From Lachnospiraceae bacterium (GTDB lineage: Bacteria; Bacillota; Clostridia; Lachnospirales; Lachnospiraceae), in the NCBI GenBank assembly GCA_022793375.1, contig JAAWCS010000040.1, positions 1,157 to 65,156 on the forward strand: a DNA stretch of 64,000 nt, given 5' to 3'. The notes below the pieces were generated by a model. The model worked only from the letters and a program-made list of their open reading frames with translations. It had not been told where the DNA came from and ran no database searches. Shown one piece after another: positions 1-64,000 of the stretch (the first letter of the stretch is position 1; the number at the start of each line of letters is the position of its first letter). The translations under genes were made by a program, and so were the position numbers.

Positions 1-1074
1 AACCTGGCGTTTCGCCTGGCGGAGGGCGGGCGTTACCGGGCCGGGAGCCGCGGCTTTGATGTGCGGAGTTTTCAGGGGCGCCTGTATGTGAGCCGGACCG
101 GGCAGGAGACGAGACTGCGCCCGGGCGACCAGCTGATTACCTTGAATAATATGCCGCCGGCGCTGTGCCGGAAACGGTTTAAGAAAAACATCCTCGGGGC
201 GGATCTTGAGGAGCGCGAGCGCTGGAATCCGATTATGAAAATGACCGGGCGCTGTCTGGTCAAGCACGCCGACGGCACGGACGAGAACGTGACGCTCAAA
301 CGGTATGCGCCGGAGACGAAGCTGCCGCGGCTGGGCGGCCGGCTGATCGGCAAGAATACCCTGTATCTGGAGCTGCCGCATTTTGTGGACGGGGCGGCGG
401 TAGAGAAGCTGGTAAGGGCCAAGGAAAAGTCGCTGGCGCGCTGCCGCCGCCTGATTCTTGACCTTCGCCATAACGCGGGCGGGACAGAGGCCGCGTTTGT
501 GCCGCTTTTGGATTATGTGTTTCCGGAACCGGCGCTTCTGCGGGATTTGTATGAGGACGAGGGCCTGTACACGAATTATACGGAGAACAACTGCCGGCGC
601 AAAGTCCAGATGCTGGAGGGCTATCTGCCTCAGACAGACGCTGCGGGGCGCAGGCTGGTGGAAACCATCATACGGGAATTAAAGGAGAAAAGCGGACAGG
701 GAATGGTCTGGGAGCCGGACGAAGAGCTGGTGGCCGACGATACCGTGGTCGGGGGCAAGGGGGTTTTTGAGAAAATCGTGATCCTCAGCGACACCTGGTG
801 CGAGTATGCCGGCGAGACCTTTATCCGTCTGTGCAAAAAATCCCCGCGGGTGACCGTCCTGGGCCGCCCGACGATGGGCAATATCGATTACTGCAATCCG
901 GTTTCGATCCTTTACGAGGGACGTTTTACGTTTACCTATCCCATGAGCAAGACGAAAGCGGCCATGGAGGGGCGGGGACTCAGCGGCAAAGGGGTTCCGG
1001 TCGACGTCTATGTGCCCTGGACGCCGGCGGAGTGTACGGAGGATATTTTGCTTGCGAAAGCACTGGCGCTGTAG
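1..1074 (+). CDS. S41 family peptidase (tail-specific/C-terminal processing protease-like); 5' end probably lies outside the window
   Basis: 'LILDLRHNAGGTEAAFVPLLDYVF' matches the S41 'DLRxNxGG' core. The frame is open from nt 1, so the GTG at 61 is only the first in-window start. Confidence 0.75.
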   Translation, partial: NLAFRLAEGGRYRAGSRGFDVRSFQGRLYVSRTGQETRLRPGDQLITLNNMPPALCRKRFKKNILGADLEERERWNPIMKMTGRCLVKHADGTDENVTLKRYAPETKLPRLGGRLIGKNTLYLELPHFVDGAAVEKLVRAKEKSLARCRRLILDLRHNAGGTEAAFVPLLDYVFPEPALLRDLYEDEGLYTNYTENNCRRKVQMLEGYLPQTDAAGRRLVETIIRELKEKSGQGMVWEPDEELVADDTVVGGKGVFEKIVILSDTWCEYAGETFIRLCKKSPRVTVLGRPTMGNIDYCNPVSILYEGRFTFTYPMSKTKAAMEGRGLSGKGVPVDVYVPWTPAECTEDILLAKALAL

Positions 1075-1094
1075 GGCTGGCAAAAATTTTAAGC

Positions 1095-1170
1095 GCCGTC
1101 TTAACAGAAACGTCTTGCAAGGCACGACAGAATCTGATAAAATGTAAGACGGCCTTTTACAAAGGCTTTT
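1095..1170 (+). terminator. Nested hairpins followed by a T-run, downstream of the peptidase gene
   Basis: gccgtctta (1095-1103) pairs with taagacggc (1145-1153). A small hairpin gccttt-tac-aaaggc (1152-1166) is followed by TTTT. Confidence 0.45.
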
Positions 1171-1197
1171 GACGGAAAAAGAAGGGAGAGTCGCTTA

Positions 1198-2007
1198 ATG
1201 ATAGCATGTTGGAGCATGGGCTGGGGGGAGATCATCCTGATTATCGTTCTGGCCATTCTGGTGCTGGGACCGGAAAAGACGCCGGTATATGCCAAGAAGC
1301 TGGGAGAAGCCCTTGGAATGTTTAAGCAGTACTCGGGAAAGCTGGCGACGGAGATTAAGGAAAACGTAGCGGAGCCGATCAGCGAGGTGGTTCAGCCGCT
1401 GCAGGAGGTGAGCAAGGATCTTGCAGAGCCTTTTAAGGATTTGACCGATCCTCTGGCGGAAATCCGCGCCCCCTTGGACGAGGCGGCCAAAGCGGTGAAC
1501 GACGCAATGAAAGTGACGGCCAAGCCTCTGAAGAAAGCGGTAGCGGAAGCGGCGGAAGAAGCGGAAGCAAAAGCCGGTGAAGCGGAAGATGCAGAGACAA
1601 AGGCCGGCGAAGCAGAAGAAGCGGAAGCAAAAGCAGGCGACGCGGAAGCCGCGGAAACAAAGGCCGGCGAAGAGGAAGCAGTCGAAGGCAAGACAGTCGA
1701 TGCAGAAGGAGAAGCCGTCGAGGGGCCGGAAACGGAAGCTGTAAAAGAGGAGCCGATGAAGGCCCAAGCCGGAGTGGCGCAGGCAGTCAAAGAGCCGGAA
1801 GCCGGCGAAGCGGCAAAAATCGGTGAGGAGCCAAAGGCCGGAGCCCAAAAGGCAGAAGCCGGCGAAGAATCAAAAGCCGATACGGCGAAAGATAGGGCGG
1901 CAGACACGACCGAAGGCGAGCCGGTAAAAGCAGAGACAGCCGGGGACGGGACGCTTACGGCGCAGGCCGAGACCGCCGCGGCAACAGAGCCGGCTAAAGA
2001 GGTGTGA
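1198..2007 (+). CDS. TatA/TatB-family Sec-independent translocase component (TatB-like) with a long repetitive Ala/Glu/Lys-rich acidic tail
   Basis: The N-terminus 'GWGEIILIIVLAILVLGPEKTPVYAKKLGEAL' has a TM helix, a Gly-Pro hinge and an amphipathic helix. An AGGGAGAG RBS lies about 7 nt upstream of the ATG. The tail carries (A/T)KAGEAExAE repeats. Confidence 0.7.
   Translation: MIACWSMGWGEIILIIVLAILVLGPEKTPVYAKKLGEALGMFKQYSGKLATEIKENVAEPISEVVQPLQEVSKDLAEPFKDLTDPLAEIRAPLDEAAKAVNDAMKVTAKPLKKAVAEAAEEAEAKAGEAEDAETKAGEAEEAEAKAGDAEAAETKAGEEEAVEGKTVDAEGEAVEGPETEAVKEEPMKAQAGVAQAVKEPEAGEAAKIGEEPKAGAQKAEAGEESKADTAKDRAADTTEGEPVKAETAGDGTLTAQAETAAATEPAKEV
1561..1680 (+). repeat. In-frame tandem repeat (2 x 60 nt, each made of two ~30-nt subunits) inside the TatB-like gene
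   Basis: 1561-1620 (gcggaagcaaaagccggtgaagcggaagat...) is nearly repeated at 1621-1680. It encodes AEAKAGEAEDAETKAGEAEE / AEAKAGDAEAAETKAGEEEA. Confidence 0.85.
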
Positions 2008-2160
2008 ATCCGGTCGGAAACAGAGCGCCGGCCGGGAATTTGACGAGGATGAACCCGGCGGGCCGCGCGGATTTGACATAGGCCGTACCGACGGCGTACC
2101 GCCGGACGGATATGCATAGAAAAACAAAAGGATTGCAATAAGAAAGAGAGGATACATGGT

Positions 2161-2373
2161 ATGATGGATTTGAATGCGGTTTCGATGGCCATTGGCAGAC
2201 CCGGCACATGGGAGATTTTGATTGTCGTTGTAATTATTGTCGTATTGTTCGGACCTAAATTCCTGCCGAAGCTGGGACAGACCTTCGGCGACACGATCCG
2301 CGGCTTCAAGAACGGCTTAAAGGGAGACGAGGAAGAGGCAGAGAATACGGACGTGAATAACACGGAGGCGTAA
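2161..2373 (+). CDS. tatA: Twin-arginine translocase subunit TatA/TatE
   Basis: 'WEILIVVVIIVVLFGPKFLPKLGQTFGDTIRGFKNGL' is the canonical TatA TM helix, FGP hinge and amphipathic helix. The gene lies immediately upstream of tatC. Confidence 0.85.
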   Translation: MMDLNAVSMAIGRPGTWEILIVVVIIVVLFGPKFLPKLGQTFGDTIRGFKNGLKGDEEEAENTDVNNTEA

Positions 2374-2395
2374 GCCTTAGCTGGGAGAACAGACA

Positions 2396-3190
2396 GTGTC
2401 AAAGAAGAAAAAACAACAGAAGGCTGAAAATGAAGAAGCCGTCATGGGCGTCGTGGATCATATCCGCGAATTTCGCAACCGGCTGATTGTGATTGTTGTC
2501 GTCTTTGTGCTTGCTATGATCCTGTGTCTGACGTATGCGGCTCCGGTGGTGGATATTTTGAAGATTCCTTCCAAAGGTCTCTTTGATTTTGTTTACATTT
2601 CGCCGTCGGAACCGTTTCTGCAGTATATGCGGGTGGCTCTGATGGGGGCGGTTGCCCTGACAATGCCGGTGATTATGTACGAATTCCTGGCCTTTGCCAG
2701 CCCGGGGCTGAAGAATACGGAGAAGAGCTTTATCATGGCGGTGCTGCTGCTGGGCCTGGTTTTCTTCTGCATAGGCGTGGCCTTTGCCTTTATGATTATG
2801 CTGCCGTTTATGCTGAATTTCTTTTATACGATTAACGGAAATGCGGACGTGGTGGCGCAGATTTCGATTGAAAAATATCTTGGGCTGGTCTTATCGGTTA
2901 TGAGTATGCTGGGCCTTGTTTTTGAGATGCCGGTGCTCACGATCCTGCTGACACAGCTGGGAGTACTGAAACCGTCGTGGCTGCAGAAAAGCCGCCGCGT
3001 TGTGATTGTGCTGATATTTATTGTCGCCGCGATCATTACGCCGCCGGATGTGGTGTCACAGGTCATGGTTGCGATTCCAATGTTGGTTTTATATCAGATC
3101 AGTATCATATTCAGCAGTATGGTAATAAAGCGCAAGGAGCGGGCCCGTGCCAGACGCAAGGCACAGGAGGAGAAGTACCGTTACCGGTAG
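2396..3190 (+). CDS. tatC: Twin-arginine translocase subunit TatC
   Basis: 264 aa, polytopic. It has the 'HIREFRNRLI' N-terminal motif, six predicted TM segments and 'ITPPDVVSQ' near the C-terminus, all typical of TatC. GTG start; an alternative ATG is at 2444. Confidence 0.85.
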   Translation: MSKKKKQQKAENEEAVMGVVDHIREFRNRLIVIVVVFVLAMILCLTYAAPVVDILKIPSKGLFDFVYISPSEPFLQYMRVALMGAVALTMPVIMYEFLAFASPGLKNTEKSFIMAVLLLGLVFFCIGVAFAFMIMLPFMLNFFYTINGNADVVAQISIEKYLGLVLSVMSMLGLVFEMPVLTILLTQLGVLKPSWLQKSRRVVIVLIFIVAAIITPPDVVSQVMVAIPMLVLYQISIIFSSMVIKRKERARARRKAQEEKYRYR

Positions 3191-3245
3191 ACGGCGGGGC
3201 GCTTAAGCGTTCGGCCGGGACGAAATATAAAATAAAACAGGATAT

Positions 3246-3285
3246 AAGAACGGCGGGCCGTTGTAAGCGGTTCGCCGTTCTTGTG
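3246..3285 (+). terminator. Hairpin downstream of tatC
   Basis: aagaacggcg (3246-3255) pairs perfectly with cgccgttctt (3273-3282). The trailing T-run is weak. Confidence 0.4.
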
Positions 3286-3450
3286 TAAAGCAGGGTATTT
3301 GGACAAGGGGCCTTTGTAGCTGTGAAAATGGAGGCAAATTAGCTGAAAAAACAGGCCGGCGTTGCTCCCGCCGCTTTCTTTTTACGAGAATTTGCAAATG
3401 TAAATATAATTATCAAAAAGAAACTATTTTAGAAAAAGTTAATAAAAGCA

Positions 3451-3479
3451 TTGCTTTTATACAAAGACTATGATATACT
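3451..3479 (+). promoter_or_regulatory. Sigma-A type promoter for the galactitol-family PTS genes
   Basis: TTGCTT (3451-3456), 17-nt spacer, TATACT (3474-3479) preceded by TGa (extended -10). It sits in an AT-rich gap upstream of the EIIA gene. Confidence 0.5.
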
Positions 3480-3580
3480 GAATTCACAGAAAAAAAAGCT
3501 GCCAGCCCGCCTTTTTTTGTTGGTAGGCTACAGGAGTCGGCCGAAATAGCCGGCGAAATTGTTGTAAGATGGGAGAAGAA

Positions 3581-4066
3581 ATGGAAAAAGAAGAAAACGT
3601 ATTGGGCAGTGTGCTGATTTCGCCGGAATTAGTCCTTATGGACATTGAGGCGGAAAACGACCAGGAAGCCATCGATATTTTGGCAAAGCACCTGTACGCA
3701 CAGGGGATTGTCAAGGAGAGTTATATTGACGCGGTCAAAGAGCGGGAGAAGGTGTTTAGCACCGGCCTTGGCTTTGAAGAGATGGGGATCGCGATTCCGC
3801 ATACCGATTCAATCCATGTGAACCGTCAGGCAATTGCGATCGGCGTTTTGAAAAAGCCGGTTTCGTTCTGCCATATGGGGATGCCGGAAGTACCGGTTGA
3901 GACCGAGATGATGTTTATGATGGCGATTGAGAAGCCGGACTCCCAGGTGGAGTTTTTGAGCAAGATGATGGATATCTTCCAGACGGAAGGCCGTCTGCCG
4001 GCATTGAAGGCCTGCGAGACAAAAGAAGAGATCGCGGAAAAATTCCAGGGATATTTTACGGAGTGA
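3581..4066 (+). CDS. PTS EIIA component (PTS_EIIA_2, mannitol/fructose/galactitol type)
   Basis: 'GIAIPHTDS' is the phosphorylatable-His motif. GGGAGAAG RBS ahead of the ATG at 3581; an in-frame ATG at 3569 is also possible. Confidence 0.8.
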   Translation: MEKEENVLGSVLISPELVLMDIEAENDQEAIDILAKHLYAQGIVKESYIDAVKEREKVFSTGLGFEEMGIAIPHTDSIHVNRQAIAIGVLKKPVSFCHMGMPEVPVETEMMFMMAIEKPDSQVEFLSKMMDIFQTEGRLPALKACETKEEIAEKFQGYFTE

Positions 4067-4288
4067 CCGGCTTGGCCGGCCGCTTCTAAAAGCGGCAGAA
4101 GCGGCGCGGGACGGCTGTTCCCGAAAGCAGCAGAAGTGCTGCCGGCCGGCGTTTCTTTGGATAAAGGCGTGCGTGAGAGCGCGCCGCCAGTCTTAAAAAG
4201 CGCAAAACACATGATTTAGGGACGTACCTGTTTCATGTGATGATGCATTTATAAAACCAAATTATAATAATGTAGAAGGAGAAGGACT

Positions 4289-4579
4289 ATGAAACGAATC
4301 TTACTTGTATGCGGCTCCGGTATTTGCACCTCCACCGCTGTGAATGCGAAGGTAACAAAGGCGCTGGATGAGAAGGGCCTGAAGGGCAAATACAGCATCA
4401 CTCAGGGGAAGGCCTCCGAGGTAGCGGCGCAGTCCGTTAATTATGATCTGGTTATTTCGACTACCGTTCTGGGCGGCGAGTGCCATTGCCCGCTGGTGAT
4501 TGGGACGCAGTTCCTTTTGGGCCGCGGTACGGAGCCGATCGTCAATCAGATTGTGGAGATTCTGACAAAGGACGAATAA
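4289..4579 (+). CDS. PTS EIIB component, galactitol (GatB) family
   Basis: 'MKRILLVCGSGICTSTAV' is the Cys-loop typical of Gat-type IIB. AGGAGAAGGA RBS. About 96 aa. Confidence 0.8.
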   Translation: MKRILLVCGSGICTSTAVNAKVTKALDEKGLKGKYSITQGKASEVAAQSVNYDLVISTTVLGGECHCPLVIGTQFLLGRGTEPIVNQIVEILTKDE

Positions 4580-4676
4580 GACGCGGGGCCTTGCGTAAGA
4601 AGGCGGGCAGCCGTTTAGGGGTAGACGGCTGCTGTCTCACATAAAGTTCTATACTATAACATATGGAGGAAAATGT

Positions 4677-6062
4677 ATGGAAGCAATTTTAGGCGTATTT
4701 AAATTCATCAGCGACATGGGCGCGACCGTAATGATGCCTATCATTATCTGCATCATGGGCTGCATCCTGAAGGCCGGCTTTGGTAAGTCCCTTCGCGCAG
4801 GCTTGACGGTAGGGATCGGTTTCATCGGCCTGAACCTGGTTACCGGCATGCTGGGCAATTTCCTGGCTCCTGCCGTAACCGCTATGGCGGATAAATTCGG
4901 CCTGACGCTGTCGGTTATCGACGTAGGCTGGCCGGCCGCCGCGCAGATCGCGTTTGCCTCTACCGTAGGTAATGTGATCATCCCCGTCTGCCTGTTAGTC
5001 AACATCGTAATGCTGCTGACCAACACGACGCAGACCGTAGACGTGGATATCTGGGATTACTGGCATTTCGCGTTTACCGGCGCTCTGGTTGCCATCATCA
5101 CCGGAAATCAGTTTTACGGAGTAATCGCTGCGATCCTCAACATGGTGATCATCATGGTTCTGGGCGACTGGACGGCGAAGGGCGTGGAAGATACCCTGGG
5201 CCTGCCCGGCGTATCCCTGCCTCACGGCTTTACTACCGCATATGCCCCTATTGCGATGGGAATGAACTGGGTTCTGGATAAGATCCCCGGCGTCAATAAG
5301 ATCAACTTCGACATCGAGAAGATGCAGAAGAAATTCGGCGTGTTCGGCGAGCCGATCCTGGTAGGTACGGTTCTGGGTATTGCGATCGGTGCGATTGCCG
5401 GTTACGGACTCGCTCCTGCGCCAGACGGAAGCAACCCTGGTTTCCTGGGCTTAGGTATCAATATGGGCGCCGTTCTGGTTCTGATTCCCAAGATGGCGGC
5501 TCTGCTGATGGAGGGCCTGCTGCCGATCTCCGACGCGGCCTCCGAGTTCATCGAGAAGAAGTTCTCCAACCGTGGTAAGATTTACATCGGCTTAGACTCC
5601 GCCGTAGGCGTAGGCCATCCGATGACCCTGTCGGTAGCTCTGGTGCTGGTTCCCATCACCGTGTTCCTGGCTGTGCTGCTGCCCGGCAATAAGGTTATGC
5701 CGTTTGCCGACCTGGCGGTTATCCCCTGGATGTTCGTTCTGATTACCCCTGTGGTTAAGGGCAACGGCTTCCGTGCCATCATCATTGGTATCGTAGTCCT
5801 GGCTGCCGGCCTGTACATTGCTACCGACCTGTCGCCGATGATTACCGAGGCCGCAATAAACGCCGGATTTGATATGGGTTCCGCTTCGCAGATTTCCAGT
5901 ATCTGTGACGGTGCTAACCCTCTGACCTGGGCGATCACCAGGCTGCATGGCATCAACTTTGCCGTAGGTATTGCGGTAGTTGGCGTGATTGCGCTGGGTC
6001 TGGCTCTGATCAACAGAAAGAAGATCATGAAGGAAGCTGCCGAGATGCATCAAAACGCATAA
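4677..6062 (+). CDS. PTS EIIC component, galactitol (GatC) family
   Basis: 461-aa polytopic membrane protein of GatC-like size and N-terminus. It follows the IIA/IIB genes. Confidence 0.8.
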   Translation: MEAILGVFKFISDMGATVMMPIIICIMGCILKAGFGKSLRAGLTVGIGFIGLNLVTGMLGNFLAPAVTAMADKFGLTLSVIDVGWPAAAQIAFASTVGNVIIPVCLLVNIVMLLTNTTQTVDVDIWDYWHFAFTGALVAIITGNQFYGVIAAILNMVIIMVLGDWTAKGVEDTLGLPGVSLPHGFTTAYAPIAMGMNWVLDKIPGVNKINFDIEKMQKKFGVFGEPILVGTVLGIAIGAIAGYGLAPAPDGSNPGFLGLGINMGAVLVLIPKMAALLMEGLLPISDAASEFIEKKFSNRGKIYIGLDSAVGVGHPMTLSVALVLVPITVFLAVLLPGNKVMPFADLAVIPWMFVLITPVVKGNGFRAIIIGIVVLAAGLYIATDLSPMITEAAINAGFDMGSASQISSICDGANPLTWAITRLHGINFAVGIAVVGVIALGLALINRKKIMKEAAEMHQNA

Positions 6063-6077
6063 TTCTGACAGTATGGG

Positions 6078-6118
6078 GGCGGGGGCTTTGCAGGATGCAA
6101 AAGCCCCCGCCTCTTTGT
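6078..6118 (+). terminator. Rho-independent terminator after the EIIC gene
   Basis: ggcgggggctttgca / tgcaaaagcccccgcc forms a stem of about 15 bp with one bulged T. It is followed by tctttgt. Confidence 0.6.
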
Positions 6119-6167
6119 ACGTCAGCAAGGAGCGGCACAATTTATAACGAGAGGAGACATACAGGCT

Positions 6168-6743
6168 TTGCGTGTATATGAATATGATTCGGCTGTTTAT
6201 TCGAGAAAAGTAACGACGACGGGCGTTTTCTGCGCGTTGATCCTTCTGTACTCGGTATACAGCCTGTTTTTCGGCAACAATATGATACTCTGGATCGGGG
6301 CGGGGATTATTTCCTTTTATACGGTATGGGAGACTTTTATTTCACTCAGCAATCCCAGCAAGGTGATTGTGGATGCGGACAGCATTACCTTTTGCGCGTA
6401 TGGCAGGGAGCACCGATATCTCTGGTCGGAGATCGAGCGGTTTAAAGTGAAAGAATTTACCGGGGCACGCAAGCTGTTTGTGCGGATCAATAAGGCCGGT
6501 ATCCTGCGGGGGCGTTATTGGGTCAACTGCTACTATTTCAACGATACCGATCTGCTGTACAAGTATATCGTAGACCGGGAGTACCTGATTCATCCGACGT
6601 CGCTGAAGGCCCGGGCCCGGGAGACCGGCGAGCGGGACCGCGAGGAGATGGCAGAGAAGCGTAAAAAGAAGCAGGAGGAGGCTGAGAAGCGCCAGGCAGA
6701 GAAACAGGCCAGAAAAGAAGCGCGTAAGAAATCCGGAAAATAA
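6168..6743 (+). CDS. Hypothetical membrane protein: two N-terminal TM helices, a possible bacterial PH-like domain and a Lys/Glu-rich tail
   Basis: TTG start about 10 nt after GAGGAGA. The architecture (2 TM plus a ~100-aa soluble domain) resembles YdbS/bPH2 proteins, but I see no diagnostic motif. Confidence 0.45.
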   Translation: MRVYEYDSAVYSRKVTTTGVFCALILLYSVYSLFFGNNMILWIGAGIISFYTVWETFISLSNPSKVIVDADSITFCAYGREHRYLWSEIERFKVKEFTGARKLFVRINKAGILRGRYWVNCYYFNDTDLLYKYIVDREYLIHPTSLKARARETGERDREEMAEKRKKKQEEAEKRQAEKQARKEARKKSGK

Positions 6744-6833
6744 GAAACGTTCCGCCACCGGCCGGCGGCCGGATTCCGGTTTCATAAAGAGCGCCGGCGG
6801 CGGTAACAATAGTATAAAAAGGAGAATGCCGAT

Positions 6834-7508
6834 ATGTTTGAAGAAGAGAAAAAAAGTGTGATCAAAGCAGGGATGAAGCTGGACCGTTATGGCCTTATTG
6901 CTCTGTCGGGCGGGAATGTAACGCTACGTATGCCCAGCGGCGAAATCCTGGTAACGCCTTCGGGAATGATTTATGAGGACATGGTCCCCGAGGACGTACT
7001 GGTCATGGATATTGAGGGCAATATCCTGGAGGGAGAGAGAAAGCCCTCCGTGGATACCAAGGCGTTGCTGTATATCTTGAAGAATATGCCGCAGGTAAAC
7101 GCGGTGATCCATACGCATCAGCCGTATGCCACGGCGGTGGGCCTGATTACGGACGAGCTGCCCTGCAATTTGACGACCCTGGCGAATGCGACGCGCGGTG
7201 CGGTCAAGGTGTGCCCGTATTCTTCGGCAGCCAGCATGCAGATGGGTGTAGAGACGGTTGAAAATATCGGCGACAAGCTGGCGGTGATTTTAAAGCATCA
7301 CGGCGTTATCAGCGTCGGCGACAGCTTAAAGCAGGCGCTGTATGCCTGCGTTTATCTGGAGGAAGCCGCCAAAACGTATTCAATCGCCTATGGGATGAAC
7401 CCGGACGTACCGCTGATGACACCGGAGCAGGTGGAGCGGGCCGTGGAGGTATTCCGCCATTACGGGCAGGGGACGACGGACTTGCCGGAGGAATTGCAGT
7501 ATAATTAA
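6834..7508 (+). CDS. Class II aldolase/adducin family protein (L-fuculose-phosphate aldolase / L-ribulose-5-phosphate 4-epimerase-like)
   Basis: 'SGGNVTLRM', 'VIHTHQPYATAV' and 'LKHHGVISVG' are the metal-binding His motifs of the family. Confidence 0.8.
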   Translation: MFEEEKKSVIKAGMKLDRYGLIALSGGNVTLRMPSGEILVTPSGMIYEDMVPEDVLVMDIEGNILEGERKPSVDTKALLYILKNMPQVNAVIHTHQPYATAVGLITDELPCNLTTLANATRGAVKVCPYSSAASMQMGVETVENIGDKLAVILKHHGVISVGDSLKQALYACVYLEEAAKTYSIAYGMNPDVPLMTPEQVERAVEVFRHYGQGTTDLPEELQYN

Positions 7509-7545
7509 AAAATGGCCGCAAAGCGGAAGAGGAAAGGAGTACGGC

Positions 7546-8964
7546 ATGGCAAAGAAGTGTGATGTTGTCATTATTGGCGCCGGTCCGGCCGGTATTTTTA
7601 CGGCGTTAGAACTCGTGCGCGGGGGGAGTAAGCAGAAGATTGTAATTGTGGAAAAAGGTAAGGCGATCGAGAGCCGCCGCTGTCCTAAAAATAAGACACA
7701 GAAATGCGTGAATTGCAAGCCGTACTGCCACATTACGACGGGATTTTCGGGGGCCGGCGCTTTTTCGGACGGGAAGCTGTCTTTGAGCTATGAAGTAGGC
7801 GGCGAACTGCCGGAGCTGATCGGGGAGGATTTTGCGCAGAGCATGATTGACTATACCGATCGGATTTATCTGGAGTTTGGCGCCGATCCCAAGGTAGAGG
7901 GCGTTTCCGATACGCAGAAGATCAAGGAAATCCGCAAGCGGGCGATTCAGGCCGGCCTGAAGCTGGTGGACTGTCCGATTCGCCATTTGGGTACCGAGAA
8001 GGCGCAGGAGATTTATTATGCGATCGAGCAGTATCTGCTGGAGCACGGCGTGGAGATTCTCTTTGAATACAACTGTGTAAATCTGCGGATTGAGGACAAG
8101 ACCTGCCGCGGCGTAATCCTGGAGCCGGCTTCCGGCCGCAAAGAAGGAATGGAGATTGAAGCCGGTCATACCGTGGTGGCGACCGGGCGGCGCGGGGCCG
8201 ACTGGCTGGAGGCGCTGTGCGAGGAGCACGGGATCGCCCATCAGCCGGGGACAGTGGATATCGGCGTGCGCGTGGAGGTGCGCAATGAGATCATGGAGGA
8301 CGTCAACAATGTGCTCTATGAGTCGAAACTGATCGGTTACCCGCATCCGTTTAAGAATAAGGTGCGTACATTCTGCCAGAATCCGGGCGGCTTTGTGAGC
8401 CAGGAAAACTACGACAACGATCTGGCGGTCGTCAACGGACATTCGTACAAGGAGCGCAAGTCGGGCAACACAAATCTGGCGATCCTTTGTTCGCACAATT
8501 TTACCGAGCCGTTTAACCAGCCGATCGCGTATGCGCAGAAGGTGGGAGAGCTGACAAATATGCTGGGTTCCGGGCACATTTTGGTGCAGCGTTTCGGAGA
8601 TATCCTGGACGGCAAGCGTACCTGGCAGAAGGAGCTGAACCGCTCGAATGTGCGCCCGACGCTGCCGGATGCGGTGGCGGGAGATATTACGGCGGCCATG
8701 CCGTACCGGGCAATGGTGAATATCATTGGTTTTATTCAGTCGGTGGAACATGTGGTGCCGGGATTCGCGAGCCCGGAGACGCTTTTGTATTCGCCGGAAT
8801 TGAAATTTTACAGCAACCGGGTGAAGATGGATGCGCAGTTTTCGACGAACATCGCCGGCCTGCACTGCCTGGGGGATTCCAGCGGCTGGACACGCGGGCT
8901 GATGATGGCTTCGGTGATGGGGGTGCTGATGGCGCAGAAGCTGACAAAACGGACGAAGGAATAG
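7546..8964 (+). CDS. FAD-dependent oxidoreductase (COG2509-like uncharacterized dehydrogenase)
   Basis: N-terminal 'DVVIIGAGPAGIFTALEL' Rossmann motif. 472 aa. A Cys-rich 'CPKNKTQKCVNCKPYC' insert is typical of this group. Confidence 0.7.
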   Translation: MAKKCDVVIIGAGPAGIFTALELVRGGSKQKIVIVEKGKAIESRRCPKNKTQKCVNCKPYCHITTGFSGAGAFSDGKLSLSYEVGGELPELIGEDFAQSMIDYTDRIYLEFGADPKVEGVSDTQKIKEIRKRAIQAGLKLVDCPIRHLGTEKAQEIYYAIEQYLLEHGVEILFEYNCVNLRIEDKTCRGVILEPASGRKEGMEIEAGHTVVATGRRGADWLEALCEEHGIAHQPGTVDIGVRVEVRNEIMEDVNNVLYESKLIGYPHPFKNKVRTFCQNPGGFVSQENYDNDLAVVNGHSYKERKSGNTNLAILCSHNFTEPFNQPIAYAQKVGELTNMLGSGHILVQRFGDILDGKRTWQKELNRSNVRPTLPDAVAGDITAAMPYRAMVNIIGFIQSVEHVVPGFASPETLLYSPELKFYSNRVKMDAQFSTNIAGLHCLGDSSGWTRGLMMASVMGVLMAQKLTKRTKE

Positions 8965-9002
8965 GTCTGAGACCGGATTGCTGAAAACGGAAGGCAAAAC
9001 GA

Positions 9003-9039
9003 GTGACGGCATCCTTAAAAGGGCGCCGTCACTATTTTT
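9003..9039 (+). terminator. Rho-independent terminator
   Basis: gtgacggc (9003-9010) pairs with gccgtcac (9025-9032), followed by tattttt. Confidence 0.65.
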
Positions 9040-9111
9040 GTGCGAGAGGGCAGATTTCGTTTTACAATCCGCATAAAGGGGTTGATTTTTTGGAATCTGC
9101 ATAAAGGGGGC

Positions 9112-9140
9112 TTCTCAAAAACGGTCAATCCACGTATAAT
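9112..9140 (+). promoter_or_regulatory. Candidate promoter of the TetR/ABC-2 operon
   Basis: TTCTCA (9112-9117), 17-nt spacer, TATAAT (9135-9140). GGTCA (9123-9127) and TGACC (9147-9151) bracket the -10 element. Confidence 0.45.
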
Positions 9141-9175
9141 CGGAAATGACCAAAGCGGTCAACGGAGGTGGCAAT

Positions 9176-9805
9176 ATGAACGAACGGTTTTTTGCCTTGC
9201 CAGAGGAGAAACAGCGGCGCATTATCAATGCGGGCTTTTTCGTATTTGCGAACAATTCGTACCGCAAAAGTCCCATGAGCGAGATTGCCGGGGCGGCCGG
9301 GATCAGCAAGGCGTTGTTGTTTCACTATTTTAAAAACAAGCGGGAGCTGTATTTATTCCTTTGGGATCAGGGCGCGCAGATTACCATGAAGTATCTGAGG
9401 GAATACGGCTGCTATGAGCCGGTGGAACTTTTTGAGATGATGCATCGCGGGATGCGGGCCAAGCTGAAGGTGATGGAGCTTTACCCGGATATGACAGCTT
9501 TTGTGCTGAAAGCGTTTTATGAGAACGATCCGTCGGTGTGCGGGGAGATTCAGAAAAGTTATGAGCGGTATTTCGGCATTCAGGCATCGCAGGCGCTTGC
9601 ACAGGTAAAACCGGAGGAGTTCAGGCCGGGACTTAATCTGCAGATGATGTACCAGGAAATGCATTGGGCGGCGGAGGGCTATCTGTGGGAGGCCATGCAG
9701 CGGGGCGGCCTGGAGCGTGAACAGCTGGAAAAAGATTTTGAACGTTTGCTGGCCTTTTGGCGGAGTGTGTACGGCCGGGAAGGCGGGAAGGGAGAGACGC
9801 CATGA
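9176..9805 (+). CDS. TetR/AcrR family transcriptional regulator
   Basis: HTH 'SPMSEIAGAAGISKALLFHYFKNKRELY'. GGAGGTG RBS before the ATG at 9176. Its stop overlaps the next start (ATGA). Confidence 0.85.
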   Translation: MNERFFALPEEKQRRIINAGFFVFANNSYRKSPMSEIAGAAGISKALLFHYFKNKRELYLFLWDQGAQITMKYLREYGCYEPVELFEMMHRGMRAKLKVMELYPDMTAFVLKAFYENDPSVCGEIQKSYERYFGIQASQALAQVKPEEFRPGLNLQMMYQEMHWAAEGYLWEAMQRGGLEREQLEKDFERLLAFWRSVYGREGGKGETP

Positions 9806-10740
9806 AGGTGATCGAGACAAGGAAACTGACGAAAAACTATGGAAAAGCGCGGGGGATCACGGAACTGGATCTGAGCGTGGAGGAGGGGGATTTTTTCGGC
9901 TTTATCGGGCCGAACGGCGCCGGCAAGAGTACGACAATCCGTACCCTGCTGGGGCTGATTGGGGCTACCTCCGGCGAGATGCGGCTGTTTGGGCAGGAGG
10001 TAGAACAAAAGACGGCCGTCTCCAAGGAAGCAGGCAGGGCCGGACGCCGGGCGGTAAGGCAGGCGCGGGAGGAATTGCTTGCGCGGATCGGCTATCTGCC
10101 CTCGGAAGCCATGTTTTACAGCGGGATGCGGGTCGGAGAACTGCTTCGTTTTTCGGCCGGCCTGCGAAAACAGGACTGTCAGGCGGAAGCGAAGCGTCTT
10201 TGCGAGCGCCTGCAGCTGGATCCGGCGCGCCGAATCGAAGAGCTGTCCTTGGGGAACCGCAAAAAGGTGGGAATAGTCTGCGCGCTGCAGCACCGGCCGG
10301 AACTGTATATCCTGGACGAGCCGACGTCGGGCCTGGATCCTTTGATGCAGCGGGAGTTTTTTGCCTTGCTCACGGAACGCAGCCGGGAGGGGGCGACGGT
10401 GTTTCTCTCCTCGCATGTGCTTTCGGAGATCAAGCGCTACTGCAGCCGGGCGGCGATTATCCGGGAGGGCCGGCTGATTGCCTGCGACGAGGTGGCGGCA
10501 TTGTCCCGCACGGGCGCCAGGCGGGTGGCTTTTCACGGGCAGGCGGATCTTTCGGGGCTTACGGGGATTCGTGATCTGCAGCGTGTGCAGGAGAGCGTTT
10601 CGTTTTTATACGACGGTGCGATTCAGGCATTGCTGCAGGTGCTTTCCGGGGCGCGGCTTACGGATCTTACCATCGCCGAGCCGGATTTGGAGGAGGTATT
10701 CCTGCATTATTATGACGAGAAAGGGGGGAAACAGATATGA
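9802..10740 (+). CDS. ABC transporter ATP-binding protein (ABC-2 type exporter)
   Basis: Walker A 'GPNGAGKST', signature 'LSLGNRKKV', Walker B 'LYILDEPTSGLD'. An unusual ~25-aa basic insert lies after the Q-loop region. Confidence 0.85.
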   Translation: MKVIETRKLTKNYGKARGITELDLSVEEGDFFGFIGPNGAGKSTTIRTLLGLIGATSGEMRLFGQEVEQKTAVSKEAGRAGRRAVRQAREELLARIGYLPSEAMFYSGMRVGELLRFSAGLRKQDCQAEAKRLCERLQLDPARRIEELSLGNRKKVGIVCALQHRPELYILDEPTSGLDPLMQREFFALLTERSREGATVFLSSHVLSEIKRYCSRAAIIREGRLIACDEVAALSRTGARRVAFHGQADLSGLTGIRDLQRVQESVSFLYDGAIQALLQVLSGARLTDLTIAEPDLEEVFLHYYDEKGGKQI

Positions 10741-11522
10741 CGGTTTTTTGGCATGAAATACGGTTGAACCGCATGTCCTTGCTGATTTGGAGCGCGGCGG
10801 TCGGGTTTTTGATGATGGTTTGTATTTTTATGTTTCCGGAGATGCAGGGAGAGATGGAGGAAGTCGGCGCTATGTTTTCCTCGATGGGCAGCTTTACGGC
10901 GGCATTTGGCATGGACCGGCTGAACTTTGGGGAGTTTTCGGGGTTTTATGGGATTGAGTGCGGCAATATCCTCGGACTGGGCGGCGCCTTTTTTGCGGCG
11001 TTGACCGGGGCAGCGGTTTTGTCAAAAGAGGAAAAGGAACACACGGCGGATTTTTTGCTGACGCATCCGGTGGGCCGCGGGCGGATCGTGGCCGGCAAAC
11101 TGGCCGCCGTGGCCGGACAGCTGCTTTGCCTGAACGGAATCATCCTTGTGCTGGCGTTTGTTTCCATGCAGGCCATCGGAGAGGGTGCGGCCTGGAAGGA
11201 TTTGCTGCTTTTGCACCTGGCTTATTTTCTGCTGCAGCTTGAGGTCGGCGCGGTCTGCTTTGGTCTGTCGGCCTTTTTGCGCCGCGGCAGCTACGGCATT
11301 GGCCTGGGGCTGGCGGCTGTCCTGTACTTTTTAAATATCATTGCCAATTTGACGGAGAAGGCGCGTTTTCTGAAATACATCACCCCGTTTGGCTATGCGG
11401 AGAGCGCGGATATTTTAACGAACGGAAGCATCGACATGGGGATGCTGTTGCCGGGACTTTTGTATGGAGCGATCGGCGTGGCGGCGGCTTTTATCTGGTA
11501 CGCAAGAAAAGATATCCGCTGA
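10737..11522 (+). CDS. ABC-2 family transporter permease
   Basis: 261 aa with six hydrophobic segments. It is translationally coupled (ATGA) to the ATPase gene. Confidence 0.7.
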   Translation: MTVFWHEIRLNRMSLLIWSAAVGFLMMVCIFMFPEMQGEMEEVGAMFSSMGSFTAAFGMDRLNFGEFSGFYGIECGNILGLGGAFFAALTGAAVLSKEEKEHTADFLLTHPVGRGRIVAGKLAAVAGQLLCLNGIILVLAFVSMQAIGEGAAWKDLLLLHLAYFLLQLEVGAVCFGLSAFLRRGSYGIGLGLAAVLYFLNIIANLTEKARFLKYITPFGYAESADILTNGSIDMGMLLPGLLYGAIGVAAAFIWYARKDIR

Positions 11523-11542
11523 GTGAAAAAGTGTGAACCCTC

Positions 11543-11591
11543 TTGACTTTGGTACGATTTCGTACTAAGATACGTGAGTATGATTTCGTAC
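11543..11591 (+). promoter_or_regulatory. Promoter with two palindromic MarR-type operator candidates
   Basis: TTGACT (11543-11548), 17-nt spacer, TAAGAT (11566-11571). GTACG-ATTT-CGTAC (11552-11565) lies in the spacer and GTATG-ATTT-CGTAC (11578-11591) lies downstream. Confidence 0.5.
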
Positions 11592-11607
11592 CAGGGAGGT
11601 GTGAACC

Positions 11608-12039
11608 ATGAAATCTTATAGTTCCAATGAAATGAGGCGCTACAATCATCTGCTGCGGGAGATGGACGCCGTGTATCATGAGATGTCGCGCAGGCTGGGG
11701 CTGTCGGACAGTGCGATGATTGTCCTTTATACAATCTGCGAGCATGGCGACGGCTGTCCGCTGCGCGAGATCTGCCGTCTCTGCGGCCTTCCGAAGCAGA
11801 CCGTCAACTCGGCGCTTCGTCGTCTGGAGGCGGACGGCGTCGTTTGTCTGGAGGAGGCGGATGCGCGGCATAAGAATGTCCTGCTGACAGAGGAGGGGAA
11901 GCGGCTGGCCGAGCGCACGGCCGTGCGGATTCTGGAGACGGAGAACGCCATATTTGCCGCCTGGCCGCGGGAAGATGTGGAAAAGTACCTGGAGCTGACC
12001 GGACGTTTTTTGCACGATCTAAAGGAGCGGAGCCAATGA
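11608..12039 (+). CDS. MarR family transcriptional regulator
   Basis: 143 aa with a winged-helix region 'REICRLCGLPKQTVNSALRRLEADGVV'. It overlaps the MATE gene start. Confidence 0.8.
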   Translation: MKSYSSNEMRRYNHLLREMDAVYHEMSRRLGLSDSAMIVLYTICEHGDGCPLREICRLCGLPKQTVNSALRRLEADGVVCLEEADARHKNVLLTEEGKRLAERTAVRILETENAIFAAWPREDVEKYLELTGRFLHDLKERSQ

Positions 12040-13364
12040 AAATTCAATTATCCGATCACTTTACGTACAAGAAACTTCTGCGTTTTACGCTGCCGTCGAT
12101 TGTGATGATGATATTCACTTCGATTTACGGAGTGGTGGACGGCTTATTCGTATCGAACTTTGTCGGCAAGACGGCCTTTTCGGCCGTTAATTTTATTATG
12201 CCGTTTTTGATGATTCTTGGCGCGGCGGGGTTTATGTTTGGAACGGGCGGCGGCGCGCTGATCGCAAAGACGCTGGGCGAAGGGAAGCGGACAGAGGCCA
12301 ATCGGCTGTTTTCCCTGATCGTCTATGTTTCCCTGGCCTGCGGCTGTCTGCTGACAATCCTCGGCTTTATCGTCATCCGTCCGCTGGCGGCGGCGCTGGG
12401 TGCGGCGGGACAGCTGTTAGAGGACAGCGTCCTTTACGGACAGGTAAGCCTGCTGGCTGTGCCGGCATTTATTCTGCAGTATGAATTTCAGTGTCTGTTT
12501 GCCGTAGCCGAAAAACCGACGCTGGGTCTGTCGGTGACCGTGGCCGACGGGGTAACCAACATGGTACTCGATGCGATATTTGTCGGGGGTCTTGACTGGG
12601 GAATTGCCGGGGCGGCCGCCGCGACGGCGCTCAGCCAGTGTGTGGGCGGTATCCTGCCGCTTGTATATTTTGCACGGCCAAACGACAGCCTTCTGCGGCT
12701 TGGCCGCACGGCATATGAGGGCCGGCTGCTTGGAAAGGCCTGTCTAAACGGCGCTTCGGAGCTGATGAGCAATCTTTCGATGTCGCTTGTGAACATGCTT
12801 TATAATGTGCAGCTTCTGCGGTACGCGGGCGAGGACGGAATCGCGGCATACGGCGTGCTTATGTATGTGAGCCTGGTGTTTCAGGCGGTGTTTATCGGGT
12901 ATTCGGTCGGCGCGGCCCCGATCGTAAGCTTTCAGTACGGGGCGCAGAACCGGGGAGAACTGCGGGGACTGCGAAAGAAGAGCTTTTTGCTGATCGCTGT
13001 TTTTTCTGGTCTGATGTTTGCGGCCTCGTATGGGCTGGCCGGGCCGCTGTCGTTTGTCTTTGCGGGATATGACCAGGCGTTATATGGGATGACGGTGCAT
13101 GCGTTTTATCTGTTTGCGGTTTCGTTCCTTTTTTCGGGGTATGCGATTTTTGGCTCGGCTTTCTTTACGGCCCTGAACGACGGGCCGGTATCGGCGGCGA
13201 TTTCTTTTTTGCGGACACTGGTCTTTCAGGTGATCGCTATTCTGGCGCTTCCGCTTGTATGGGAGTTAGACGGGATTTGGCTGGCGACGGCGGCGGCAGA
13301 AGTGCTCGCGGCGGCGGTTACGGCCGGGTTTTTGTATGGGAAACGGAAAAAGTATCACTATTAG
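12036..13364 (+). CDS. MATE family efflux transporter
   Basis: 442 aa, 12-TM pattern. The N-terminus 'LLRFTLPSIVMMIFTSIYGVVDGLFVSNFVG' is typical of MATE proteins. Confidence 0.85.
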   Translation: MKIQLSDHFTYKKLLRFTLPSIVMMIFTSIYGVVDGLFVSNFVGKTAFSAVNFIMPFLMILGAAGFMFGTGGGALIAKTLGEGKRTEANRLFSLIVYVSLACGCLLTILGFIVIRPLAAALGAAGQLLEDSVLYGQVSLLAVPAFILQYEFQCLFAVAEKPTLGLSVTVADGVTNMVLDAIFVGGLDWGIAGAAAATALSQCVGGILPLVYFARPNDSLLRLGRTAYEGRLLGKACLNGASELMSNLSMSLVNMLYNVQLLRYAGEDGIAAYGVLMYVSLVFQAVFIGYSVGAAPIVSFQYGAQNRGELRGLRKKSFLLIAVFSGLMFAASYGLAGPLSFVFAGYDQALYGMTVHAFYLFAVSFLFSGYAIFGSAFFTALNDGPVSAAISFLRTLVFQVIAILALPLVWELDGIWLATAAAEVLAAAVTAGFLYGKRKKYHY

Positions 13365-13374
13365 GACAAAGAGA

Positions 13375-13465
13375 CTGTTGCAAAACAAAGATTCGATACA
13401 ACGTATGGCCTTGATGCCCAAACCGGCACAGCCATATTTTGTGTTTTATCGGAGTTTTGCAACAG
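13375..13465 (+). repeat. Copy 1 of a ~90-nt imperfect-hairpin repeat element (ends CTGTTGCAAAAC ... GTTTTGCAACAG)
   Basis: It has a 12-bp perfect terminal inverted repeat. It looks roughly 85% identical by eye to 35234-35320. It starts 11 nt after the MATE stop codon. Confidence 0.8.
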
Positions 13466-13520
13466 TCCCCGTTAAACTCGATTTTCTTTTTGAAACTTTT
13501 CTTTTTAATACAGCGGGTTC

Positions 13521-14156
13521 TCAGCCGTCGCAGGGGTGTCCGGAGAACGTAATCAGCTGTGCGGCATAAGGCAGCGTTTCGATCCAGTCGCAGAAGGTAT
13601 GCCATTCCTGAAGCTTATGATTGCGGCGGGCATGATAGATATGGATCAGCGTTTCATAATTGAGAGTGCAGGTGCGCAGCTGATTGTAGCTGGAGGGCAG
13701 CAGCTGGATCATATCGTACCAGTCGGCCTTGTCCTTTGTCTGCGTATACCGGAGACGAACCTGCTCCAGGTAGGCGACATAGCGCTCAAAATGTGTTTGT
13801 GCCTCCGGTGACAGATGATCGTGACTGAAATCATCGAGAACAAAAGGCTTGCTGTGGATCTTGTGCATGGTAGAACAGGAATTTGCGACCGTAGCCACCT
13901 TGTAGGTATCATATTCTTTCCACCAGTACAGCGGGGCCGCGACATCCGCCGACACAAAAACCATGCGCAAAAACTTGCGGTGATCGCTGCCGGCCCGGCA
14001 CAGCTTCATAGCGAGCGCCAGGTCTTTTTCACCCAGGACATATTGTCCGGTTTCATCATAGGAGCTGTCGCTTAAATGCCAGCTGTTCATCGGGTTGCGG
14101 GCGCCTCGTATCGCATTTTCCAGATTCATCACGTCAAACCGCTCGATTTGCAGCAT
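13521..14156 (-). CDS. ThyX-fold protein lacking the canonical ThyX signature (divergent flavin-dependent thymidylate synthase-like)
   Basis: 'DHRKFLRMVFVSADVAAPLYWWKEYDTYKVATVANSCSTMH' aligns position by position with ThyX 'HxSVLEH..F.I.G.SR...HQLVRHR..S...QSQRY', but RHR becomes DTY and SxRY becomes STMH. 'LLPSSYNQLRTCTLNYETLIHIYHARRNHKLQEW' matches the ThyX C-terminal block. AAGGAGGAG RBS before the ATG at 14156. Confidence 0.55.
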   Translation of the reverse strand: MLQIERFDVMNLENAIRGARNPMNSWHLSDSSYDETGQYVLGEKDLALAMKLCRAGSDHRKFLRMVFVSADVAAPLYWWKEYDTYKVATVANSCSTMHKIHSKPFVLDDFSHDHLSPEAQTHFERYVAYLEQVRLRYTQTKDKADWYDMIQLLPSSYNQLRTCTLNYETLIHIYHARRNHKLQEWHTFCDWIETLPYAAQLITFSGHPCDG

Positions 14157-14225
14157 GTTTCTCCTCCTTATCTTGGCAATCTTTCGCCATTTTAGCACAT
14201 TTTCAGAAACCGGACAAGGTTTCGG

Positions 14226-14254
14226 TTGAAAAAATCCGACTCTTGTGTTAGAGT
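14226..14254 (+). promoter_or_regulatory. Candidate promoter of the BMP lipoprotein gene
   Basis: TTGAAA (14226-14231), 17-nt spacer, TAGAGT (14249-14254) with TGt (extended -10). A leader hairpin tcaaaagg/ccttttga follows. Confidence 0.45.
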
Positions 14255-14321
14255 AGAGGCGTAGTCAAAAGGGGACAGCGAATGTTCCTTTTGATAGTGC
14301 AAGAAAACAAGGAGGAAAAAG

Positions 14322-15473
14322 ATGAAGAAAAGAATTTTGGCACTGGTACTGGCTGCCACAATGGTATTCTCCCTGGCTGCCTGCGGCTCCGGGGATGGCG
14401 GCAGTACGACAGCCGCTTCTGGCGAAGGAACCACGGCGGCTCCGGCCGGCGACGAGACCACGGCGGCTCCGGCCGGCGACGAGACCACGGCAGCTCCCGC
14501 CGGCGATGAAACGCCGGCCGCCCCGACCGGGGATGGGACGATCAAAGTTGGTATGGTTACCGACGTAGGCGGCATTAACGACCATTCCTTTAACCAGACT
14601 TCCTGGGAAGGCTTAAACCGCGCGGCATCGGAGCTTGGCATCGAGGTTACCTACGTGGAATCCAAGACGGATGCCGACTATATGCCCAACATTGAGAGTC
14701 TGATTGACGCGGAATGCGATCTGATCATCTGCGTGGGCTTTATGCTGTCCGAGGCGACCAAAACCGCGGCGGAGAACTACCCGGATCAGAAGTTCGCGAT
14801 CATCGATGACAGTGCGAATGCGGAACTGCCGAACGTGGCCTGCCTGATGTTTGAACAGGCGCAGGCTTCCTATCTGGTAGGGATCGTGGCCGGTATGATG
14901 ACGGAGAAGAATAACGTCGGTTTTGTAATCGGCATGAACACTGGGCCTATGAACCAGTTCGGTTACGGCTACTGCGCCGGCGTTCTGGATGCAAATCCGG
15001 AGGCGACCATTCAGCAGTATAACGCAAACAACTTCGGCGATGCCGGCGTAGGCAAGACGGCTGCCAAGGATATGGTGACCAAGGGCGCGGATGTAATCTT
15101 CCATGCGGCCGGCGGCACCGGTTCCGGCGTGATCGACGGCTGTGCGGAGGAAGGCATCTGGGCGATCGGCGTGGATACCGACCAGAACAGCCTGGCTCCC
15201 GACACGGTTGTTACCTCGGCGATGAAGCGCGTGGATAATGCGAGCTACGACATTGCCAAGGCAGTGCTGGAGGGCACGTATACGGCTGGCGTTCATACCT
15301 ATGGCTTGACGGACGGCGGCGTTGACCTGGCTCCGACTCAGACGCTGCTGCCGGCGGATGTCCTGGCGGCCGTAGAGCAGGCGAAGCAGGATATCATCGA
15401 CGGCAAGATTACCGTTCCGGATAATCAGGCCGACTTTGAAGCAAAATATGGTGAGGTGTACGAGCTCGACTAA
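14322..15473 (+). CDS. BMP family (PnrA/NupN/RnsB-like) nucleoside-binding lipoprotein of an ABC importer
   Basis: Lipobox 'LAAC'. 'KVGMVTDVGGINDHSFNQ' is the BMP family core. A Thr/Ala/Pro/Gly/Asp repeat linker follows the lipidated Cys. Confidence 0.85.
   Translation: MKKRILALVLAATMVFSLAACGSGDGGSTTAASGEGTTAAPAGDETTAAPAGDETTAAPAGDETPAAPTGDGTIKVGMVTDVGGINDHSFNQTSWEGLNRAASELGIEVTYVESKTDADYMPNIESLIDAECDLIICVGFMLSEATKTAAENYPDQKFAIIDDSANAELPNVACLMFEQAQASYLVGIVAGMMTEKNNVGFVIGMNTGPMNQFGYGYCAGVLDANPEATIQQYNANNFGDAGVGKTAAKDMVTKGADVIFHAAGGTGSGVIDGCAEEGIWAIGVDTDQNSLAPDTVVTSAMKRVDNASYDIAKAVLEGTYTAGVHTYGLTDGGVDLAPTQTLLPADVLAAVEQAKQDIIDGKITVPDNQADFEAKYGEVYELD
14430..14537 (+). repeat. In-frame 27-nt tandem repeat (3 good copies and 1 degenerate) encoding the (TTAAPAGDE)n linker
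   Basis: accacggcggctccggccggcgacgag occurs at 14430 and 14457. A variant copy is at 14484 and a degenerate one at 14511. Confidence 0.85.
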
Positions 15474-15508
15474 TAATCCGATGCTTGTACGGATGTCTCA
15501 GGAAAGAG

Positions 15509-15535
15509 GCCGCCGGAGAATTCCGGCGGCTTTTT
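15509..15535 (+). terminator. Strong rho-independent terminator between the binding-protein gene and yjjI
   Basis: gccgccgga-gaat-tccggcggc is a perfect 9-bp GC-rich stem, followed by TTTTT. Confidence 0.85.
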
Positions 15536-15557
15536 GACGGTTTTTTGAAAGTTTCGG

Positions 15558-15586
15558 TAGAAATTTTTGTGAATTTCGTGTATAAT
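15558..15586 (+). promoter_or_regulatory. Candidate promoter for yjjI-yjjW and the ABC ATPase/permease genes
   Basis: TATAAT (15581-15586) is preceded by TGt (extended -10). A weak -35 TAGAAA lies 17 nt upstream. Confidence 0.45.
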
Positions 15587-15641
15587 ATAGTCAGCTATAA
15601 CCGTTTTCCTTTAGGAAACGAAACAGGAGGAGAAATGTGAT

Positions 15642-17186
15642 ATGAGAGAAATCAGTATGGAACGAGTGGAGCAGATCCGCCAGGATATTTATGGTACGAT
15701 CACCAGCCTTACGATGACGCATGAGCAGAAGCTGACGGCGATGTGCAATCATGCCGATTCCCTGATGGAGGTGCTGGATCTCCCGGAAGGGCTAGACGAG
15801 CTTTTGAACGTACCGCTTGAGAAAAAGTGCATCTGCGACCTGAACGAGGGCCATGCGCCGATGCGTCCGCGCTATATTGTGCCGGATTACAGCAAGCTGA
15901 TGCAAGACGGCTGCGAGTTCTTGAAGCTGGATCCGCCGAAGGATCTGCAGGAGGCTTTGAATGCGCTGCTGATTTTCTACAAGCATGTACCGAGCGTGAC
16001 GAATTATCCGGTTTTTATCGGCAACCTGGATCAGCTGATCGACCCTTTCCTGGAGGGGGTGGACGATGAGACGGCGTTTAAGGCGATCCGGCTGTTCATG
16101 ATGCACATTGACCGCACGATCGTCGATTCGTTCTGCCATGCGGATATCGGCCCTAAGCCGACGCGGGCCGGGCTTTTGATTATGAAGGCCGAGGCGGAGC
16201 TGGAGGATGCGACGCCCAATCTGACGATGCGCTACGACCCGGAGATTACGGGCGATGAATTTGCCCTGGCGGGCGTGGACTGCGCGCTGCACAGCGCGAA
16301 GCCGAGCTTTGCCAATCACAAGATGTTTTCTTCGGAGCTGGGGGAGAATTATGCGATCGCCAGCTGCTACAACGGGCTTTTGATCGGCGGCGGTTCGTAT
16401 ACGCTTTGCCGTCTGATCCTGAACCATATCGCAGATCGGGCGGAGAGCATCGAGCAGTTTAAGAACGAGACGCTTCCGTATGTGCTGGATATCATGGCCC
16501 GTTATATGGATGCGCGGATCAAGTTCATGGTGGAAGAGAGCAATTTCTTTGAGTACAATTTCCTGGTGAAGGAAGGGTTTATCAGCAAGGACCGTTTTTC
16601 GGCCATGTACGGCCTGGTCGGTTTGGCGGAGTGCGTCAATACCTTGTTTGAGAAGGAGGGCAAAGAGGGGCGCTTCGGCCACAACGAGGAGGCCAACCAG
16701 CTGGGCGTGGAGATCATGGATATTATCGAGGCGTTTAACAATGCGCATGAGAATCCCTACTGCCTGGGGACGGGCAAGCGTTTCCTGCTGCATGCCCAGG
16801 TAGGACTGGCGGAGGATATCTGCACGAGTCCGGGGACGCGCATCCCGATCGGCGAGGAGCCGGAGGAGTTAATCGACCATCTGCGTGTGCTGGAGAAATT
16901 CCACAAGTATTTCCCTTCGGGCACCGGCGACATTTTCCCGATCGACATTACGGTACATAACAATCCGGAGTATGTGCTGGACATTGTGAAGGGAAGCTTT
17001 AAAGAGGGGATCCGCTATTTGTCGTTCTACCGGGGCGACAGCGATGTGATCCGTGTTACGGGCTATCTGGTGAAGCGCTCGGAGATGGAGAAGCTGGATC
17101 GGGGCGAGGCTGTTTTGCAGAACACCACGGGCCTGGGCCTGGGTTCGGCCAAACAGGGCAAGATCCTGGAGCGTAAGGTGCGTTGA
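15642..17186 (+). CDS. yjjI: YjjI-family glycyl (glycine) radical enzyme, substrate unknown
   Basis: 514 aa, the size of E. coli YjjI. The C-terminal 'DVIRVTGYLV' fits the glycyl radical fingerprint RVxG[FWY]. AGGAGGAG RBS. An activase gene follows directly. Confidence 0.75.
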   Translation: MREISMERVEQIRQDIYGTITSLTMTHEQKLTAMCNHADSLMEVLDLPEGLDELLNVPLEKKCICDLNEGHAPMRPRYIVPDYSKLMQDGCEFLKLDPPKDLQEALNALLIFYKHVPSVTNYPVFIGNLDQLIDPFLEGVDDETAFKAIRLFMMHIDRTIVDSFCHADIGPKPTRAGLLIMKAEAELEDATPNLTMRYDPEITGDEFALAGVDCALHSAKPSFANHKMFSSELGENYAIASCYNGLLIGGGSYTLCRLILNHIADRAESIEQFKNETLPYVLDIMARYMDARIKFMVEESNFFEYNFLVKEGFISKDRFSAMYGLVGLAECVNTLFEKEGKEGRFGHNEEANQLGVEIMDIIEAFNNAHENPYCLGTGKRFLLHAQVGLAEDICTSPGTRIPIGEEPEELIDHLRVLEKFHKYFPSGTGDIFPIDITVHNNPEYVLDIVKGSFKEGIRYLSFYRGDSDVIRVTGYLVKRSEMEKLDRGEAVLQNTTGLGLGSAKQGKILERKVR

Positions 17187-17187
17187 C

Positions 17188-18099
17188 ATGGCCGTCGAGG
17201 CATTGGTGAATAAAATTATCCCCTTCAGCTCGGTGGACGGCCCGGGCAACCGGACGGCGATTTTTCTGCAGGGCTGTAATTTTGACTGCCGCTATTGCCA
17301 CAACCCGGAGACGATCCATCTGTGCGTCTCCTGCGGGATCTGCGTGGAAAAGTGCCCGACGGGGGCGCTTTCGTGGTCGGAGGAGCCGGAGGATCTGAGG
17401 CATGTCCGACATAAGGACGCAGAGGAACGGGAGCGTCGTCGGCTGCGGCCGGGATACGTAAGATATGACGCGGCGAAATGCGTGTTGTGCGATGCATGTA
17501 TCGGGAACTGCCCTCACGGCAGTTCCCCCCGCATTATCCGCATGACGGCGGAGGCGGCGATGGAGCAGGTACGGCGCCAGATGCCGTATATCCGGGGGGT
17601 CACGGTATCCGGCGGGGAATGCACGAGACAGCGGGATTTTCTGGCGGAGCTGTTTACGATGGCGCAGGCGGAAGGGCTTGACTGCCTGTTAGACAGCAAC
17701 GGGACGCTGGATTTTTCGCAGGATAAGGAGCTTTTGGCAGTGACGGACGGCGTGATGCTGGACATCAAGGCCTTTGACGCGGCGGATCACCGTCTGGTGA
17801 CCGGGCGGGATAATGCGATGGTCCTGGAGAACGCCCGCTACCTGGCGTCGCTTGGAAAGCTGCCGGAGATACGGACCGTGATTGTGCCCGGGCTTTTTGA
17901 CGGGGAAGAGTCGGTGAGACGCACGGCCGAGCTTTTGGCGCCGTATCTGGAGGCGGGCGCGATCCGCTACAAGCTGATCCGCTATCGTCCCATGGGAGTG
18001 CGCAGGGAATACGCGGCGCATCCTACGCCGGATCTGGCTTTTATGGAGAAGTTAAAACGCATGGTAAGCGAAATGGGCTTTACGGCGGTGATCGCCTGA
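17188..18099 (+). CDS. yjjW: YjjW-family glycyl radical enzyme activase (radical SAM)
   Basis: 'GCNFDCRYCHNPE' is the CX3CX2C motif. Two ferredoxin-like clusters, 'CVSCGICVEKCP' and 'CVLCDACIGNCP', are present. The ATG lies 1 nt after the yjjI stop. Confidence 0.8.
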   Translation: MAVEALVNKIIPFSSVDGPGNRTAIFLQGCNFDCRYCHNPETIHLCVSCGICVEKCPTGALSWSEEPEDLRHVRHKDAEERERRRLRPGYVRYDAAKCVLCDACIGNCPHGSSPRIIRMTAEAAMEQVRRQMPYIRGVTVSGGECTRQRDFLAELFTMAQAEGLDCLLDSNGTLDFSQDKELLAVTDGVMLDIKAFDAADHRLVTGRDNAMVLENARYLASLGKLPEIRTVIVPGLFDGEESVRRTAELLAPYLEAGAIRYKLIRYRPMGVRREYAAHPTPDLAFMEKLKRMVSEMGFTAVIA

Positions 18100-18149
18100 A
18101 AATAAGCGGCCGGGCAGGCTGGCGGCATGAAAGAAGGAGGAAGATTTTT

Positions 18150-19694
18150 TTGGGAAATATACGGTCGGTGGACTTAGATGCAAAGGTCATTGAGATGAAG
18201 AATATCGTCAAGAAATTCGGTGATTTCGTCGCCAATGACAATATCAATCTAACCGTCCATAAGGGAGAAATCCACGCAATCCTGGGGGAGAACGGCGCCG
18301 GGAAGAGCACGCTGATGAATGTGCTGTACGGTTTGTACAGGCCTACGTCGGGGGAGATTTATGTAAACGGCAAGAAGGAGGAGATCGACGGGCCGGGCAA
18401 GGCGATCGAGTGCGGGATCGGCATGGTGCATCAGCACTTTATGCTGGTGCAGCCTTTTACGGTGACGGAGAATATCGTTCTGGGGATGGAGCCGATGAAG
18501 GGGATCACCCTGGATATGGCCAAGGCCCGGGAGGATGTAAAGAAGATTTCGGAAAAATACGGCATGGCGGTGGATCCGGATGCCCGCATTGAGGATATTT
18601 CCGTGGGGATGCAGCAGAGGGTGGAGATCTTAAAGGTGCTTTACCGGGGCGCGCAGACGTTGATTCTGGACGAGCCGACGGCTTCTTTAACGCCGCAGGA
18701 GATCCGGGAGCTGATTGCGATCATGGAGAACCTGACGGCGGACGGCAAGTCGATCATCCTGATTACGCATAAGCTCAAGGAGATCAAGGAGTCGGCGGAT
18801 TACTGTACGATTATCCGTCTGGGCAAGTACATCGATACGGTGAAGGTGGCCGATGTGACGGAGCAGGATCTGGCCAGCATGATGGTGGGACGCAACGTCA
18901 CGTTTAAGGTGGAGAAGGAGGATAAGGAGCCGGGCGACGTGGTGCTGGAGGTGAAAGACCTGCACGGCGTTGATTACCGGAAGGTGGAGATCTTAAAGGG
19001 CCTGAGCATTGAGGTACGCCGGGGGGAGATCCTGGGGATCGCCGGGATCGACGGCAACGGCCAGACCGAGCTGGTGGAGATTATCACGGGGCTTCGCAAA
19101 GCGGAGAGCGGCAGCATTACGGTCAACGGGGAAAATATTTTCAATGCCAGGCCGCGCACGATTTTTGAGAAGGGCGTTTCCAGCATTCCGGAGGATCGCC
19201 AGAAGCACGGGCTGGTGCTCGATTTTACGGTGGCGGAGAATATGGTGCTGCAAAATTATCGAAAGCCTGAGTATCAGAGCCATGGCTTTTTGAAAAAGGA
19301 TGCGATCCGTCGGTATGCGGAGGAGGCGGTGAAAAAGTACGATGTGCGTCCGGACGATTCGGCCGGCCGGCCGGCGGGGACGCTTTCGGGCGGCAACCAG
19401 CAGAAGGTGATTATTGCCCGCGAGGTGGATAACGATAAGGATCTGCTGATTGCGGTCAATCCGACCCGCGGGCTGGACGTGGGCGCGATTGAATATGTAC
19501 ATAAGTATATCGTGGAGCAGCGCAACAAGGGCAAGGCGGTGCTGCTGGTTTCCTTTGAACTGGACGAGATTATCAGCCTGTCCGACCGCATCGATGTGAT
19601 TTACGACGGGCATATCGCCGGCTCGATGGCCGGGAAGGATGCCGACGAGAATACGCTGGGCTTGATGATGGCGGGAGGTGTGCGACATGAGTAG
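18150..19694 (+). CDS. ABC transporter ATP-binding protein with duplicated ATPase domains (nucleoside/sugar importer type, NupO/RnsA-like)
   Basis: Two nucleotide-binding domains: 'GENGAGKST' ... 'LILDEPTA', and a second domain with 'LSGGNQQKV'. AGGAGG lies about 11 nt before the TTG start. Confidence 0.85.
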   Translation: MGNIRSVDLDAKVIEMKNIVKKFGDFVANDNINLTVHKGEIHAILGENGAGKSTLMNVLYGLYRPTSGEIYVNGKKEEIDGPGKAIECGIGMVHQHFMLVQPFTVTENIVLGMEPMKGITLDMAKAREDVKKISEKYGMAVDPDARIEDISVGMQQRVEILKVLYRGAQTLILDEPTASLTPQEIRELIAIMENLTADGKSIILITHKLKEIKESADYCTIIRLGKYIDTVKVADVTEQDLASMMVGRNVTFKVEKEDKEPGDVVLEVKDLHGVDYRKVEILKGLSIEVRRGEILGIAGIDGNGQTELVEIITGLRKAESGSITVNGENIFNARPRTIFEKGVSSIPEDRQKHGLVLDFTVAENMVLQNYRKPEYQSHGFLKKDAIRRYAEEAVKKYDVRPDDSAGRPAGTLSGGNQQKVIIAREVDNDKDLLIAVNPTRGLDVGAIEYVHKYIVEQRNKGKAVLLVSFELDEIISLSDRIDVIYDGHIAGSMAGKDADENTLGLMMAGGVRHE

Positions 19695-20742
19695 GAAGAA
19701 GAGTATTTTTGATAACCCGGTATTCCTGACGCTGATGGCTATTTTAGTGGGCTTTATCGTGGGCGCTGTGTTTTTGACGGTCATGGGATATGATCCGGTT
19801 CTTGTTTATACGACCATGATCAGCGGCGCTTTGAGCAAACCGCGGTTTTTGTCGTATTCGGTGGTGTATGCCACGCCGCTTATTTTTGTGGGCTTGTCGG
19901 TAGCGTTTTCGTTCCGCACCGGCGTGTTTAATATCGGCGCGGAGGGGCAGTTTGTGGTGGGCAGCATGGCGGCCTGCCTGGTAGGTATCTTTGTAGAGGC
20001 TCCGCCGGTGATCCATGCGATTTTGTGCTTTTTGGCGGCGGCGGCGGCAGGCGCCGTATGGGGCGTGATCGTGGCGGCGATGAAGGTGAAATGGGGCATC
20101 AATGAGGTGCTTTCCATGATTATGTTTAACTGGATTGCGTTCTATCTGTCCAATTACCTGGTGACGATCCCGGCGATCCACAGCGACGGTACGGCGGAGG
20201 CTACCAAAAATGTGGCGGATTCGGCGAAGATTTTGCTGCCGCAGGCGATGCGGACCGGGCTGGCGCCGTCTGCGAACTGGGGGATTCTGATCGCGCTGGC
20301 GTTTGTGGTGCTTGTGTATCTGATCATTGAAAAAACGACGCTGGGCTATGAGCTGAAGGCCGTGGGCTTTAATAAGAATGCGGCGGAGTATGGCGGTATC
20401 AGTGTGAATAAGGCGGTGTTTACGGCGATGGCGATCTCCGGCGCTCTGGGCGGCATGGGAGGCGCGGTACACCTGTTGGGACTGGGGGAACGGATCAGCC
20501 TTTTTGCCGGGCAGGAGGGCTTTGGATTTGAGGGGATCAGCGTAGCGCTGATCGGCGCGTCGAATCCGATCGGCGTGTTTTTCAGCGGCCTGTTTTACGG
20601 GGCCTTGAAGTACGGGGGCAGCAAGCTGAATCTGATCAAGGCGCCTTCGGAGATTATTAAGGTTATTACGGGGACGATCGTATTCTTTATCGCTATTTCC
20701 CATGTGTTTAAGGTCCTGGGTAAGAAGAAGGAGGGAAAATAA
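19687..20742 (+). CDS. ABC importer permease (BMP-type nucleoside transporter, NupP/RnsC-like)
   Basis: About 350-aa polytopic protein overlapping the ATPase stop. The ORF-track start at 19678 (GTG) is an alternative. Confidence 0.8.
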   Translation: MSRKKSIFDNPVFLTLMAILVGFIVGAVFLTVMGYDPVLVYTTMISGALSKPRFLSYSVVYATPLIFVGLSVAFSFRTGVFNIGAEGQFVVGSMAACLVGIFVEAPPVIHAILCFLAAAAAGAVWGVIVAAMKVKWGINEVLSMIMFNWIAFYLSNYLVTIPAIHSDGTAEATKNVADSAKILLPQAMRTGLAPSANWGILIALAFVVLVYLIIEKTTLGYELKAVGFNKNAAEYGGISVNKAVFTAMAISGALGGMGGAVHLLGLGERISLFAGQEGFGFEGISVALIGASNPIGVFFSGLFYGALKYGGSKLNLIKAPSEIIKVITGTIVFFIAISHVFKVLGKKKEGK

Positions 20743-20744
20743 GT

Positions 20745-21686
20745 ATGGATGGAATCATCAACAGTCTGGGTACATTGATTTATGCGACCCTGATTTACAG
20801 CCCTCCGCTTCTGTTTGCCGCTATGGGTTCGTGTTTTTCGGAGAACAGCGGCGTAGTAAACATCGGGATCGAGGGCATGATGACGATCGGCGCTTTTGCG
20901 GGGGCGGCCGTGGGGTATCTTACGGGCAATGCCTGGCTTGGCTTTCTGTGCGCGGGCCTGGCGGGGGCCGCGTTCGGATTGCTGCATGCCGTGGCGACGG
21001 TGTCTTTAAATGCTGACCAGACGATTGCCGGTACGGCGGTCAATTTCCTGGCTCCCGGCGTGGCGCTTTTGATTTCAAAGGCATTGTTTGATTCTTCGGA
21101 TACGCCGGCGCTTCTGGATGCAAAGCTGCCGATGGTGTTTAACGGTGTGTTTGAGGGGTCTACCGTTTGGTCGCGGTTTTTTAAGAACGTGTTTAATACG
21201 TACAGTACTTCGTATCTGGTGTTTATCGTCGTGCTTGTGGTATGGTTTGTATTCTATAAGACGAAGTTCGGCCTGCGGCTTAGGGCGGTGGGCGAGCATC
21301 CGAAGGCCTGCGATACGCTGGGAATTAACGTACAGCGGATGCGTTATACGGCGGTGATTATTTCCGGTTTCCTTTCGGGGCTGGGCGGCGCTTGCGTGAC
21401 GATGGCGATCACGAATCAGTTCAGGCCGATTTCCATCGTGGGTCAGGGCTTTATCGCGATTGCGGCGGTTATTTTTGGTAAGTTCAGGCCGCAGGGGGCG
21501 ATGATGGCCTGTCTGCTGTTTGGCTTTTGTACCGGCCTGCGGGTGGTGCTGGGATCGAATAACTTTATCTCGGCACAGCTGATCTCGATGATCCCGTATG
21601 TGGTGACGGTCGTGGTGCTAATCCTGTTTGTGGGACGGTCGAGGGTGCCGTCGGCCAATGGGAAGCCTTATGTGAAGTCCAGGTAG
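20745..21686 (+). CDS. ABC importer permease (NupQ/RnsD-like)
   Basis: 313-aa polytopic protein starting 3 nt after the previous stop. This is the typical second permease of BMP-type importers. Confidence 0.8.
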   Translation: MDGIINSLGTLIYATLIYSPPLLFAAMGSCFSENSGVVNIGIEGMMTIGAFAGAAVGYLTGNAWLGFLCAGLAGAAFGLLHAVATVSLNADQTIAGTAVNFLAPGVALLISKALFDSSDTPALLDAKLPMVFNGVFEGSTVWSRFFKNVFNTYSTSYLVFIVVLVVWFVFYKTKFGLRLRAVGEHPKACDTLGINVQRMRYTAVIISGFLSGLGGACVTMAITNQFRPISIVGQGFIAIAAVIFGKFRPQGAMMACLLFGFCTGLRVVLGSNNFISAQLISMIPYVVTVVVLILFVGRSRVPSANGKPYVKSR

Positions 21687-21700
21687 GGTGCAGTAGGGAC

Positions 21701-21851
21701 GCCGCGGGAGCGCGCGGTGTATTCTCCGGGCGCGCTTTCGCTCGGGGGGACACGTAGCGGAACTAGGTTCCCAGTCGCTGTGAACAGCGCCTGCGAACCA
21801 AGGTCCGACGTGTCCCCACGGCCCGGCGAATACACCGCGCGCTCCCGCGGC
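21701..21851 (+). other. 151-nt rod-like hairpin with a small side stem (candidate structured 3'-UTR RNA or palindromic DNA element)
   Basis: The 31-nt arms 21701-21731 and 21821-21851 pair at 30 of 31 positions. Inner stems are ggggacacgt/acgtgtcccc, cgga/tccg, ggttc/gaacc and cgctg-tgaa-cagcg. A bulged mini-hairpin gcg-cttt-cgc lies at 21732-21741. Confidence 0.7.
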
Positions 21852-21886
21852 TGCCTGTTGCAGGCTTCCTGGATTCACATGCGAAG

Positions 21887-21920
21887 GCCGCTGGTGGGGC
21901 GGCTTTTTGTGTTTTTGCTT
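21887..21920 (+). terminator. Candidate intrinsic terminator of the ABC operon
   Basis: gccgc (21887-21891) pairs with gcggc (21899-21903), followed by tttttgtgtttttgctttt. Confidence 0.45.
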
Positions 21921-21924
21921 TTGA

Positions 21925-22050
21925 GGGATGTTTGAAGCGGTTTGGGGAGTTTTTTGGGGTGGTTTTTGGGGATGTTTTTTGGAGATGGGGGTTGGGAATG
22001 AGGATGCGAACGGAGAGGGCGCAGAGGGGGTGGGGTGAGTGTGGAAGGGG
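21925..22050 (+). other. C-poor G/T-rich tract with at least 9 runs of G3-G5 (potential G-quadruplex region) upstream of cdd
   Basis: It reads GGGGAGTTTTTTGGGGTGGTTTTTGGGGATGTTTTTTGGAGATGGGGGTTGGG ... GAGGGGGTGGGGTGAGTGTGGAAGGGG. Only a handful of C residues occur in about 150 nt. Confidence 0.6.
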
Positions 22051-22080
22051 ATTGATTGAGAAAGAAGGAGGAAGATTTTT

Positions 22081-22503
22081 ATGAGTAAGTCGGTGTCGGA
22101 TCGGGAGTTGATTGAGGTGGCGATGAAAGCGCGGGAGATGGCGTATACGCCGTATTCGCATTTTCAGGTGGGCGCGGCTTTGCTTACGAAGGATGGGAAG
22201 GTGTACCCGGGGTGCAATATTGAGAACGCGGGGTACACGCCGAGCAATTGCGCGGAGCGGACGGCTTTCTTTAAGGCGGTGAGCGAGGGGGCGCGGGAGT
22301 TTGCGGCGATCGCGATTGTGGCAGGCATGGAGGGCGGCGAGCTGATCCGCACCGCGCCTTGCGGGGTCTGCCGGCAGGTGATGATGGAGTTTTGCGATCC
22401 GGAGACGTTCCGGATTTTGCTGGCGGTTTCGCCGGATCAGTATGAGGAGTGGACGCTGGAGCGGATGCTGCCGCTGGGATTTGGGCCGAAGGATCTGGCC
22501 TGA
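22081..22503 (+). CDS. cdd: Cytidine deaminase
   Basis: 'NCAERTA' and 'PCGVCRQVM' are the zinc-binding motifs. About 140 aa, the homotetrameric type. Confidence 0.9.
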   Translation: MSKSVSDRELIEVAMKAREMAYTPYSHFQVGAALLTKDGKVYPGCNIENAGYTPSNCAERTAFFKAVSEGAREFAAIAIVAGMEGGELIRTAPCGVCRQVMMEFCDPETFRILLAVSPDQYEEWTLERMLPLGFGPKDLA

Positions 22504-22575
22504 GAGGGGCTGACACAATTTTGCCGTGCGGACGGCCGGGTACGGAATATATGAGGATCACAGGAGGATGAAGCA

Positions 22576-23904
22576 ATGAGAATGTATGATATCATTATGA
22601 AGAAACGGAATGGGGGCGTGCTGTCAAAGGACGAAATCCATTTTATGATCGACGGGTACGTGAAGGGGGAGATCCCGGATTATCAGATGTCGGCGATGAC
22701 GATGGCGATTTATTTCCAGGGAATGAACGATGAGGAGACGACGGAATTGACGCTGGCGATGGCGGCTTCGGGGGATCAGATGGATCTGTCGGGGATTGCG
22801 GGCGTGAAGGTGGATAAGCACAGCACGGGCGGCGTGGGCGACAAGACGACACTGGTGCTGGCGCCGATCGTGGCGGCCTGCGGCGGCCGGGTGGCGAAGA
22901 TGTCGGGGCGCGGGCTGGGACATACCGGCGGGACGCTTGACAAGCTGGAGTCGATCCCCGGGCTGTCGATCGCGGTGGAGCCGGAGCGTTTTGTGCGCAC
23001 GGTCAACGAGATCGGGCTGTGCGTGGCCGGACAGACCGGTAACCTGGTGCCGGCGGATAAAAAGCTGTATGCGCTTAGGGATGTGACGGCGACCGTGGAC
23101 AGCCTGCCGCTGATCGCGTCATCGATTATGAGTAAGAAGCTGGCCTCGGGCAGCGACGCGATTGTGCTGGACGTAAAGACGGGCAGCGGGGCCTTTATGA
23201 AAACGACCGAGGATTCGATCGGGCTGGCGCAGAAGATGGTGGCGATCGGGACGCTGGCGGGCCGAAAGGTGGTGGCGCTGATTACCGATATGGATACGCC
23301 GCTGGGGCATTATGTGGGGAATGCGCTGGAGGTGCAGGAGGCGGTGGCCACGCTAAAGGGGCAGGGACCGGAGGATTTGACCGATGTCTGCCTGACGCTG
23401 GCGGCGAATATGATGGAGCTGTCGGGGCTTGGCGGGTATGAGCAGTGCCTGGCAATGGCAAAACAGTCGATCGCCGACGGCAGCGCGTTTGAGAAGCTCT
23501 GCGCAATGGTTGAGGCGCAGGGCGGAGATGCACGGGTGCTTAAGGATCCGGCGCTGTTTGGGCAGGCGAAGTTTACCGGGGAGCTGCGGGCGCCGGCGGC
23601 CGGCTATGTGCAGCATATCGATACGGAGGGCTGCGGCATCGCGGCGGCGATGCTGGGGGCCGGCCGGGAGAAGAAGGAAGATGATATCGATATGCTGGCC
23701 GGGCTTTATCTGGCGAAGAAGGAGGGAGACCGGGTAGAGGCCGGCGAGATCCTGGCGCTTCTCTATACATGTGAAGAAGAGAAGCTGGATGGCGCCCGGG
23801 AACGGCTGGCGGCCTGCTATCGGATCGGCGAAGAAAAACCGGCGTCCCTGCCCTTGATTCTGGCTAAGGTGACAACGGATCGAGTGGAGCGGTATGACGT
23901 CTGA
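22576..23904 (+). CDS. pdp: Pyrimidine-nucleoside phosphorylase / thymidine phosphorylase
   Basis: 'KHSTGGVGDKT' and 'MSGRGLGHTGGTLDKLESIPG' are the family signature. 442 aa. Confidence 0.9.
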   Translation: MRMYDIIMKKRNGGVLSKDEIHFMIDGYVKGEIPDYQMSAMTMAIYFQGMNDEETTELTLAMAASGDQMDLSGIAGVKVDKHSTGGVGDKTTLVLAPIVAACGGRVAKMSGRGLGHTGGTLDKLESIPGLSIAVEPERFVRTVNEIGLCVAGQTGNLVPADKKLYALRDVTATVDSLPLIASSIMSKKLASGSDAIVLDVKTGSGAFMKTTEDSIGLAQKMVAIGTLAGRKVVALITDMDTPLGHYVGNALEVQEAVATLKGQGPEDLTDVCLTLAANMMELSGLGGYEQCLAMAKQSIADGSAFEKLCAMVEAQGGDARVLKDPALFGQAKFTGELRAPAAGYVQHIDTEGCGIAAAMLGAGREKKEDDIDMLAGLYLAKKEGDRVEAGEILALLYTCEEEKLDGARERLAACYRIGEEKPASLPLILAKVTTDRVERYDV

Positions 23905-23962
23905 GCGAACGGTCTGAGCAGGGCGAAAACCGGCCGGGAATGAGAACATAAGAAGCATGGAT

Positions 23963-24020
23963 ATGGCTTCCGCTTTTTTGGCAAGCGTTGTAAAACGCTT
24001 CCTGAAAAAGTGGAAGCCAT
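23963..24020. terminator. 58-nt near-perfect hairpin between pdp and the PRD regulator gene (likely a terminator)
   Basis: atggcttcc ... ggaagccat forms the outer stem and aagcgtt-gtaa-aacgctt the apex. T- and A-runs within the arms also pair. Confidence 0.5.
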
Positions 24021-24079
24021 TTCATATTTTCAGGGGCAGGTTCCTCTGATACAATAAGCAAAAGAAAGGGGCGGGGCCT

Positions 24080-25897
24080 GTGATCGGGAAGCGAGCGCGC
24101 AGCATCATTTTGGAGATTATCAAAAAGGGGGAAGTGAAAATACAGGATTTGTCCGGCAAATACCGTGTATCTGAGCGCACAATCCGCAGCGACCTGGAAG
24201 AGATCGACTATTTTTTGAAGAAACATAAATGTGACCGAATGGAGCGCCGGGGCAAAGGGGTTGTCTCGATCTGCGGCGGCGCCAGTGTGGCGATGCTGAT
24301 TTACCGCCTGATTAACGAGAGCCGGGTCGTGACAGCCAGTTATTCTCCAAACGAGCGTCTGCTGGAATTGTTTTACCGTCTGGCGATGGCAAAGGAGCCG
24401 GTGCGGCTTACGGATTTGGCAGAGGAATTGCTGGTTTCCAAGAGTACGGTCGTAAAGGATCTGGAGCGGCTGAAGGCGCTTTATCTGCCGCAGGGACTGC
24501 GGTTTGCGGGCAACCATGAGGGAATGGAGCTTTTGGGGGCGGAGGAAGAGATTCGCCGGCAGCTGGTAAAACGTTTTATCGAGACGATGGACAAGCATGC
24601 GGTGATGGATTTGACGAACCGGATCATGCACGAAGAACGGATTACCTACAAAGTATTCTGGCGTCTGTTTGAAGGGGTGGATTTAGAACTGGTATGCGGC
24701 TGCATTGAGTTTTTGAAGGTGGGCCTGGGAGCCTGGCTGTCGGACCGGGAATACTTAAATCTGATGGGGCATTTCTGTATTTTGCTCAAGCGTGCCGCGC
24801 TGGGGCGCCATCCGGCAGAGGGAGAGACATGCGAAGAAAGCCCCTGGGGAGCGTTTTTATCGGAGCAGCTGTACCGATGGCTGGAGGAGACGGCGGGACT
24901 TGACCCGGCGGAGAAACCGTATCTGCGCTACATTGTCTACCTGGCTTCGGCGCCCTTGTATTTGCTGGCGCATCCGCTGCCGGCCGCGGCCGGCCGGGAG
25001 ATCGAGGTCTGGCTGCAGGCCTTTGACTGTGTGGGGAATGCATACATAGAGGAGGGATTGCGGCAGGAGTACGGGCTTTTGCACTGGGAGCGGCAGCTGG
25101 GCATCCCCGGCAGTCCTCCGGTCGTGGAGCTGGAGGAGGGGGCCTTTGCCGCGGTATATGCAAAGCTGGAACCGCTGCTTCCAAAGAGCTTTACCAGGGA
25201 CGAACGATGGCGGATAGCGGCGCATTTCATTGCCGGGACGGATTTTCCGGGGCAGAAGGGGCACAAACGGGTGCTGGTGGTGAGCGATAAACCGAGTTCG
25301 TTTATCCGGCTTTTGATCGATCAGATTGTGCCGATGTTTGACATCGAGATCGTGGGCGTCACGGGGCTTGCACAGCTGTCGAAAAACCGGCGGACACTGC
25401 CGGTGGACTGCATTTTGAGTACCATTCATCTGCAATTGGAAGATATAGAAGTGGCAGAGGTACATCCGCTGTTGAATTTGGAGGATATCGGCGTATTGGA
25501 GCAGCATTTTTTCCCGCGGAAAGCGCCGCCGGAAAGGCCGTTTGCCGCAGATCGCTGCGGGAGGGATACGGAAATTTTGTGGGCCGAGCAGGAGGTCAAG
25601 GACGAGCCGTGCGAAACGGCCGCCGTCCTCTCGCAGCTTTTGCTGTCACAGGGCGGGTGCAGCCTGCCGTTAGCTGGAAGCATTGAAGATACGATACGCA
25701 AACAACGGTTTTTGCTGAGGATTGGCCGCACGCAGATTTTAAACAATCGAAATTATATGACGGTAAAAAAGAACCGGGTGGTAGGATGCCGGCTCCGGGG
25801 CGACGGTCCGGTTAAGGCGGTGATTCTGATCTCGGTGGCGAGCCCGGAGCAGTATCTGGAGGTGGTGTCCGGTTTTTTGACAGGAGGAATCGAATGA
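24080..25897 (+). CDS. PRD domain-containing PTS-controlled transcriptional regulator (MtlR/LicR/BglG-family activator)
   Basis: N-terminal HTH 'IQDLSGKYRVSERTIRSDLEEI'. 605 aa. It sits directly upstream of, and overlaps, the PTS EIIA gene. Confidence 0.7.
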   Translation: MIGKRARSIILEIIKKGEVKIQDLSGKYRVSERTIRSDLEEIDYFLKKHKCDRMERRGKGVVSICGGASVAMLIYRLINESRVVTASYSPNERLLELFYRLAMAKEPVRLTDLAEELLVSKSTVVKDLERLKALYLPQGLRFAGNHEGMELLGAEEEIRRQLVKRFIETMDKHAVMDLTNRIMHEERITYKVFWRLFEGVDLELVCGCIEFLKVGLGAWLSDREYLNLMGHFCILLKRAALGRHPAEGETCEESPWGAFLSEQLYRWLEETAGLDPAEKPYLRYIVYLASAPLYLLAHPLPAAAGREIEVWLQAFDCVGNAYIEEGLRQEYGLLHWERQLGIPGSPPVVELEEGAFAAVYAKLEPLLPKSFTRDERWRIAAHFIAGTDFPGQKGHKRVLVVSDKPSSFIRLLIDQIVPMFDIEIVGVTGLAQLSKNRRTLPVDCILSTIHLQLEDIEVAEVHPLLNLEDIGVLEQHFFPRKAPPERPFAADRCGRDTEILWAEQEVKDEPCETAAVLSQLLLSQGGCSLPLAGSIEDTIRKQRFLLRIGRTQILNNRNYMTVKKNRVVGCRLRGDGPVKAVILISVASPEQYLEVVSGFLTGGIE

Positions 25898-26352
25898 AAG
25901 AAGTAATTGCGAAAGAGATGATTTTTTTGCATCGGAACTTTACCTCTCAGGAGGAAGTATTCCGCTTTCTGGCAAGACAGCTGGCGGCCGCCGGGCGGGG
26001 CGGGCAGGAGGAGGCGCTGGTCGAGGGGTTTTATGCCAGGGAAAAGGAATTTTCCACGGCCTTGAACGACAGGCTTGCGATTCCGCACTGCAAAAGCCGG
26101 GCGGTAAAGGAGGCGACCGTTTTGGTCGTTTGCAATGAGCGGGAGATTTCCTGGACGGACGGGGAGCCGGTCGATCTGTTGTTTGCGCTGATGATCCCGG
26201 CCGAGGACGAAAACAGGCTTCATATCCGTATTTTGGCACAGGTCGCACAGCTGATGATGGAAGAGAGTTTTATTGAGGCGGTGCGGCAGGGGCAGGACGC
26301 CCGGGAGATTTACAATGCCATGAAGGATTTGAATGCGCTTCAAAACGATTGA
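25894..26352 (+). CDS. PTS EIIA component (PTS_EIIA_2, fructose/mannitol type)
   Basis: 'LAIPHCKS' is the active-site His motif. 152 aa. Confidence 0.8.
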   Translation: MKEVIAKEMIFLHRNFTSQEEVFRFLARQLAAAGRGGQEEALVEGFYAREKEFSTALNDRLAIPHCKSRAVKEATVLVVCNEREISWTDGEPVDLLFALMIPAEDENRLHIRILAQVAQLMMEESFIEAVRQGQDAREIYNAMKDLNALQND

Positions 26353-26375
26353 AAACAGGAGGGAGTGTAAACGGA

Positions 26376-26690
26376 ATGAAAATAGTGGCAGTCTGCGCGT
26401 GTCCGACCGGGGTCGCGCACACCTATATGGCGAAAGCGGCCCTCGAGAAAGCGGCCGCTAAGCTCGGGCACTCGATTAAGGTAGAGGCCCAGGGAGCCTT
26501 GGGAATCGAGAACGAGATCACAAAGGAGGAAGCGGGCGCGGCGGATGTCGTGATCCTGGCCGTGGAGATCGGGATTGACAAGCGCGAGCGTTTTGAAGGG
26601 CGGCCGACGGTGAACATACCGGTGCAGATGGCCGTAAGGAGTCCGGAAAACGTGCTTCGCAAAATCGAGGAGAAATTGAAAAACCGCTAG
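26376..26690 (+). CDS. PTS EIIB component, fructose family
   Basis: 'MKIVAVCACPTGVAHTYMA' is the CPTGxAHT phospho-Cys loop. Confidence 0.85.
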   Translation: MKIVAVCACPTGVAHTYMAKAALEKAAAKLGHSIKVEAQGALGIENEITKEEAGAADVVILAVEIGIDKRERFEGRPTVNIPVQMAVRSPENVLRKIEEKLKNR

Positions 26691-26789
26691 CAGGCAGAGA
26701 GGACAAACAGCAGGGGATGACGTCTACCTTGCTTTTGGCAACCGTACATGCGCCCGCGGGCGCGGCTTGGAAAGCATAAGAGGTGAAAG

Positions 26790-27572
26790 ATGAGAAAAAT
26801 TCAAAAGGCATTGATGACGGGCGTTTCATATATGCTTCCGTTCATCGTAATCGCCGGTTTGACGATTGCGCTTACCGGCATAGCGACGTCTTATTTTAAG
26901 ATTGACAACGCGGTCATTACCACGCTGAACGGCTTCGGCTGGACGGTGATGGGATTTATCCCGCCGATTTTAGGCGCTTATGTGGCGTTTGCGATTGCCG
27001 ACAAGGCAGGGCTTGCGCCGGGCTTCGTCGGCGGCTGGATCGCGCAGAACCCGGTTTTGGAGGGAACCAGCGCCAGCGGCTTTTTGGGGGCGGTGCTGGC
27101 CGGGCTGATTGCCGGTTTTCTGGTACAGCAGTTGAAAAAGCTGCCGTTTCCGGCGGTCCTGGATTCGCTGAAATCGATGCTGGTGATCCCGCTGGTTTCG
27201 GCGCTGGCGCTGTATTTTTTGATGGCCTACCCGGTGGGGTACGTGGTCGGGGCCTTGTACGACGGGATTGTGAACGGGCTGGTGGGGATTACGGAGGCAA
27301 CGCTGCCGTATGCGTTTCGCGATCCGGTCCGCGTGATTGGCTGCAACATGGCCGGCGCGGCCGTCGGCGGGGCGATGATGATGGCGTTTCGGATTTCGAC
27401 GCCGGGCGTGTCGGGGATTATCGGCATTCCGCCGGCCAGCAATCCGCTTTTGTTTACGCTCTGCATTGCCGCCGGAGTTGTGGTTTCGGTGGTGCTGCTG
27501 GTACTCGTAAAGAAAGAAGTATCGGAGGGCATGACGAAAGAAGAAGAGGTTGATTTTGACATAATGTTTTGA
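26790..27572 (+). CDS. PTS EIIC component, fructose family, unusually short (possible internal deletion)
   Basis: 'LMTGVSYMLPFIV' at the N-terminus and 'GITEATLPYAFRDPVRV' match fructose-type IIC blocks. The protein is only 260 aa, whereas I recall about 340-360 aa for complete domains. Confidence 0.6.
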   Translation: MRKIQKALMTGVSYMLPFIVIAGLTIALTGIATSYFKIDNAVITTLNGFGWTVMGFIPPILGAYVAFAIADKAGLAPGFVGGWIAQNPVLEGTSASGFLGAVLAGLIAGFLVQQLKKLPFPAVLDSLKSMLVIPLVSALALYFLMAYPVGYVVGALYDGIVNGLVGITEATLPYAFRDPVRVIGCNMAGAAVGGAMMMAFRISTPGVSGIIGIPPASNPLLFTLCIAAGVVVSVVLLVLVKKEVSEGMTKEEEVDFDIMF

Positions 27573-27579
27573 TTTTTTG

Positions 27580-27616
27580 GGGCTGCTGCAAAACATAGCG
27601 TTTTATTTGCGGCAGC
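27580..27616 (+). repeat. Short (core-only) copy of the GCTGCTGCAAAAC...GTTTT..GCGGCAGC hairpin repeat
   Basis: ggggctgctgcaaaacatagcgttttatttgcggcagc shares both ends with the copy at 35234-35320. It starts 8 nt after the EIIC stop. Confidence 0.6.
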
Positions 27617-27642
27617 TTCTGTTTAGAGACAAGGAGACCATT

Positions 27643-30065
27643 ATGAAGAAATTTTTTGTCGTACCGCATTCTCATCTGGATCGGGAGTGGTATCGGACAT
27701 TCCAGGAAAACCGGATTAAGCTGGTGCGTTTTATGGACGATCTGCTGGATACGATGGATGCGGATGAGGAATATACGTGTTACAATCTGGATGCGCAGAC
27801 CAGTTTTATCGACGATTATTTTGCGATTAAGCCGGAAAACGAGGAGCGCTTCCGGCGCCATATCCGGGCAGGGCGGCTGCCGATCGGCCCCTGGTATGTG
27901 CAGCCGGACGAGCATTTGCCGACAGCCGAGGGGATAATCCGCAATCTGTTAATCAGCAAAAGGATTTCCGACGGGTATGCGGATTACAACCGTGTGGGGT
28001 ATGTGCCGGATTCGTTCGGGCAGTCGGCGGTTTTTCCGACGTTGATGAAGGGCTTTGGCATCGACAGCGCGATTTTGTACCGTGGATTTGGCGAGGAGGA
28101 TTCGCGCTACAACGATTTTATATGGGAAGGGCTGGACGGCAGCCGCCTGATTGCAAACTGGATGCCGATTGGGTACGGGAACGCGATGTTTTTCTGCGAG
28201 GATTTAGAGAAAAATCTGCGGGTGGTGGAGGAGAATCTCACACTGCTAAAGGAGCGGAGCATCAGCGGGAATTATCTGCTGATGTGCGGTTCCGACCAGA
28301 GTTTTATCAAAAAATTTTTGCCGGCGGCTCTGCGGCAGTTAAATGACTATTATCAAAGCCGGGGACAGGAGTACGAATTCGTACTGGCGACACTGCAAGA
28401 TTATATAGACGCAATCCGCGGACATGCAAAACAGATGGAGGTCGTGCGCGGGGAACTGCGCAAGGGAAAGAGGAGCCGCACGCACAACAGCATCGGTGCG
28501 ACACGGCTGGATATCAAGCAGAAAAGCTTCATGAGCGGATCTGCTACGGCGAGGGGAAGGGGCGGCCGCTTTTGGTGTTTTCCGCCTGCCTTGCGCCGAG
28601 ACAGCAGATCATCGAGACGGACGTGTATGTAAAAGACAGGACGTTTGCCATATACGACGGGCGCGGAGAGGAGACCGAGTATGAAATCGTTTCGTGCGAG
28701 CGTTTTAACCTCAAGGATACGAAGGTTTCGTTTACGCCGATCCCCGATGACTGGTATCACAAGATGAGGATTCGTCTGCGGTGCGGCGCCTCCTGCTACG
28801 GCTATCAAACGCTGTACCTGCGCGAGGGCGTGCCGGCGGCAGAGAAGGAAGGATCGATGATACGGGGAGAGACGCTCGACAACGGCCGCGTCGCGGTGTG
28901 GGTGGAAGCGGACGGCTCTTTTACGATCGCGGACCGGGAAAGCGGCCGGGTGTTTCGGAATCAGCATATTCTGGAGGACGACGGAAATGCAGGGGACGAG
29001 TACGACTATTCTCCGTCCCTGAACGATTACGCGGTCACTTCGCTGGGCGCTCTGGAAAAACGGAGCGTATTGGAGGATACGCCGCTGCAGGCCAGCATGG
29101 AGTTTTGCTATCGTCTGCGTGTGCCGGAGACGACGACGCAAAAAGCGCGCGGCGAGACGCTTTGCAGCCTGGAAGTTGCGATCGTGGTAACGCTTCGCAA
29201 GGAAGAGAAAATGGTATACTTTACGACCCGCATTGACAACCGGGCAAAGAACCACCGGCTGCAGGTCCATTTTGACGGGGGAGAACGGCTGGCGATGCAT
29301 GTGGCGGATATTCAGCTGGGGGAGATTGAGCGGGAAAACGTGTTTGCGCTTACTAAGGAGAGCGAACGCAGCTGGCACGAGCGCTATTACCCGGTATTTG
29401 ACAACCATAAATACAGCGGCTTAAAGGACGAGGACGGAAGAGGGTTTGTCATTTACAACAAAGGGCTTGCGCAGTATGAGATACACCAGCGGGAGACGAC
29501 GCACCTGGCGCTGACGCTTTTAAGCTGTGTGGGCGCGATGGGGAATATTGATCTCAAGTACCGCTCGGGGCGGCGAAGCGGTTCGGCCGACCAGACGCCG
29601 GCTTCGCAGATGCAGGGGATATTTACCTGTGAATACGCGTTTATGCCGGTGGACGAGAATACGGATTATATCCAGGCGGCAGAGAGCTATGTCAATCCGA
29701 TCCGTGCCGTTTCGTTTCCAGAGTACGACTGCGGCGGAAGCCTGCCGGACAGCCTTATGCTGTTTCGTTCGACAGACGGTTTGCTGGTGAGCGCCTTTAA
29801 GGAAGCGGAGGATCAAAAAGGAGGAATCCTGCGTCTGCTTAATCCGTATCCGTATGCGAAGAAGGATGTCTCGGTGACGGTCAACCGGCATCTTTTTAAA
29901 ACAATAACCTGCACGGATTTGGCGGAGCGGCAGACGGGCTGCGGGGAGGTGAAGATCGGAAAGAAGAACAATCCGGACGGTTCGGCAAAGGCGGTCTTTA
30001 GCGGCGAAGTCGAGATTTCAAGGATCGGGCGCAACGCGCTTTTATCACTGCGGCTGGAGCAATAG
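27643..30065 (+). pseudogene. GH38 alpha-mannosidase (MngB/mannosylglycerate hydrolase-like), interrupted by a frameshift and probably an internal deletion near 28515-28575
   Basis: 'VVPHSHLDREWY', 'QPDEHL' and 'GYVPDSFGQS' are GH38 N-domain motifs in the 27643 frame. That frame turns into junk after 'RLDIKQK'. The GH38 C-terminal region ('LLVFSA...IIETDVYV...') continues in another frame (28572-30065). Confidence 0.7.
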
Positions 30066-30194
30066 GCGGGAGCAATTGTCTGCAAAAATGTAAACTTTCT
30101 GTGAACTTACCGCAATTTTGCTTGACGATTGGCCGGGTAAGCGGCACAATCAGAAGAAAGAGACGCGGCCGGGTAAGCGGCGAAGGAGAACAGG

Positions 30195-30980
30195 GTGGAG
30201 AACGGACAGGAAAGCGTCCGGCGCGCAGGAGGCGTCGGAGCAGAAGCAAGCGCAAGGACAACAGGCGAGGTACACTATCCGGTGATCGGCGTACCGATGC
30301 CCGGACGAGGGCTTCTTGGACAGTACCGGCTGTATTTTTATACGCGCTGTCTGGAGCGGGCGGGGGCGGTCGTGCGCGTGCTGGAGCCGGAGAAGGGGAT
30401 TCAGGCGGCGCTGGCGGCCGGAGAGCGCTGCCATGGCTTTCTGTTTCCCGGGGGACCCGATCTTGCGCCAAAGCTGTACGGGCAGGAGATTTTGCCAGGC
30501 TGTGGAAAAACGGATCCGGCGCGCGACGCGTTTGAGCTGCCGCTGATGCAGGCAGCGCTCTCGGCGCGCCGGCCTTTGTTTTGCATCGGACGCGGGATGC
30601 AGCTTTTGAACGTGGCGCGGGGCGGCACGCTTTTCCAGGATATCACGCGCAGGCAGGAGTATCCGCACATGGATCGCTGGCATCGGGCTTACGCGACGCA
30701 TCCGGTGGAGCTGGATACGGAGTGCCTTTTGGCAAAACTGCTGGATTCCGATTCGGCTACCGTAAACAGCCTGCACCATCAGGCGGTCGATGCCGCAGGC
30801 GAAGGCCTTTGGATTACGGCCGACAGCCCGGAGGGGTTTGCGGAGGCGCTGGAGCTGGCGGACTATCCGTTCTGCCTGGCCGTCCAGTGGCACCCGGAGT
30901 ATATGGCGCCGCAGGCCCCGGTGCAGAAGCAGCTGTTTGAGGGGTTTGTAAAGGCGTGCCGGCAGCAGGCGCTGGTGTAA
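30195..30980 (+). CDS. Class I glutamine amidotransferase-like hydrolase (peptidase C26, PuuD/gamma-glutamyl-GABA hydrolase family)
   Basis: 'CIGRGMQLLNVARGGTL' is the nucleophile elbow; 'HHQAVD' and 'AVQWHPE' are also present. AAGGAG lies 5-6 nt before the GTG at 30195. Confidence 0.75.
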   Translation: MENGQESVRRAGGVGAEASARTTGEVHYPVIGVPMPGRGLLGQYRLYFYTRCLERAGAVVRVLEPEKGIQAALAAGERCHGFLFPGGPDLAPKLYGQEILPGCGKTDPARDAFELPLMQAALSARRPLFCIGRGMQLLNVARGGTLFQDITRRQEYPHMDRWHRAYATHPVELDTECLLAKLLDSDSATVNSLHHQAVDAAGEGLWITADSPEGFAEALELADYPFCLAVQWHPEYMAPQAPVQKQLFEGFVKACRQQALV

Positions 30981-31051
30981 AAGCAGCGTCCGGGGGCCAC
31001 ATCGGGATTCACTGGAGACATAGGCAAGAGACGGAGCAGGAGACATTTACG

Positions 31052-31231
31052 ATGAGAAACGATCACAAGAAAATGAACAAGGCGGCATTATTTTTCGGGG
31101 CAGGCGTATGTTTCTTTCTGGGGGCTTTTTTTCATAAAGATTCCTTGTATATGGCGCTGGGCGTGGTCTGGATTGCGATCGGGCTAATGTGGGTGAAGAA
31201 AAACCGCAAAAGCTTTGGGGAGGACGATTGA
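31052..31231 (+). CDS. Small hypothetical membrane protein (59 aa, two hydrophobic segments)
   Basis: 'AALFFGAGVCFFLGAFF' and 'MALGVVWIAIGLMWV'. The start was chosen at an internal ATG of the 30956 ORF. There is no family-level evidence. Confidence 0.35.
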   Translation: MRNDHKKMNKAALFFGAGVCFFLGAFFHKDSLYMALGVVWIAIGLMWVKKNRKSFGEDD

Positions 31232-31309
31232 AAAAACAGGCTTTTATACCCTCTGTGTCCGGCGGCTCTGGCGCCGGGTATAGAGCGCGCGCAGGAGGCA
31301 TTTTTTCGT

Positions 31310-32344
31310 ATGAAAGTAAAAGTCAAGGATATCGCAAAGGCGGCCGGCGTATCGACAACGGCCGTTTCGCTGGTTTTGAACGACAAGCCATGCCGGCTCT
31401 CGGAAGCGACAAAAGAACATATCCTGCAGGTGGCCCGCGAACTGCATTATCAAAGCGCGGGCGCTTTTGGCCGCGGCGCCTGGGAACGGACACGGACGGT
31501 CGGCTTGGTGCTTGCGGAAGAGGAAAACGAGTTTTTTCAGACCTTTGCCGCCGAACTGAGCCGTTGTTTTTTTGCAAGGGACTATACGGTTTTGCAATGC
31601 AGCGTGGGCACGGATTTGGAGCGCTGCTGTCAGGCCATCAAAAGCCTGGCCGGCGCCAATGCGGCGGGGCTGATCGTGATCGCCCCCTGCTTCTGCGGCC
31701 GTGAGCCAAGGCTGATTAAGCTTCTCAAATCGCTGCAGGAAAACGGGATGCCGCTTGTGCTGGCCGACCGGGCGGTGTATTCCGTGTTCTGTGATTTTGT
31801 GACGGCCGATCACAAATACGGCGGGCGGCTGGCAACGGAACATCTGATTGCAAAAGGCCATACGCAGATCGGCTGTATCCTCTGCGGCCAGGAGGAATAT
31901 ACGTCGCGCCGGCGGCTGGAGGGCTACCGGCAGGCGCTGGCCGGCGCGGGACTGCCCTTTTTGGAGGAACGGGTCCGGCTGGGCGCTTTTGACGAGGAAA
32001 CCGGCTACGCCGGCGCGAAAGCGCTGGTCAAGCAGGGGGTCACGGCGATTTTTGCCGGAAACGACCAAATCGCGCTCGGCGTATACCGCTATGCGCAGGA
32101 GCACAACCTGCGGATTGGGCAGGATTTGTCCGTCGTCGGCTATGACGATACGGCCATAGCCCATTTTTTGCGGCCGCCGCTTACCAGCGTCCGGCAGGAT
32201 GTAGGGCGGATCGCGGAACAGGCCGCGGAGGCGCTTTTGCGCCAATGCGACGAGCTGGCCCCGGCGGCCAATGCGGAGAATTATTACTTTACCCCGGTTC
32301 TGGTGGAAAGAGAGTCGGTAGGCGAGCGGGGGGAGGGAGGATGA
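31310..32344 (+). CDS. LacI family transcriptional regulator
   Basis: N-terminal HTH 'VKDIAKAAGVSTTAVSLVLND' followed by a periplasmic-binding-fold sugar-sensor domain. 344 aa. Confidence 0.85.
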   Translation: MKVKVKDIAKAAGVSTTAVSLVLNDKPCRLSEATKEHILQVARELHYQSAGAFGRGAWERTRTVGLVLAEEENEFFQTFAAELSRCFFARDYTVLQCSVGTDLERCCQAIKSLAGANAAGLIVIAPCFCGREPRLIKLLKSLQENGMPLVLADRAVYSVFCDFVTADHKYGGRLATEHLIAKGHTQIGCILCGQEEYTSRRRLEGYRQALAGAGLPFLEERVRLGAFDEETGYAGAKALVKQGVTAIFAGNDQIALGVYRYAQEHNLRIGQDLSVVGYDDTAIAHFLRPPLTSVRQDVGRIAEQAAEALLRQCDELAPAANAENYYFTPVLVERESVGERGEGG

Positions 32345-32757
32345 AAATGTGGACATGTCCGAAGTGCGGGCGCACTTTTAAGAAGCGGGAACAGGACCAT
32401 TACTGCGGGAAAGCGCCGGAAACGATTGAGGGATACATTGCTATGCAGCCGGAGGGAATACGGCAGTATCTCAAAGAAGTAAGGGATGTGCTGCGTGCGG
32501 CGCTGCCGGAAGCGGAGGAACGAATCTCATGGAGTATGCCGACTTATTGGAAGGGGCATAATATTATCCATTTTGCCGGTTTTAAAAACCATGTGGGCCT
32601 GTATCCGGGACCGGAAGCTGTCCGGGAGTTTGCCGAACGTCTGAAAGAGTACAAGACCAGCAAGGGAACCATACAGCTTCCATACAGCAAGCCGCTTCCG
32701 GCGGAACTGATCTCCGATATTGCCAGGTGGTGTTATGGGACGGGGAACCACCCGTAA
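32341..32757 (+). CDS. DUF1801 (YdhG-like) domain protein with an N-terminal CxxC zinc-ribbon-like motif
   Basis: 'WTCPKCGRTF...HYC' followed by a 'ISWSMPTYW' type DUF1801 core. Its start overlaps the LacI stop. Confidence 0.6.
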   Translation: MKMWTCPKCGRTFKKREQDHYCGKAPETIEGYIAMQPEGIRQYLKEVRDVLRAALPEAEERISWSMPTYWKGHNIIHFAGFKNHVGLYPGPEAVREFAERLKEYKTSKGTIQLPYSKPLPAELISDIARWCYGTGNHP

Positions 32758-32911
32758 GGTTGGAAGGGTGCGGAGATTTGGAGATTCAACAATTTAGATA
32801 TGAGAACAAAGCAAGCCCATCTTGCCAGGAAAGGTCAATCTGCCTTGTGTGGATTGGCCCTTTTATATTGCATTGCCGAAAATGGTGCCGCGCAACTGTC
32901 TCAAAAAGCCG

Positions 32912-32965
32912 TTGCCAGAAAAACGAAAAGGTGATATAATTTATCAATGATAAATAAATTTATCA
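32912..32965 (+). promoter_or_regulatory. Promoter overlapped by an AT-rich operator of three alternating ATTTATCA / TGATAAAT half-sites
   Basis: TTGCCA (32912-32917), 17-nt spacer, TATAAT (32935-32940) with TGa. ATTTATCA-A-TGATAAAT-AA-ATTTATCA spans 32939-32965. Confidence 0.55.
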
Positions 32966-33075
32966 AAACTAAAAATCCCATGCCGCACGAGTCTTGCAGG
33001 CGGCCTGTCCCTGGCATCGTCTCCAGGCAGGCACAACACCGGCAGACGGGACAAAACAGGAGGAGGAAACGCAAT

Positions 33076-34029
33076 ATGACGGCAAAGAAGATTATTTTGG
33101 ACTGCGATCCGGGAATGGACGATTCCATGGCCATTATCATGGCCTGCAAATCGCCGGCTCTCAAGGTGATGGCCGTGACAACGGTCAACGGAAACTACCC
33201 CGCAGAGGTGACGAGCGTCAATGCCCGCAAGATATTGGAGCTTTTGGGCCGTGAGGACATCCCGGCTGCGCAGGGGATGGCAGCGCCGATGGTACGGCCC
33301 GCGCCGCGGGATCCTTTTACCCATGGGGCGGACGGCCAGGCGGAGAATTTCCTGCCCGCGCCTTCGCTGCCGCTTTGCGGGCGGCATGCGGTGGATCTGA
33401 TGATCGATTTGATAAACGAAAATCCCGGCGAGATTCATCTGGTTATGACAGGACCGATGACCAATCTTGCTGTGGCACTGCAAAAAGCGCCGGAGATTCG
33501 CGAAAAGATCGCGGGCATTACCGCCATTTCAGGCGCCTTCGGACTCAATCGTTATGCTTTTGCCAATGCCACGGGAGATACGCCGCAAAGCGAGTGGAAT
33601 GTCTATGTCGATCCCGAGGCGGCGCAGATCGTCTACCAAAGCGGTATCCCGATGACGGCGCTGGGGCTTGACGTGGCTACGCATTTTGACATCAACCTCA
33701 GCGGAGAGCAAATCCGGGCGCTGGAGGAGAGCACAAACCGGGAAGCCGCATTTCTGCGCCAGGCGATCCGTTTTGTAAACCAGAAAGGATTTGAAGCGTA
33801 CTGCGCGGTGATCGACTGCCTGGCGGTCGGGTATGTCATTGACCCGACTCTGGTTGAGACATTTGCAGGGCGTGTGGGGATAGAGACAAAAGGAGAATTA
33901 ACCCTGGGAAATACCGTACTGGATGCCAGGCATCACCATGTATGGGAACAGCTCCCGGTTGTTGAAATCGGCAGGAGCGTCGATTACGCGCGTTTTTTGC
34001 GCCTTTTATTGGAACTGGTTCTGGCATAA
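33076..34029 (+). CDS. Nucleoside hydrolase (IUNH family)
   Basis: 'ILDCDPGMDDSMAI' is the DxDxxxDD calcium/ribose-binding fingerprint. AGGAGG lies 9 nt before the ATG at 33076. Confidence 0.85.
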   Translation: MTAKKIILDCDPGMDDSMAIIMACKSPALKVMAVTTVNGNYPAEVTSVNARKILELLGREDIPAAQGMAAPMVRPAPRDPFTHGADGQAENFLPAPSLPLCGRHAVDLMIDLINENPGEIHLVMTGPMTNLAVALQKAPEIREKIAGITAISGAFGLNRYAFANATGDTPQSEWNVYVDPEAAQIVYQSGIPMTALGLDVATHFDINLSGEQIRALEESTNREAAFLRQAIRFVNQKGFEAYCAVIDCLAVGYVIDPTLVETFAGRVGIETKGELTLGNTVLDARHHHVWEQLPVVEIGRSVDYARFLRLLLELVLA

Positions 34030-34041
34030 GGAGGAGAGCAT

Positions 34042-35202
34042 ATGTTTGAAAACGAAAAGATTTATATCGCGGGGCCGGAGTGCTTTTACGCAAACGGGCC
34101 GCAGCTTTTGAAAGCCATGCGCTGCCGCGCCGAGAGCCTTGGCTTTGGGGTAACGCTGCCAAACGACCACCCCCTGGACATGGAAAATGCGCTGCTTCAA
34201 AAGCGGGCCGACAGCATTTTTGCGGATTTGGAAAAAGTAATGAACGATTCGACGGCGATTGTGGCCGATCTGGAGTCTTTCCGGGGCTCAGAACCGGACA
34301 GCGGGACCGTCTATGAACTTGGCATGGCCTATGCCCGGGGAATCCGCTGTTACGGCTACACCCGTGATAAACGGCCGCTGGCCTGCAAGGACCAGCAGTA
34401 CCGGCTGAAAGACGGAGTGGTGTATGACGAACACGGCAGGCCGGCGGCTTACAAAGAACTGCCCTTTTGCGTATGCGTCGTCGGCTCGACAAAAATCGTT
34501 GAAGGCGGGTTTGACGACTGTTTGAAAGCGCTGATGACGGACCTGGAAGAAGAGTATAAACGAAAGGGACGTACCGATCAGGCGCCGGAGACGGCCGAAA
34601 TCGTTTTGGAGACGGCGTTTTCGGATTCGGCGCCGGAGAGCGGGGACGCGGCATACCGGCAAGCCGCTTCGGGGGCGTTTTCTCACAGGCGGCCGATTGC
34701 CTATTTGTCGGGGCCGGAGCGGTATGAAGAGGGCGCGGACGCCCTTTACAAAAAAATGAAAGAGATTTGCCGGGAGCACGGGATCGAGGCGCGGACGCCG
34801 CTTGACGAAACAGAGGATAGGGCGGCGCTAAAAGAGGGGAATCCCTACACGCAGGCGGCACGTCTGTTTGAACGCTGGCAGAAGCAGGTCCGGGACTGCG
34901 ATCTGGTAATTGCAAATCTGAACGATTACCGGGGTTATGAGTGCAGCAACGATACGGGGTTTGAATGCGGCATGGCGCATCAGCTGGGAAAAGCCCTGTA
35001 CGGATACATGGACGATGCGGGCCCCATGAAGGAGCGCGTCCCGCATCTGGGCGAAGAAAATGATTTTCGGGATCCGGCCGGGTGCAATGTGGAAAATTTT
35101 GACTATCCGCTGAATTTGATGTTTGGCTGCTCGATGAAGATTTTTGAAGGGCGCTTTGAAGAGGCAGTGAAGCGGGTGGCAGAGGAGCTGGGCCTGCGCT
35201 AA
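34042..35202 (+). CDS. Tandem-domain nucleoside 2-deoxyribosyltransferase-like protein (two NDT/PF05014-like modules in one polypeptide)
   Basis: Module 1 has 'KIYIAGPECF' and 'PDSGTVYELGMAYARG'. Module 2 has 'IAYLSGPERY', 'NDTGFECGMAHQLG' and 'YPLNLMFG'. Both keep the Glu of the DxGTxxExG catalytic motif. Confidence 0.7.
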   Translation: MFENEKIYIAGPECFYANGPQLLKAMRCRAESLGFGVTLPNDHPLDMENALLQKRADSIFADLEKVMNDSTAIVADLESFRGSEPDSGTVYELGMAYARGIRCYGYTRDKRPLACKDQQYRLKDGVVYDEHGRPAAYKELPFCVCVVGSTKIVEGGFDDCLKALMTDLEEEYKRKGRTDQAPETAEIVLETAFSDSAPESGDAAYRQAASGAFSHRRPIAYLSGPERYEEGADALYKKMKEICREHGIEARTPLDETEDRAALKEGNPYTQAARLFERWQKQVRDCDLVIANLNDYRGYECSNDTGFECGMAHQLGKALYGYMDDAGPMKERVPHLGEENDFRDPAGCNVENFDYPLNLMFGCSMKIFEGRFEEAVKRVAEELGLR

Positions 35203-35233
35203 GAGGTGCGCCGGCGGCGGTTTGCTTGGGCGG

Positions 35234-35320
35234 GGGCTGCTGCAAAACAAGGATTCTATACAATATATGGTAAACCGGCACGGCCATATTTTATGTTTTA
35301 TCTGAGTTTTGCGGCAGCCC
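35234..35320 (+). repeat. Copy 2 of the ~90-nt hairpin repeat element
   Basis: gggctgctgcaaaacaaggattctatacaatatatgg...gccatattttatgttttatctgagttttgcggcagccc. It aligns with 13375-13465 apart from a 9-nt indel and a few substitutions. It starts 32 nt after the NDT stop. Confidence 0.8.
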
Positions 35321-35728
35321 TTAAACCGCACACTCTGCCATGTCCCAGCCGGTTTAGTATTCTTTTTCTTTATAAATCCGTACCGTAAGAGGATACGACA
35401 AAACAAACGTTTTGCGGTCCTGTATCGCTTCTAAAATATTCTCTATGCCATTTCTTTCTATAAAACAAGGCCCGTCATTTCGTTAATTTCTCAAAAAAAG
35501 AAAAGCTGATACATCGGTAATAAAATAGGCAAGCTTATACTAAGATAAAACTTGTCCAGATATGCAAAAAGGACAGCGATTTCACATATTGGCATATCTG
35601 CGGATTGAATTTGCCTATTATAAAATTAGAATAAGTAATATCGCTGAAGAGAGAGGGGAAATGGCAGAAAAAACCGGAATAATGACGAATTATGGTATTG
35701 ACAAGCGCATGGAAATGTGCTATTTTTA

Positions 35729-35756
35729 TTACAAGAACTTGTTATAAAAGTATAAT
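35729..35756 (+). promoter_or_regulatory. Candidate promoter of the sugar ABC operon
   Basis: TTACAA (35729-35734), 16-nt spacer, TATAAT (35751-35756). It lies about 90 nt upstream of the first permease gene. Confidence 0.5.
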
Positions 35757-35845
35757 AAGTTAAAAGATACCAGCGACAGACAGCGGGGGCAGGCAGAGGT
35801 ATCCCAGGGGTATGAGTTTATCCACCAACAGGAAGGAGAAGGAGC

Positions 35846-36739
35846 ATGAAGCAAGTGTCCAGGGGGGCCAGGCGGAAACGAAGTTTTTTTAAACGGATCG
35901 AACCGTTTCTGTATCTGAGCCCGGCCGCCATATTTTTTGCCGTCTTTATTTTTTACCCGTTCATCAAAACCATATTCAACAGTTTTTTCCTTGTCAACAG
36001 CAAAGGAGAGGTGCGCTACTTCGTAGGCCTGGAGAATTATCTCCATGTGCTTTCGGACCCGTCCTTTATCCAGTCGATCAAAAACACTCTGGTTTATGTG
36101 GCGATGGCCTCGCCGTTAGCGATTGTGATCGCGCTGGTGCTGGCGATGCTGTGCTGCAATAAGACCAAGACCTCGTCCGCCTATGAGACCATGTTTGCGG
36201 TAACGATGGCCATGTCGCTTTCCGTGACGGCGATGATCTTCAATCTGATGTACAACCCGACGATCGGCGTGCTCAATCACCTGCTGCAAAAGCAGATTCG
36301 ATGGCTGGGCGATCCCAAGATCGCCATGGTGGCCCTGAGCATCATTTCGGTCTGGATGAATATCGGCTATAACTTCCTGTTTTTGCTGGCTGCGGTACGG
36401 GGCGTGCCAAAAGATGTCCTGGAGAGCGCGGAGGTGGACGGGGCCGGGATCCTGCGCCGCTCGGTGAGCGTTGTGCTGCCGCTGATCTCGCCTACCGTGT
36501 TTTTCCTGATCTGCAATTCGCTGGCCAAAAATATGATGATGTCGGGCCTGGTGCTCATTTTGACCGAGGGCGGGCCCCGCGGCTCGACCCAGACGATGAT
36601 ATCCTATATGTTTCAGCAGACGATCAACAATCAGAACTACAACGACGGCTACGCGGCGGCGATCATTGCCTTTATCTTTACCTTTATCGCCCTGTGCCTG
36701 AGTTTTGCCTTTGAAAAGAAGGGGGTACACTATCAATGA
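35846..36739 (+). CDS. Carbohydrate ABC transporter permease (MalF/UgpA-like)
   Basis: 297 aa with six TM segments and a typical 'LYLSPAAIFF' N-terminal region. It is coupled to the next permease gene. Confidence 0.85.
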   Translation: MKQVSRGARRKRSFFKRIEPFLYLSPAAIFFAVFIFYPFIKTIFNSFFLVNSKGEVRYFVGLENYLHVLSDPSFIQSIKNTLVYVAMASPLAIVIALVLAMLCCNKTKTSSAYETMFAVTMAMSLSVTAMIFNLMYNPTIGVLNHLLQKQIRWLGDPKIAMVALSIISVWMNIGYNFLFLLAAVRGVPKDVLESAEVDGAGILRRSVSVVLPLISPTVFFLICNSLAKNMMMSGLVLILTEGGPRGSTQTMISYMFQQTINNQNYNDGYAAAIIAFIFTFIALCLSFAFEKKGVHYQ

Positions 36740-37557
36740 AAAAGAAAGTGTGGGGAATCCTCTATCAGGTATTGTGTCTCGGGCTTGGCCTGCTTGTAAT
36801 ATCGCCGATTTTGTACGCGGTAAGCGTATCCTTCATGGATCCCGATCAGATTTTGAATACGGAGCTGTCGCTCTTGCCGCGCCGCCTTCACTTTGACAAT
36901 TACAAAATCGCGCTGAATTCAACGCCGCTGCTTCGCTATATGCTCAACTCCCTGATTATCGCAGGCGTGTCGAGCCTGGTGCGGCTGGTGACGGCCAGTA
37001 CGGCGGCTTTCGCCTTTTCCTTTCTGCATTTCAAAGGAAAAAACGTGATCTTTATCCTCTTTATGGCGACGATTATGGTGCCGGCGGACTGCCTGATGGT
37101 GACCAATTATCAGACCGTGTCGCAGCTGGGATTGATTAACACCTATCTCGGCATGATGATTGTTTTCTGCGCGTCGGCCCTCAACATCCTGGTAATGCGC
37201 CAGAACTTTCTGTCCTTTTCCACCGAGCTCTACGACGCGGCCGCGGTGGACGGATGCGGCAACTTCCGTTTCTTTACAAGAATCCTGCTGCCGCTGAATA
37301 AGCCGGTCCTGACTACGGTATTTATTTCCGCCTTTATCGGTACGTGGAACACGTATCTCTGGCCGATGCTGGTGACCAATAAAAATGAAATGCGCACCGT
37401 ACAGGTAGGCATCACGATGCTCAACTTCCCGGACGGCACGGTCTACGGACCGATTATGGCGGCGGCGACGATTGTGCTGATCCCGACGATCACGGTCTTT
37501 ATCCTCTTTAAAAAGCAGATCGTGAGCGGGATGATGGTTGGATCTGTAAAAGGGTAA
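36736..37557 (+). CDS. Carbohydrate ABC transporter permease (MalG/UgpE-like)
   Basis: 273 aa. 'ELYDAAAVDGCGNFRFFTRILLPL' is the EAA loop. Confidence 0.85.
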   Translation: MKKKVWGILYQVLCLGLGLLVISPILYAVSVSFMDPDQILNTELSLLPRRLHFDNYKIALNSTPLLRYMLNSLIIAGVSSLVRLVTASTAAFAFSFLHFKGKNVIFILFMATIMVPADCLMVTNYQTVSQLGLINTYLGMMIVFCASALNILVMRQNFLSFSTELYDAAAVDGCGNFRFFTRILLPLNKPVLTTVFISAFIGTWNTYLWPMLVTNKNEMRTVQVGITMLNFPDGTVYGPIMAAATIVLIPTITVFILFKKQIVSGMMVGSVKG

Positions 37558-37633
37558 ACCTGTTCACAGATAGAATAACGCGGTGTCCCATTATGCCCTG
37601 AAAACACGGGCATGAATAACGAAAGGAGAAGAG

Positions 37634-39076
37634 ATGCAAAAGGTAAAAAGAACGCTTCGTAAGTTACTCGCGGCTGTGTTGACAGCGGCCCTGTTATCCG
37701 GTCTTACAGCCTGTTCGTCCTCCGGGGACGGCCAGACGGAGGCCGGCGCTTCCCAGGGGGAGACGCAAAACGTGTCCGATCAACAGGGGACGCAGTCCCC
37801 GGCCCCCGAAGGGACCGTCGTCGTGGAATACTGGCACACGATGACCGGCGCCAATGAGACGGCTCTCAATGCCGTTGTACAGAAATTCAACGATACGGTC
37901 GGCAAGGAAAAGGGGATTTGGGTCGAGTGCATCTTCCAGGGCGACGATATCAACGAAAAGCTGAAAACCCTGTACCAGGCCAAAGACACCGAGAACTTCC
38001 CGGACTGCGCGATGATTTCCAATGCCGGTATCCCCTCGATCATGGACTATGAGCAGGTGGCGCCGGCGGCCGATCTCTATGCGGCCGGCGGTGAAGTGCT
38101 GGTAGCGCAGGAGGACCTGGTAGCCAATCCGGCCCGGGCCGCTACCTATCAGGAAAAAATGATTGCCATGCCTTTTAACGGTTCCGCGATCCTTCTGTAT
38201 TATAATAAGGATATGTTCCGCGAAGCGGGCCTGAATCCGGACAACCCGCCAACGACGATTGCCGAAATGGCGGAATGCATCACGGCGCTGATGCAGACGG
38301 ACGACAGCGGCAGCGTAACCCGCTATGGCCTGAATGTGGCGGTGCGCCGCTATCAGATGGCCAACTGGATCGGCGGGCAGGGAGAGTACAATTTCTTCGG
38401 TGACAACGAAGGCGGCCGCGCCGGTATGATGACCCGCGTGACCTTTGGCGACGACGGGACGCTGATGAACTTCTTGACGGAATGGGAAAAAGTCGTGCAG
38501 ACCGGCGGCTACAAAGAAGTAGAGGACAACATCAACGAAGAATTTGCGATGCAGCTGTTCGGCATGGCGGTCATGTCCTCGGCGCGCATCGGCAAAATCA
38601 CCGATCTGGTAGGCGACAGCTTTGAGTGGGGCACGGCGTTCCTGCCGAAAGTAAACGCCGGCGACCAGGGCGGCGTGGCCGTAGGCGGCTCCAGCAATCT
38701 GGTCTTTGACCGTGGCGACGCGGCCGTAGTAGACGCGGCCTGGTACTTTGTGCAATATCTGGCAAGCCCCCAGGCGCAGTACGATTTCTGCACACAGACC
38801 GGCTATATCCCGATCAATCGTCTGACCTTTGAACTCGACGAAATGAAAACCTTCCTTGCCGAAAACGAAAAATTTGCCGTGGCCTGCGAGGAAATGAAGG
38901 CCAGTAACCCCAACGTACAGGAACCTTTCGATATTATCAACTGGGAGCTTGACTCCATCATCCGCGACAACATGGAGCTGTTTGGAGCCGGCGAGCAGGA
39001 TATTCAAACCACGCATGACAATATTGTCAACGGCTGCAACGACAAGCTGGCGGCCTATGTAAAAGCCAACCAGTAA
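37634..39076 (+). CDS. ABC transporter extracellular solute-binding lipoprotein (family 1, carbohydrate)
   Basis: Signal peptide with lipobox 'LTAC'. 480 aa. It follows the two permease genes. Confidence 0.8.
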   Translation: MQKVKRTLRKLLAAVLTAALLSGLTACSSSGDGQTEAGASQGETQNVSDQQGTQSPAPEGTVVVEYWHTMTGANETALNAVVQKFNDTVGKEKGIWVECIFQGDDINEKLKTLYQAKDTENFPDCAMISNAGIPSIMDYEQVAPAADLYAAGGEVLVAQEDLVANPARAATYQEKMIAMPFNGSAILLYYNKDMFREAGLNPDNPPTTIAEMAECITALMQTDDSGSVTRYGLNVAVRRYQMANWIGGQGEYNFFGDNEGGRAGMMTRVTFGDDGTLMNFLTEWEKVVQTGGYKEVEDNINEEFAMQLFGMAVMSSARIGKITDLVGDSFEWGTAFLPKVNAGDQGGVAVGGSSNLVFDRGDAAVVDAAWYFVQYLASPQAQYDFCTQTGYIPINRLTFELDEMKTFLAENEKFAVACEEMKASNPNVQEPFDIINWELDSIIRDNMELFGAGEQDIQTTHDNIVNGCNDKLAAYVKANQ

Positions 39077-39093
39077 CAGAGGAAACCATAGAA

Positions 39094-39891
39094 ATGGTAA
39101 AACTTGTAGTAAGCGATATGGACGGCACGCTGCTTGGCCCGGGATCCTTCCTGGGCCAGGAAGCCCTCTCGATAGTCGAACATCTAAAGCAGCGGGGAAT
39201 CGGCTTTACGATCGCCACCGGCCGCAGCCGCAGCCTGAGCGAAGGCTACGAAGCGCTGCTGGGACTGGAACTGCCTTACATCAGCTGCAACGGAGCGATG
39301 ATCCTGAGGCGTGGGCAAGTCATAAAAAGGTATTCGATCCCTCTTTGCGGCCTGCGGGCGCTGATTGAAGAAGCCGACCGGCAGGAGATGTCGATCGTAT
39401 TCAGCATCGACGGAGAAGAATTTTACCTGCGGGAAACGCCCTGGATCCTCGAAAAGAGGGAGAGCGAGGGCTTTTACCAAAACCGGATGGATCTGTCGGA
39501 AACGGTTTGGGAAACGCTGTGCCTGGAAAAGATCATGATCATGGACGGCGACGCCTCCGGCCGGATCGGCCAGATCGAGGCTAAGTGCCGCGCGCTTCCG
39601 GCGCAGTACGGCTTTACCCGCTACAACGACCGCTCGGTGGAAATCGTACACCGTGAGGCCACCAAAGCCAACGGAATCCGCTTCCTCTCGCAGTACCTGG
39701 GGATTCCCATGAAAGAAATCCTTGCAATCGGCGATCATCAAAACGACTGCGAAATGCTGCGGGCCGCCGGCATCGGGGTAGCGGTCGCCAACGCAATCCC
39801 CGCCGCACAGGAAAACGCCGACTACGTAACCAGCGGCGATCACCTGGCCGGGGTACTGGAGGCGGTACATACATTTTGCTTAAAGGAATAA
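39094..39891 (+). CDS. Cof-type HAD-IIB family hydrolase (sugar phosphatase-like)
   Basis: 'LVVSDMDGTLL' is motif I and 'GDHQNDCEML' is motif IV. Confidence 0.8.
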   Translation: MVKLVVSDMDGTLLGPGSFLGQEALSIVEHLKQRGIGFTIATGRSRSLSEGYEALLGLELPYISCNGAMILRRGQVIKRYSIPLCGLRALIEEADRQEMSIVFSIDGEEFYLRETPWILEKRESEGFYQNRMDLSETVWETLCLEKIMIMDGDASGRIGQIEAKCRALPAQYGFTRYNDRSVEIVHREATKANGIRFLSQYLGIPMKEILAIGDHQNDCEMLRAAGIGVAVANAIPAAQENADYVTSGDHLAGVLEAVHTFCLKE

Positions 39892-39938
39892 ACGCGGCTT
39901 AAAAACCAGGCTCTGCCTGAAAAATAGGGAGAAAAACC

Positions 39939-40805
39939 ATGAGATTATCCACCTCGACCTGCATGTATTTTAACCGGCCCGGCGGACTAAAAGCGCCGAT
40001 CCCCGAATCCATCCGTCTTTTGTCGGAAGCCGGGTATCGCGTACTGGACATGAATTTCCACGACTGCGCGGTCTTTGAGACCCCTTTTACCGGCGAGCGA
40101 TGGGAATACTGGCTGGAGGAAGTCCTGGCGATGAAAGAGCGGTGCGGCGTCGTATTCTCCCAGGGTCATTCTCACTTTTATAATTACTGTGACGAAACGC
40201 TGGCAAAACGGCCGTATCTGGAAGAACTGATACGGCGGGGGATCGTGGCGGCCGGCCGCCTGGGGATTGACTGGCTGGTCATCCATGCGGCCACCGATTT
40301 TGACAGCGCTAGACCCTTTGAATCCTCGCGCCGAAAAGCGCTCGAATACTTCAAACCGCTTCTGGAGCTGGCCGCAGCCCATCATGTGGGGATCGCCATC
40401 GAAAATCTGTGGGATTTAAACATCGCGCCCCGGCATCGCTACACGGCGACGGCCGAAGAACTGGCCGATTTGATCGACCGCCTGCCCTACGACAACGTAG
40501 GCGCCTGCTGGGATGTGGAACATGCAAGTATCATGGAGCAGAACCAGACGGCGTGCCTTAAACTGCTGGGAAAGCGGGTCAAAGCCACCCATATCTCGGA
40601 TCACAACGGAAAAGAGAACGACCATCTACTTCCCTTTATGGGGGTCATGGACTGGCAGGAGGTGATGCAGGCTTTGCGCGGCATCGGCTATGCGGGGGAT
40701 TTTACCTTTGAAACACACCGCTTTACGCAGGAAATCCCCGACGCTCTGATCCCGGCGGCCCTGCGCTACAGCCGCCAGGTGGGAGAGTACGTACTGACCT
40801 TGTAA
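39939..40805 (+). CDS. Sugar phosphate isomerase/epimerase (xylose isomerase-like TIM barrel)
   Basis: 288 aa with 'IAIENL' and 'ATHISD' type metal-ligand blocks. It is FrlC/IolE-like in size. Confidence 0.7.
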   Translation: MRLSTSTCMYFNRPGGLKAPIPESIRLLSEAGYRVLDMNFHDCAVFETPFTGERWEYWLEEVLAMKERCGVVFSQGHSHFYNYCDETLAKRPYLEELIRRGIVAAGRLGIDWLVIHAATDFDSARPFESSRRKALEYFKPLLELAAAHHVGIAIENLWDLNIAPRHRYTATAEELADLIDRLPYDNVGACWDVEHASIMEQNQTACLKLLGKRVKATHISDHNGKENDHLLPFMGVMDWQEVMQALRGIGYAGDFTFETHRFTQEIPDALIPAALRYSRQVGEYVLTL

Positions 40806-40891
40806 ACCAAAACCATATATCATCCCGGCGGCGGCCCGTAAGCGCCCGCAAAAAAGGGCAGGCGGCCGCCGGCTAAACGAGGAGGAATCAG

Positions 40892-42031
40892 ATGAACACA
40901 ACATACGACTGTGCCATGCGGCGCCAGGTAATGAGCCTGCCGCAGCTGCTGGACGAACAGTACGCCGACTTAGAACCAAAGGTCCGCAATGTGCTGTCTT
41001 TCCAGGAAATCCATTCCTGCCAGCGGATCATCCTGACCGGATGCGGCGACTCATGGGCGGCCGCCATGGCAATGAAGCCGGCCTTTGAAGGGCTGACCGG
41101 CCTGAAAACAGAAGCCATTCCCGCCCTGGAACTAAGCCGGTATACGCCGGAGAAGCTTCTGAAGGGAAGCGCTTACAGCCCTCTGGTGATCGTAGTCAGC
41201 AATTCCGGCGGCGCGGCCCGGCTGGCGGAAGCCGTTCTGCGCTGCAACAAGTACGGGGCCTTTACGCTGGCAGTCACCGGCAAACCGGAATCGCCGCTGG
41301 GAATCCATGCCAAACGGATTCTGCCCATGGAAATCCCCCGTTTTGAAAGCGCGCCCGGGACACGCTCCTACATGGTCGCCCTGCTCGCGCTTTTGCTGCT
41401 GGCGATCCGTATAGGGGAGGTGCGCGCCCGCTATACGATGGAGGAGGCCTCCGCCCGCCGGCGTGAACTAAAGGGGCTCGGCCAGAAGCTGGCGCAGGGC
41501 CTGCCGCAGATGGACGCGGCCGTGATGCAGATCGCTCTGGATTGGAGCGGATTGGCGGCGTTTGACTATGTAGGCGCGGGCGCCGACTATGCCACCGCCT
41601 GGTACGGCCACGCCAAAATGCTGGAAGCCACCGGCCGCCATGCGATGCACATCAATTCCGAGGAATGGTTCCACCTGAACTGTTTCATCAAAGAACCGGA
41701 TCAAATAGGGACCGTCGTCGCGGCCCATACGGCCAACGCAGGCCTTAGCCGGACGCGGGAAATGCTGGCGGCCGCGGCCCGGATGGGCCGGCGGCTGATG
41801 GTGGTCACGGACGGTACGGCCGGGGACCTTGGGATCGATGCGGCCTGCGTCCAGGTGCCAAAGACCGATTCCCCCTACGCGGCCCCTCTGATGATGTTCG
41901 TCCCCCTGTGCCTTCTGGCGGCCGACCTGATGGCGATCTGGGAGGAAAAGCAGTGCCGCGGCCAGGAGGGCCCCTGGGAATTCTGCAAAGGTGCGGCCGG
42001 GCTTAAAAACAGCGAAATAATTGTCGTGTAA
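40892..42031 (+). CDS. SIS domain protein (GlmS C-terminal / FrlB / AgaS-like sugar-phosphate amino- or keto-isomerase/deglycase)
   Basis: 'RIILTGCGDSWAAAMA' and 'VIVVSNSGGAA' are SIS motifs. The size is consistent with two SIS repeats. Confidence 0.7.
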   Translation: MNTTYDCAMRRQVMSLPQLLDEQYADLEPKVRNVLSFQEIHSCQRIILTGCGDSWAAAMAMKPAFEGLTGLKTEAIPALELSRYTPEKLLKGSAYSPLVIVVSNSGGAARLAEAVLRCNKYGAFTLAVTGKPESPLGIHAKRILPMEIPRFESAPGTRSYMVALLALLLLAIRIGEVRARYTMEEASARRRELKGLGQKLAQGLPQMDAAVMQIALDWSGLAAFDYVGAGADYATAWYGHAKMLEATGRHAMHINSEEWFHLNCFIKEPDQIGTVVAAHTANAGLSRTREMLAAAARMGRRLMVVTDGTAGDLGIDAACVQVPKTDSPYAAPLMMFVPLCLLAADLMAIWEEKQCRGQEGPWEFCKGAAGLKNSEIIVV

Positions 42032-42049
42032 CAACACAAGGAGTAGAGC

Positions 42050-42454
42050 ATGCTGAAAAAATATGAATTGCAGACCGGATACAACGAAGTGGTCAATATC
42101 ACCGACCAGGTAAAAGAAGCCGTGCAGGAGAGCGGGGTAAAAAGCGGGCTCTGTCTGGTATTCAACCCCCATACGACGGCCTCGATGACGGTCACCTCAT
42201 TTTGGGATCCGATGGGCTTTGAGGACCTTCAGGACGAAATCTGCCGCCTGATTCCGACCAAAGTAGACTTTAAGCATCAGCACGACACGCCGCAGGATGC
42301 GGCCGGGCACGTAAAATCCTCGCTGATGGGGATCGAACTGTGCCTGATTGTCGAAGAAGGGAAACTGCTGCTGGGCGGCTCCCAGGGGATTTTCTTTTTG
42401 GAATTTGACGGGCCGCGCCAAAGAAAATATTATGTCAAAGTGATCGAAGGCTGA
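42050..42454 (+). CDS. YjbQ/UPF0047 family protein (annotated in databases as secondary thiamine-phosphate synthase enzyme)
   Basis: 'NPHTTASMTV' and 'HDTPQDAAGHVKSSLMG' are the family hallmarks. Confidence 0.8.
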   Translation: MLKKYELQTGYNEVVNITDQVKEAVQESGVKSGLCLVFNPHTTASMTVTSFWDPMGFEDLQDEICRLIPTKVDFKHQHDTPQDAAGHVKSSLMGIELCLIVEEGKLLLGGSQGIFFLEFDGPRQRKYYVKVIEG

Positions 42455-42459
42455 AAAAG

Positions 42460-42491
42460 GACCCGTCATCCAGGCAATGCGATGACGGGTC
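42460..42491. terminator. Hairpin terminator shared by the convergent yjbQ-like and GntR genes
   Basis: gacccgtcatc (42460-42470) pairs perfectly with gatgacgggtc (42481-42491). An A-run on the plus strand gives a U-run for the minus-strand transcript. Confidence 0.6.
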
Positions 42492-43277
42492 TCAGATATT
42501 CGGCTGGAAATTGCGGAAAACGCCGTTGATATTTTTTAAAGACAGCTTAAAGCGGACGGATTTGCCGATCCAGAAGGTGTGCGACAGCTCAAGGGGCGTC
42601 GAATCCGCCAGGACGGACAGCCCCCTTACTAACATCAGCGGCGAATCCGGGGAAATATTCAGAAGATGGGTATCTTCCAGTGTGGGCCGCGTGACCTCGA
42701 TCGTGTCCTCCACCTCGCTGGCAACCAGGTTGTAATCTCCGGCCAGGGTAGCGGAAAGCTTGTTGTAGGGGATGTCAATGTATTCAATGCCGGGCACAAA
42801 GCGGGCCGGGATCCAGGATTTGCCCAGCGCGAGAATGCGGTCCGCCGAACAGTAGAGCCGCGAAAAATAAAAGACGGGCGAACCCGCCGGCAGCTGGAGC
42901 GGGGCGCAGATTTCGGGGGAAGCCTCCGGGATCACGCACTGTTCCACCTTGCGCGCCGAGATATTGTAAGACTGAAGGCTTCCGGCATTAAAACGCTCGC
43001 TGGAAACCAGGTTATAACTCAGGTTGTGGACAAACGGAGCCTTCATCTCATTGACGACGGCCGGCTTTCCCTGCTGCTGGGTGATGAACCCGTCGCGTTC
43101 CAGTTCTTTTAAGGCCTGGCGCACGGTAATCCGGCTCACCTCATATTCGGCGCTTAACCCCCCGGTGGCCGGGATCGTCTCGCCGACGCCCCACTCATGG
43201 CCGGAAATCCGCTGCTTCAAATCATTATACACCTGATAATAAGCAGGAATAGGGGATTCTTTATCGATCGAGTGCAT
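42492..43277 (-). CDS. GntR family transcriptional regulator (HutC/FarR subfamily with a UTRA effector domain)
   Basis: 'IPATGGLSAEYEVSRITVRQALKELERDGFI' is a winged HTH. 261 aa. Confidence 0.85.
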   Translation of the reverse strand: MHSIDKESPIPAYYQVYNDLKQRISGHEWGVGETIPATGGLSAEYEVSRITVRQALKELERDGFITQQQGKPAVVNEMKAPFVHNLSYNLVSSERFNAGSLQSYNISARKVEQCVIPEASPEICAPLQLPAGSPVFYFSRLYCSADRILALGKSWIPARFVPGIEYIDIPYNKLSATLAGDYNLVASEVEDTIEVTRPTLEDTHLLNISPDSPLMLVRGLSVLADSTPLELSHTFWIGKSVRFKLSLKNINGVFRNFQPNI

Positions 43278-43313
43278 ACAATCACCTTTCCAAAAATTCT
43301 TTTGACCTTAGTG

Positions 43314-43326
43314 TCTTATTATAAGA
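43314..43326. promoter_or_regulatory. Perfect 6-1-6 palindrome TCTTAT-T-ATAAGA in the GntR/ARH divergent region (candidate operator)
   Basis: Seen directly in the sequence. It lies just downstream of a TTGACC hexamer (43302-43307). Confidence 0.3.
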
Positions 43327-43366
43327 GAAAAACAAAGAAAAGTCAACGAATAACAGGAGGATCAAC

Positions 43367-44404
43367 ATGAACATCACAATCGAAAAACGCGTATCAGGCT
43401 CCCTCTACGGAATGGCAACCGGCGACGCCTTAGGCGTCCCCTCGTCGACGTATGCCCAGCAGGCAGTCAAAGAACGGTGGGGATGGATCGATACGTTCCT
43501 GCCCCCCGATCCCGGCCACATTTTTCACGACGGTCTCAAAGCCGGCGAGTACACGGACGATACGGAACAGGCCCTGGCCCTGATTCACTCTTTTTTGCGC
43601 CATAAACGCGTGGTGCCGCGCGACGTAGTCGAAGAAATCATCAAGTGGGCCGACCGCGTCAAAGGGAAATATGCAAGCCCCTTAGGCCCCAGCACCGAAC
43701 GTGCGCTCAAAGCGATCCGCGCCGGCGCCGATCTGACACAGTCCGGCCGCCAGGGCAATACCAACGGTTCCGCCATGCGCATCAGCCCGGTGGGAATCCT
43801 TCACGGGATTCGGCGCTCCTCCTGCGAAGAGCTGGTAAAAGACGTATATCTGACCTGCCTGCCGACGCACAATACCGATGTCTGCGTTTCTTCGGCGGCC
43901 GCAATCGCCTGGGGGATTGCCGTCTGCTTAGGCGGCGAAACCGACCTTGAGCGCATTGTGGAAGAAACCGTGCGCGCCGCCGAACTGGGGAGACAGTACG
44001 GCTGCAAAATCTGCGCCCCTTCGGTCGCCAAACGCATCCGCCATGCCTGCGGCCTGGTCAAAGAAGCCGGCAGTCCGCAGGAGGCCATGGAGAACCTCTA
44101 CGATATCTACGCCGGCATGGATTTGGCGGCCGACTCGATTCCGGTGGCGATCGCCCTGTTTGTGCTCGGAAAAGGCGACGTAAAGAAAGTCAACGAATAC
44201 TGCGTCAATTTTGGCGGCGACTGCGACACGAACGCGGCGATGGCCGGCGCGATGGCCGGCGCCTACTCCGGCATCGACAGCGTGCCGGCTGAGTGGGTTC
44301 GGACGATCAACGAAGTCAACCACATCGACCTCATGGAGTACGTGCCGCAGCTGATTGGCCTGGCCGGCGAGTGGACGGTCGGCGGCGGGGATGAGGCGGT
44401 TTAA
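43367..44404 (+). CDS. ADP-ribosylglycohydrolase (ARH/DraG) family protein
   Basis: 'GSLYGMATGDALGVP' and 'EYTDDTEQALAL' are N-terminal metal-binding motifs. 'GGDCDTNAAMAGAMAGAY' is the C-terminal motif. Confidence 0.85.
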   Translation: MNITIEKRVSGSLYGMATGDALGVPSSTYAQQAVKERWGWIDTFLPPDPGHIFHDGLKAGEYTDDTEQALALIHSFLRHKRVVPRDVVEEIIKWADRVKGKYASPLGPSTERALKAIRAGADLTQSGRQGNTNGSAMRISPVGILHGIRRSSCEELVKDVYLTCLPTHNTDVCVSSAAAIAWGIAVCLGGETDLERIVEETVRAAELGRQYGCKICAPSVAKRIRHACGLVKEAGSPQEAMENLYDIYAGMDLAADSIPVAIALFVLGKGDVKKVNEYCVNFGGDCDTNAAMAGAMAGAYSGIDSVPAEWVRTINEVNHIDLMEYVPQLIGLAGEWTVGGGDEAV

Positions 44405-44443
44405 AAAGCAGGAAAAATATTCCTTCTTCTTATCAGGAACTTC

Positions 44444-44473
44444 TTGACGGGCTCCCTTTGCTCTGGGTATAAT
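44444..44473 (+). promoter_or_regulatory. Candidate promoter of nrdR
   Basis: TTGACG (44444-44449), 18-nt spacer, TATAAT (44468-44473). Confidence 0.45.
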
Positions 44474-44503
44474 AATAAAAAAAGAGATGGGAGGTGCCCC
44501 ACA

Positions 44504-44968
44504 ATGAGATGTCCTTTTTGCGGGGAAGAAAACACCCGGGTTGTAGATTCCCGCCCGGCGGAGGACGGAAGTTCCATTCGCCGCCGCCGTCAGTGCGACG
44601 CCTGCAGCCGGCGCTTTACGACCTATGAGAAAGTCGAGACAATCCCCCTCCTGGTCGTAAAAAAAGACGACAGCCGCGTCCCCTACGAACGTTCCAAGAT
44701 TGAATCCGGCGTGCTGCGGGCCTGCCATAAACGGCCGGTTTCCAGCGCCCAGATCGAAAAACTGATCGACGAAGTCGAGACGGCGCTCTTTCAGTCCGGT
44801 GTCACGGAAGTCAAGACCACGTTCATCGGCGAGCTGGTGATGGAGCGTCTCAAATGCCTGGACCAGGTCGCCTATGTGCGCTTTGCTTCCGTCTATCGGG
44901 AATTCAAAGACGTCCGCACCTTTATGGTCGAACTTCGGAAGCTGTCGGGAGAAGAGGGCCATGCTTGA
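44504..44968 (+). CDS. nrdR: Transcriptional repressor NrdR
   Basis: '[18 protein letters not shown]...[17 protein letters not shown]' is the zinc ribbon, followed by an ATP-cone. GGGAGGTG RBS. Confidence 0.9.
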
Positions 44969-45461
44969 TAAATTTTATCCGAACGCCCGCACGGCGACCT
45001 CCTGGGGGATCGATTACGAGACATTGGCGGCCGGGGGCTGCCGCGGCGTCATTTTCGACATTGACAACACGCTTTCCGTGCACGGCGGCCCGCCGCCCGA
45101 ACAGACGCTTCGTCTCTTTGAGCACCTGCGCACGCTCGGCATAGCGGCCTGTCTTTTATCCAACAATAAAGAACCGCGGGTTAAGCCCTTTGCCGAAGCG
45201 GTCGGCGTCCCCTATATTGCCAAAGCGGGCAAACCCTCGGTCAAGGGCTATGAGAAGGCCATGTCCGTCATGGGCACGGATGCGGGCAGCACCGTGTTCG
45301 TCGGCGATCAGCTTTTTACCGACGTCTACGGCGCCCGCCGCGCCGGACTCTACAGCATCCTCGTAGAACCGATCGATCCGCGGGAAGAAATCCAGATCGT
45401 CCTCAAGCGGTATCTGGAAAAGATTGTCCTTTTTTTCTACGAAAGGCGACCGAAACAATAA
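44961..45461 (+). CDS. YqeG family HAD-IIIA phosphatase
   Basis: 'VIFDIDNTL', 'LSNN' and '[10 protein letters not shown]' motifs. It overlaps the nrdR stop. Confidence 0.8.
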
Positions 45462-45486
45462 AATTTGCCGCACAAATAAAAAAAGG

Positions 45487-45515
45487 TTGATAAAAGATTC
45501 ATTTTAGTATAGAAT
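45487..45515 (+). promoter_or_regulatory. Candidate promoter of efp
   Basis: TTGATA (45487-45492), 17-nt spacer, TAGAAT (45510-45515). Confidence 0.5.
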
Positions 45516-45560
45516 GGCAAAAGAGAAGAGAATCAAACCAACGTAAGGAGGAACCTATTC

Positions 45561-46118
45561 ATGGTATCAGCTGGCGAGTTTAGAAACGGCGTTACGATTG
45601 AAATTGAGGGGAACATTTTTCAGATTATCGAGTTTCAGCATGTAAAACCGGGTAAAGGCGCAGCATTTGTCAGAACGAAATTAAAAAATATTATCAGCGG
45701 CGGCGTGGTGGAAAAGACTTTCCGCCCGACCGAAAAGTTTGAGAACGCGCACATCGACCGCGTGGACATGCAGTATCTGTATTCCGACGGCGACTTATAC
45801 TACTTTATGGATGTCAATACCTACGACCAGATTGCGCTCAATCCGGATCAGATCGGCGACACCCTGAAGTTTGTCAAAGAAAACGAGATGGTAAAGATCT
45901 GCTCGCACAAGGGCAACGTATTCGCCATTGAGCCGCCCCTGTTCGTGGAGCTGGAGATCACCGAGACCGAGCCCGGCTTCAAGGGCGATACCGCGACCGG
46001 CGCGACCAAGCCCGCGACGGTGGAGACCGGGGCCGTGGTGTATGTGCCGCTGTTTGTAGACCAGGGCGACAAGATCAAGATCGATACCCGCACGGGCGAG
46101 TATCTGTCCCGCGTCTGA
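45561..46118 (+). CDS. efp: Elongation factor P
   Basis: '[19 protein letters not shown]' includes the conserved modified-Lys loop. 185 aa. Confidence 0.95.
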
Positions 46119-46220
46119 GACAGGAGCGGAGGGCCCGCATTTGTGCCTGAGACCGTTTGGGGGCAAACATGGGCGGAGGGCGGCCGCAGACGGCGCGTCC
46201 CAAACAGGATATGCAAGAAT

Positions 46221-46258
46221 AATGCCAGGGAGGAGATTTCTTCCCCGGCATTTGTTTG
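46221..46258 (+). terminator. Possible efp terminator hairpin
   Basis: aatgccaggga pairs with tccccggcatt (one mismatch), followed by tgtttg. Confidence 0.35.
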
Positions 46259-46285
46259 AATATGGCGCAGTAGAGGAGGGATTTA

Positions 46286-48088
46286 ATGAAGAAATTATTG
46301 GACATGCTCTCGGAACAGGTGGGCGAAGCCTTTGCCGCCTGCGGCTATGAGACGTCTTACGGAAAAGTAACGGTATCCAACCGCCCGGATTTATGCGAAT
46401 TTCAGTGCAACGGAGCGATGGCCGGCGCCAAGGCGTACAAAAAAGCGCCGATCCGGATTGCGGGCGAGGTAACACAGCAGCTCAAGGCCCGGTGCGGGAC
46501 CGTGTGGCGGGAGGTATCCGCCGTGCCCCCGGGCTTTATCAACCTGACCCTGCACGAGGACTTCCTGGCCGCGTACCTGACACAGGCGGCAGCGGATCAA
46601 AAGCTGGGCTGTCCCTGCCCGGCGATTACGCAGAATATCCTTGTCGATTACGGCGGCCCCAATGTCGCCAAGCCCCTGCATATCGGCCACCTGCGCAGCG
46701 CGATCATCGGCGAGAGCGTCAAACGCATCTGCCGCTTTATGGGCCACCGCGTGACCGGCGACGTCCATCTGGGAGACTGGGGCCTGCAGATGGGCCTGAT
46801 TATGCAGGAATTAAAAGAGCGCCGGCCCGGCCTGCCTTATTTTGATCCGTCCTGGAGCGGCGAATATCCGCAGGAGGCCCCCTTTACGATCGGCGAACTG
46901 GAGGAAATCTATCCGGCGGCCAGCGCCAAATCCAAGGAGGACGAGGATTTCAGCCGCCGCGCCCACGACACGACCTTTTTGTTCCAGCAGGGCGACCCGG
47001 GGCTGACGGCGCTGTGGCGTCACATTGTCGCGGTGTCGGTACGGGATTTAAAAGAAAATTACCGCAAGCTGAACGTAGACTTTGACGTCTGGTACGGAGA
47101 AAGCGACGCTCAGCCCTTCATTCCGGCAATGGTCGAAAAAATGAAGGCCGACGGCTACGCCCATGAGAGCCAGGGGGCGCTGGTGGTGGAGGTGGCCGAA
47201 GAGGGCGACACGAAGGAAATTCCGCCCTGTATTTTGGTGAAATCCGACGGGGCGACCCTGTATTCGACGACCGACCTGGCGACCATTGTCCAGCGCATGG
47301 AGGAGGACAGCCTGGATCAGATCATCTACCTGGCGGACAAGCGGCAGGAGATGCATTTCACGCAGGTGTTCCGCTGCAGCCGCAAGACCGGCCTGGTGAC
47401 AGAGAACGTGCGCCTAAAATATATCGGCTTTGGCACGATGAACGGAAAAGACGGCCGGCCGTTCAAGACTCGTTCCGGCGGCGTCATGCGCCTGGAATAC
47501 CTGATCCGTGAGATCGAGGATGCCGTGTACCGGCGGATCATGGAAAATGAAAACCGTACCATGGACGAAGCGCAGGCCCGAAAGACGGCGGCGATCGTCG
47601 GGCTGGCCGCGCTCAAATACGGCGACCTTTCCAACCAGGCCTCAAAGGATTATGTGTTTGATATCGAGCGCTTTTCCTCCTTTGAAGGAAACACCGGGCC
47701 GTATATCCTCTATACGATCGTGCGCATCAAGTCGATCCTGGAAAAATATGCGCAGGCCAACGCAGACCGCGTAAAGAGCGCGGGAGAGAAGCCGGCCGGC
47801 GGGCCGATCCTGGCGGCGGTAAGCGCCAGCGAAAAGCAGCTGCAGCTGTGCCTTTCACAGTTCGGCGAGACGATGGCCGCCGCTTACTCCGAACTGGCGC
47901 CGCATAAGATCTGCCAGTATGTCTATGAACTGTCCAATGCTCTGAACCAGTTTTACCATGAGACAAAGATTCTGGCAGAGCAGGAGGCAGAACGGCGGGA
48001 GGGCTATATTCGGCTGATTACTCTGACAAAGAGGGTGCTGGAGACAGGGATCGATTTGCTGGGCTTTTACGCGCCGGAGAGGATGTAG
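46286..48088 (+). CDS. argS: Arginine--tRNA ligase
   Basis: 'GGPNVAKPLHIGHLRSAIIG' is the class I HIGH region. 600 aa, with the typical C-terminal anticodon-binding end '...APERM'. Confidence 0.85.
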   Translation: MKKLLDMLSEQVGEAFAACGYETSYGKVTVSNRPDLCEFQCNGAMAGAKAYKKAPIRIAGEVTQQLKARCGTVWREVSAVPPGFINLTLHEDFLAAYLTQAAADQKLGCPCPAITQNILVDYGGPNVAKPLHIGHLRSAIIGESVKRICRFMGHRVTGDVHLGDWGLQMGLIMQELKERRPGLPYFDPSWSGEYPQEAPFTIGELEEIYPAASAKSKEDEDFSRRAHDTTFLFQQGDPGLTALWRHIVAVSVRDLKENYRKLNVDFDVWYGESDAQPFIPAMVEKMKADGYAHESQGALVVEVAEEGDTKEIPPCILVKSDGATLYSTTDLATIVQRMEEDSLDQIIYLADKRQEMHFTQVFRCSRKTGLVTENVRLKYIGFGTMNGKDGRPFKTRSGGVMRLEYLIREIEDAVYRRIMENENRTMDEAQARKTAAIVGLAALKYGDLSNQASKDYVFDIERFSSFEGNTGPYILYTIVRIKSILEKYAQANADRVKSAGEKPAGGPILAAVSASEKQLQLCLSQFGETMAAAYSELAPHKICQYVYELSNALNQFYHETKILAEQEAERREGYIRLITLTKRVLETGIDLLGFYAPERM

Positions 48089-48230
48089 GGACTGACAGAT
48101 TCATGACAAAAAATTAAGGTATGGACTTTTGCCGCCATCAATGCTAAAATAGTTTTATGAGTTTTAAGCTGCTTTGGAGACAAAGCAGGCAGAGAGACGG
48201 GGCATGGCCACTGTCTCCGGGAGGGATAAA

Positions 48231-48728
48231 ATGGCAGGAGAAAGAGTACGGTATATATGTCCGATCTGCGATCAGGAATTAAAATTTGGCAAGCATTACT
48301 GCTGGAACTGCAAGAGCCGCGTGGAGGAGCCCTGGCGCTACACCGGCGGCCATCTGCCGAACGAAGGCCATGCAGACGGCTGCCATCCGGCGCAGACATA
48401 TATGCAGCCGAGGACTTCAAACCCGGCCAATACGGGCCGTACACACGGCGGCCGCAGCCTGGCCGGCAAAAATAACACCAGCAAGCAGTACACCTACAAC
48501 CGTCCGGGGACGGCGCCTAATGCGGCGCGTACCGCGGTACCCGGCGGGGCCTCCGCGGCCGGCGGCGCCCCTTACAGAAATCCCGGCGCCGGCTCATACG
48601 GCGGTTCGGGCACATACGGCAGCAATACGCCCCGCAGGAAGAATACGGGCGTCGGGACGCTGATTCTTGTCTTGCTTGTATTTTGGTTTATCATACAGTT
48701 GGTGTTTGGAATTCTTTTCCGTTTTTGA
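48231..48728 (+). CDS. Hypothetical zinc-ribbon protein with a low-complexity Gly/Pro/Asn/Thr-rich linker and a C-terminal TM anchor
   Basis: 'CPICDQ...CWNCKS' motif and C-terminal 'LILVLLVFWFIIQLVFGILF'. GGGAGGG RBS before the ATG at 48231. Confidence 0.5.
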   Translation: MAGERVRYICPICDQELKFGKHYCWNCKSRVEEPWRYTGGHLPNEGHADGCHPAQTYMQPRTSNPANTGRTHGGRSLAGKNNTSKQYTYNRPGTAPNAARTAVPGGASAAGGAPYRNPGAGSYGGSGTYGSNTPRRKNTGVGTLILVLLVFWFIIQLVFGILFRF

Positions 48729-48938
48729 AGCCGGGAGACAGGAAATACACATTATAACAGGTAAAGAGATGACAAATTTAAGACTTTTCCCTCAGCGATG
48801 TTTGTGGTATACTGTTTTATTGAATGGAGACACACAGACAGCCTGAGCGGAAAAGTTTTCTTTTTGACGATAAAATGCAGACAAACGATCTCAGGATGAT
48901 AAACAGATTGAAATTTTGACAGGCGGAGGAAAGTTTGA

Positions 48939-50240
48939 ATGAAAAAGCGCGGTTTGGGAACGACATGCATCCAGGGCGGCTACACCCCCAAGAAGGGAGA
49001 GGCCCGTGTACTTCCGGTTTATCAGAGCACGACCTTTAAATACGATACCAGCGAGCAGATGGCCAGGCTGTTTGATTTAGAGGACAGCGGATATTTCTAT
49101 TCCCGTCTGCAAAATCCCACCTGCGATGCGGTGGCGGCAAAGATTTGCGAGCTGGAGGGCGGCGTGGGCGCGATTTTAACTTCGTCCGGGCAGGCCGCTT
49201 CGTTTTTGGCGATTTTCAACTTATGCGGGGCCGGCGACCATATCGTGAGTTCGGCCGCGATTTACGGCGGGACGTCCAACCTGTTTACCGTAACAATGAA
49301 AAAGCTGGGGATCGAAGTGACGCTGGTGGATCCGGATGCTTCTAAAGAAGAGCTGCGCGCGGCGTTTCGCCCGAATACGAAGGCTTTGTTTGCGGAGACG
49401 CTTTCCAATCCGTCGATGGCGGTGCTCGACTTTGAAAAATTTGCCGCCGTGGCCCACGAGCAGGGGGTTCCGCTTGTGGTGGACAATACCTTTGCGACCC
49501 CGATCAACTGCCGGCCGTTTGAGTGGGGGGCGGACATCGTGACGCATTCCACGACCAAATATATGGACGGCCACGCGATGGCGGTGGGCGGATGCATCGT
49601 GGACAGCGGTAATTTCGACTGGATGGCCCACAAGGAGAAATTCCCCGGCTTAACGACGCCGGACGATTCGTACCATGGCCTGGTCTACGCAGAGAACTTT
49701 GGCAAGATGGCGTATATTATGAAGGCGACGGCCCAGCTGATGCGTGATTTGGGGACCTGCCAGTCGCCGCAGAACGCGTTTTTGCTGAATGTGGGGCTGG
49801 AGACCTTGCATCTGCGGATGGCACGCCACTGTGAGAATGCTTTGAAAGCGGCCCGTTTCCTGTCTGAAAATCCGCATGTGGCCTGGGTGAATTATCCCGG
49901 GCTGGAGGGCGACCGTTATTACGAAAGAGCGCAAAAGTATATGCCGAACGGCGCCTGCGGCGTCATTGCTTTTGGTTTAAAGGGCGGGCGCGAGCAGTCG
50001 ATCGCTTTTATGGATAAGCTGGAACTGGGGGCGATCGTGACCCATGTGGCCGATGCGCGCACGTCGGTGCTGCATCCCGCCAGCCATACGCACCGTCAGT
50101 TAAACGATGAGCAGCTGCTGGAGGCCGGGGTGCGCCCGGATCTGATCCGCTTATCCGTGGGTATCGAGGACGCGGAGGACATTATTGCGGATTTGAAACA
50201 GGCGATCGACCATGTATACGGGAGCGCTTTGAGCGATTAA
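48939..50240 (+). CDS. metY: O-acetylhomoserine aminocarboxypropyltransferase/sulfhydrylase (Cys/Met metabolism PLP enzyme)
   Basis: 'HSTTKYMDGH' is the PLP-Lys motif. 433 aa, with 'QNPT' and 'VDNTFATP' blocks. Confidence 0.8.
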   Translation: MKKRGLGTTCIQGGYTPKKGEARVLPVYQSTTFKYDTSEQMARLFDLEDSGYFYSRLQNPTCDAVAAKICELEGGVGAILTSSGQAASFLAIFNLCGAGDHIVSSAAIYGGTSNLFTVTMKKLGIEVTLVDPDASKEELRAAFRPNTKALFAETLSNPSMAVLDFEKFAAVAHEQGVPLVVDNTFATPINCRPFEWGADIVTHSTTKYMDGHAMAVGGCIVDSGNFDWMAHKEKFPGLTTPDDSYHGLVYAENFGKMAYIMKATAQLMRDLGTCQSPQNAFLLNVGLETLHLRMARHCENALKAARFLSENPHVAWVNYPGLEGDRYYERAQKYMPNGACGVIAFGLKGGREQSIAFMDKLELGAIVTHVADARTSVLHPASHTHRQLNDEQLLEAGVRPDLIRLSVGIEDAEDIIADLKQAIDHVYGSALSD

Positions 50241-50321
50241 AACGAGGCCGGGGCGCTCCTGAAGGGGCAGGAGCGGCCCGCAGACATACACGAACATCTA
50301 TCGGCGCGCAAGGAGTAGACT

Positions 50322-51590
50322 ATGAAAAAGATTGACGAATATACCGAGGAAGAGCTGGTATACCTGCAGAATAAGCTTCTGAAGGAATACGCCCATTTTA
50401 AGAATAAACATCTGCATTTGGATATGTCCCGCGGCAAGCCGTCCTCGCAGCAGTTAGACCGCAGCAACGGGATTTTGCGGGTGCTTGACAGCTACGAGAC
50501 GGAGGACGGCATCGATGCCCGCAATTACGGCGTCCTTGACGGGATTCCGGAGGCCAAGCGTCTGTTTTCCGATTTGCTTCGCATCCCGGACGCCAATATT
50601 ATCATCGGCGGCAATTCCAGCCTGAATCTGATGTACGACACGATGACGCGTTTTATGCTGTTTGGCTCCCTGGGAAGCACCCCCTGGTGTAAGCTGCCAA
50701 AGGTAAAGTGGCTGTGCCCGAGTCCGGGCTATGACCGCCATTTTTCGGTTACCGAGTCGATGGGCATCGAGATGATCCCGGTGCCGATGACCGAGGACGG
50801 CCCCGATATGGAGGTCGTGGAGAAGCTGGTTGCCAAAGACGAGCTGATAAAGGGTATGTGGTGCGTACCGCTGTATTCAAACCCGCAGGGCATTTGCTAC
50901 AGCGCGGAGACGATCGACCGCATGTGTTCGATGGAGACGGCGGCGGAGGACTTCCGCATTATGTGGGACAATGCATACGGCGTCCATGATATTTATGAGA
51001 AGATTCGATTGAAGGATATTTTTGTCACGGCTAAGAAATTCCATCATAAAGACCGCATTATGTACTTTTTCTCGACCTCCAAGATCACCTTCCCGGGCGC
51101 AGGCGTGGCGCTGATTGCCGCCAGCAAGCGCAATATCGCGGAGATCAAGAAACATATGAGCGTCCAGACCATTGGCTATGACAAGTTAAATCAGCTGCGC
51201 CATGTCAAATATTTCGGCACGGCCGACGGTATCCGGGCGCATATGCAGGAGTTGGCTAAGGATCTGCGCCCCAAGTTTGACGTGGTCCTAAAGACGCTGG
51301 AGCGGGAGATCGGCGACAGCGGTTTTGCGACCTGGATGGAGCCTAAGGGAGGATATTTCATATCGGTGGACACGCTGCCGGGCTGCGCGAAGGAGACGGT
51401 GGCGCTGGCAAAAGAGGCGGGCGTGATCCTGACGGCGGCGGGCGCGACCTATCCCTACGGCAACGACCCGCACGACAGCAATATCCGCATCGCGCCTTCG
51501 TACCCGACCGTGGAGGAGCTTGCGCAGGCCATGAACCTGTTCTGTCTGTGCGTGAAGCTGGCCGGGGTCACCAATTTGCTGGAGATTTGA
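50322..51590 (+). CDS. PLP-dependent aminotransferase (class I/II fold)
   Basis: 422 aa. 'FSTSKITFPGAGVA' is a Lys-containing PLP motif and 'LDMSRGKPS' is an N-terminal block. Confidence 0.7.
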   Translation: MKKIDEYTEEELVYLQNKLLKEYAHFKNKHLHLDMSRGKPSSQQLDRSNGILRVLDSYETEDGIDARNYGVLDGIPEAKRLFSDLLRIPDANIIIGGNSSLNLMYDTMTRFMLFGSLGSTPWCKLPKVKWLCPSPGYDRHFSVTESMGIEMIPVPMTEDGPDMEVVEKLVAKDELIKGMWCVPLYSNPQGICYSAETIDRMCSMETAAEDFRIMWDNAYGVHDIYEKIRLKDIFVTAKKFHHKDRIMYFFSTSKITFPGAGVALIAASKRNIAEIKKHMSVQTIGYDKLNQLRHVKYFGTADGIRAHMQELAKDLRPKFDVVLKTLEREIGDSGFATWMEPKGGYFISVDTLPGCAKETVALAKEAGVILTAAGATYPYGNDPHDSNIRIAPSYPTVEELAQAMNLFCLCVKLAGVTNLLEI

Positions 51591-51757
51591 TGGACGGCGG
51601 GCGTCGTGAGATGTCCTGCCGATGGGGATTTGCAGAAAATGGATTGGATTCGCACGGCTTGCCGGCTGACCGACAGGCCGCTTAGAATAAAACTTGCTTC
51701 TGTCGGGGCTTTTGCCCGGATAGCGGTAAAAAATAACAGAAATGGGGGAACCAAACT

Positions 51758-52645
51758 ATGTACCAGATTTTGAAGTCGGAAAAGTTGGCTGACCGTACCT
51801 GGCTGATGGTGATTAAGGCGCCTTGGGTTGCCAGAGCCTGCCAGCCGGGCCAGTTCATTATCCTTCGCGTGGATGAGGAGGGGGAGCGCATTCCGCTGAC
51901 CATCTGCGACTACGACCGCGCAGAAGGGACTGTCACGATCGTGTTCCAGACCATCGGCGTCTCGACGGCTAAATTGGAAAAGCTTCAGGCCGGCGACTGT
52001 GTGGCGGATTTTGTCGGACCGCTTGGCAAGGCGTCCGATTTGATCGACGAGCCGGTGGAGGAGCTGAAAAAGAAAAAGATCCTTTTCATTGCCGGCGGCG
52101 TGGGCGCTGCGCCCGTGTATCCGCAGGTAAAATGGCTGCATGAGCAGGGCGTGGGGGCCGACGTGATTATCGGGGCCCGCACAAAAGACCTGATTCTTTT
52201 GGAGAAGGAGATGGAGGCGGTGGCCGACCATCTGTATATCAGTACCGACGACGGCAGCTACGGCCATGCGGGCGTGGCCGGCAAGGTGCTGGAAGAATTG
52301 GCGGCCCAGGGTATGAAATACGACCACTGCGTGATTATCGGGCCGATGATTATGATGAAGTTTACCTGCATGACCACGAAAAAGCTGGGGATCCCGACCG
52401 TTGTCAGCATGAACCCGATCATGGTAGACGGCACCGGCATGTGCGGCGGCTGCCGTTTGACGGTAGGCGGCGAAGTGAAATTTGCCTGCGTGGACGGACC
52501 GGAATTTGACGGCCACCTGGTGGATTTTGACCAGGCCATGAAGCGCCAGCAGATGTATAAGACCGAAGAGGGCAGAAAGATGTTAGAGTACCAGGAGGGC
52601 GCCACCCACCACGGCGGCTGCGGACATTGCGGAGGTGATCACTGA
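51758..52645 (+). CDS. nfnA: Sulfide/dihydroorotate dehydrogenase-like FAD/NAD-binding subunit (NfnA/GltD-partner-like ferredoxin-NADP reductase subunit)
   Basis: 'PGQFIILRVDEEGERIPLTI' is the FAD-binding barrel. 'GGVGAAPV' and the C-terminal 'CGGCR' [2Fe-2S] motif are present. Confidence 0.7.
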   Translation: MYQILKSEKLADRTWLMVIKAPWVARACQPGQFIILRVDEEGERIPLTICDYDRAEGTVTIVFQTIGVSTAKLEKLQAGDCVADFVGPLGKASDLIDEPVEELKKKKILFIAGGVGAAPVYPQVKWLHEQGVGADVIIGARTKDLILLEKEMEAVADHLYISTDDGSYGHAGVAGKVLEELAAQGMKYDHCVIIGPMIMMKFTCMTTKKLGIPTVVSMNPIMVDGTGMCGGCRLTVGGEVKFACVDGPEFDGHLVDFDQAMKRQQMYKTEEGRKMLEYQEGATHHGGCGHCGGDH

Positions 52646-54030
52646 TGGATGTATTAAAGAAGGTACCTGTACGGGAGCAGGAAGCAAAGGTTAGAGCGAC
52701 CAATTTTGAGGAAGTATGTTACGGCTACAATGCCGAGGAAGCGATGCAGGAGGCGTCCCGCTGCATCAAGTGCAAAAACGCCCGCTGCATGACCGGCTGC
52801 CCGGTATCGATCCGCATCCCGGATTTCATCGGCCATGTGGAAAAGGGCGAATTTAAGGAAGCTTACGACGTAATCAGCGACGCGTCGTCGCTGCCGGCGG
52901 TCTGCGGCCGTGTCTGCCCGCAGGAGAGCCAGTGCGAGGGCGTCTGCATCCGCGGCATCAAGGGCGAGCCGATCTCCATCGGCAAGCTGGAGCGCTTTGT
53001 GGCGGACTGGGCGCGCGAGAACGGCATCCGGCCGAAAAAGAACGAACAGAAGAACGGCAAGAAAGTAGCGATCGTCGGCAGCGGCCCGGCCGGCTTGTCC
53101 TGTGCGGGCGACCTGGCAAAGTGGGGCTACGACGTAACGATCCTGGAAGCGCTGCATAAAGCGGGCGGCGTATTGACCTACGGCATTCCCGAATTCCGTC
53201 TGCCCAAGGACGGCGTTGTACAGCCGGAGATCGAGAACGTGATGAGTCTCGGCGTACATATCGAGCCCAATGTCATTGTCGGCAAGTCGATTACGATCGA
53301 CGAACTGTTAAGCGAAGAAGGCTATGACGCCGTATTCGTGGGCTCCGGCGCCGGCCTGCCGATGTTTATGGGAATTCCCGGCGAGAGCGCCAACGGCGTA
53401 TTCTCGGCCAACGAGTATTTGACCCGCAGCAATCTGATGAAGGCCGGCGAGGAGAGCACCGACACGCCGATCGTTCATGCCAAAAAGGCGGTTATCGTCG
53501 GCGGCGGCAACGTGGCGATGGATGCGGCCCGTACAGCCCTGCGCATGGGCGCGGAGACGCATATCGTATACCGCCGCAGCGAAGCAGAACTGCCGGCCCG
53601 TGTGGAGGAGGTCCACCACGCGAAGGAGGAGGGCATCATCTTCCAGCTGCTGACCAATCCGGTCGAGATCCTAGTGGACGACAACGGCTGGGTAAAGGGC
53701 GTGCGCTGCATCCGTATGGAGCTGGGCGAGCCTGACGCCTCCGGACGCCGCCGTCCGGTGCCGGTGGAGGGCTCGGAGTTTGAGATCGAGGCCGATACGG
53801 TGATTATGTCCCTGGGCACCTCGCCGAATCCGCTGATCCCCGATTCCACCAAGGGCCTGGATATCAGCAAGAGAAGATGCATCGTGACCGATCCGGAGAC
53901 CGGGCGCACCAGCAAGGAGGGCGTATTCGCCGGCGGCGATGCGGCAACCGGCGCGGCGACCGTAATTCTGGCAATGGAAGCCGGACGCAAGGCGGCCAAG
54001 GGCATCCATGAGTATTTGAGCAATAAGTAA
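52645..54030 (+). CDS. nfnB: NADPH-dependent glutamate synthase-like / NfnB subunit (FAD, two [4Fe-4S])
   Basis: 'CIKCKNARCMTGCP' and 'VCPQESQCEGVC' are the cluster motifs. 'VAIVGSGPAGLSCAGDLA' is the dinucleotide fold. A 1-nt overlap (TGATG) links it to the upstream gene. Confidence 0.75.
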   Translation: MDVLKKVPVREQEAKVRATNFEEVCYGYNAEEAMQEASRCIKCKNARCMTGCPVSIRIPDFIGHVEKGEFKEAYDVISDASSLPAVCGRVCPQESQCEGVCIRGIKGEPISIGKLERFVADWARENGIRPKKNEQKNGKKVAIVGSGPAGLSCAGDLAKWGYDVTILEALHKAGGVLTYGIPEFRLPKDGVVQPEIENVMSLGVHIEPNVIVGKSITIDELLSEEGYDAVFVGSGAGLPMFMGIPGESANGVFSANEYLTRSNLMKAGEESTDTPIVHAKKAVIVGGGNVAMDAARTALRMGAETHIVYRRSEAELPARVEEVHHAKEEGIIFQLLTNPVEILVDDNGWVKGVRCIRMELGEPDASGRRRPVPVEGSEFEIEADTVIMSLGTSPNPLIPDSTKGLDISKRRCIVTDPETGRTSKEGVFAGGDAATGAATVILAMEAGRKAAKGIHEYLSNK

Positions 54031-54036
54031 GCGATG

Positions 54037-54090
54037 CGCCCGTGAAGTAGAAGCAGAGGACGACGATGCTGTGTTTCACGGGCGTTTTTT
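54037..54090 (+). terminator. Terminator after nfnB
   Basis: cgcccgtgaa (54037-54046) pairs with ttcacgggcg (54075-54084), followed by TTTTTT. The loop is 28 nt. Confidence 0.55.
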
Positions 54091-54115
54091 GGAAAAAAGA
54101 AGAGAGGTGAAAGCA

Positions 54116-54460
54116 GTGGTAAGAAAAGAAAACAGGATCGTGCGTCATGAGATGCGCGGCGGCAAGGGCGACGTATACATGTACCATATCCTGCCGCAGG
54201 AGGAGATGATGGGCCATGGAAGGCTGTTCGCAAGAATCGTACTGCCGGCGGGCAGCAGCATCGGCCGTCATACGCACGAGGGCGATACGGAGCCGTATTA
54301 TATCCTGCGGGGAAACGGGATTTTTACGGACGCCGACGGCAGCCGCGTGCCGGTAGGCCCCGGGGACATATGTACGATTGCCTGCGGCGAGAGCCATGCG
54401 ATTGAAAATACGGGGGAGGAAGATCTGGAAATGATCGCCTTGGTTTTGTTTGAAGCCTGA
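54116..54460 (+). CDS. Cupin domain protein
   Basis: 'GRHTHEGDTEPYYILRG' and 'GESHAIEN' are cupin motifs 1 and 2. The GTG at 54116 follows GAGAGGTGA, and the upstream part of the 54071 ORF overlaps the terminator. Confidence 0.7.
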   Translation: MVRKENRIVRHEMRGGKGDVYMYHILPQEEMMGHGRLFARIVLPAGSSIGRHTHEGDTEPYYILRGNGIFTDADGSRVPVGPGDICTIACGESHAIENTGEEDLEMIALVLFEA

Positions 54461-54495
54461 GCATGTGAAGGCTGCGAAGGGAATATAAAAGAAAA

Positions 54496-54535
54496 GGCCG
54501 TCTCTGAGTAAACGGATATCAGAGACGGTCTTTTA
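54496..54535. terminator. Bidirectional terminator between convergent genes
   Basis: ccgtctctga (54498-54507) pairs with tcagagacgg (54519-54528). It is flanked by aaaag on one side and tctttt on the other. Confidence 0.7.
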
Positions 54536-55093
54536 GCGTATCAGCGCCGGTTCCTTTTCAAAAATCATATTGTAAAGGTCCTCGCAGAGCTGATCCATAA
54601 ATTCTTCGTTAAAATGCTGCTCGTACTCCCTCTCCAGCAAGATGTGGATCATATCCAGCCGTTTTAGACAGAGAATTTCCGGCGCGCCGGCCAGCGTAGC
54701 GATCGCTTCAATCTGGCGGTCGATCTGCTCGCAGGAGTAGGTCGTGATGAACCATTCGACAAGTTCATTGGCCAGCTGTCGTTCCTGATCGGCCAGGAGC
54801 TTTAAGCGTAAGCTGCTTCGATGCAGTTTGTGTGAGCCGAAAAACAGGGACAGACAGGCAGTCAGGGAAAACAAGGCGAGAACGCCCTGCGGTAGCAGCA
54901 GCCGTTTTTTTTCAAATTCGATGATCTGAAACAGGCAGAAATAGAGAAGGACAAACCCCGCTCCCAGCATGGCGCTGGAAGCGGAGCGGGTGTCCAGATA
55001 TTTCTTTTCGGTTCGTTGATATGTGCGCATGCCGGAGGGCAGGCAAGGCTTTCCATGTTCGTCGCGCGGACGCGGAGAAAGTGCTTTAGCCAT
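54533..55093 (-). CDS. Hypothetical membrane protein (two TM segments and a helical C-terminal domain)
   Basis: The ORF has hydrophobic segments 'AMLGAGFVLLYFCLFQII' and 'GVLALFSLTACLSLFF'. I recognise no family motif. Confidence 0.45.
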   Translation of the reverse strand: MAKALSPRPRDEHGKPCLPSGMRTYQRTEKKYLDTRSASSAMLGAGFVLLYFCLFQIIEFEKKRLLLPQGVLALFSLTACLSLFFGSHKLHRSSLRLKLLADQERQLANELVEWFITTYSCEQIDRQIEAIATLAGAPEILCLKRLDMIHILLEREYEQHFNEEFMDQLCEDLYNMIFEKEPALIR

Positions 55094-55119
55094 GAAAGGT
55101 GCTCCTTAACAGCAGGCTT

Positions 55120-56799
55120 TTACAGCGGCATGTCTTTTAATCGGAAGGAACCGATCAGATCCTTGAGCAGACCGGCCTGGGAGGACAGCTCTTCGCTGGC
55201 CGCGGCGCATTCTTCGCTGGTGGCGGAGTTGGTCTGAACCACGGAGGAAATCTGATCGACGCCTTCTGCGACCTGTGAAATCGCGGCGGTCTGCTTTTCT
55301 ACGGATTCGACGACAATAGCCATCTTGGTAGTCACATTGCCGGCAATCTGGTTCGTCTGCGCCAGAGAATCCGTGACCCGGTCCACCGCCTGGGCGCCTT
55401 CGTTGATGGCGGCGATGGAATTTCCGATCAATTCCTTGGTGGCCTTGGCAGCCTGATCGGATTTGGCGGCCAGGTTGCGTACTTCATCCGCTACCACGGC
55501 AAAACCTTTGCCGGCGGCGCCGGCCCGGGCCGCTTCCACGGAAGCGTTTAAGGAGAGGATATTGATCTGGAACGCAATATTTTCAATGGTAGCGATGATG
55601 GTGCTGATTTCGTTGGAGGAATTGGAAATATTTTCCATAGCTGCATTCAATTCTTTGACGTATTCAATGCTGATTCCCAGCTGAGCGCCGGCCTGATTGA
55701 CAAAATTGCCGGCCTCCTCGGCTGCGGTCGAAGTATCGCGGGCGCTGGCGGAGATATCTGCCAGCGTAGCGGAAATTTCCTCCACGGAACTGGCCTGTTC
55801 GGTAGCGCCCTGGGCCATGGCCTGAGCGCTGCTGGATACGTCGTCTGAGCCGGAGGCAACCTGATTGGCGCTGGAGGTAATCTGGCTCATCGTATGGTTG
55901 AGCGCTTTGAGGATCTGGGTCAGCGATTGACGAATGGACTGGAAATCGCCCAGATAATCCTGGCTGGTGGCAGCGGTTAAATCGTTGCCGGCAATCGAGC
56001 TTAATACGTCGGTAATTTCGCCGATATAAGCCTGCAGGCGCCGGACTGTATCTTCAAAGATACGCCCCAGCGTACCGATCTCGTCATTTGAATGGACATC
56101 GACATGGACGTCCCCGCCTCCGGCAAGGCCCAAGTCTCCTTTTTCCAGCTGCTGCGCGGCCTGCGTGATCTTGCTCAAAGGAGCGGAAACCTGCTTTTTG
56201 AGATAAGAGGACAAGAACAGGATGCAGGCAAAGATCGTGATCAGGCTTACCAGAGCGGCCAGAGCGATCACGATAATCATTTCTTTTTTCGCGTCCGCCG
56301 TAGAAATTCCGGCAAAGATCAGGCCGTTGATCTTTCCGTCCGTCCCCTTGGTAGGCACATAGGAGCAAAGATAACTCTCTCCAAGAATGGTGGCCTCGCC
56401 TATAAAGCTCTGTCCCTGCTGAAGCACGATGGTGTTCAGATTGTCGGGCAGCTTTGTGCCGACGACCCGCCGACCGTCCTGGATTACGGTACTGTAGGCA
56501 CGGGTGTCTCCCTCAAAAATAGTGAATTCACAGCCCATGCGGCTTTTCAGTTCGTCGAGAATCTGGTTTAAGTCCTCGCCTTCGGATACGCGGTCCAGTT
56601 CGCGGGCCAGCATGTTGGTGCCGTTGGTGCAGCGTTCCTTCTGCATTTTTGTAATCAGAGAACGGAACATGAGAATGCAGACAGTTACGGCCAGTACAAT
56701 CGCAATGATCTGCATAATGACCACCACATTGCCGACTTTCTGTCCAATCCGTTTGTACTTTGGATTTTGTCCGTTTTGGGACGTTTGGAATGGTTTCAT
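55120..56799 (-). CDS. Methyl-accepting chemotaxis protein (N-terminal TM, Cache-like sensor, HAMP, MA domain)
   Basis: 'LNASVEAARAGAAGKGFAVVADEVRNLA' is the highly conserved signalling hairpin. GGAGGA RBS before the ATG at 56799. Confidence 0.9.
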   Translation of the reverse strand: MKPFQTSQNGQNPKYKRIGQKVGNVVVIMQIIAIVLAVTVCILMFRSLITKMQKERCTNGTNMLARELDRVSEGEDLNQILDELKSRMGCEFTIFEGDTRAYSTVIQDGRRVVGTKLPDNLNTIVLQQGQSFIGEATILGESYLCSYVPTKGTDGKINGLIFAGISTADAKKEMIIVIALAALVSLITIFACILFLSSYLKKQVSAPLSKITQAAQQLEKGDLGLAGGGDVHVDVHSNDEIGTLGRIFEDTVRRLQAYIGEITDVLSSIAGNDLTAATSQDYLGDFQSIRQSLTQILKALNHTMSQITSSANQVASGSDDVSSSAQAMAQGATEQASSVEEISATLADISASARDTSTAAEEAGNFVNQAGAQLGISIEYVKELNAAMENISNSSNEISTIIATIENIAFQINILSLNASVEAARAGAAGKGFAVVADEVRNLAAKSDQAAKATKELIGNSIAAINEGAQAVDRVTDSLAQTNQIAGNVTTKMAIVVESVEKQTAAISQVAEGVDQISSVVQTNSATSEECAAASEELSSQAGLLKDLIGSFRLKDMPL

Positions 56800-56855
56800 C
56801 TTATATCCTCCGCGGTTCAAAATGGTATAGCTGATATACAGCACGTAGTTTTTCT

Positions 56856-56883
56856 ATTATAACATTTTTACGGCGTTTTGTAA
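56856..56883 (-). promoter_or_regulatory. Candidate promoter of the MCP gene (minus strand)
   Basis: On the minus strand: TTACAA, 16-nt spacer, TATAAT with TGt (extended -10). Confidence 0.5.
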
Positions 56884-56900
56884 TCCTGTTTTTTTGTTTT

Positions 56901-57809
56901 TTATAATCCAATTTTTGTACCGTTTTGGCGCTTGTTTGCATACTCGTCGATGCAGACCGGTTCGGCCAGTACCTCCCGGGAAACAAAGAGGCTTTGGTCG
57001 GGCCGTGTGGAAAGAGTCCATTTTACAAGAGTCAGGCAGCGGCGGCAGACTTCGATGCAGGTGATGCCCTGCGGATGGACGCAGCTGCCGGTGTTGCAGT
57101 AGGGAGCCTGCGGCGTGCCGATCATCGGCCGGTGTGTGTGGCCCGTGATCAGGATGCGCCCCTCTTCGAGAGCCCATTGCGTCAGCTTTTCTTCGGTGCG
57201 GCGCTTGCGCTTATTATTTTTGGCCGCGCTGGTGGGGTCAAGGAAACCAAGGCGCTCGGCCGGCCCCCAGAGATAGCGCACCAGGAAACGGCTGCAGCGC
57301 CAGAGCGTGCTGTTGAGAAAATCGGTTTGATGGCCGTGCGTTAGGTATAAATCCTTTATTTCCCCGGCGTCGCGCAGGATGAGCCCGGAATAAAACGTAA
57401 TTTCCGGGAAAAGGGGTTGCGGGTCCGGCCCGGATCGGTCCTCGGCAAACCAGCGGGCCGCCTGCGGGGATTTTTTGACAATGTCATGATTTCCGTATAA
57501 GGAGTAAAAGCGTCCTTCGTGGTAAAACCGCGCCAAAATGCGGAAAATGTGGCTGTGAACCTCGATAATCTGCTGCATGGAGCGGTTTTCCCACAATTCG
57601 TCCCCGTCCCCGAGTTCGATGCACGTATAGCCGTGCCGGTAATAATATTCCAGCGCCGCTTTATACAGATGCTGGTTTTTGAGAAAATTATCGTTGGAAC
57701 TGCCGGTTCCGCGATGACAGTCGCTGATCAGAAAATAGCGTGAATGTTCATAAAGAGGCAGGCAGGGGGCATCCCGGAAAGCCCGGTGCAGGCGTCGCCG
57801 GTAATTCAC
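56901..57809 (-). CDS. Metallophosphoesterase (calcineurin-like) family protein
   Basis: 'ISDCHRG', 'GDGDELWEN', 'GNHD', 'THGHQ' and 'GHTHRP' motifs. The GTG at 57809 follows GAAGGAGG and overlaps the upstream stop (GTGA). Confidence 0.8.
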   Translation of the reverse strand: MNYRRRLHRAFRDAPCLPLYEHSRYFLISDCHRGTGSSNDNFLKNQHLYKAALEYYYRHGYTCIELGDGDELWENRSMQQIIEVHSHIFRILARFYHEGRFYSLYGNHDIVKKSPQAARWFAEDRSGPDPQPLFPEITFYSGLILRDAGEIKDLYLTHGHQTDFLNSTLWRCSRFLVRYLWGPAERLGFLDPTSAAKNNKRKRRTEEKLTQWALEEGRILITGHTHRPMIGTPQAPYCNTGSCVHPQGITCIEVCRRCLTLVKWTLSTRPDQSLFVSREVLAEPVCIDEYANKRQNGTKIGL

Positions 57810-58699
57810 GTAAAACGCCTCCTTCTCTTTCGGGGCTTGCGGATGCAAACGGTTTTGCGGAAGGCAAAGGGCAGGAAACAATAGAGGTACAGCAGGCGGT
57901 CAAGATTACATGTAAACGGCCGCGTGACAAGAAGATACAGCCGGCAGAACAGGCGGTTTTTCCATTGGGAGAAGGCACGAACGAACGAACGGCACGACGG
58001 CCGCCGACGGCAGGAGTTTTGGAAACAGATGGTTACCGTATAATTGTCCACACAAAGGTCCCCTTGTCCGTAACCGCATTTTCGCAGGGCCTCCACACAG
58101 GCGCACAGCATCCCTTCGCTTGGGAAGGTCACGGAGAGGACCATCTTCAGCCGGGCCGGTTCCGAATAGAGTCCCATGGAGAAACCGGCCAGCCACCAGT
58201 GACGCCGGGAAATGGTGAACAGCCGGTGACTGTCGCGATAGAGCGAGATGCGCATCGGAAGCAGTCCCGTATCGCTGACGGCCTGGTAGAGGGCTTTTTC
58301 CCGTTCGTCCGGCGAAAGAAGCCGGCCGGCCGCGTAAATCCCGGCTTCACAGCCGGTATTGATTCCATACTGCCCTTTCCAGAGTTCGAGCAGCCAGGTT
58401 TGCCCGTCATAATCAAAGTAAATCGGTTCGCAGTCGAACACCATCTGAAACAAAGGGGCGGTGCGGTCAAAAAAGGCGCAGTAGCCGAAGTGGCGCTGCC
58501 AGGCGTCGACGCGAGAAATAAAAATATCTTGCGACGGCTCATAATCAAAGCCGGAGGGCTCAATCAGCTCCTGGAGAAGCCGACACTTTTCTTCCGGATT
58601 GCAGCAGCAGATTCGTTTGAGGCATGCCGGTCGTTTGCGGGCCTGTAAAAAAACAAACACAAGGCAGAGGGCGACCAAAAGGCCAATAAAAAAATACAT
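57806..58699 (-). CDS. DUF4474-like hypothetical protein with an N-terminal TM anchor
   Basis: 'CEPIYFDYDGQTWLLELWKGQYGINTGCEAGIY' resembles DUF4474 proteins as I recall them. N-terminal 'FFIGLLVALCLVFVFL'. Confidence 0.5.
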   Translation of the reverse strand: MYFFIGLLVALCLVFVFLQARKRPACLKRICCCNPEEKCRLLQELIEPSGFDYEPSQDIFISRVDAWQRHFGYCAFFDRTAPLFQMVFDCEPIYFDYDGQTWLLELWKGQYGINTGCEAGIYAAGRLLSPDEREKALYQAVSDTGLLPMRISLYRDSHRLFTISRRHWWLAGFSMGLYSEPARLKMVLSVTFPSEGMLCACVEALRKCGYGQGDLCVDNYTVTICFQNSCRRRPSCRSFVRAFSQWKNRLFCRLYLLVTRPFTCNLDRLLYLYCFLPFAFRKTVCIRKPRKRRRRFT

Positions 58700-58775
58700 G
58701 ATACAAAAAATCCTGGTTTTTTATTACATTGTATGTCCGGCCGGCCGAATGTGATCGTAAAATCCGCTTGTCATA

Positions 58776-58804
58776 TTGATTTTTGCCGGCCGCTTCTGTA
58801 TAAT
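58776..58804 (+). promoter_or_regulatory. Candidate promoter of rlmH
   Basis: TTGATT (58776-58781), 17-nt spacer, TATAAT (58799-58804) with TGt. Confidence 0.5.
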
Positions 58805-58856
58805 GAAACTCACTAAATACAAGGCGGCAGGACAGGCCGGCAAAGGAATCGGGGCT

Positions 58857-59336
58857 ATGCGGATTACAGTGCTGTGTGTGGGAAAAGTAAAGGAAAAATA
58901 TTATACGGATGCGATTGCCGAGTACGCAAAGCGGCTTGGCCGCTATTGCCGGCTGGAGTTTATCGAGGTAGCCGACGAAAAGACGCCGGACGGCGCGCCG
59001 GAAAGCGTGAACCGGCAGATTCGCCGCAAAGAAGGACAAAGGCTTCTGGAAAAGACGCCGGACAGCGCGCATGTGATTGCCCTGGCGATCGAAGGAAAAC
59101 AGCCGGATTCCCTGGAACTTTCCGCAAAGCTTGCGCGTCTGGCAAACAGCGGTACAAGCCATATCGTGTTCTTGATCGGCGGCTCGCTGGGGCTGTCAAA
59201 GGAGGTCATGGAGCGGGCCGACGAGGCGATGAGTTTTTCGCGTCTGACCTTTCCGCACCAGCTGATGCGCGTGATTTTATCGGAGCAGGTGTATCGGGCG
59301 TATCGGATTATGAAGAATGAGCCGTATCATAAGTAA
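58857..59336 (+). CDS. rlmH: 23S rRNA (pseudouridine1915-N3)-methyltransferase RlmH
   Basis: 'MRITVLCVGKVKEKYY' at the N-terminus, 'IGGSLGLS' and C-terminal 'LTFPHQLMRVILSEQVYRAY'. 159 aa. Confidence 0.9.
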   Translation: MRITVLCVGKVKEKYYTDAIAEYAKRLGRYCRLEFIEVADEKTPDGAPESVNRQIRRKEGQRLLEKTPDSAHVIALAIEGKQPDSLELSAKLARLANSGTSHIVFLIGGSLGLSKEVMERADEAMSFSRLTFPHQLMRVILSEQVYRAYRIMKNEPYHK

Positions 59337-59363
59337 GGGCGAAGGTTTGAGGAGGGGCTGATT

Positions 59364-60272
59364 GTGGATAAAAAAGAATCAAAAATTAAGCAGGGTGATA
59401 TTTTTATGATTCCTCTTTTTTTGCCATCGTGCCAAATGGATGAGTATACCCTTGATTATAGTAAATATCCATTTCACTCAAATGATATGTATGCATTTGG
59501 AAGGCTAATTGAAATACAGGCGGGAAATGTAGATTTGATAGAGGTCTTTTCTTATACGGGACAAATACCTCAAAGTCCTGAATGCATAATACGTTCCGGA
59601 AGAATGTTTGCCCCCGAACATATAGGACATCCGTTCTCTAGAAAAGGGCGTTGGAAAGTTATATTCAGCGATCCGCATTATGATATGTGGAGAGATTCAG
59701 ATTATGAAAATATTTCTTTTTTATCTCCTGTTGGGCATATGTGGAAGGGAAAAGAAACCATCCATATTACAAAGAAGAAACGCATCGAACTGGAAGAAGC
59801 CGGAATACCTATGTGGATTATGCATTCTCGTATAGATTTGGAAGTCAGGATTCGGTCGGTGCTTGAATCGCAGGGGATTCAGATGAACTATGAGCAGATA
59901 GTTAGTGAACGGCAGTCTGAATATCCAAAACCAAGAGAGACAGATAAAAAGTTAAAAGAAATGATTACTCCGTTTTGCTGGATGGCAGAACAAGGGAGAT
60001 ATACATTAAGTTTGGATGCTGGTTTATTAAATGGCGAGTGCTTTGCCAGAAATAATATGCTGGGAAATGGATATGATTGGGAAAAAGTTGCAGCCGCATT
60101 TATTGAAAAACAGGAAATAGATGCGGTTAAAAAATGTAGTTTTAATTGTGAAGCAGATACGTTTTCTATGACTTCCTCCTCCAAAAAAGTGTTGAAGGAA
60201 TTTGCGGTTTCTTTTCATGAATTTGTTATGGATACAGGCGCTTTTGAACAATTCCTGAGCCAGCTTTTGTAG
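59364..60272 (+). CDS. Polymorphic-toxin immunity-like protein (C-terminal Imm51-like module; N-terminal module with a 'GDIFMIPL' motif) in a low-GC islet
   Basis: 'GNGYDWEKVAAAFIEKQ...FNCEADTFSMTSSSKKVLKEFAVSFHEFVMD' matches my recollection of the Imm51 pattern (GNGYDW...F D/N xEAxMF...FA..FHE). The AT-rich codon usage contrasts with both neighbours. Confidence 0.45.
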   Translation: MDKKESKIKQGDIFMIPLFLPSCQMDEYTLDYSKYPFHSNDMYAFGRLIEIQAGNVDLIEVFSYTGQIPQSPECIIRSGRMFAPEHIGHPFSRKGRWKVIFSDPHYDMWRDSDYENISFLSPVGHMWKGKETIHITKKKRIELEEAGIPMWIMHSRIDLEVRIRSVLESQGIQMNYEQIVSERQSEYPKPRETDKKLKEMITPFCWMAEQGRYTLSLDAGLLNGECFARNNMLGNGYDWEKVAAAFIEKQEIDAVKKCSFNCEADTFSMTSSSKKVLKEFAVSFHEFVMDTGAFEQFLSQLL

Positions 60273-60433
60273 GACAGGTATTCAATAAGATTGGAACTGA
60301 CAAAGAAAAAATATCCATGAGTACTTGACACAAACGCTCGGAAGAGGTATTTTGATAAGAACGCAATAAACATGATATACCGGCGCATCGGGCGGCAGGA
60401 GCGGCGCGCTGTCAGAAAAAGGAGTGAGTTTAT

Positions 60434-61834
60434 ATGGGCAACACAAAGGAATTGGGTACAAAAAAGGTCGGCTCCCTGCTTTGGAGCCTGGCGATTCCGG
60501 CCATTATCGCGATGCTGGTAAGCCTGCTCTACAATATGGTTGACCGTATTTATATCGGAAATATGGAAAACGGCACCATCGGCATGGCCGGTCTGGCGGT
60601 GGCGGTGCCGATCATTACGCTGATTCAGGCATTTACGCAGTTGTTTGGCACGGGCGGCGCGCCGCTGGCGGCAATTAAGCTGGGAGAGCGCAAGCAGGAG
60701 GAAGCGGAGAAAATCATGACGGCATCGTTTTCGTCGCTGATTGTCTCGGGAATTGTGCTGACAGTGGTGATTGAGGCTTTTCAGGAGCCGATTCTGCGGA
60801 TGTTCGGGGCCGACGATGCCTCGCTGGTGCCGGCGATGGAGTATGTAACGGTGTATGCGCTGGGGACGGTGTTTGTGCAGATCGCTCAGGGCATGAATCC
60901 TTACATCAACACGCAGGGATTTGCGAGAATGGGGATGGCGACGATCCTGATCGGCGCGGTGCTGAATATTGTGCTGGATCCGATCTTTATTTTTGCGATG
61001 GGCATGGGAGTGCGCGGCGCTGCGGTGGCGACGATTCTTTCCCAGGGCATCTCGGCGGTGTGGGTGCTGTTTTTCCTGCTGCGAAAATCACCTATGAAAC
61101 TGCGGCGGGAATATCTGCTGCCGAAAGCGGCTACGCTGGGCTCGATTATGATGCTGGGCGTTTCGCCGTTTGTGATGAGTTCGACGGAGGGCCTTTTACA
61201 GATTGCGTTCAACAATCAGATGTCGGTCTACGGCGGCAGCATGGCCGTGGCTTCGATGGCGGTGCTTCTTAGTTTGTATCAGATTGTGCTGCTGCCGCTG
61301 TCGGGTATCTGCCAGGGGGCGCAGCCGATTTTCTCCTATAATTATGGCGCGAAGGATTACGGGCGGGTGCGGGAAACGTTCCGGCTGACCTTCCGTGTCT
61401 GCCTGCTGTATTCGTTTGTGACGGCGGGGATTATTATTCTGGCTTCGCCGGTGTTTGCGCGGATTTTTTCCAACGACGAGGCGACAATCCGCTACGGCGC
61501 GTGGGCCATCCGCATTTATCTCTTCGGCGGGATGTTTTTCGGCGCGCAGATTGCCTGCCAGCAGTCGTTTATGGCATTGGGACAGGCCAAACGCTCGCTG
61601 TGCATGGCGCTTTTGCGCAAGGTGATTTTGCTGATCCCGCTTTTGTATATCCTGCCGGCTGTGCTGGGAGATTCGGCGGCGGCCGCTTCGATGGCCGCGC
61701 CGGTGCTGGATTTGACAAAGGACGGGGCAAGGACCTTCTGCGTGCTTTTGGCGGAGCCGGTGGCGGATATCCTGGCGGCGGCGGTTACGACGCTGACGTT
61801 TTTGCAGTTTTATCGGACGCAGCTGAAACAATAA
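60434..61834 (+). CDS. MATE family efflux transporter
   Basis: 466 aa with 12 TM segments. '[28 protein letters not shown]' is a typical MATE N-terminus. Confidence 0.85.
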
Positions 61835-61936
61835 GGGCTGCGGCCGGGGCGCTTTCCCGCGGCATAATTTCTGGCCGTCCTGCGTAAGATGTGGTAAAGA
61901 CATTCGGACGGGGATACTGGTTTGGATTGGCATACG

Positions 61937-64000
61937 ATGACGGGGGAGCAGGTTCTGGCCCATCTGCATGTAAATAAGGAGACGGGGCTTTCCTCCCGGG
62001 AGGCGCAGGGGCGGCTTTTGCAGGCCGGCGAAAACCGCTTGCAGGAAAAGCCCCACACCTCCTTGTTTATTAAGTTTCTGGAACAGTGGAAAGATTTTAT
62101 GATTTTGACCTTGATCGGGGCGGCAGTGATCTCGACTGTGGTCTCTTTTTTGAATGGAGACCGGGATCTGACCGACCCGATCATTATTTTTGTCATTATC
62201 ACGGTGAACGCCGTGCTGGGCGTTGTGCAGGAGACGCGGGCGGAAAAGTCTCTGGACGCGCTGAAAAAACTTTCGGCCCCCTCGGCGTCCGTGCTGCGGG
62301 ACGGCCGCCGGCAAAACCTGGACGCGGCCTTTGTCGTGCCGGGCGACATCGTTTTTTTGGAAGCCGGCTGTTTTGTCCCGGCGGACGGCCGCCTGCTGGA
62401 GGCGGTGAACCTGAAAATGGAGGAATCGGCGCTGACCGGAGAGTCAGTACCGGTGGAGAAACGCACGGCGGCCCTGCGCGGCGGCAATACGCCGCTGTCG
62501 GAACGAAGCAACCTGGCGCTTTCGACAACCATTGTTACCAGCGGACGGGGCCTGATGGTGGCAACGGAGACCGGCATGAATACGGAAGTCGGCCACATTG
62601 CGACGATGATTTTAAACGACGGGGGAAAGGATACGCCGCTGCAGAAGCGTCTGGCGCAGACCAGCAAGATTTTGGGACTGTTGTCGTTAGGAATCTGCGT
62701 GGTGATGTTCTTTGTGGGTTTGTGGAAAAAACAGCCGCTGTTTGAGATGTTTATGACATCGGTGAGCCTGGCGGTGGCGGCGATCCCGGAGGGGCTGCCG
62801 GCAATCGTGACGATCATGCTGTCGTTGGGCGTGCAGCGAATGGTCAAGAAAAACGCCGTTGTGCGCAAATTGCCGGCAGTGGAAACGCTGGGCAGCGCGA
62901 CGGTCATCTGTTCGGATAAGACAGGGACGCTGACCCAGAATCGCATGACGGTGACCCAGCTTGCCTCGGCAAGGGGCCGTGAACCGGCGGACGGAAGTTT
63001 TGCCCGGCAGCTTTTGACCTGCGCGGCTTTGTGCAACGATACGACTCTGCGGCGGGACCGCAAAAAGAGCGTGCTTTTGGGCGAGCCGACCGAGAAAGCG
63101 CTGGTGGCAGCCGCCTTGTCGCTGGGGCTTTACAAAGATGAACTGGAGCGCAAGTATCCAAGGATTCGTGAGATTCCCTTTGACTCAACGACCAAACGGA
63201 TGACAACCGTACATCGTCTGCCGGAGGGCACGGCGCGGATCGTGAAGGGGGCGCCGGATATCCTGGCAGGGCTGTGCGGCCGTGTGTGGCAGGGCGGCCG
63301 CACGGAAGCGATGAGCGAGAGCACGCGCCGCCGGATCCTTAAAGAGAACGAGGATATGGCAAAGGAGGGCCTGCGGGTCATTGCCGTGGGTGCGGTGCGC
63401 GAAGGCGGCGCAGGAGGGGCCAGAAACGCAGGACAGAACGGCGGCGATGGGAGCAGACGGCGAAACGGGGCGGAGCAGGAGCTTGCGTTTATCGGCCTGA
63501 TCGGTATGATGGACCCGCCGCGTCCGGAGGTATACGAGGCGGTACATACCTGCAAAAGCGCGGGCATCCGGCCGGTGATGATTACCGGCGACCATCCGGC
63601 GACCGCGGCGGCGATCGCTAGACAGCTGGGCATTCTGGAACCCGGACGGGAGACGGGCGGCGGCCGGACGGGCGGAAGGGGAATCGTATTGCAGGCGGCT
63701 TCGCTGCGGGCGGGGAAACAAGGCCTGGCTGCGCCGGGGCGGCTGCATCCGGCCGGCGCCGGCCGCGCGCCGGCGGTGCTGACCGGGCCGCAGCTGGAGG
63801 CGATGAGCCAGGAGGAACTGGTGCGCACGGCCCCGGCGGTTTCGGTGTACGCGCGGGTGTCGCCGGAACATAAAGTGCGCATTGTCAAAGCACTGCAGAC
63901 ATCGGGCCAGGTGGTGGCGATGACCGGAGACGGAGTAAACGACGCGCCGGCGCTGAAAGCCGCGGATATCGGCTGCGCGATGGGACGGGGCGGAACCGAC
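61937..64000 (+). CDS. P-type (E1-E2) cation-transporting ATPase, Ca2+/PMCA-SERCA-like; 3' end lies outside the window
   Basis: My own translation from the ATG at 61937 gives '[28 protein letters not shown]...'. '[14 protein letters not shown]' (Asp codon at 62915), '[10 protein letters not shown]' and '[13 protein letters not shown]' are all in frame. It is absent from the ORF track, presumably because no stop codon lies within the window. Confidence 0.9.

Follow-up and report, generated by a model that had tools for sequence, protein, structure and literature searches.

Glycyl radical enzyme YjjI and activase YjjW in a nucleoside uptake and catabolism cluster of a Lachnospiraceae genome

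The glycyl radical enzyme YjjI and its activase YjjW have been described in Escherichia coli K-12 (b4380/b4379; TIGR04040/TIGR04041; PF11230, formerly DUF3029). In E. coli, yjjI is directly activated by FNR (PMC3688515) and co-expressed with nitrate and FNR regulon genes, and a role in nitrogen metabolism has been proposed (PMC3228777). The location of the E. coli pair beside deoCABD, as given in the original prediction, proved correct; the two units are divergent, and yjjI lies 257 bp from deoC. This adjacency is weak evidence alone, because the units are divergent and because no deo operon adjoins the pair in Proteus, where yjjIW retains the smp/serB side. No substrate assignment for YjjI was found in the literature searched.

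BMP/PnrA-type nucleoside importers (PnrA of Treponema and Streptococcus; nupNOPQ of Bacillus) comprise a lipoprotein, a tandem ATPase, and two BPD_transp_2 permeases, and occur alongside genes for salvage (deo, cdd, pdp). To our knowledge, no described system of this type carries a radical enzyme. The same importer parts with adjacent cdd and pdp were identified in the 64 kb stretch of Lachnospiraceae DNA analyzed here (64,000 nucleotides; the window), but its transporter genes are split by a glycyl radical enzyme-activase pair. The features of the cluster are as follows.

13521 to 14198, minus strand: divergent ORF of a phage-associated hypothetical family (phrog_6721)
14322 to 15473, plus strand: bmp, BMP/PnrA-family lipoprotein, substrate-binding part of the ABC importer (PF02608, E 1.4e-75)
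15504 to 15535, plus strand: terminator-like or mRNA-stabilising hairpin followed by a T-run, 3' of bmp (14-bp stem, 8 GC pairs)
15558 to 15586, plus strand: promoter-like site TAGAAA-17-TATAAT, 5' of yjjI (consensus match only)
15642 to 17186, plus strand: yjjI, YjjI-family glycyl radical enzyme, 514 aa (TIGR04040, PF11230)
17188 to 18099, plus strand: yjjW, radical-SAM activase of YjjI, 303 aa (TIGR04041)
18150 to 19694, plus strand: tandem-domain ABC ATPase of the BMP importer (PF00005 twice, E 4e-54)
19678 to 20742, plus strand: importer permease 1 (BPD_transp_2), overlapping the ATPase gene end (PF02653, E 2e-39)
20745 to 21686, plus strand: importer permease 2 (BPD_transp_2; PF02653, E 1.3e-42)
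21883 to 21907, plus strand: terminator-like hairpin closing the yjjI-to-permease unit, ahead of cdd (MFE -17.8 kcal/mol, z -3.2)
22081 to 22503, plus strand: cdd, tetrameric-type cytidine deaminase (TIGR01354, 133.8 bits, cut-off 113.65)
22576 to 23904, plus strand: pdp, pyrimidine-nucleoside phosphorylase (NF004747, 577 bits, cut-off 559; TIGR02644, 573 bits)

All nine predicted ORFs were found in place, and the cluster runs bmp, yjjI, yjjW, ABC ATPase, permease 1, permease 2, cdd, and pdp on the plus strand. As had been proposed, the importer lipoprotein is encoded 5' of yjjI, yjjW starts 1 nt past the yjjI stop, and the ATPase ORF follows after 50 nt. The lipoprotein has a signal sequence with lipobox LAAC and a linker in which TTAAPAGDE occurs three times. 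Of the permease genes, the first overlaps the ATPase gene by 17 nt and the second starts after a gap of 2 nt. The ATPase start codon is uncertain (TTG at 18150). The assignments of cdd and pdp 3' of the importer also held, both above their model cut-offs, and the pdp product is 43% identical to E. coli DeoA. Judging from family and context, the importer is presumably nucleoside-specific. These results place the yjjI-yjjW pair within a nucleoside uptake and catabolism cluster of this Lachnospiraceae genome. As in E. coli, the activase gene lies directly 3' of yjjI and nucleoside catabolism genes adjoin; unlike the E. coli pair, which forms a separate unit, the window pair sits inside the importer operon, between the binding-protein and ATPase genes.

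The pair most probably shares a transcript with the importer's ATPase and permease genes. The hairpin between bmp and yjjI (MFE -26.6 kcal/mol, z -4.3) is followed by the top sigma-70-type match within positions 13000-24500 (10/12 positions); with the second hairpin after permease 2, up to three transcription units are therefore possible. The two hairpins could part the transcripts, which counts against the favored link to nucleoside catabolism. The window cluster contains no regulator gene, as predicted, but this does not extend to about 28 related loci that are headed by a Crp/Fnr-family regulator.

The divergent ORF beside bmp had been assigned a ThyX fold, and this claim was not supported: the ORF has no Pfam match at E<=10, and so none to Thy1/ThyX. 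Neither an NCBIfam nor a PDB sequence match was obtained, and a single-sequence AlphaFold model, at pLDDT 34, was too poor to use. The ORF matches phrog_6721 (annotated as unknown function; E 1e-69), and 28 records of phages of Clostridium, Enterocloster, and Fusobacterium contain matching proteins labelled hypothetical; its homolog accompanies the cluster in the four closest loci only. The argument for a nucleoside role drawn from ThyX therefore fails.

Both proteins of the pair scored above the curated cut-offs of their family models. YjjI, identical to NCBI MCI8566216.1 from a Lachnospiraceae MAG, reached 678.6 bits on TIGR04040 (cut-off 498.3) and 728 bits on PF11230, and YjjW reached 343.5 bits on TIGR04041 (cut-off 250.2) with further matches to PF04055, Fer4_12, and Fer4_7. 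The predicted fingerprint 'VIRVTGYLV' is present near the YjjI C-terminus, with the glycyl radical motif R471-V-T-G474-Y and a Cys loop S241-C242-Y-N; E. coli YjjI, 40% identical over its full length, has the same SCYN and RVTGY motifs. The Gly and the SCYN Cys are kept in 172 of 172 near-full-length homologs, and both motifs are invariant in three alignments. YjjI proteins from archaea, actinobacteria, proteobacteria, and firmicutes all carry them unchanged. In YjjW, the expected CNFDCRYC (CX3CX2C) is present, and CVSCGICVEKCP and CVLCDACIGNCP are its two Cys clusters of the ferredoxin 4Fe-4S type. We read the pair as an oxygen-sensitive glycyl radical enzyme with a dedicated radical-SAM activase.

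The neighbourhood census covered 172 YjjI loci from genomes and metagenomes, 147 of them informative, in 17 YjjI clades. Nucleoside transport or catabolism genes flank yjjI in 96 of the 147 informative loci and form at least seven different nucleoside-linked architectures around yjjIW, including that of E. coli. Nucleoside genes are strongly over-represented beside the pair, in several independent gene orders. A set of 80 species-representative genomes has YjjI proteins that share 67-88% identity with that of the window. Their loci encode Bmp (67) and the importer ATPase (66), and also a Udp-type phosphorylase (45), Cdd (43), DeoC (35), and DeoB (33); the importer is present in 40 of the 43 loci with full flanks. 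A bmp homolog lies directly 5' of yjjI in 51 of the 80 loci, and the ATPase homolog comes after yjjW in most Lachnospiraceae-type loci. The linkage survives several rearranged orders in this set, such as yjjI-udp-deoB-yjjW, and in the representative Clostridium sp. AT4 (genes named via NCBIfam and Pfam) the order is crp/fnr-udp-bmp-yjjI-yjjW-ABC-perm-perm-deoD-deoC-cdd-deoB. The large Lachnospiraceae sample is phylogenetically non-independent.

More distant clades (YjjI 38-55% identity) present other arrangements. Haemophilus-like loci are ordered yjjI-yjjW-nupC(-deoD), with NupC at 546 bits on TIGR00804, so that two unrelated transporter families, BMP-ABC and NupC, occur among the neighbours. 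Further orders are rbsK-yjjI-yjjW-x-iunH (ribokinase at 334 bits on TIGR02152), yjjI-yjjW-bmp-ABC-deaminase-udp, and bmp-yjjI-yjjW-ABC, the last in a clade with YjjI 47% identical to the window protein. Locus L119 reads rbsK-iunH-iunH-pnp-(sulfatase-like)-yjjI-yjjW, and locus L093 of the same clade continues yjjW-MFS-bmp-ABC-perm-perm-pnp-x-cdd. Unbiased neighbour clustering showed which families recur in at least four clades. YjjW (next to yjjI in 16 of the 17) does so, as do parts of the BMP importer, PNP/UDP phosphorylases, and ribokinase; the sole other one is a generic ABC ATPase family (11 loci). Linkage to nucleoside transporters and to enzymes that cleave N-glycosidic bonds or handle pentoses thus recurs in several lineages.

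In 11 of the 17 clades sampled, the pair stands alone, with no conserved neighbours and no nucleoside gene nearby; such two-gene loci make up most of a 497-aa Clostridia clade and are also seen in Ferrimonas, an actinomycete, and an archaeon. Other loci have neighbours outside nucleoside metabolism, for example folA in Caminicella, a PTS together with a DeoR regulator in L134/L137, and GDPD with an MFS transporter in L092. It is conceivable, if improbable, that YjjI-YjjW is an anaerobic enzyme whose substrate has nothing to do with nucleosides, such as a sugar phosphate, organic acid, or stress-related compound. The pair would then have entered nucleoside operons because anoxic, nutrient-scavenging conditions call for both. 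The free-standing pairs in most clades, the PTS and MFS contexts, the E. coli co-expression pattern with its proposed nitrogen role, and the hairpin and promoter-like site 5' of the window yjjI are consistent with such co-regulation. Against it stand the variety of nucleoside-linked orders, the presence of both transporter families and of two unrelated cleavage chemistries (phosphorylase and hydrolase), each within 3 kb of yjjIW on the same strand, and the clustering result that no non-nucleoside functional partner recurs across clades.

Canonical nucleoside catabolism requires no additional enzyme, which would suit a YjjI that acts on the base once freed, or on modified or atypical ribosides taken in by the same transporters (for example pseudouridine, 2'-O-methyl nucleosides, or 5'-deoxyadenosine), and not on canonical nucleosides or pentose phosphates. 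The transporter is the tightest partner (bmp-yjjIW-ABC alone, yjjIW-nupC), and two architectures include members of the 5'-deoxyadenosine/guanine deaminase superfamily. We consider this quite improbable: marker genes of those pathways do not recur beside yjjIW in the neighbour clustering, and the ribokinase, DeoB, and DeoC partners indicate the pentose moiety.

The fold of YjjI bears on its chemistry. The AlphaFold model (pLDDT 74, pTM 0.79) has class III ribonucleotide reductases (RNRs) as its top PDB matches (NrdD Foldseek E 4e-12, TM 0.6-0.67), and hhalign recovers a homologous core with E. coli NrdD (probability 92%). PF13597 matches partially (28.4 bits). Both systems would work through a glycyl radical, a thiyl radical, and a radical-SAM activase, and a ribosyl substrate is plausible. 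YjjI might then be a stripped-down reductase that turns imported ribonucleosides or ribose phosphates into deoxyribosyl compounds, either to supply DeoC, which is linked in 31 of 43 full-flank loci, or for RNR-independent salvage of deoxynucleosides. However, YjjI is 100-200 residues shorter than NrdD, a Pfam search found no ATP cone, no specificity-site apparatus was detected, and the sequence past residue 395 contains no Cys and hence no zinc ribbon. The bottom-face, reducing Cys of E. coli NrdD (C175) falls at a two-residue deletion of YjjI in the hhalign alignment, and one Cys alone is invariant across the family; YjjI is therefore not a reductase of that type. Moreover, deoC is absent from the ribokinase/IunH-type clusters and the window cluster (no deoB, deoC, or deoD within the 64 kb window), and E. 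coli requires nrdDG for strictly anaerobic growth although yjjI is present. A reductase role is thus very unlikely.

Pyruvate formate-lyase (PFL) aligns weakly with the N-terminal half and Cys-loop region of YjjI ('YgIaSCYN' vs 'YAIACCVS'), with Ser in YjjI at PFL C418; PF02901 scores 22.1, under the gathering threshold of 24.3. The glycyl radical 1,2-eliminases compared (CutC, glycerol and propanediol dehydratases, HypD, and the PflD/YbiW anhydro-sugar-phosphate dehydratases) have one catalytic Cys, as does YjjI. YjjW belongs to the same activase subfamily (TIGR02494-like), its two ferredoxin-like clusters, shared with PFL-type and eliminase activases, setting it apart from the class III RNR system, but YjjI is about 250-300 residues shorter than PFL and the eliminases and its Cys loop lacks a GCVE-type Glu.

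Taken together, we favor as fairly probable that YjjI-YjjW is a radical-enzyme pair belonging to nucleoside uptake and catabolism; it would act on an imported nucleoside or its pentose part. With SAM, YjjW would generate a radical at G474 that is relayed to C242, and the thiyl radical would take hydrogen from the nucleoside or its ribosyl/deoxyribosyl (phosphate) moiety. With one conserved Cys and neither second Cys nor zinc ribbon, the reaction is more likely redox-neutral than a reduction, perhaps a lyase step such as RNR-like elimination of the 2'-OH (dehydration), and the product may feed Deo, phosphorylase, or ribokinase routes under anoxia. This specific redox-neutral chemistry is put forward tentatively and is, taken singly, doubtful.

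The original nucleoside-linked reading withstood the two refutations tried: the proteins matched the YjjI and YjjW models with the Gly conserved, and nucleoside genes were enriched around yjjI. Of that reading, the link by gene context stands, without the ThyX argument and without being universal. In clades with a free-standing pair, context is uninformative and YjjI may have a broader role. The lack of deoB, deoC, and deoD in the window, the non-nucleoside neighbours of some loci, and the non-independence of the Lachnospiraceae sample also weigh against the link. A functional link of YjjI-YjjW to nucleoside catabolism nevertheless appears likely, and since the pairing recurs in several unrelated lineages, the search for the YjjI substrate narrows to nucleosides or their sugar part.

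All of the genes that the original prediction had placed around the YjjI/YjjW pair were recovered in their places by an ORF scan, and their names were borne out by curated NCBIfam and Pfam HMMs. The genes of the cluster are as follows.

Genes of the cluster in the window (coordinates, strand, identity and evidence)
13521-14198, minus strand, ORF of 225 aa (ORF scan)
14322-15473, plus strand, bmp, BMP/PnrA-type lipoprotein (ORF scan; PF02608, Bmp/PnrA-like, E 1e-75; lipobox in the translation)
15642-17186, plus strand, yjjI, glycyl radical enzyme (TIGR04040, 678.6 bits, cut-off 498.3; PF11230, 728 bits)
17188-18099, plus strand, yjjW, radical-SAM activase (TIGR04041, 343.5 bits, cut-off 250.2)
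18150-19694, plus strand, tandem ABC ATPase (ORF scan, HMMs)
19678-20742, plus strand, permease 1 (BPD_transp_2)
20745-21686, plus strand, permease 2 (BPD_transp_2)
22081-22503, plus strand, cdd (TIGR01354, 134 bits, cut-off 114)
22576-23904, plus strand, pdp (NF004747, 577 bits, cut-off 559)

The cluster is bordered by unrelated units, with genes for a MarR regulator and a MatE transporter on the 5' side and for a Mga/DeoR-type regulator and PTS components on the 3' side. No deoB, deoC, or deoD was found within the 64-kb window, and an Rfam search of the whole window at gathering thresholds returned no riboswitch or other RNA family. The importer set is complete by HMMs and the lipobox reading (PF02608 lipoprotein, tandem ABC ATPase, and two BPD_transp_2 permeases), and we infer from its family and context (cdd, pdp, udp, and deoD) that this BMP/PnrA importer carries a nucleoside. 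Its top NCBIfam match, 'putative B6 ABC transporter', scored far under the cut-off (110 vs 400). Additionally, a three-fold 'TTAAPAGDE' low-complexity tether follows the Bmp lipobox (14400-14560, within bmp); such tethers are typical of Gram-positive lipoprotein linkers.

The divergent ORF (13521-14198, minus strand) had been predicted to have a ThyX fold, and this was not borne out: no Pfam match at E ≤ 10 (including Thy1, PF02511), no NCBIfam match, and no match in a PDB sequence search were obtained, and AlphaFold run on the single sequence gave no usable model (pLDDT 34). The ORF matched phrog_6721 (unknown function, E 1e-69), with homologs in 28 phage records, all annotated as hypothetical, from Clostridium (phiCTP1), Enterocloster (E. 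bolteae phages), and Fusobacterium phages. It was present beside the cluster in the four closest genomes only. With the Pfam, NCBIfam, and PDB sequence searches negative, the ORF was dropped as a sign of a nucleotide theme and treated as an unrelated phage-type gene, alone between the MatE gene and the nucleoside cluster.

The genes from yjjI to permease 2 are tightly packed in the order yjjI-yjjW-ATPase-permease-permease: yjjI and yjjW are 1 nt apart, 50 nt separate yjjW from the ATPase gene, the ATPase and permease-1 genes overlap by 17 nt, and 2 nt lie between the permease genes. A single transcription unit is less certain than had been assumed, given two hairpins and a promoter-like site: a 14-bp GC-rich hairpin with a T-run lies 3' of bmp (15504-15535; -26.6 kcal/mol, z -4.3), the best promoter-like site of the region lies just past it and 5' of yjjI (15558-15586), and a second terminator-like hairpin lies 3' of permease 2 (21883-21907). 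Therefore, the tightest unit is yjjI-yjjW-ATPase-permease-permease. ABC operons often have a hairpin 3' of the gene for the binding protein, and read-through may still occur. The stop codon of permease 2 is directly followed by an almost perfect palindrome about 150 nt long (21698-21854; RNA fold -135 kcal/mol, z -10.3). In the 64-kb window its arms match nothing but each other, and about 170 nt of G/T-rich spacer lie between it and cdd. The palindrome may be a REP/MITE-like insertion or a processing/stability element.

Both proteins belong to the families predicted for them, and the motifs VIRVTGYLV and CNFDCRYC, the two ferredoxin-type Cys clusters, and the lipobox were each found in the translations. 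YjjW has the CX3CX2C radical-SAM motif (CNFDCRYC) and auxiliary ferredoxin-type clusters CVSCGICVEKCP and CVLCDACIGNCP. This dedicated activase starts 1 nt past the yjjI stop and is the neighbor of yjjI in 16 of 17 clades. YjjI, identical to NCBI MCI8566216.1 from a Lachnospiraceae MAG, carries the glycyl radical motif R471-V-T-G474-Y and the Cys loop S241-C242-Y-N. The predicted conservation of the RVTGY glycine held, with both motifs kept in 172/172 near-full-length homologs. An alignment of 21 diverse sequences (A4; an archaeon, Actinomycetota, Oligoflexia, Ferrimonas, enterics, and several Firmicute clades) had about 30 invariant columns, including S-C-x-N (C242) and R-x-x-G (G474), and C242 was the sole invariant Cys. 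Further invariant residues are E69, R77, Y78, H166, N193, N244, R257, E311, H384, Q386, D392, and R400. The YjjI family comprises only about 20 full-length clusters at 50% clustering among 1.84 billion representatives, and the pair is widespread, occurring in E. coli, Salmonella, Haemophilus, many gut Lachnospiraceae, and some Actinomycetota and Archaea. A PDB sequence search returned no YjjI-family structure, and a scan of viral contigs detected no YjjI.

An AlphaFold model of YjjI built from a 19-sequence alignment was of moderate confidence (pLDDT 74, pTM 0.79). Its overall ten-stranded glycyl radical enzyme (GRE) barrel is closest to that of class III ribonucleotide reductase (RNR), NrdD: the top 14 Foldseek matches in the PDB were NrdD structures (best 8p2s_B, E 4e-12, TM 0.67), followed by PflD, HypD, PFL, CutC, and other GREs. 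In addition, hhalign aligned the YjjI family profile with E. coli NrdD at 92% probability (YjjI 15-360 / NrdD 120-532), and the Pfam NRDD match was partial only (28.4 bits, residues 250-462). However, the second, reducing-face Cys of NrdD (E. coli C175 / T4 C79) is missing in YjjI, where the Asn-Cys175 of NrdD aligns with a two-residue deletion ('PRY--ILPDY' vs 'PMFNCMLIDL'). The C-terminal Cys4 zinc ribbon before the glycyl loop is likewise absent, because YjjI has no Cys C-terminal to residue 395, and the N-terminal ATP cone of NrdD had no Pfam match in YjjI. With the reducing Cys and zinc ribbon missing, a role for YjjI as a substitute RNR was rated unlikely. The published E. coli strain without any RNR is uninformative on this role, having been cultured aerobically. 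That YjjI is a reductase making deoxyribosyl compounds is a weaker alternative, with the NrdD-like barrel on its side and the same missing elements against it.

YjjI also differs from the other GREs compared. The adjacent Cys-Cys of PFL (C418-C419) is Ser241-Cys242 in YjjI, and the PF02901 score was below threshold (22.1 vs 24.3). The GRE 1,2-eliminases (CutC, GDH, PDH, and HypD) have a G-C-V-E loop with a catalytic Glu at Cys +2, whereas the YjjI loop is A-S-C-Y-N with an invariant Asn at +2. Therefore, YjjI, which does not pass the tests that define RNR, PFL, and the known eliminases, is a distinct, minimal GRE with a Gly-to-Cys radical relay as in the GRE family.

Scanning GTDB with one genome for each species yielded at least 585 YjjI loci, and the best 80 of these (67-88% identical, Lachnospiraceae-type) were taken with 10-kb flanks, complete in 43 of the 80. 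Neighbors were counted from tblastn searches in which the proteins of the window and the Deo proteins of E. coli served as queries.

Neighbors of yjjI among the best 80 loci (all loci; full-flank loci)
Bmp, 67/80; 40/43
Importer ATPase, 66/80; 40/43
YjjW, 72/80; 41/43
Udp-type phosphorylase, 45/80; 29/43
Cdd, 43/80; 27/43
DeoC, 35/80; 31/43
DeoB, 33/80; 27/43
DeoD, 13/80; 11/43

In 51/80 loci, yjjI was flanked directly by Bmp upstream and YjjW downstream, and the linkage survives rearrangement (e.g., bmp-ABC-perm-perm-yjjI-udp-deoB-yjjW-deoD-deoC). The isolate Clostridium sp. AT4 has the order crp/fnr-udp-bmp-yjjI-yjjW-ABC-perm-perm-deoD-deoC-cdd-deoB (NCBIfam/Pfam naming), and the isolate Lachnoanaerobaculum gingivalis KCOM 2030 (L080) also carries the cluster. 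In a sub-type made up of the window and its nearest relatives (L002-L006), cdd takes the place of deoD, deoC, and deoB; pdp was seen where the contig reaches far enough, in L002 only. A gene for a Crp/Fnr-family regulator (cNMP_binding and HTH_Crp_2) stands at the head of the udp-bmp-yjjI cluster in about 28 Lachnospiraceae-type loci (L033:7123-7905 in Clostridium sp. AT4, L023:172-903, and about 26 further loci). The window lacks this gene, whose product is a candidate controller of the whole cluster. In E. coli, yjjI is directly activated by FNR (PMC3688515), which fits an oxygen-sensitive enzyme.

Sampling of the distant clades was uneven: loci came from looking up divergent representatives of the clusters by exact protein match and from a single metagenome scan, in which the ranking was by similarity to a divergent YjjI. 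The linked gene orders were as follows.

Gene orders around yjjI in distant clades and E. coli
L093 (YjjI 43% identical to the window protein), pnp-(sulfatase-like)-yjjI-yjjW-MFS-bmp-ABC-perm-perm-pnp-x-cdd
L119 (L093 clade), rbsK-like-iunH-iunH-pnp-(sulfatase-like)-yjjI-yjjW
L128, L129, L140, and L142, rbsK-yjjI-yjjW with iunH (ribokinase 334 bits on TIGR02152)
L173, yjjI-yjjW-bmp-ABC-perm-perm-deaminase-udp
L103 and L094 (clade 47% identical to the window protein), bmp-yjjI-yjjW-ABC-perm-perm
L097-L102 and L105, yczE<>yjjI-yjjW-nupC(-deoD) (NupC 546 bits on TIGR00804)
L088, BMP importer 6 kb upstream
E. coli K-12, yjjW-yjjI divergent from deoCABD, 257 bp between

Further upstream, L093 has genes for a nucleoside hydrolase (iunH) and an amidohydrolase, and L128 has a BMP importer upstream of rbsK-yjjI-yjjW. 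Loci of the L097-L102/L105 type show the order pgk-fba-orfH-yczE-yjjI, which we take to be that of Haemophilus HI0525-HI0521. Consistent with this order, HI0523 is orfH (PMC13552136). The predicted adjacency of yjjW-yjjI and deoCABD in E. coli K-12 proved correct. As strong evidence it was downgraded, since in Proteus yjjIW adjoins smp/serB and no deo operon is there. The pair stands alone in an archaeon, an actinomycete, Ferrimonas, Tepidibacter, Haloimpatiens, and Lutispora, and the Proteus and Caminicella loci belong to this group as well.

Several loci had other neighbors. A 511-aa protein of the sulfatase/alkaline-phosphatase superfamily is encoded between a PNP-family gene and yjjI in one clade (L093:8399-9934 and L119:3322-4900); it scored about 199 bits against arylsulfatase/choline-sulfatase models, far under their cut-offs, and may share the substrate of YjjI as a phospho- or sulfo-ester enzyme. 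In Caminicella sporogenes (L082:9499-10008), a dihydrofolate reductase gene overlaps the yjjI start (folA-yjjI-yjjW), at this one locus only. Two Pasteurellaceae-like metagenome contigs (L107 and L112, about 10016-11509) have an intact yjjI with both motifs, followed by a recQ-like gene on the opposite strand and by no yjjW or nupC; some members of this lineage may have lost the activase gene or carry it elsewhere. In L134, L137, and L146, a divergent DeoR-family regulator gene and an ascorbate-type (UlaA) PTS lie 3' of yjjW, a context of sugar phosphate rather than nucleoside.

Of 172 loci, 147 were informative (at least 6 kb of flank). An enrichment of nucleoside genes around YjjI homologs had been anticipated, and it was found, though not in every clade: in 96/147 informative loci the flank included a gene for nucleoside transport or cleavage, for pentose handling, or for a deaminase (91/147 within 3 kb and on the same strand as yjjI), whereas 11 of the 17 clades, defined by 65% single linkage, had none.

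Linkage to nucleoside genes by YjjI clade (informative loci)
Clade 0 (Lachnospiraceae-type), linked in 81/89
Clade 1, linked in 6/20
Clade 2, linked in 7/19
Clade 6, linked in 2/2
E. coli clade, linked
L088 clade, loosely linked
11 other clades, none linked

Annotation-free ORF clustering gave as families present in at least four clades YjjW, the BMP-importer parts, PNP/UDP-family phosphorylases, and ribokinase, together with one generic ABC ATPase family (11 loci). A 4-Mb genome holds about a dozen nucleoside loci; therefore, chance would place one within 10 kb in about 5% of cases and within 3 kb on the same strand in about 1%. At least seven independent immediate adjacencies in a few dozen lineages are far above this rough expectation, an estimate that ignores kinship.

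Taken together, gene context gives good support to a functional link between YjjI/YjjW and nucleoside utilization, because the genes adjoining yjjIW represent two transporter families of separate origin (BMP-ABC and NupC), two unrelated ways of breaking the glycosidic bond (phosphorolysis and hydrolysis), and both pentose routes (DeoB/DeoC and ribokinase). The most constant partner is the transporter, suggesting that YjjI acts on a nucleoside brought in by it or on the ribosyl part of that nucleoside. A weaker rival is that yjjIW sits in nucleoside operons through mere co-regulation; the variety of adjoining transporters and chemistries speaks against it. The many free-standing pairs indicate that dedicated neighbors are not needed by the enzyme, and they leave room for a more general substrate.

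As to the chemistry of such a nucleoside-linked YjjI, our preferred guess, quite improbable in itself and reached by inference, would be a redox-neutral, RNR-like elimination or lyase step, because YjjI has a single conserved Cys, has lost the RNR reducing Cys, and retains an RNR-like core. A candidate reaction would be 3'-H abstraction and 2'-OH elimination with no reduction, on the ribosyl moiety of an imported nucleoside or a pentose phosphate derived from it. Activity on bases or modified ribosides is a weaker alternative, for which the deaminase neighbors in two gene orders can be cited; the ribokinase and DeoB/DeoC neighbors favor the pentose. It is conceivable, if on balance unlikely, that YjjI forms the core of a new anaerobic step of nucleoside use, as a minimal RNR-derived glycyl radical lyase/dehydratase acting on the ribosyl moiety.

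The genes themselves are not new, as the YjjI family is catalogued and the locus is annotated in public records. The literature searched assigned YjjI neither a substrate nor a function; it offered FNR regulation, expression tables, and one speculation about 'nitrogen metabolism', and it did not describe the recurrent embedding of yjjIW in nucleoside operons or the distinction from RNR. Since E. coli PflD and YbiW are already described, in 2024 PDB entries, as anhydro-sugar-phosphate dehydratases, YjjI appears to be one of the last unassigned E. coli GREs. The proposed reaction, if true, would be of a class not yet known for GREs and would give a function to apparently one of the last orphan GREs in E. 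coli K-12. The census narrows the candidate substrates to nucleosides, deoxynucleosides, and ribose/deoxyribose with their 1- and 5-phosphates, and E. coli, H. influenzae, Clostridium sp. AT4, and Lachnoanaerobaculum gingivalis KCOM 2030 are tractable organisms, so that the nucleoside-cluster setting makes this old orphan directly testable. Nucleosides are a major nutrient source of gut and mucosal anaerobes, and the link, if real, would add an oxygen-sensitive step to nucleoside scavenging.

Follow-up and report, generated by a model that had tools for sequence, protein, structure and literature searches.

The nucleoside 2-deoxyribosyltransferases (NDTs) are important biocatalysts for the synthesis of nucleoside drugs, and an ordinary NDT consists of two identical subunits, each of which lends its partner two active-site residues. 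To our knowledge, all characterised NDTs are symmetric homo-oligomers, and no description of a fused or tandem NDT architecture was found in the literature. Both halves of the protein described here match best, in sequence and in structure, the trypanosomatid purine 2'-deoxyribosyltransferases (PDTs; Leishmania mexicana LmPDT, 6qai, and the Trypanosoma brucei NDT, 2a0k), with which it would share a site assembled from two protomers. The trypanosomatid enzymes are homodimers of about 155 aa with cis and trans residues in every subunit and two identical sites, whereas the window protein has two diverged domains (27% identity between the halves, E 9e-14) in one chain, with one residue set each. 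In the published LmPDT site, Tyr7/8, Asn56, Asp79 and Glu85 act in cis, and Glu121# and Asn128# come from the adjacent subunit. The NDT of Chroococcidiopsis thermalis (CtNDT; 8pqr, 8rh3 and others) and the Lactobacillus type I/II NDTs have the same fold, the Tyr-Glu dyad, a double displacement and a partner-completed site, but they are single-domain homo-tetramers or hexamers of weak similarity to the window protein (E 0.02-0.1 for the N-half).

The window, a stretch of 64,000 nt from a Lachnospiraceae bacterium of the mouse gut, encodes the protein and its parts as follows.

34042..35202, + strand: tandem NDT gene, 386 aa plus stop (open reading frame call and PF05014)
34042..34572, + strand: N-domain, residues 1-177 (Pfam, structure alignment, homolog residue counts)
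34573..34692, + strand: linker, residues 178-217, rich in Ala, acidic residues and Ser, predicted to be disordered
34693..35199, + strand: C-domain, residues 218-386 (Pfam, structure alignment, homolog residue counts)
34315..34317, + strand: codon for Glu92, which is predicted to act as nucleophile in the canonical site 1 (120/120 homologs)
34963..34965, + strand: codon for Glu308, which corresponds to the nucleophile in the remodelled site 2 (120/120 homologs)
35092..35115, + strand: trans loop V-E351-N-F-D-Y-P-L-N358, counterpart of LmPDT VENFGLPFN and expected to complete site 1 of the N-domain

The sequence-only reading of this DNA had described a single 386-aa open reading frame with two NDT modules, and both points hold. 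Residues 7-134 match PF05014 with 74.9 bits (E 7.3e-21) and residues 221-360 with 86.0 bits (E 2.7e-24), both above the curated Pfam cut-off of 28.8 bits. The AlphaFold model (pLDDT 89.9, pTM 0.91) has the flavodoxin-like NDT fold and is disordered only in the linker; Foldseek ranks 2a0k and 6qai at the top (target TM-score 0.82-0.84, probability 1.00). The identical 386-aa protein was called on nine contigs of independent ENA, NCBI and Logan assemblies, and window positions 32830-36200 show zero differences in three mouse-gut metagenome contigs; because independent assemblies and read-derived contigs agree exactly, an assembly artefact or a frameshift in the tandem frame was rejected. Neither an unrelated fold nor a split reading frame, the two outcomes set beforehand as counting against the tandem, was found by HMM, Foldseek or comparison of the assemblies. 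A split-gene ancestor was also considered and dropped: the sole N-half-only protein found (P0146) is uninformative, because it ends 45 nt from the end of its contig.

The linker has the Ala-rich and acidic character first noticed (9 Ala, 7 acidic), and its length is about 40 aa instead of the roughly 50 aa proposed; residues 184-209 have a pLDDT below 50 in the model. Linker length ranges from 17 to 59 aa among 120 homologs, with a median of 19, and the long acidic linker is therefore a lineage-specific trait and no feature of the family. The motifs ascribed to both halves also fared unequally. The N-half shares with the trypanosomatid PDTs the Y-I-A-G-P-x-x-F strand and the E-P-D-x-G-T-x-x-E-x-G loop, so that the proposed D-x-G-T-x-x-E motif is present there, while the C-half reads S302-N-D304-T-G-F-E308 at this place and shares with them the V-E-N-F-x-x-P-x-N-L-M trans loop. 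The supposed GP strand of the C-half is unconserved, since residue 225 is P in 41, F in 28, L in 19 and V in 17 members of the family.

The tyrosines and glutamates of both halves (Y8/E92 and Y221/E308) correspond in alignments to the catalytic Tyr and Glu residues of 2a0k, 6qai, CtNDT and DNPH1, and Glu92 falls on the nucleophile Glu of the first three. Over 120 homologs, the cis set of the N-half is nearly fixed (Y8, D86 and E92 in 120 each; position 62 D in 106 and N in 14), and its Asp62 aligns with Asp62 of CtNDT. The trans positions of the N-half are Ala136 and Cys143 in the window protein and mostly Pro and Ser in the homologs (P or A at 136; S in 89, A in 26, also C, at 143). The profile alignment of the N-half with 2a0k/6qai is confined to residues 5-123, and that of the C-half, which is overall the half most like single-domain NDTs, runs on through the VENF..P.NLM motif. 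Here Glu351 and Asn358, each kept in 120 of 120 homologs, align with Glu121# and Asn128# of LmPDT. The sugar-binding Asp (LmPDT Asp79) is represented by D86 in the N-half (120/120); the canonical Asp position of the C-half is Ser302 (S61, N26, C18 and A14 in the 120 homologs, zero Asp), and Asp304 occupies the canonical Gly position. Both motifs, cis and trans, are present in single-domain bacterial relatives.

Judged from the aligned residues, the halves are complementary and not equivalent, the N-half holding the predicted cis residues and the C-half the predicted trans residues. Because the halves have divided the catalytic residues in this way, only one site is canonical; the trans residues occur only in the C-half, and therefore only one of the two possible sites would be completed by partner residues as in LmPDT. 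In the wider set, 213 of the 216 window-type sequences have a canonical site 1, and site 2 is variable. From the complementary retention it follows that the chain should form a pseudo-dimer with one complete and one remodelled site.

A built-in pseudo-dimer with two non-identical sites had been anticipated from the sequence, and the residue split, the pTM of 0.91 and the covariation speak for it, with an asymmetry that exceeds the one first supposed. Pairs of active-site segments make up 5.5% of the inter-domain pairs, yet they account for 7 of the top 10 covarying pairs (p 1.6e-7) and 23 of the top 50, with A135-C301, C145-W279 and E130-R297 as examples; these scores are inflated by common ancestry (Neff about 113). 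Together, pTM, covariation and residue logic support a packing of the N-domain on the C-domain. The domains might instead pair between chains, N with N' and C with C', to give two kinds of symmetric sites. The sequence alone permits this arrangement, and an N:N' site might work without Glu121#, because Asp62 of the N-half corresponds to the cis general acid of CtNDT-/LlNDT-type enzymes. Nevertheless, it is very improbable: the single-chain pTM implies a confident N:C arrangement, the top covarying pairs join the trans loop of the N-half to the catalytic loop and helix of the C-half, which such pairing does not predict, and the exact complementarity of the residues kept in each half would otherwise be hard to account for.

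The explanation that we favour, and regard as reasonably probable, is a single-chain, asymmetric NDT-fold pseudo-dimer with a complete site 1 and an auxiliary site 2, which together with a neighbouring IUNH-family hydrolase frees bases and sugars from nucleosides. In this pseudo-dimer, the N-domain would give Tyr8, Asp62, Asp86 and the nucleophile Glu92, and the C-domain would give Glu351, as the acid protonating the leaving base, and Asn358, as a sugar ligand, so as to form one complete site of the trypanosomatid PDT type. The substrate of site 1 should then be a nucleoside whose 5'-OH is free; cleavage of its N-glycosidic bond would leave the glycosyl group bound covalently to Glu92, from which a second base (transfer) or water (hydrolysis) would release it; NDTs have been published to hydrolyse nucleosides when the base is limiting. 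The unusual substrate proposed earlier is conjecture; the canonical site resembles that of an ordinary nucleoside with a free 5'-OH. In published work, an Asp at the gatekeeper position (CtNDT D62, TbNDT N53) was linked to 2'-deoxy selectivity, and the rule failed in CtNDT, where D62N brought zero gain. Because of this result, and because Asn62 occurs in a third of the wider family, the residue is only a weak indication of a 2'-deoxy preference of site 1.

The predicted site 2 keeps the Tyr221-Glu308 dyad and is without the sugar-binding Asp, both partner residues and a recognisable general acid. It has a new, conserved form of its own with Arg227, Asn303 and Asp304, which are family-specific invariants of the C-domain. 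In the wider set, Glu or Asp at position 302 is kept only in about 16 deeper-branching members, and two distant representatives, P0126 and P0135, carry Leu in place of Glu308. As it is lineage-variable and sometimes dead, site 2 is taken as auxiliary, and it could either bind a second ligand or have a weak catalytic activity of its own. The near-invariance of Tyr221, Arg227, Asp304 and Glu308 in 214 sequences is, however, more than would be expected of an auxiliary site.

It is possible, though not probable, that the C-domain is a pseudo-enzyme scaffold, which only donates Glu351 and Asn358 and keeps the N-domain in a dimer-like arrangement, site 2 being ligand-free and inactive. Such a scaffold agrees with the loss of the Asp79, Glu121# and Asn128# equivalents from site 2 in all Lachnospiraceae members and with a stepwise decay across lineages, from E/D302 to S/N/C/A302 and to Leu308. 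It also has a parallel in a distant bacterial tandem-NDT family (P0159, P0167, P0174), one half of which is clearly dead. On the other hand, an unselected site should drift, as it did in that second family, whereas Glu308, Asp304, Arg227, Phe307 and Cys309 are (near-)invariant down to about 44% identity. The second family resembles the present one in its two PF05014-like halves, its 350-370 aa and its asymmetric catalytic retention, but with the opposite polarity: in its N-half the nucleophile is gone (Asp or Thr at this position) and the partner Asn is kept, and the C-half has the full cis set. It is without an IUNH neighbour and has 31-34% identity to the window protein. A shared origin of the two tandem families is not claimed, because half-versus-half scores are ambiguous in this respect.

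The retention of Tyr221 (119 of 120 homologs) and Glu308 could also mean that both sites are catalytic on different substrates, which would make the protein a bifunctional N-glycosidase, although this is rather doubtful. Site 1 would act on nucleosides and site 2 on a 5'-substituted substrate or one with a cationic leaving group, for example a (deoxy)nucleoside 5'-monophosphate of the kind cleaved by DNPH1/Rcl (2'-deoxynucleoside 5'-phosphate N-hydrolase), or nicotinamide riboside/NMN, which needs no general acid. In DNPH1, Ser98 and Ser128 of the adjacent subunit are published to bind the 5'-phosphate, and the backbone NH of Gly100 contacts the phosphate. DNPH1/Rcl has the superfamily fold, an Arg six residues past the Tyr, and Ser-type residues in place of the 5'-OH-binding Asp and the partner Asn, as in site 2; by hhalign, Y221, R227, S302 and E308 fall on Tyr24, Arg30, Ser98 and Glu104. 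The small residues at both Ser equivalents (S/N/C/A at 302; S in 89 and A in 26 at 143) and the invariant Arg227, Asn303 and Asp304 point in the same direction. Against it, Asp304 stands at the Gly100 position, where a carboxylate disfavours phosphate, no residue corresponds to the general acid Asp80 (N in 95, R in 10 and H in 9 at position 278), the window protein has Cys143 and not Ser, and site 2 is lineage-variable with its nucleophile gone in P0126 and P0135. DNPH1 also differs from the tandem protein in being a symmetric homodimer. Membership of the C-half in the DNPH1 group was rejected, since the hhalign probability is 48% with an E of 1.8e-4 (one pairwise comparison) and the C-half profile finds only NDTs, and no DNPH1, in the PDB at E<=10.

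The favoured reading gives the tandem NDT a partner, whose gene lies directly upstream with the following features.

33076..34029, + strand: IUNH-family ribonucleoside hydrolase, 317 aa (PF01156, E 2.5e-81, full length; intact DCDPGMDD)
34030..34041, + strand: 12-nt spacer GGAGGAGAGCAT with the Shine-Dalgarno sequence for the NDT gene (sequence read)
32912..32940, + strand: sigma-70-like promoter TTGCCA-17-TATAAT with an extended -10 TG (11/12 consensus matches)
32984..35280, + strand: bicistronic IUNH-NDT transcript, one adapter-flanked metatranscriptome contig (2,349 nt, unbroken cover)
32940..32954, no strand: candidate operator, perfect 15-bp palindrome TTTATCAaTGATAAA abutting the -10 (sequence read)
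31310..32344, + strand: gene of a LacI-family regulator directly upstream, which may control the pair (Pfam LacI and Peripla_BP)

The IUNH resembles the IU-NH/RihA group I hydrolases in its full-length PF01156 match and in the calcium-binding type motif DXDXXXDD (DCDPGMDD, residues 9-16), and among solved structures it is closest to 1ezr (L. major IU-NH, 7e-50) and 3g5i (E. coli RihA). It is RihA-like, yet its scores for RihA, RihC and UriH stay under the NCBIfam equivalog cut-offs, and it differs from that group in belonging to a subfamily almost always followed by a tandem NDT gene. As first noted, the NDT gene starts 13 nt past the IUNH gene (TAA ending at 34029, ATG at 34042), and GGAGGAG precedes this ATG. 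A common promoter had also been proposed, and one RNA contig does span both genes, beginning 44 nt downstream of the promoter predicted ahead of the IUNH; no RNA contig was found to cover 35313-35836, and a separate contig begins at 35900. The shared operator gained no support from comparison: among 97 loci the core pattern of the palindrome occurs only in the same-species loci L006-L009, and a conserved operator was rejected as the palindrome is missing from all other genomes sampled. A riboswitch or other known RNA near the pair was likewise dismissed, since Rfam searches of the 130-nt leader and the 640-nt gap after the gene gave nothing credible at E<=5.

The tandem protein was found in at least 135 other gut bacterial species beside this mouse-gut bacterium. 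The tandem NDT is almost always encoded behind an IUNH, which lies directly upstream in 75 of 80 genomes; in the reverse test, the tandem gene follows 67 of 68 close relatives of the IUNH. A LacI gene precedes the pair in 18 of 80 loci. Downstream of the pair lies a further group of genes.

35846..44404, no strand: conserved associated cluster with two ABC permeases, a UgpB-like binding protein, a Cof-type HAD, an AP_endonuc_2 epimerase-like protein, a GlmS/FrlB-like SIS protein, YjbQ, GntR (minus strand) and an ADP-ribosylglycohydrolase

In 61 of 80 genomes a SIS gene, and in 63 a YjbQ gene, lies no more than 10 kb from the tandem NDT, and other genomes have ribokinase-like and uridine-phosphorylase-like genes nearby. 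An anti-phage defence role was rejected, as PADLOC gave no match for the NDT, IUNH, ADP-ribosylglycohydrolase and YjbQ proteins and the context is metabolic. The NDT is most likely a covalent-intermediate N-glycosidase/transferase for 2'-deoxynucleosides that would complement the ribose-specific IUNH in catabolism, and between them the two enzymes most likely release the bases and sugars of deoxy- and ribonucleosides for catabolic use or for salvage. The SIS, YjbQ and ADP-ribosylglycohydrolase neighbours are unaccounted for by simple nucleoside catabolism.

Base exchange is the classical NDT reaction, site 1 is canonical and the IUNH could provide free bases as acceptors, all of which would suit deoxynucleoside salvage for DNA synthesis, as in Lactobacillus, rather than catabolism. 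We consider this unlikely, because the clusters that hold the gene are under repressor control (LacI/GntR) and include sugar ABC importers and ribokinase-like and phosphorylase-like genes, and because NrdR is encoded just downstream in the window. The NrdR regulates ribonucleotide reductase, and its presence points to normal de novo deoxynucleotide synthesis. A more far-reaching proposal, which must be called speculative and improbable, is that two working, chemically different N-glycosidase centres exist, a classical nucleoside site and a site re-tooled with Tyr221, Arg227, Asp304 and Glu308 for a 5'-modified or non-standard nucleoside or nucleotide. With the IUNH, SIS-YjbQ, ADP-ribosylglycohydrolase, kinase and phosphorylase genes, these would form an undescribed route by which gut Clostridia catabolise a modified nucleoside-type nutrient. 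Our literature search found nothing relevant on a SIS/YjbQ/IUNH association or on ARH-kinase operons, and the E. coli yegTUV is still without an assigned function.

The database label 'nucleoside 2-deoxyribosyltransferase' masks both the tandem architecture and the asymmetry of this protein. A natural single-chain NDT with a cis/trans split would show a route to asymmetric pseudo-dimers, and the single-chain form would let one site be mutated while the other is left untouched. In many common gut genera (Hungatella, Enterocloster, Blautia, Mediterraneibacter and Lactonifactor), the tight IUNH-NDT pair marks a conserved and so far unstudied module that would handle nucleosides of dietary, host or dead-microbe origin, and it could bear on the microbial metabolism of nucleoside-analogue drugs.

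The gene at 34042..35202 encodes a polypeptide with two nucleoside 2-deoxyribosyltransferase (NDT) modules, as had been read from the sequence, since PF05014 (Nuc_deoxyrib_tr; curated cut-off 28.8 bits) matches both halves: the N-half (residues 1-177), scanned alone, over residues 7-134 (74.9 bits, E 7.3e-21) and the C-half (residues 218-386) over residues 221-360 (86.0 bits, E 2.7e-24). The halves share 27% identity (E 9e-14). The relevant features are:

32912-32940: promoter-like site TTGCCA-17-TATAAT, 11/12 matches, upstream of the IUNH gene
33076..34029, + strand: IUNH-family nucleoside hydrolase gene, full-length PF01156 (E 2.5e-81), DCDPGMDD motif intact
Between the IUNH TAA (ends 34029) and the NDT ATG (34042): 12-nt spacer GGAGGAGAGCAT with a strong Shine-Dalgarno sequence
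34042..35202, + strand: tandem NDT gene, uninterrupted ORF of 386 codons
Tandem NDT residues 178-217: linker of 40 aa with 9 Ala, 7 acidic residues and 5 Ser

Nine contigs, taken from independent ENA, NCBI (GCA_949739945.1) and Logan assemblies, encode the identical 386-aa protein, and contigs from three mouse-gut metagenomes match 32830-36200 with zero differences. No stop or frameshift splits the ORF in any of them, which rules out an artefact. The linker, predicted to be disordered (pLDDT below 50 at residues 184-209), has the acidic/Ala-rich composition first described, at 40 rather than roughly 50 aa; it spans 17-59 aa (median 19) over 120 homologs, and a long linker is no family-wide feature. 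The D-x-G-T-x-x-E motif ascribed to each module had to be withdrawn for the C-half, which reads S302-N303-D304-T-G-F-E308. Aligned to the Trypanosoma brucei, Leishmania mexicana and human enzymes, Ser302 takes the place of the canonical Asp and Asp304 that of the canonical Gly.

An AlphaFold2 model built from a 120-sequence alignment has a mean pLDDT of 89.9 and a pTM of 0.91, and because this pTM was reached in a two-domain chain with a disordered linker, the relative placement of the two domains is confidently predicted. In a Foldseek search of the PDB, T. brucei NDT (2a0k) and L. mexicana PDT (LmPDT, 6qai) ranked at the top (target TM-score 0.82-0.84, probability 1.00), followed by Chroococcidiopsis NDT entries, human DNPH1 and Lactobacillus PDT. 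Both halves are thus NDT-like, and an unrelated Rossmann-like fold for either is excluded by these matches.

The N- and C-domains could also pair between chains, as N:N' and C:C', in place of N:C. Covariation was tested in 214 window-type tandem sequences (Neff about 113) over 18,340 inter-domain pairs, with active-site segments defined beforehand. Pairs with both residues in these segments make up 5.5% of the total, 7 of the top 10 covarying pairs (hypergeometric p 1.6e-7) and 23 of the top 50 (p 2.5e-16), scores which are inflated by shared ancestry and serve as supporting evidence, not proof. The leading pairs (A135-C301, C145-W279 and E130-R297) join the trans loop of the N-half to the catalytic loop and helix of the C-half, and S87-C301 and S79-R297 join the two catalytic loops. 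This pattern is unlike that predicted from N:N' and C:C' pairing and is the one expected from N:C contact.

In LmPDT, one subunit provides each active site with Tyr7/8, Asn56, Asp79 and the catalytic Glu85, and the adjacent subunit (#) contributes Glu121#, the proton donor to purine N7, and the deoxyribose ligand Asn128# (bioRxiv 10.1101/2024.11.29.626018). These residues were mapped on both halves by phmmer, profile and MAFFT alignments and counted in 120 homologs.

Counterparts of LmPDT active-site residues in the two halves of the tandem NDT (120 homologs)
Tyr7/8: N-half Tyr8, 120/120; C-half Tyr221, 119/120
Asn56: N-half Asp62, D106/N14, aligned with Asp62 of Chroococcidiopsis thermalis NDT (CtNDT); C-half position 278, N95 R10 H9
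Asp79: N-half Asp86, 120/120; C-half position 302, S61 N26 C18 A14, never Asp
Glu85 (nucleophile): N-half Glu92, 120/120; C-half Glu308, 120/120
Glu121#: N-half position 136, Pro108; C-half Glu351, 120/120
Asn128#: N-half position 143, S89 A26 C3; C-half Asn358, 120/120

The trans residues of the C-half lie within VENFxYPxNLM, whose LmPDT counterpart is VENFGLPFNLM. Against 2a0k and 6qai, the N-half profile aligns over residues 5-123 only and ends ahead of the partner loop; that of the C-half runs through it. Single-domain bacterial relatives of 160-200 aa (P0173, P0182, P0183, P0194, P0212 and P0248) have both motifs, as expected of symmetric homodimers. Given this distribution, and assuming an NDT-like N:C arrangement, site 1 (cis residues of the N-half, trans residues of the C-half) would be complete and canonical, and site 2 (the converse) would retain only the Tyr-Glu dyad. 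The pseudo-dimer with two non-identical sites envisaged in the sequence-only reading agrees with this division of the cis set and the trans residues.

Among 219 sequences compared, site 1 reads YDDEEN or YNDEEN in 213 of the 216 window-type members. Position 302 of site 2 retains Glu/Asp in deeper-branching Christensenellaceae and Oscillospiraceae members and is Ser, Asn, Cys or Ala in Lachnospiraceae. Site 2 differs by lineage, which makes site 1 the constant centre and site 2 probably auxiliary. Two homolog clusters (P0126 and P0135) have Leu at 308 and have lost Tyr221 and Arg227 with site 1 intact; they are natural 'site 2 knock-outs' that can be compared biochemically with the window-type protein. 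If site 2 were under no selection, the near-invariance of Arg227, Asn303, Asp304, Phe307, Glu308 and Cys309 outside these clusters would be hard to explain.

Site 2 has one likeness to DNPH1: by hhalign with a previously validated DNPH1 sequence, its residues Y221, R227, S302 and E308 fall on Tyr24, Arg30, Ser98 and Glu104. In DNPH1, the 5'-phosphate is bound by Ser98 and by Ser128 of the adjacent subunit (PMC10483697). Three observations oppose a DNPH1-like site: Gly100, which contacts the phosphate through its backbone NH as well, is aligned with Asp304; nothing in site 2 corresponds to the general acid Asp80; and a profile search gave no DNPH1 match. Membership of the DNPH1 family is therefore ruled out for the C-half, and at site 2 a phosphate pocket is only one possibility.

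A second, distant tandem family (P0159, P0167 and P0174; loci L094-L097) shows an asymmetry of opposite polarity. Its N-half has Asp or Thr for the nucleophile and keeps the partner Asn (GNLM); in its C-half the cis motif is complete, but the position of the partner Asn is occupied by Cys. Unlike the window-type tandem, it has no IUNH neighbour; its neighbours are formate-tetrahydrofolate ligase and folate genes in one case and ABC exporters in another. Given this reverse polarity, asymmetric fusion seems to be a recurring outcome in the NDT superfamily.

The window IUNH is closest to L. major IU-NH (1ezr) and E. coli RihA, and the NDT ATG does lie 13 nt past its stop codon. The proposed common promoter also fits: the promoter-like site precedes IUNH, and one adapter-flanked 2,349-nt contig of a mouse-gut metatranscriptome spans 32984-35280, comprising leader, IUNH, NDT and 78 nt past the stop. 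No RNA contig covers 35313-35836, although assembled contigs can show that a transcript is present but not that it is absent, and a separate one begins at 35900 within transporter genes. The single contig across both genes and the uncovered stretch support a bicistronic IUNH-NDT transcript. A 15-bp palindrome (32940-32954), present in the same species only, is a candidate operator.

Strains differ around the pair. A short CAGGCA-rich repeat in the leader (33024-33040) is longer by 15 nt in the sister-strain contig L006 and by 19 nt in the metatranscriptome contig. The 640-nt gap 3' of the NDT gene, which matches no Rfam family, also varies: L006 and L008 lack about 68 nt (35497-35564), and at 35272 several metagenome assemblies have a break or a different junction. 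Elsewhere in the window, a GH38 alpha-mannosidase gene occurs as two overlapping ORFs (27577-28632 and 28572-30065); L006 has about 238 extra bases at 28525/28526 and a single 794-aa gene, and the window strain seems to have a disrupting deletion. The TGA of a LacI-family gene overlaps the ATG of a zinc-ribbon/DUF1801 gene (ATGA, 32341-32349), and both are called as one 483-aa fusion in another assembly of the species (L008, 1602-3053).

Full-length tandem homologs form more than 120 clusters at 55-79% identity, and the few named ones (Hungatella, Enterocloster, Lachnospiraceae) are labelled only 'nucleoside 2-deoxyribosyltransferase'. An exhaustive search gave about 25 tandem representatives, with identity down to 34%. 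Among species-representative genomes, at least 135 species carry the gene, including Hungatella hathewayi DSM 13479, Blautia, Lacrimispora, Mediterraneibacter, Lactonifactor, Oscillospiraceae and Christensenellaceae, as well as MAGs labelled Sphaerochaeta and Chloroflexi. In 75 of the best 80 loci the gene is immediately preceded on the same strand by an IUNH gene, 63-76% identical to that of the window; one of the other five loci is cut by a contig end. Conversely, among the 80 closest IUNH relatives from metagenomes, 68 have at least 1.3 kb of downstream sequence, and in 67 of these a full tandem NDT gene comes next. In both directions the pairing is nearly obligate. The remaining relative (L171, OFFG01001279.1) has a partial match of 173 residues, which may be a truncated or frameshifted copy.

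Usual settings of the IUNH-NDT pair
A: permeases, two roughly 700-aa ADP-ribosylglycohydrolase-family proteins, PfkB kinase, uridine-phosphorylase-like protein, GlmS/FrlB-like SIS, YjbQ, IUNH, NDT, then DeoD-like phosphorylase or ribokinase-like kinase
B: GntR, HAD, ABC transporter, AP_endonuc_2, SIS, YjbQ, IUNH, NDT
C: DeoD-like phosphorylase, LacI, IUNH, NDT alone

The window locus is a rearranged setting B. The conserved accompanying set (window 39094-44404; locus L024, 1190-12037) includes GlmS/FrlB-like SIS (61/80 genomes), YjbQ (63/80), PfkB kinases, uridine-phosphorylase-like, AP_endonuc_2 epimerase-like and Cof-type HAD proteins and a UgpB-like ABC system. Its ADP-ribosylglycohydrolase-family protein has 345 aa in the window; elsewhere there are two such proteins, each about 700 aa long, whose C-terminal half is unannotated. 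The layout is similar to that of fructosamine (frl) operons, but with N-glycosidases added.

Site 1 chemistry should follow that of characterised NDTs. Glu92, positioned by Tyr8, would attack C1'; the leaving base would be protonated by Glu351 of the C-domain and possibly also by Asp62, with Asp86 and Asn358 holding the sugar hydroxyls; and a second base or water would resolve the glycosyl-enzyme intermediate. NDTs hydrolyse nucleosides under limiting base (PMC12645435). The free-5'-OH ligands of site 1 point to nucleosides, not nucleotides, as its substrates. Two thirds of the wider family have Asp at position 62, a residue associated with 2'-deoxy selectivity; as this rule failed when tested in CtNDT, the Asp hints only weakly at a 2'-deoxy sugar preference. 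IUNH-family hydrolases require ribose hydroxyls, so a deoxynucleoside-cleaving partner would be complementary.

The NDT domain family, NDT chemistry and the IUNH partner are already well known. Full-text literature searches gave no report of a fused, tandem or pseudo-dimeric NDT or of the gene association; the novelty lies in a natural single-chain NDT with the cis and trans active-site parts divided between its two domains, and in its locking to an IUNH gene in many gut Clostridia. PADLOC matched no defence model. The repressor-controlled clusters with importers and with ribokinase-like and phosphorylase-like genes point to a role of the IUNH-NDT pair in nucleoside catabolism or salvage, and, given the SIS, YjbQ and ADP-ribosylglycohydrolase neighbours, the substrate may be a less ordinary one.
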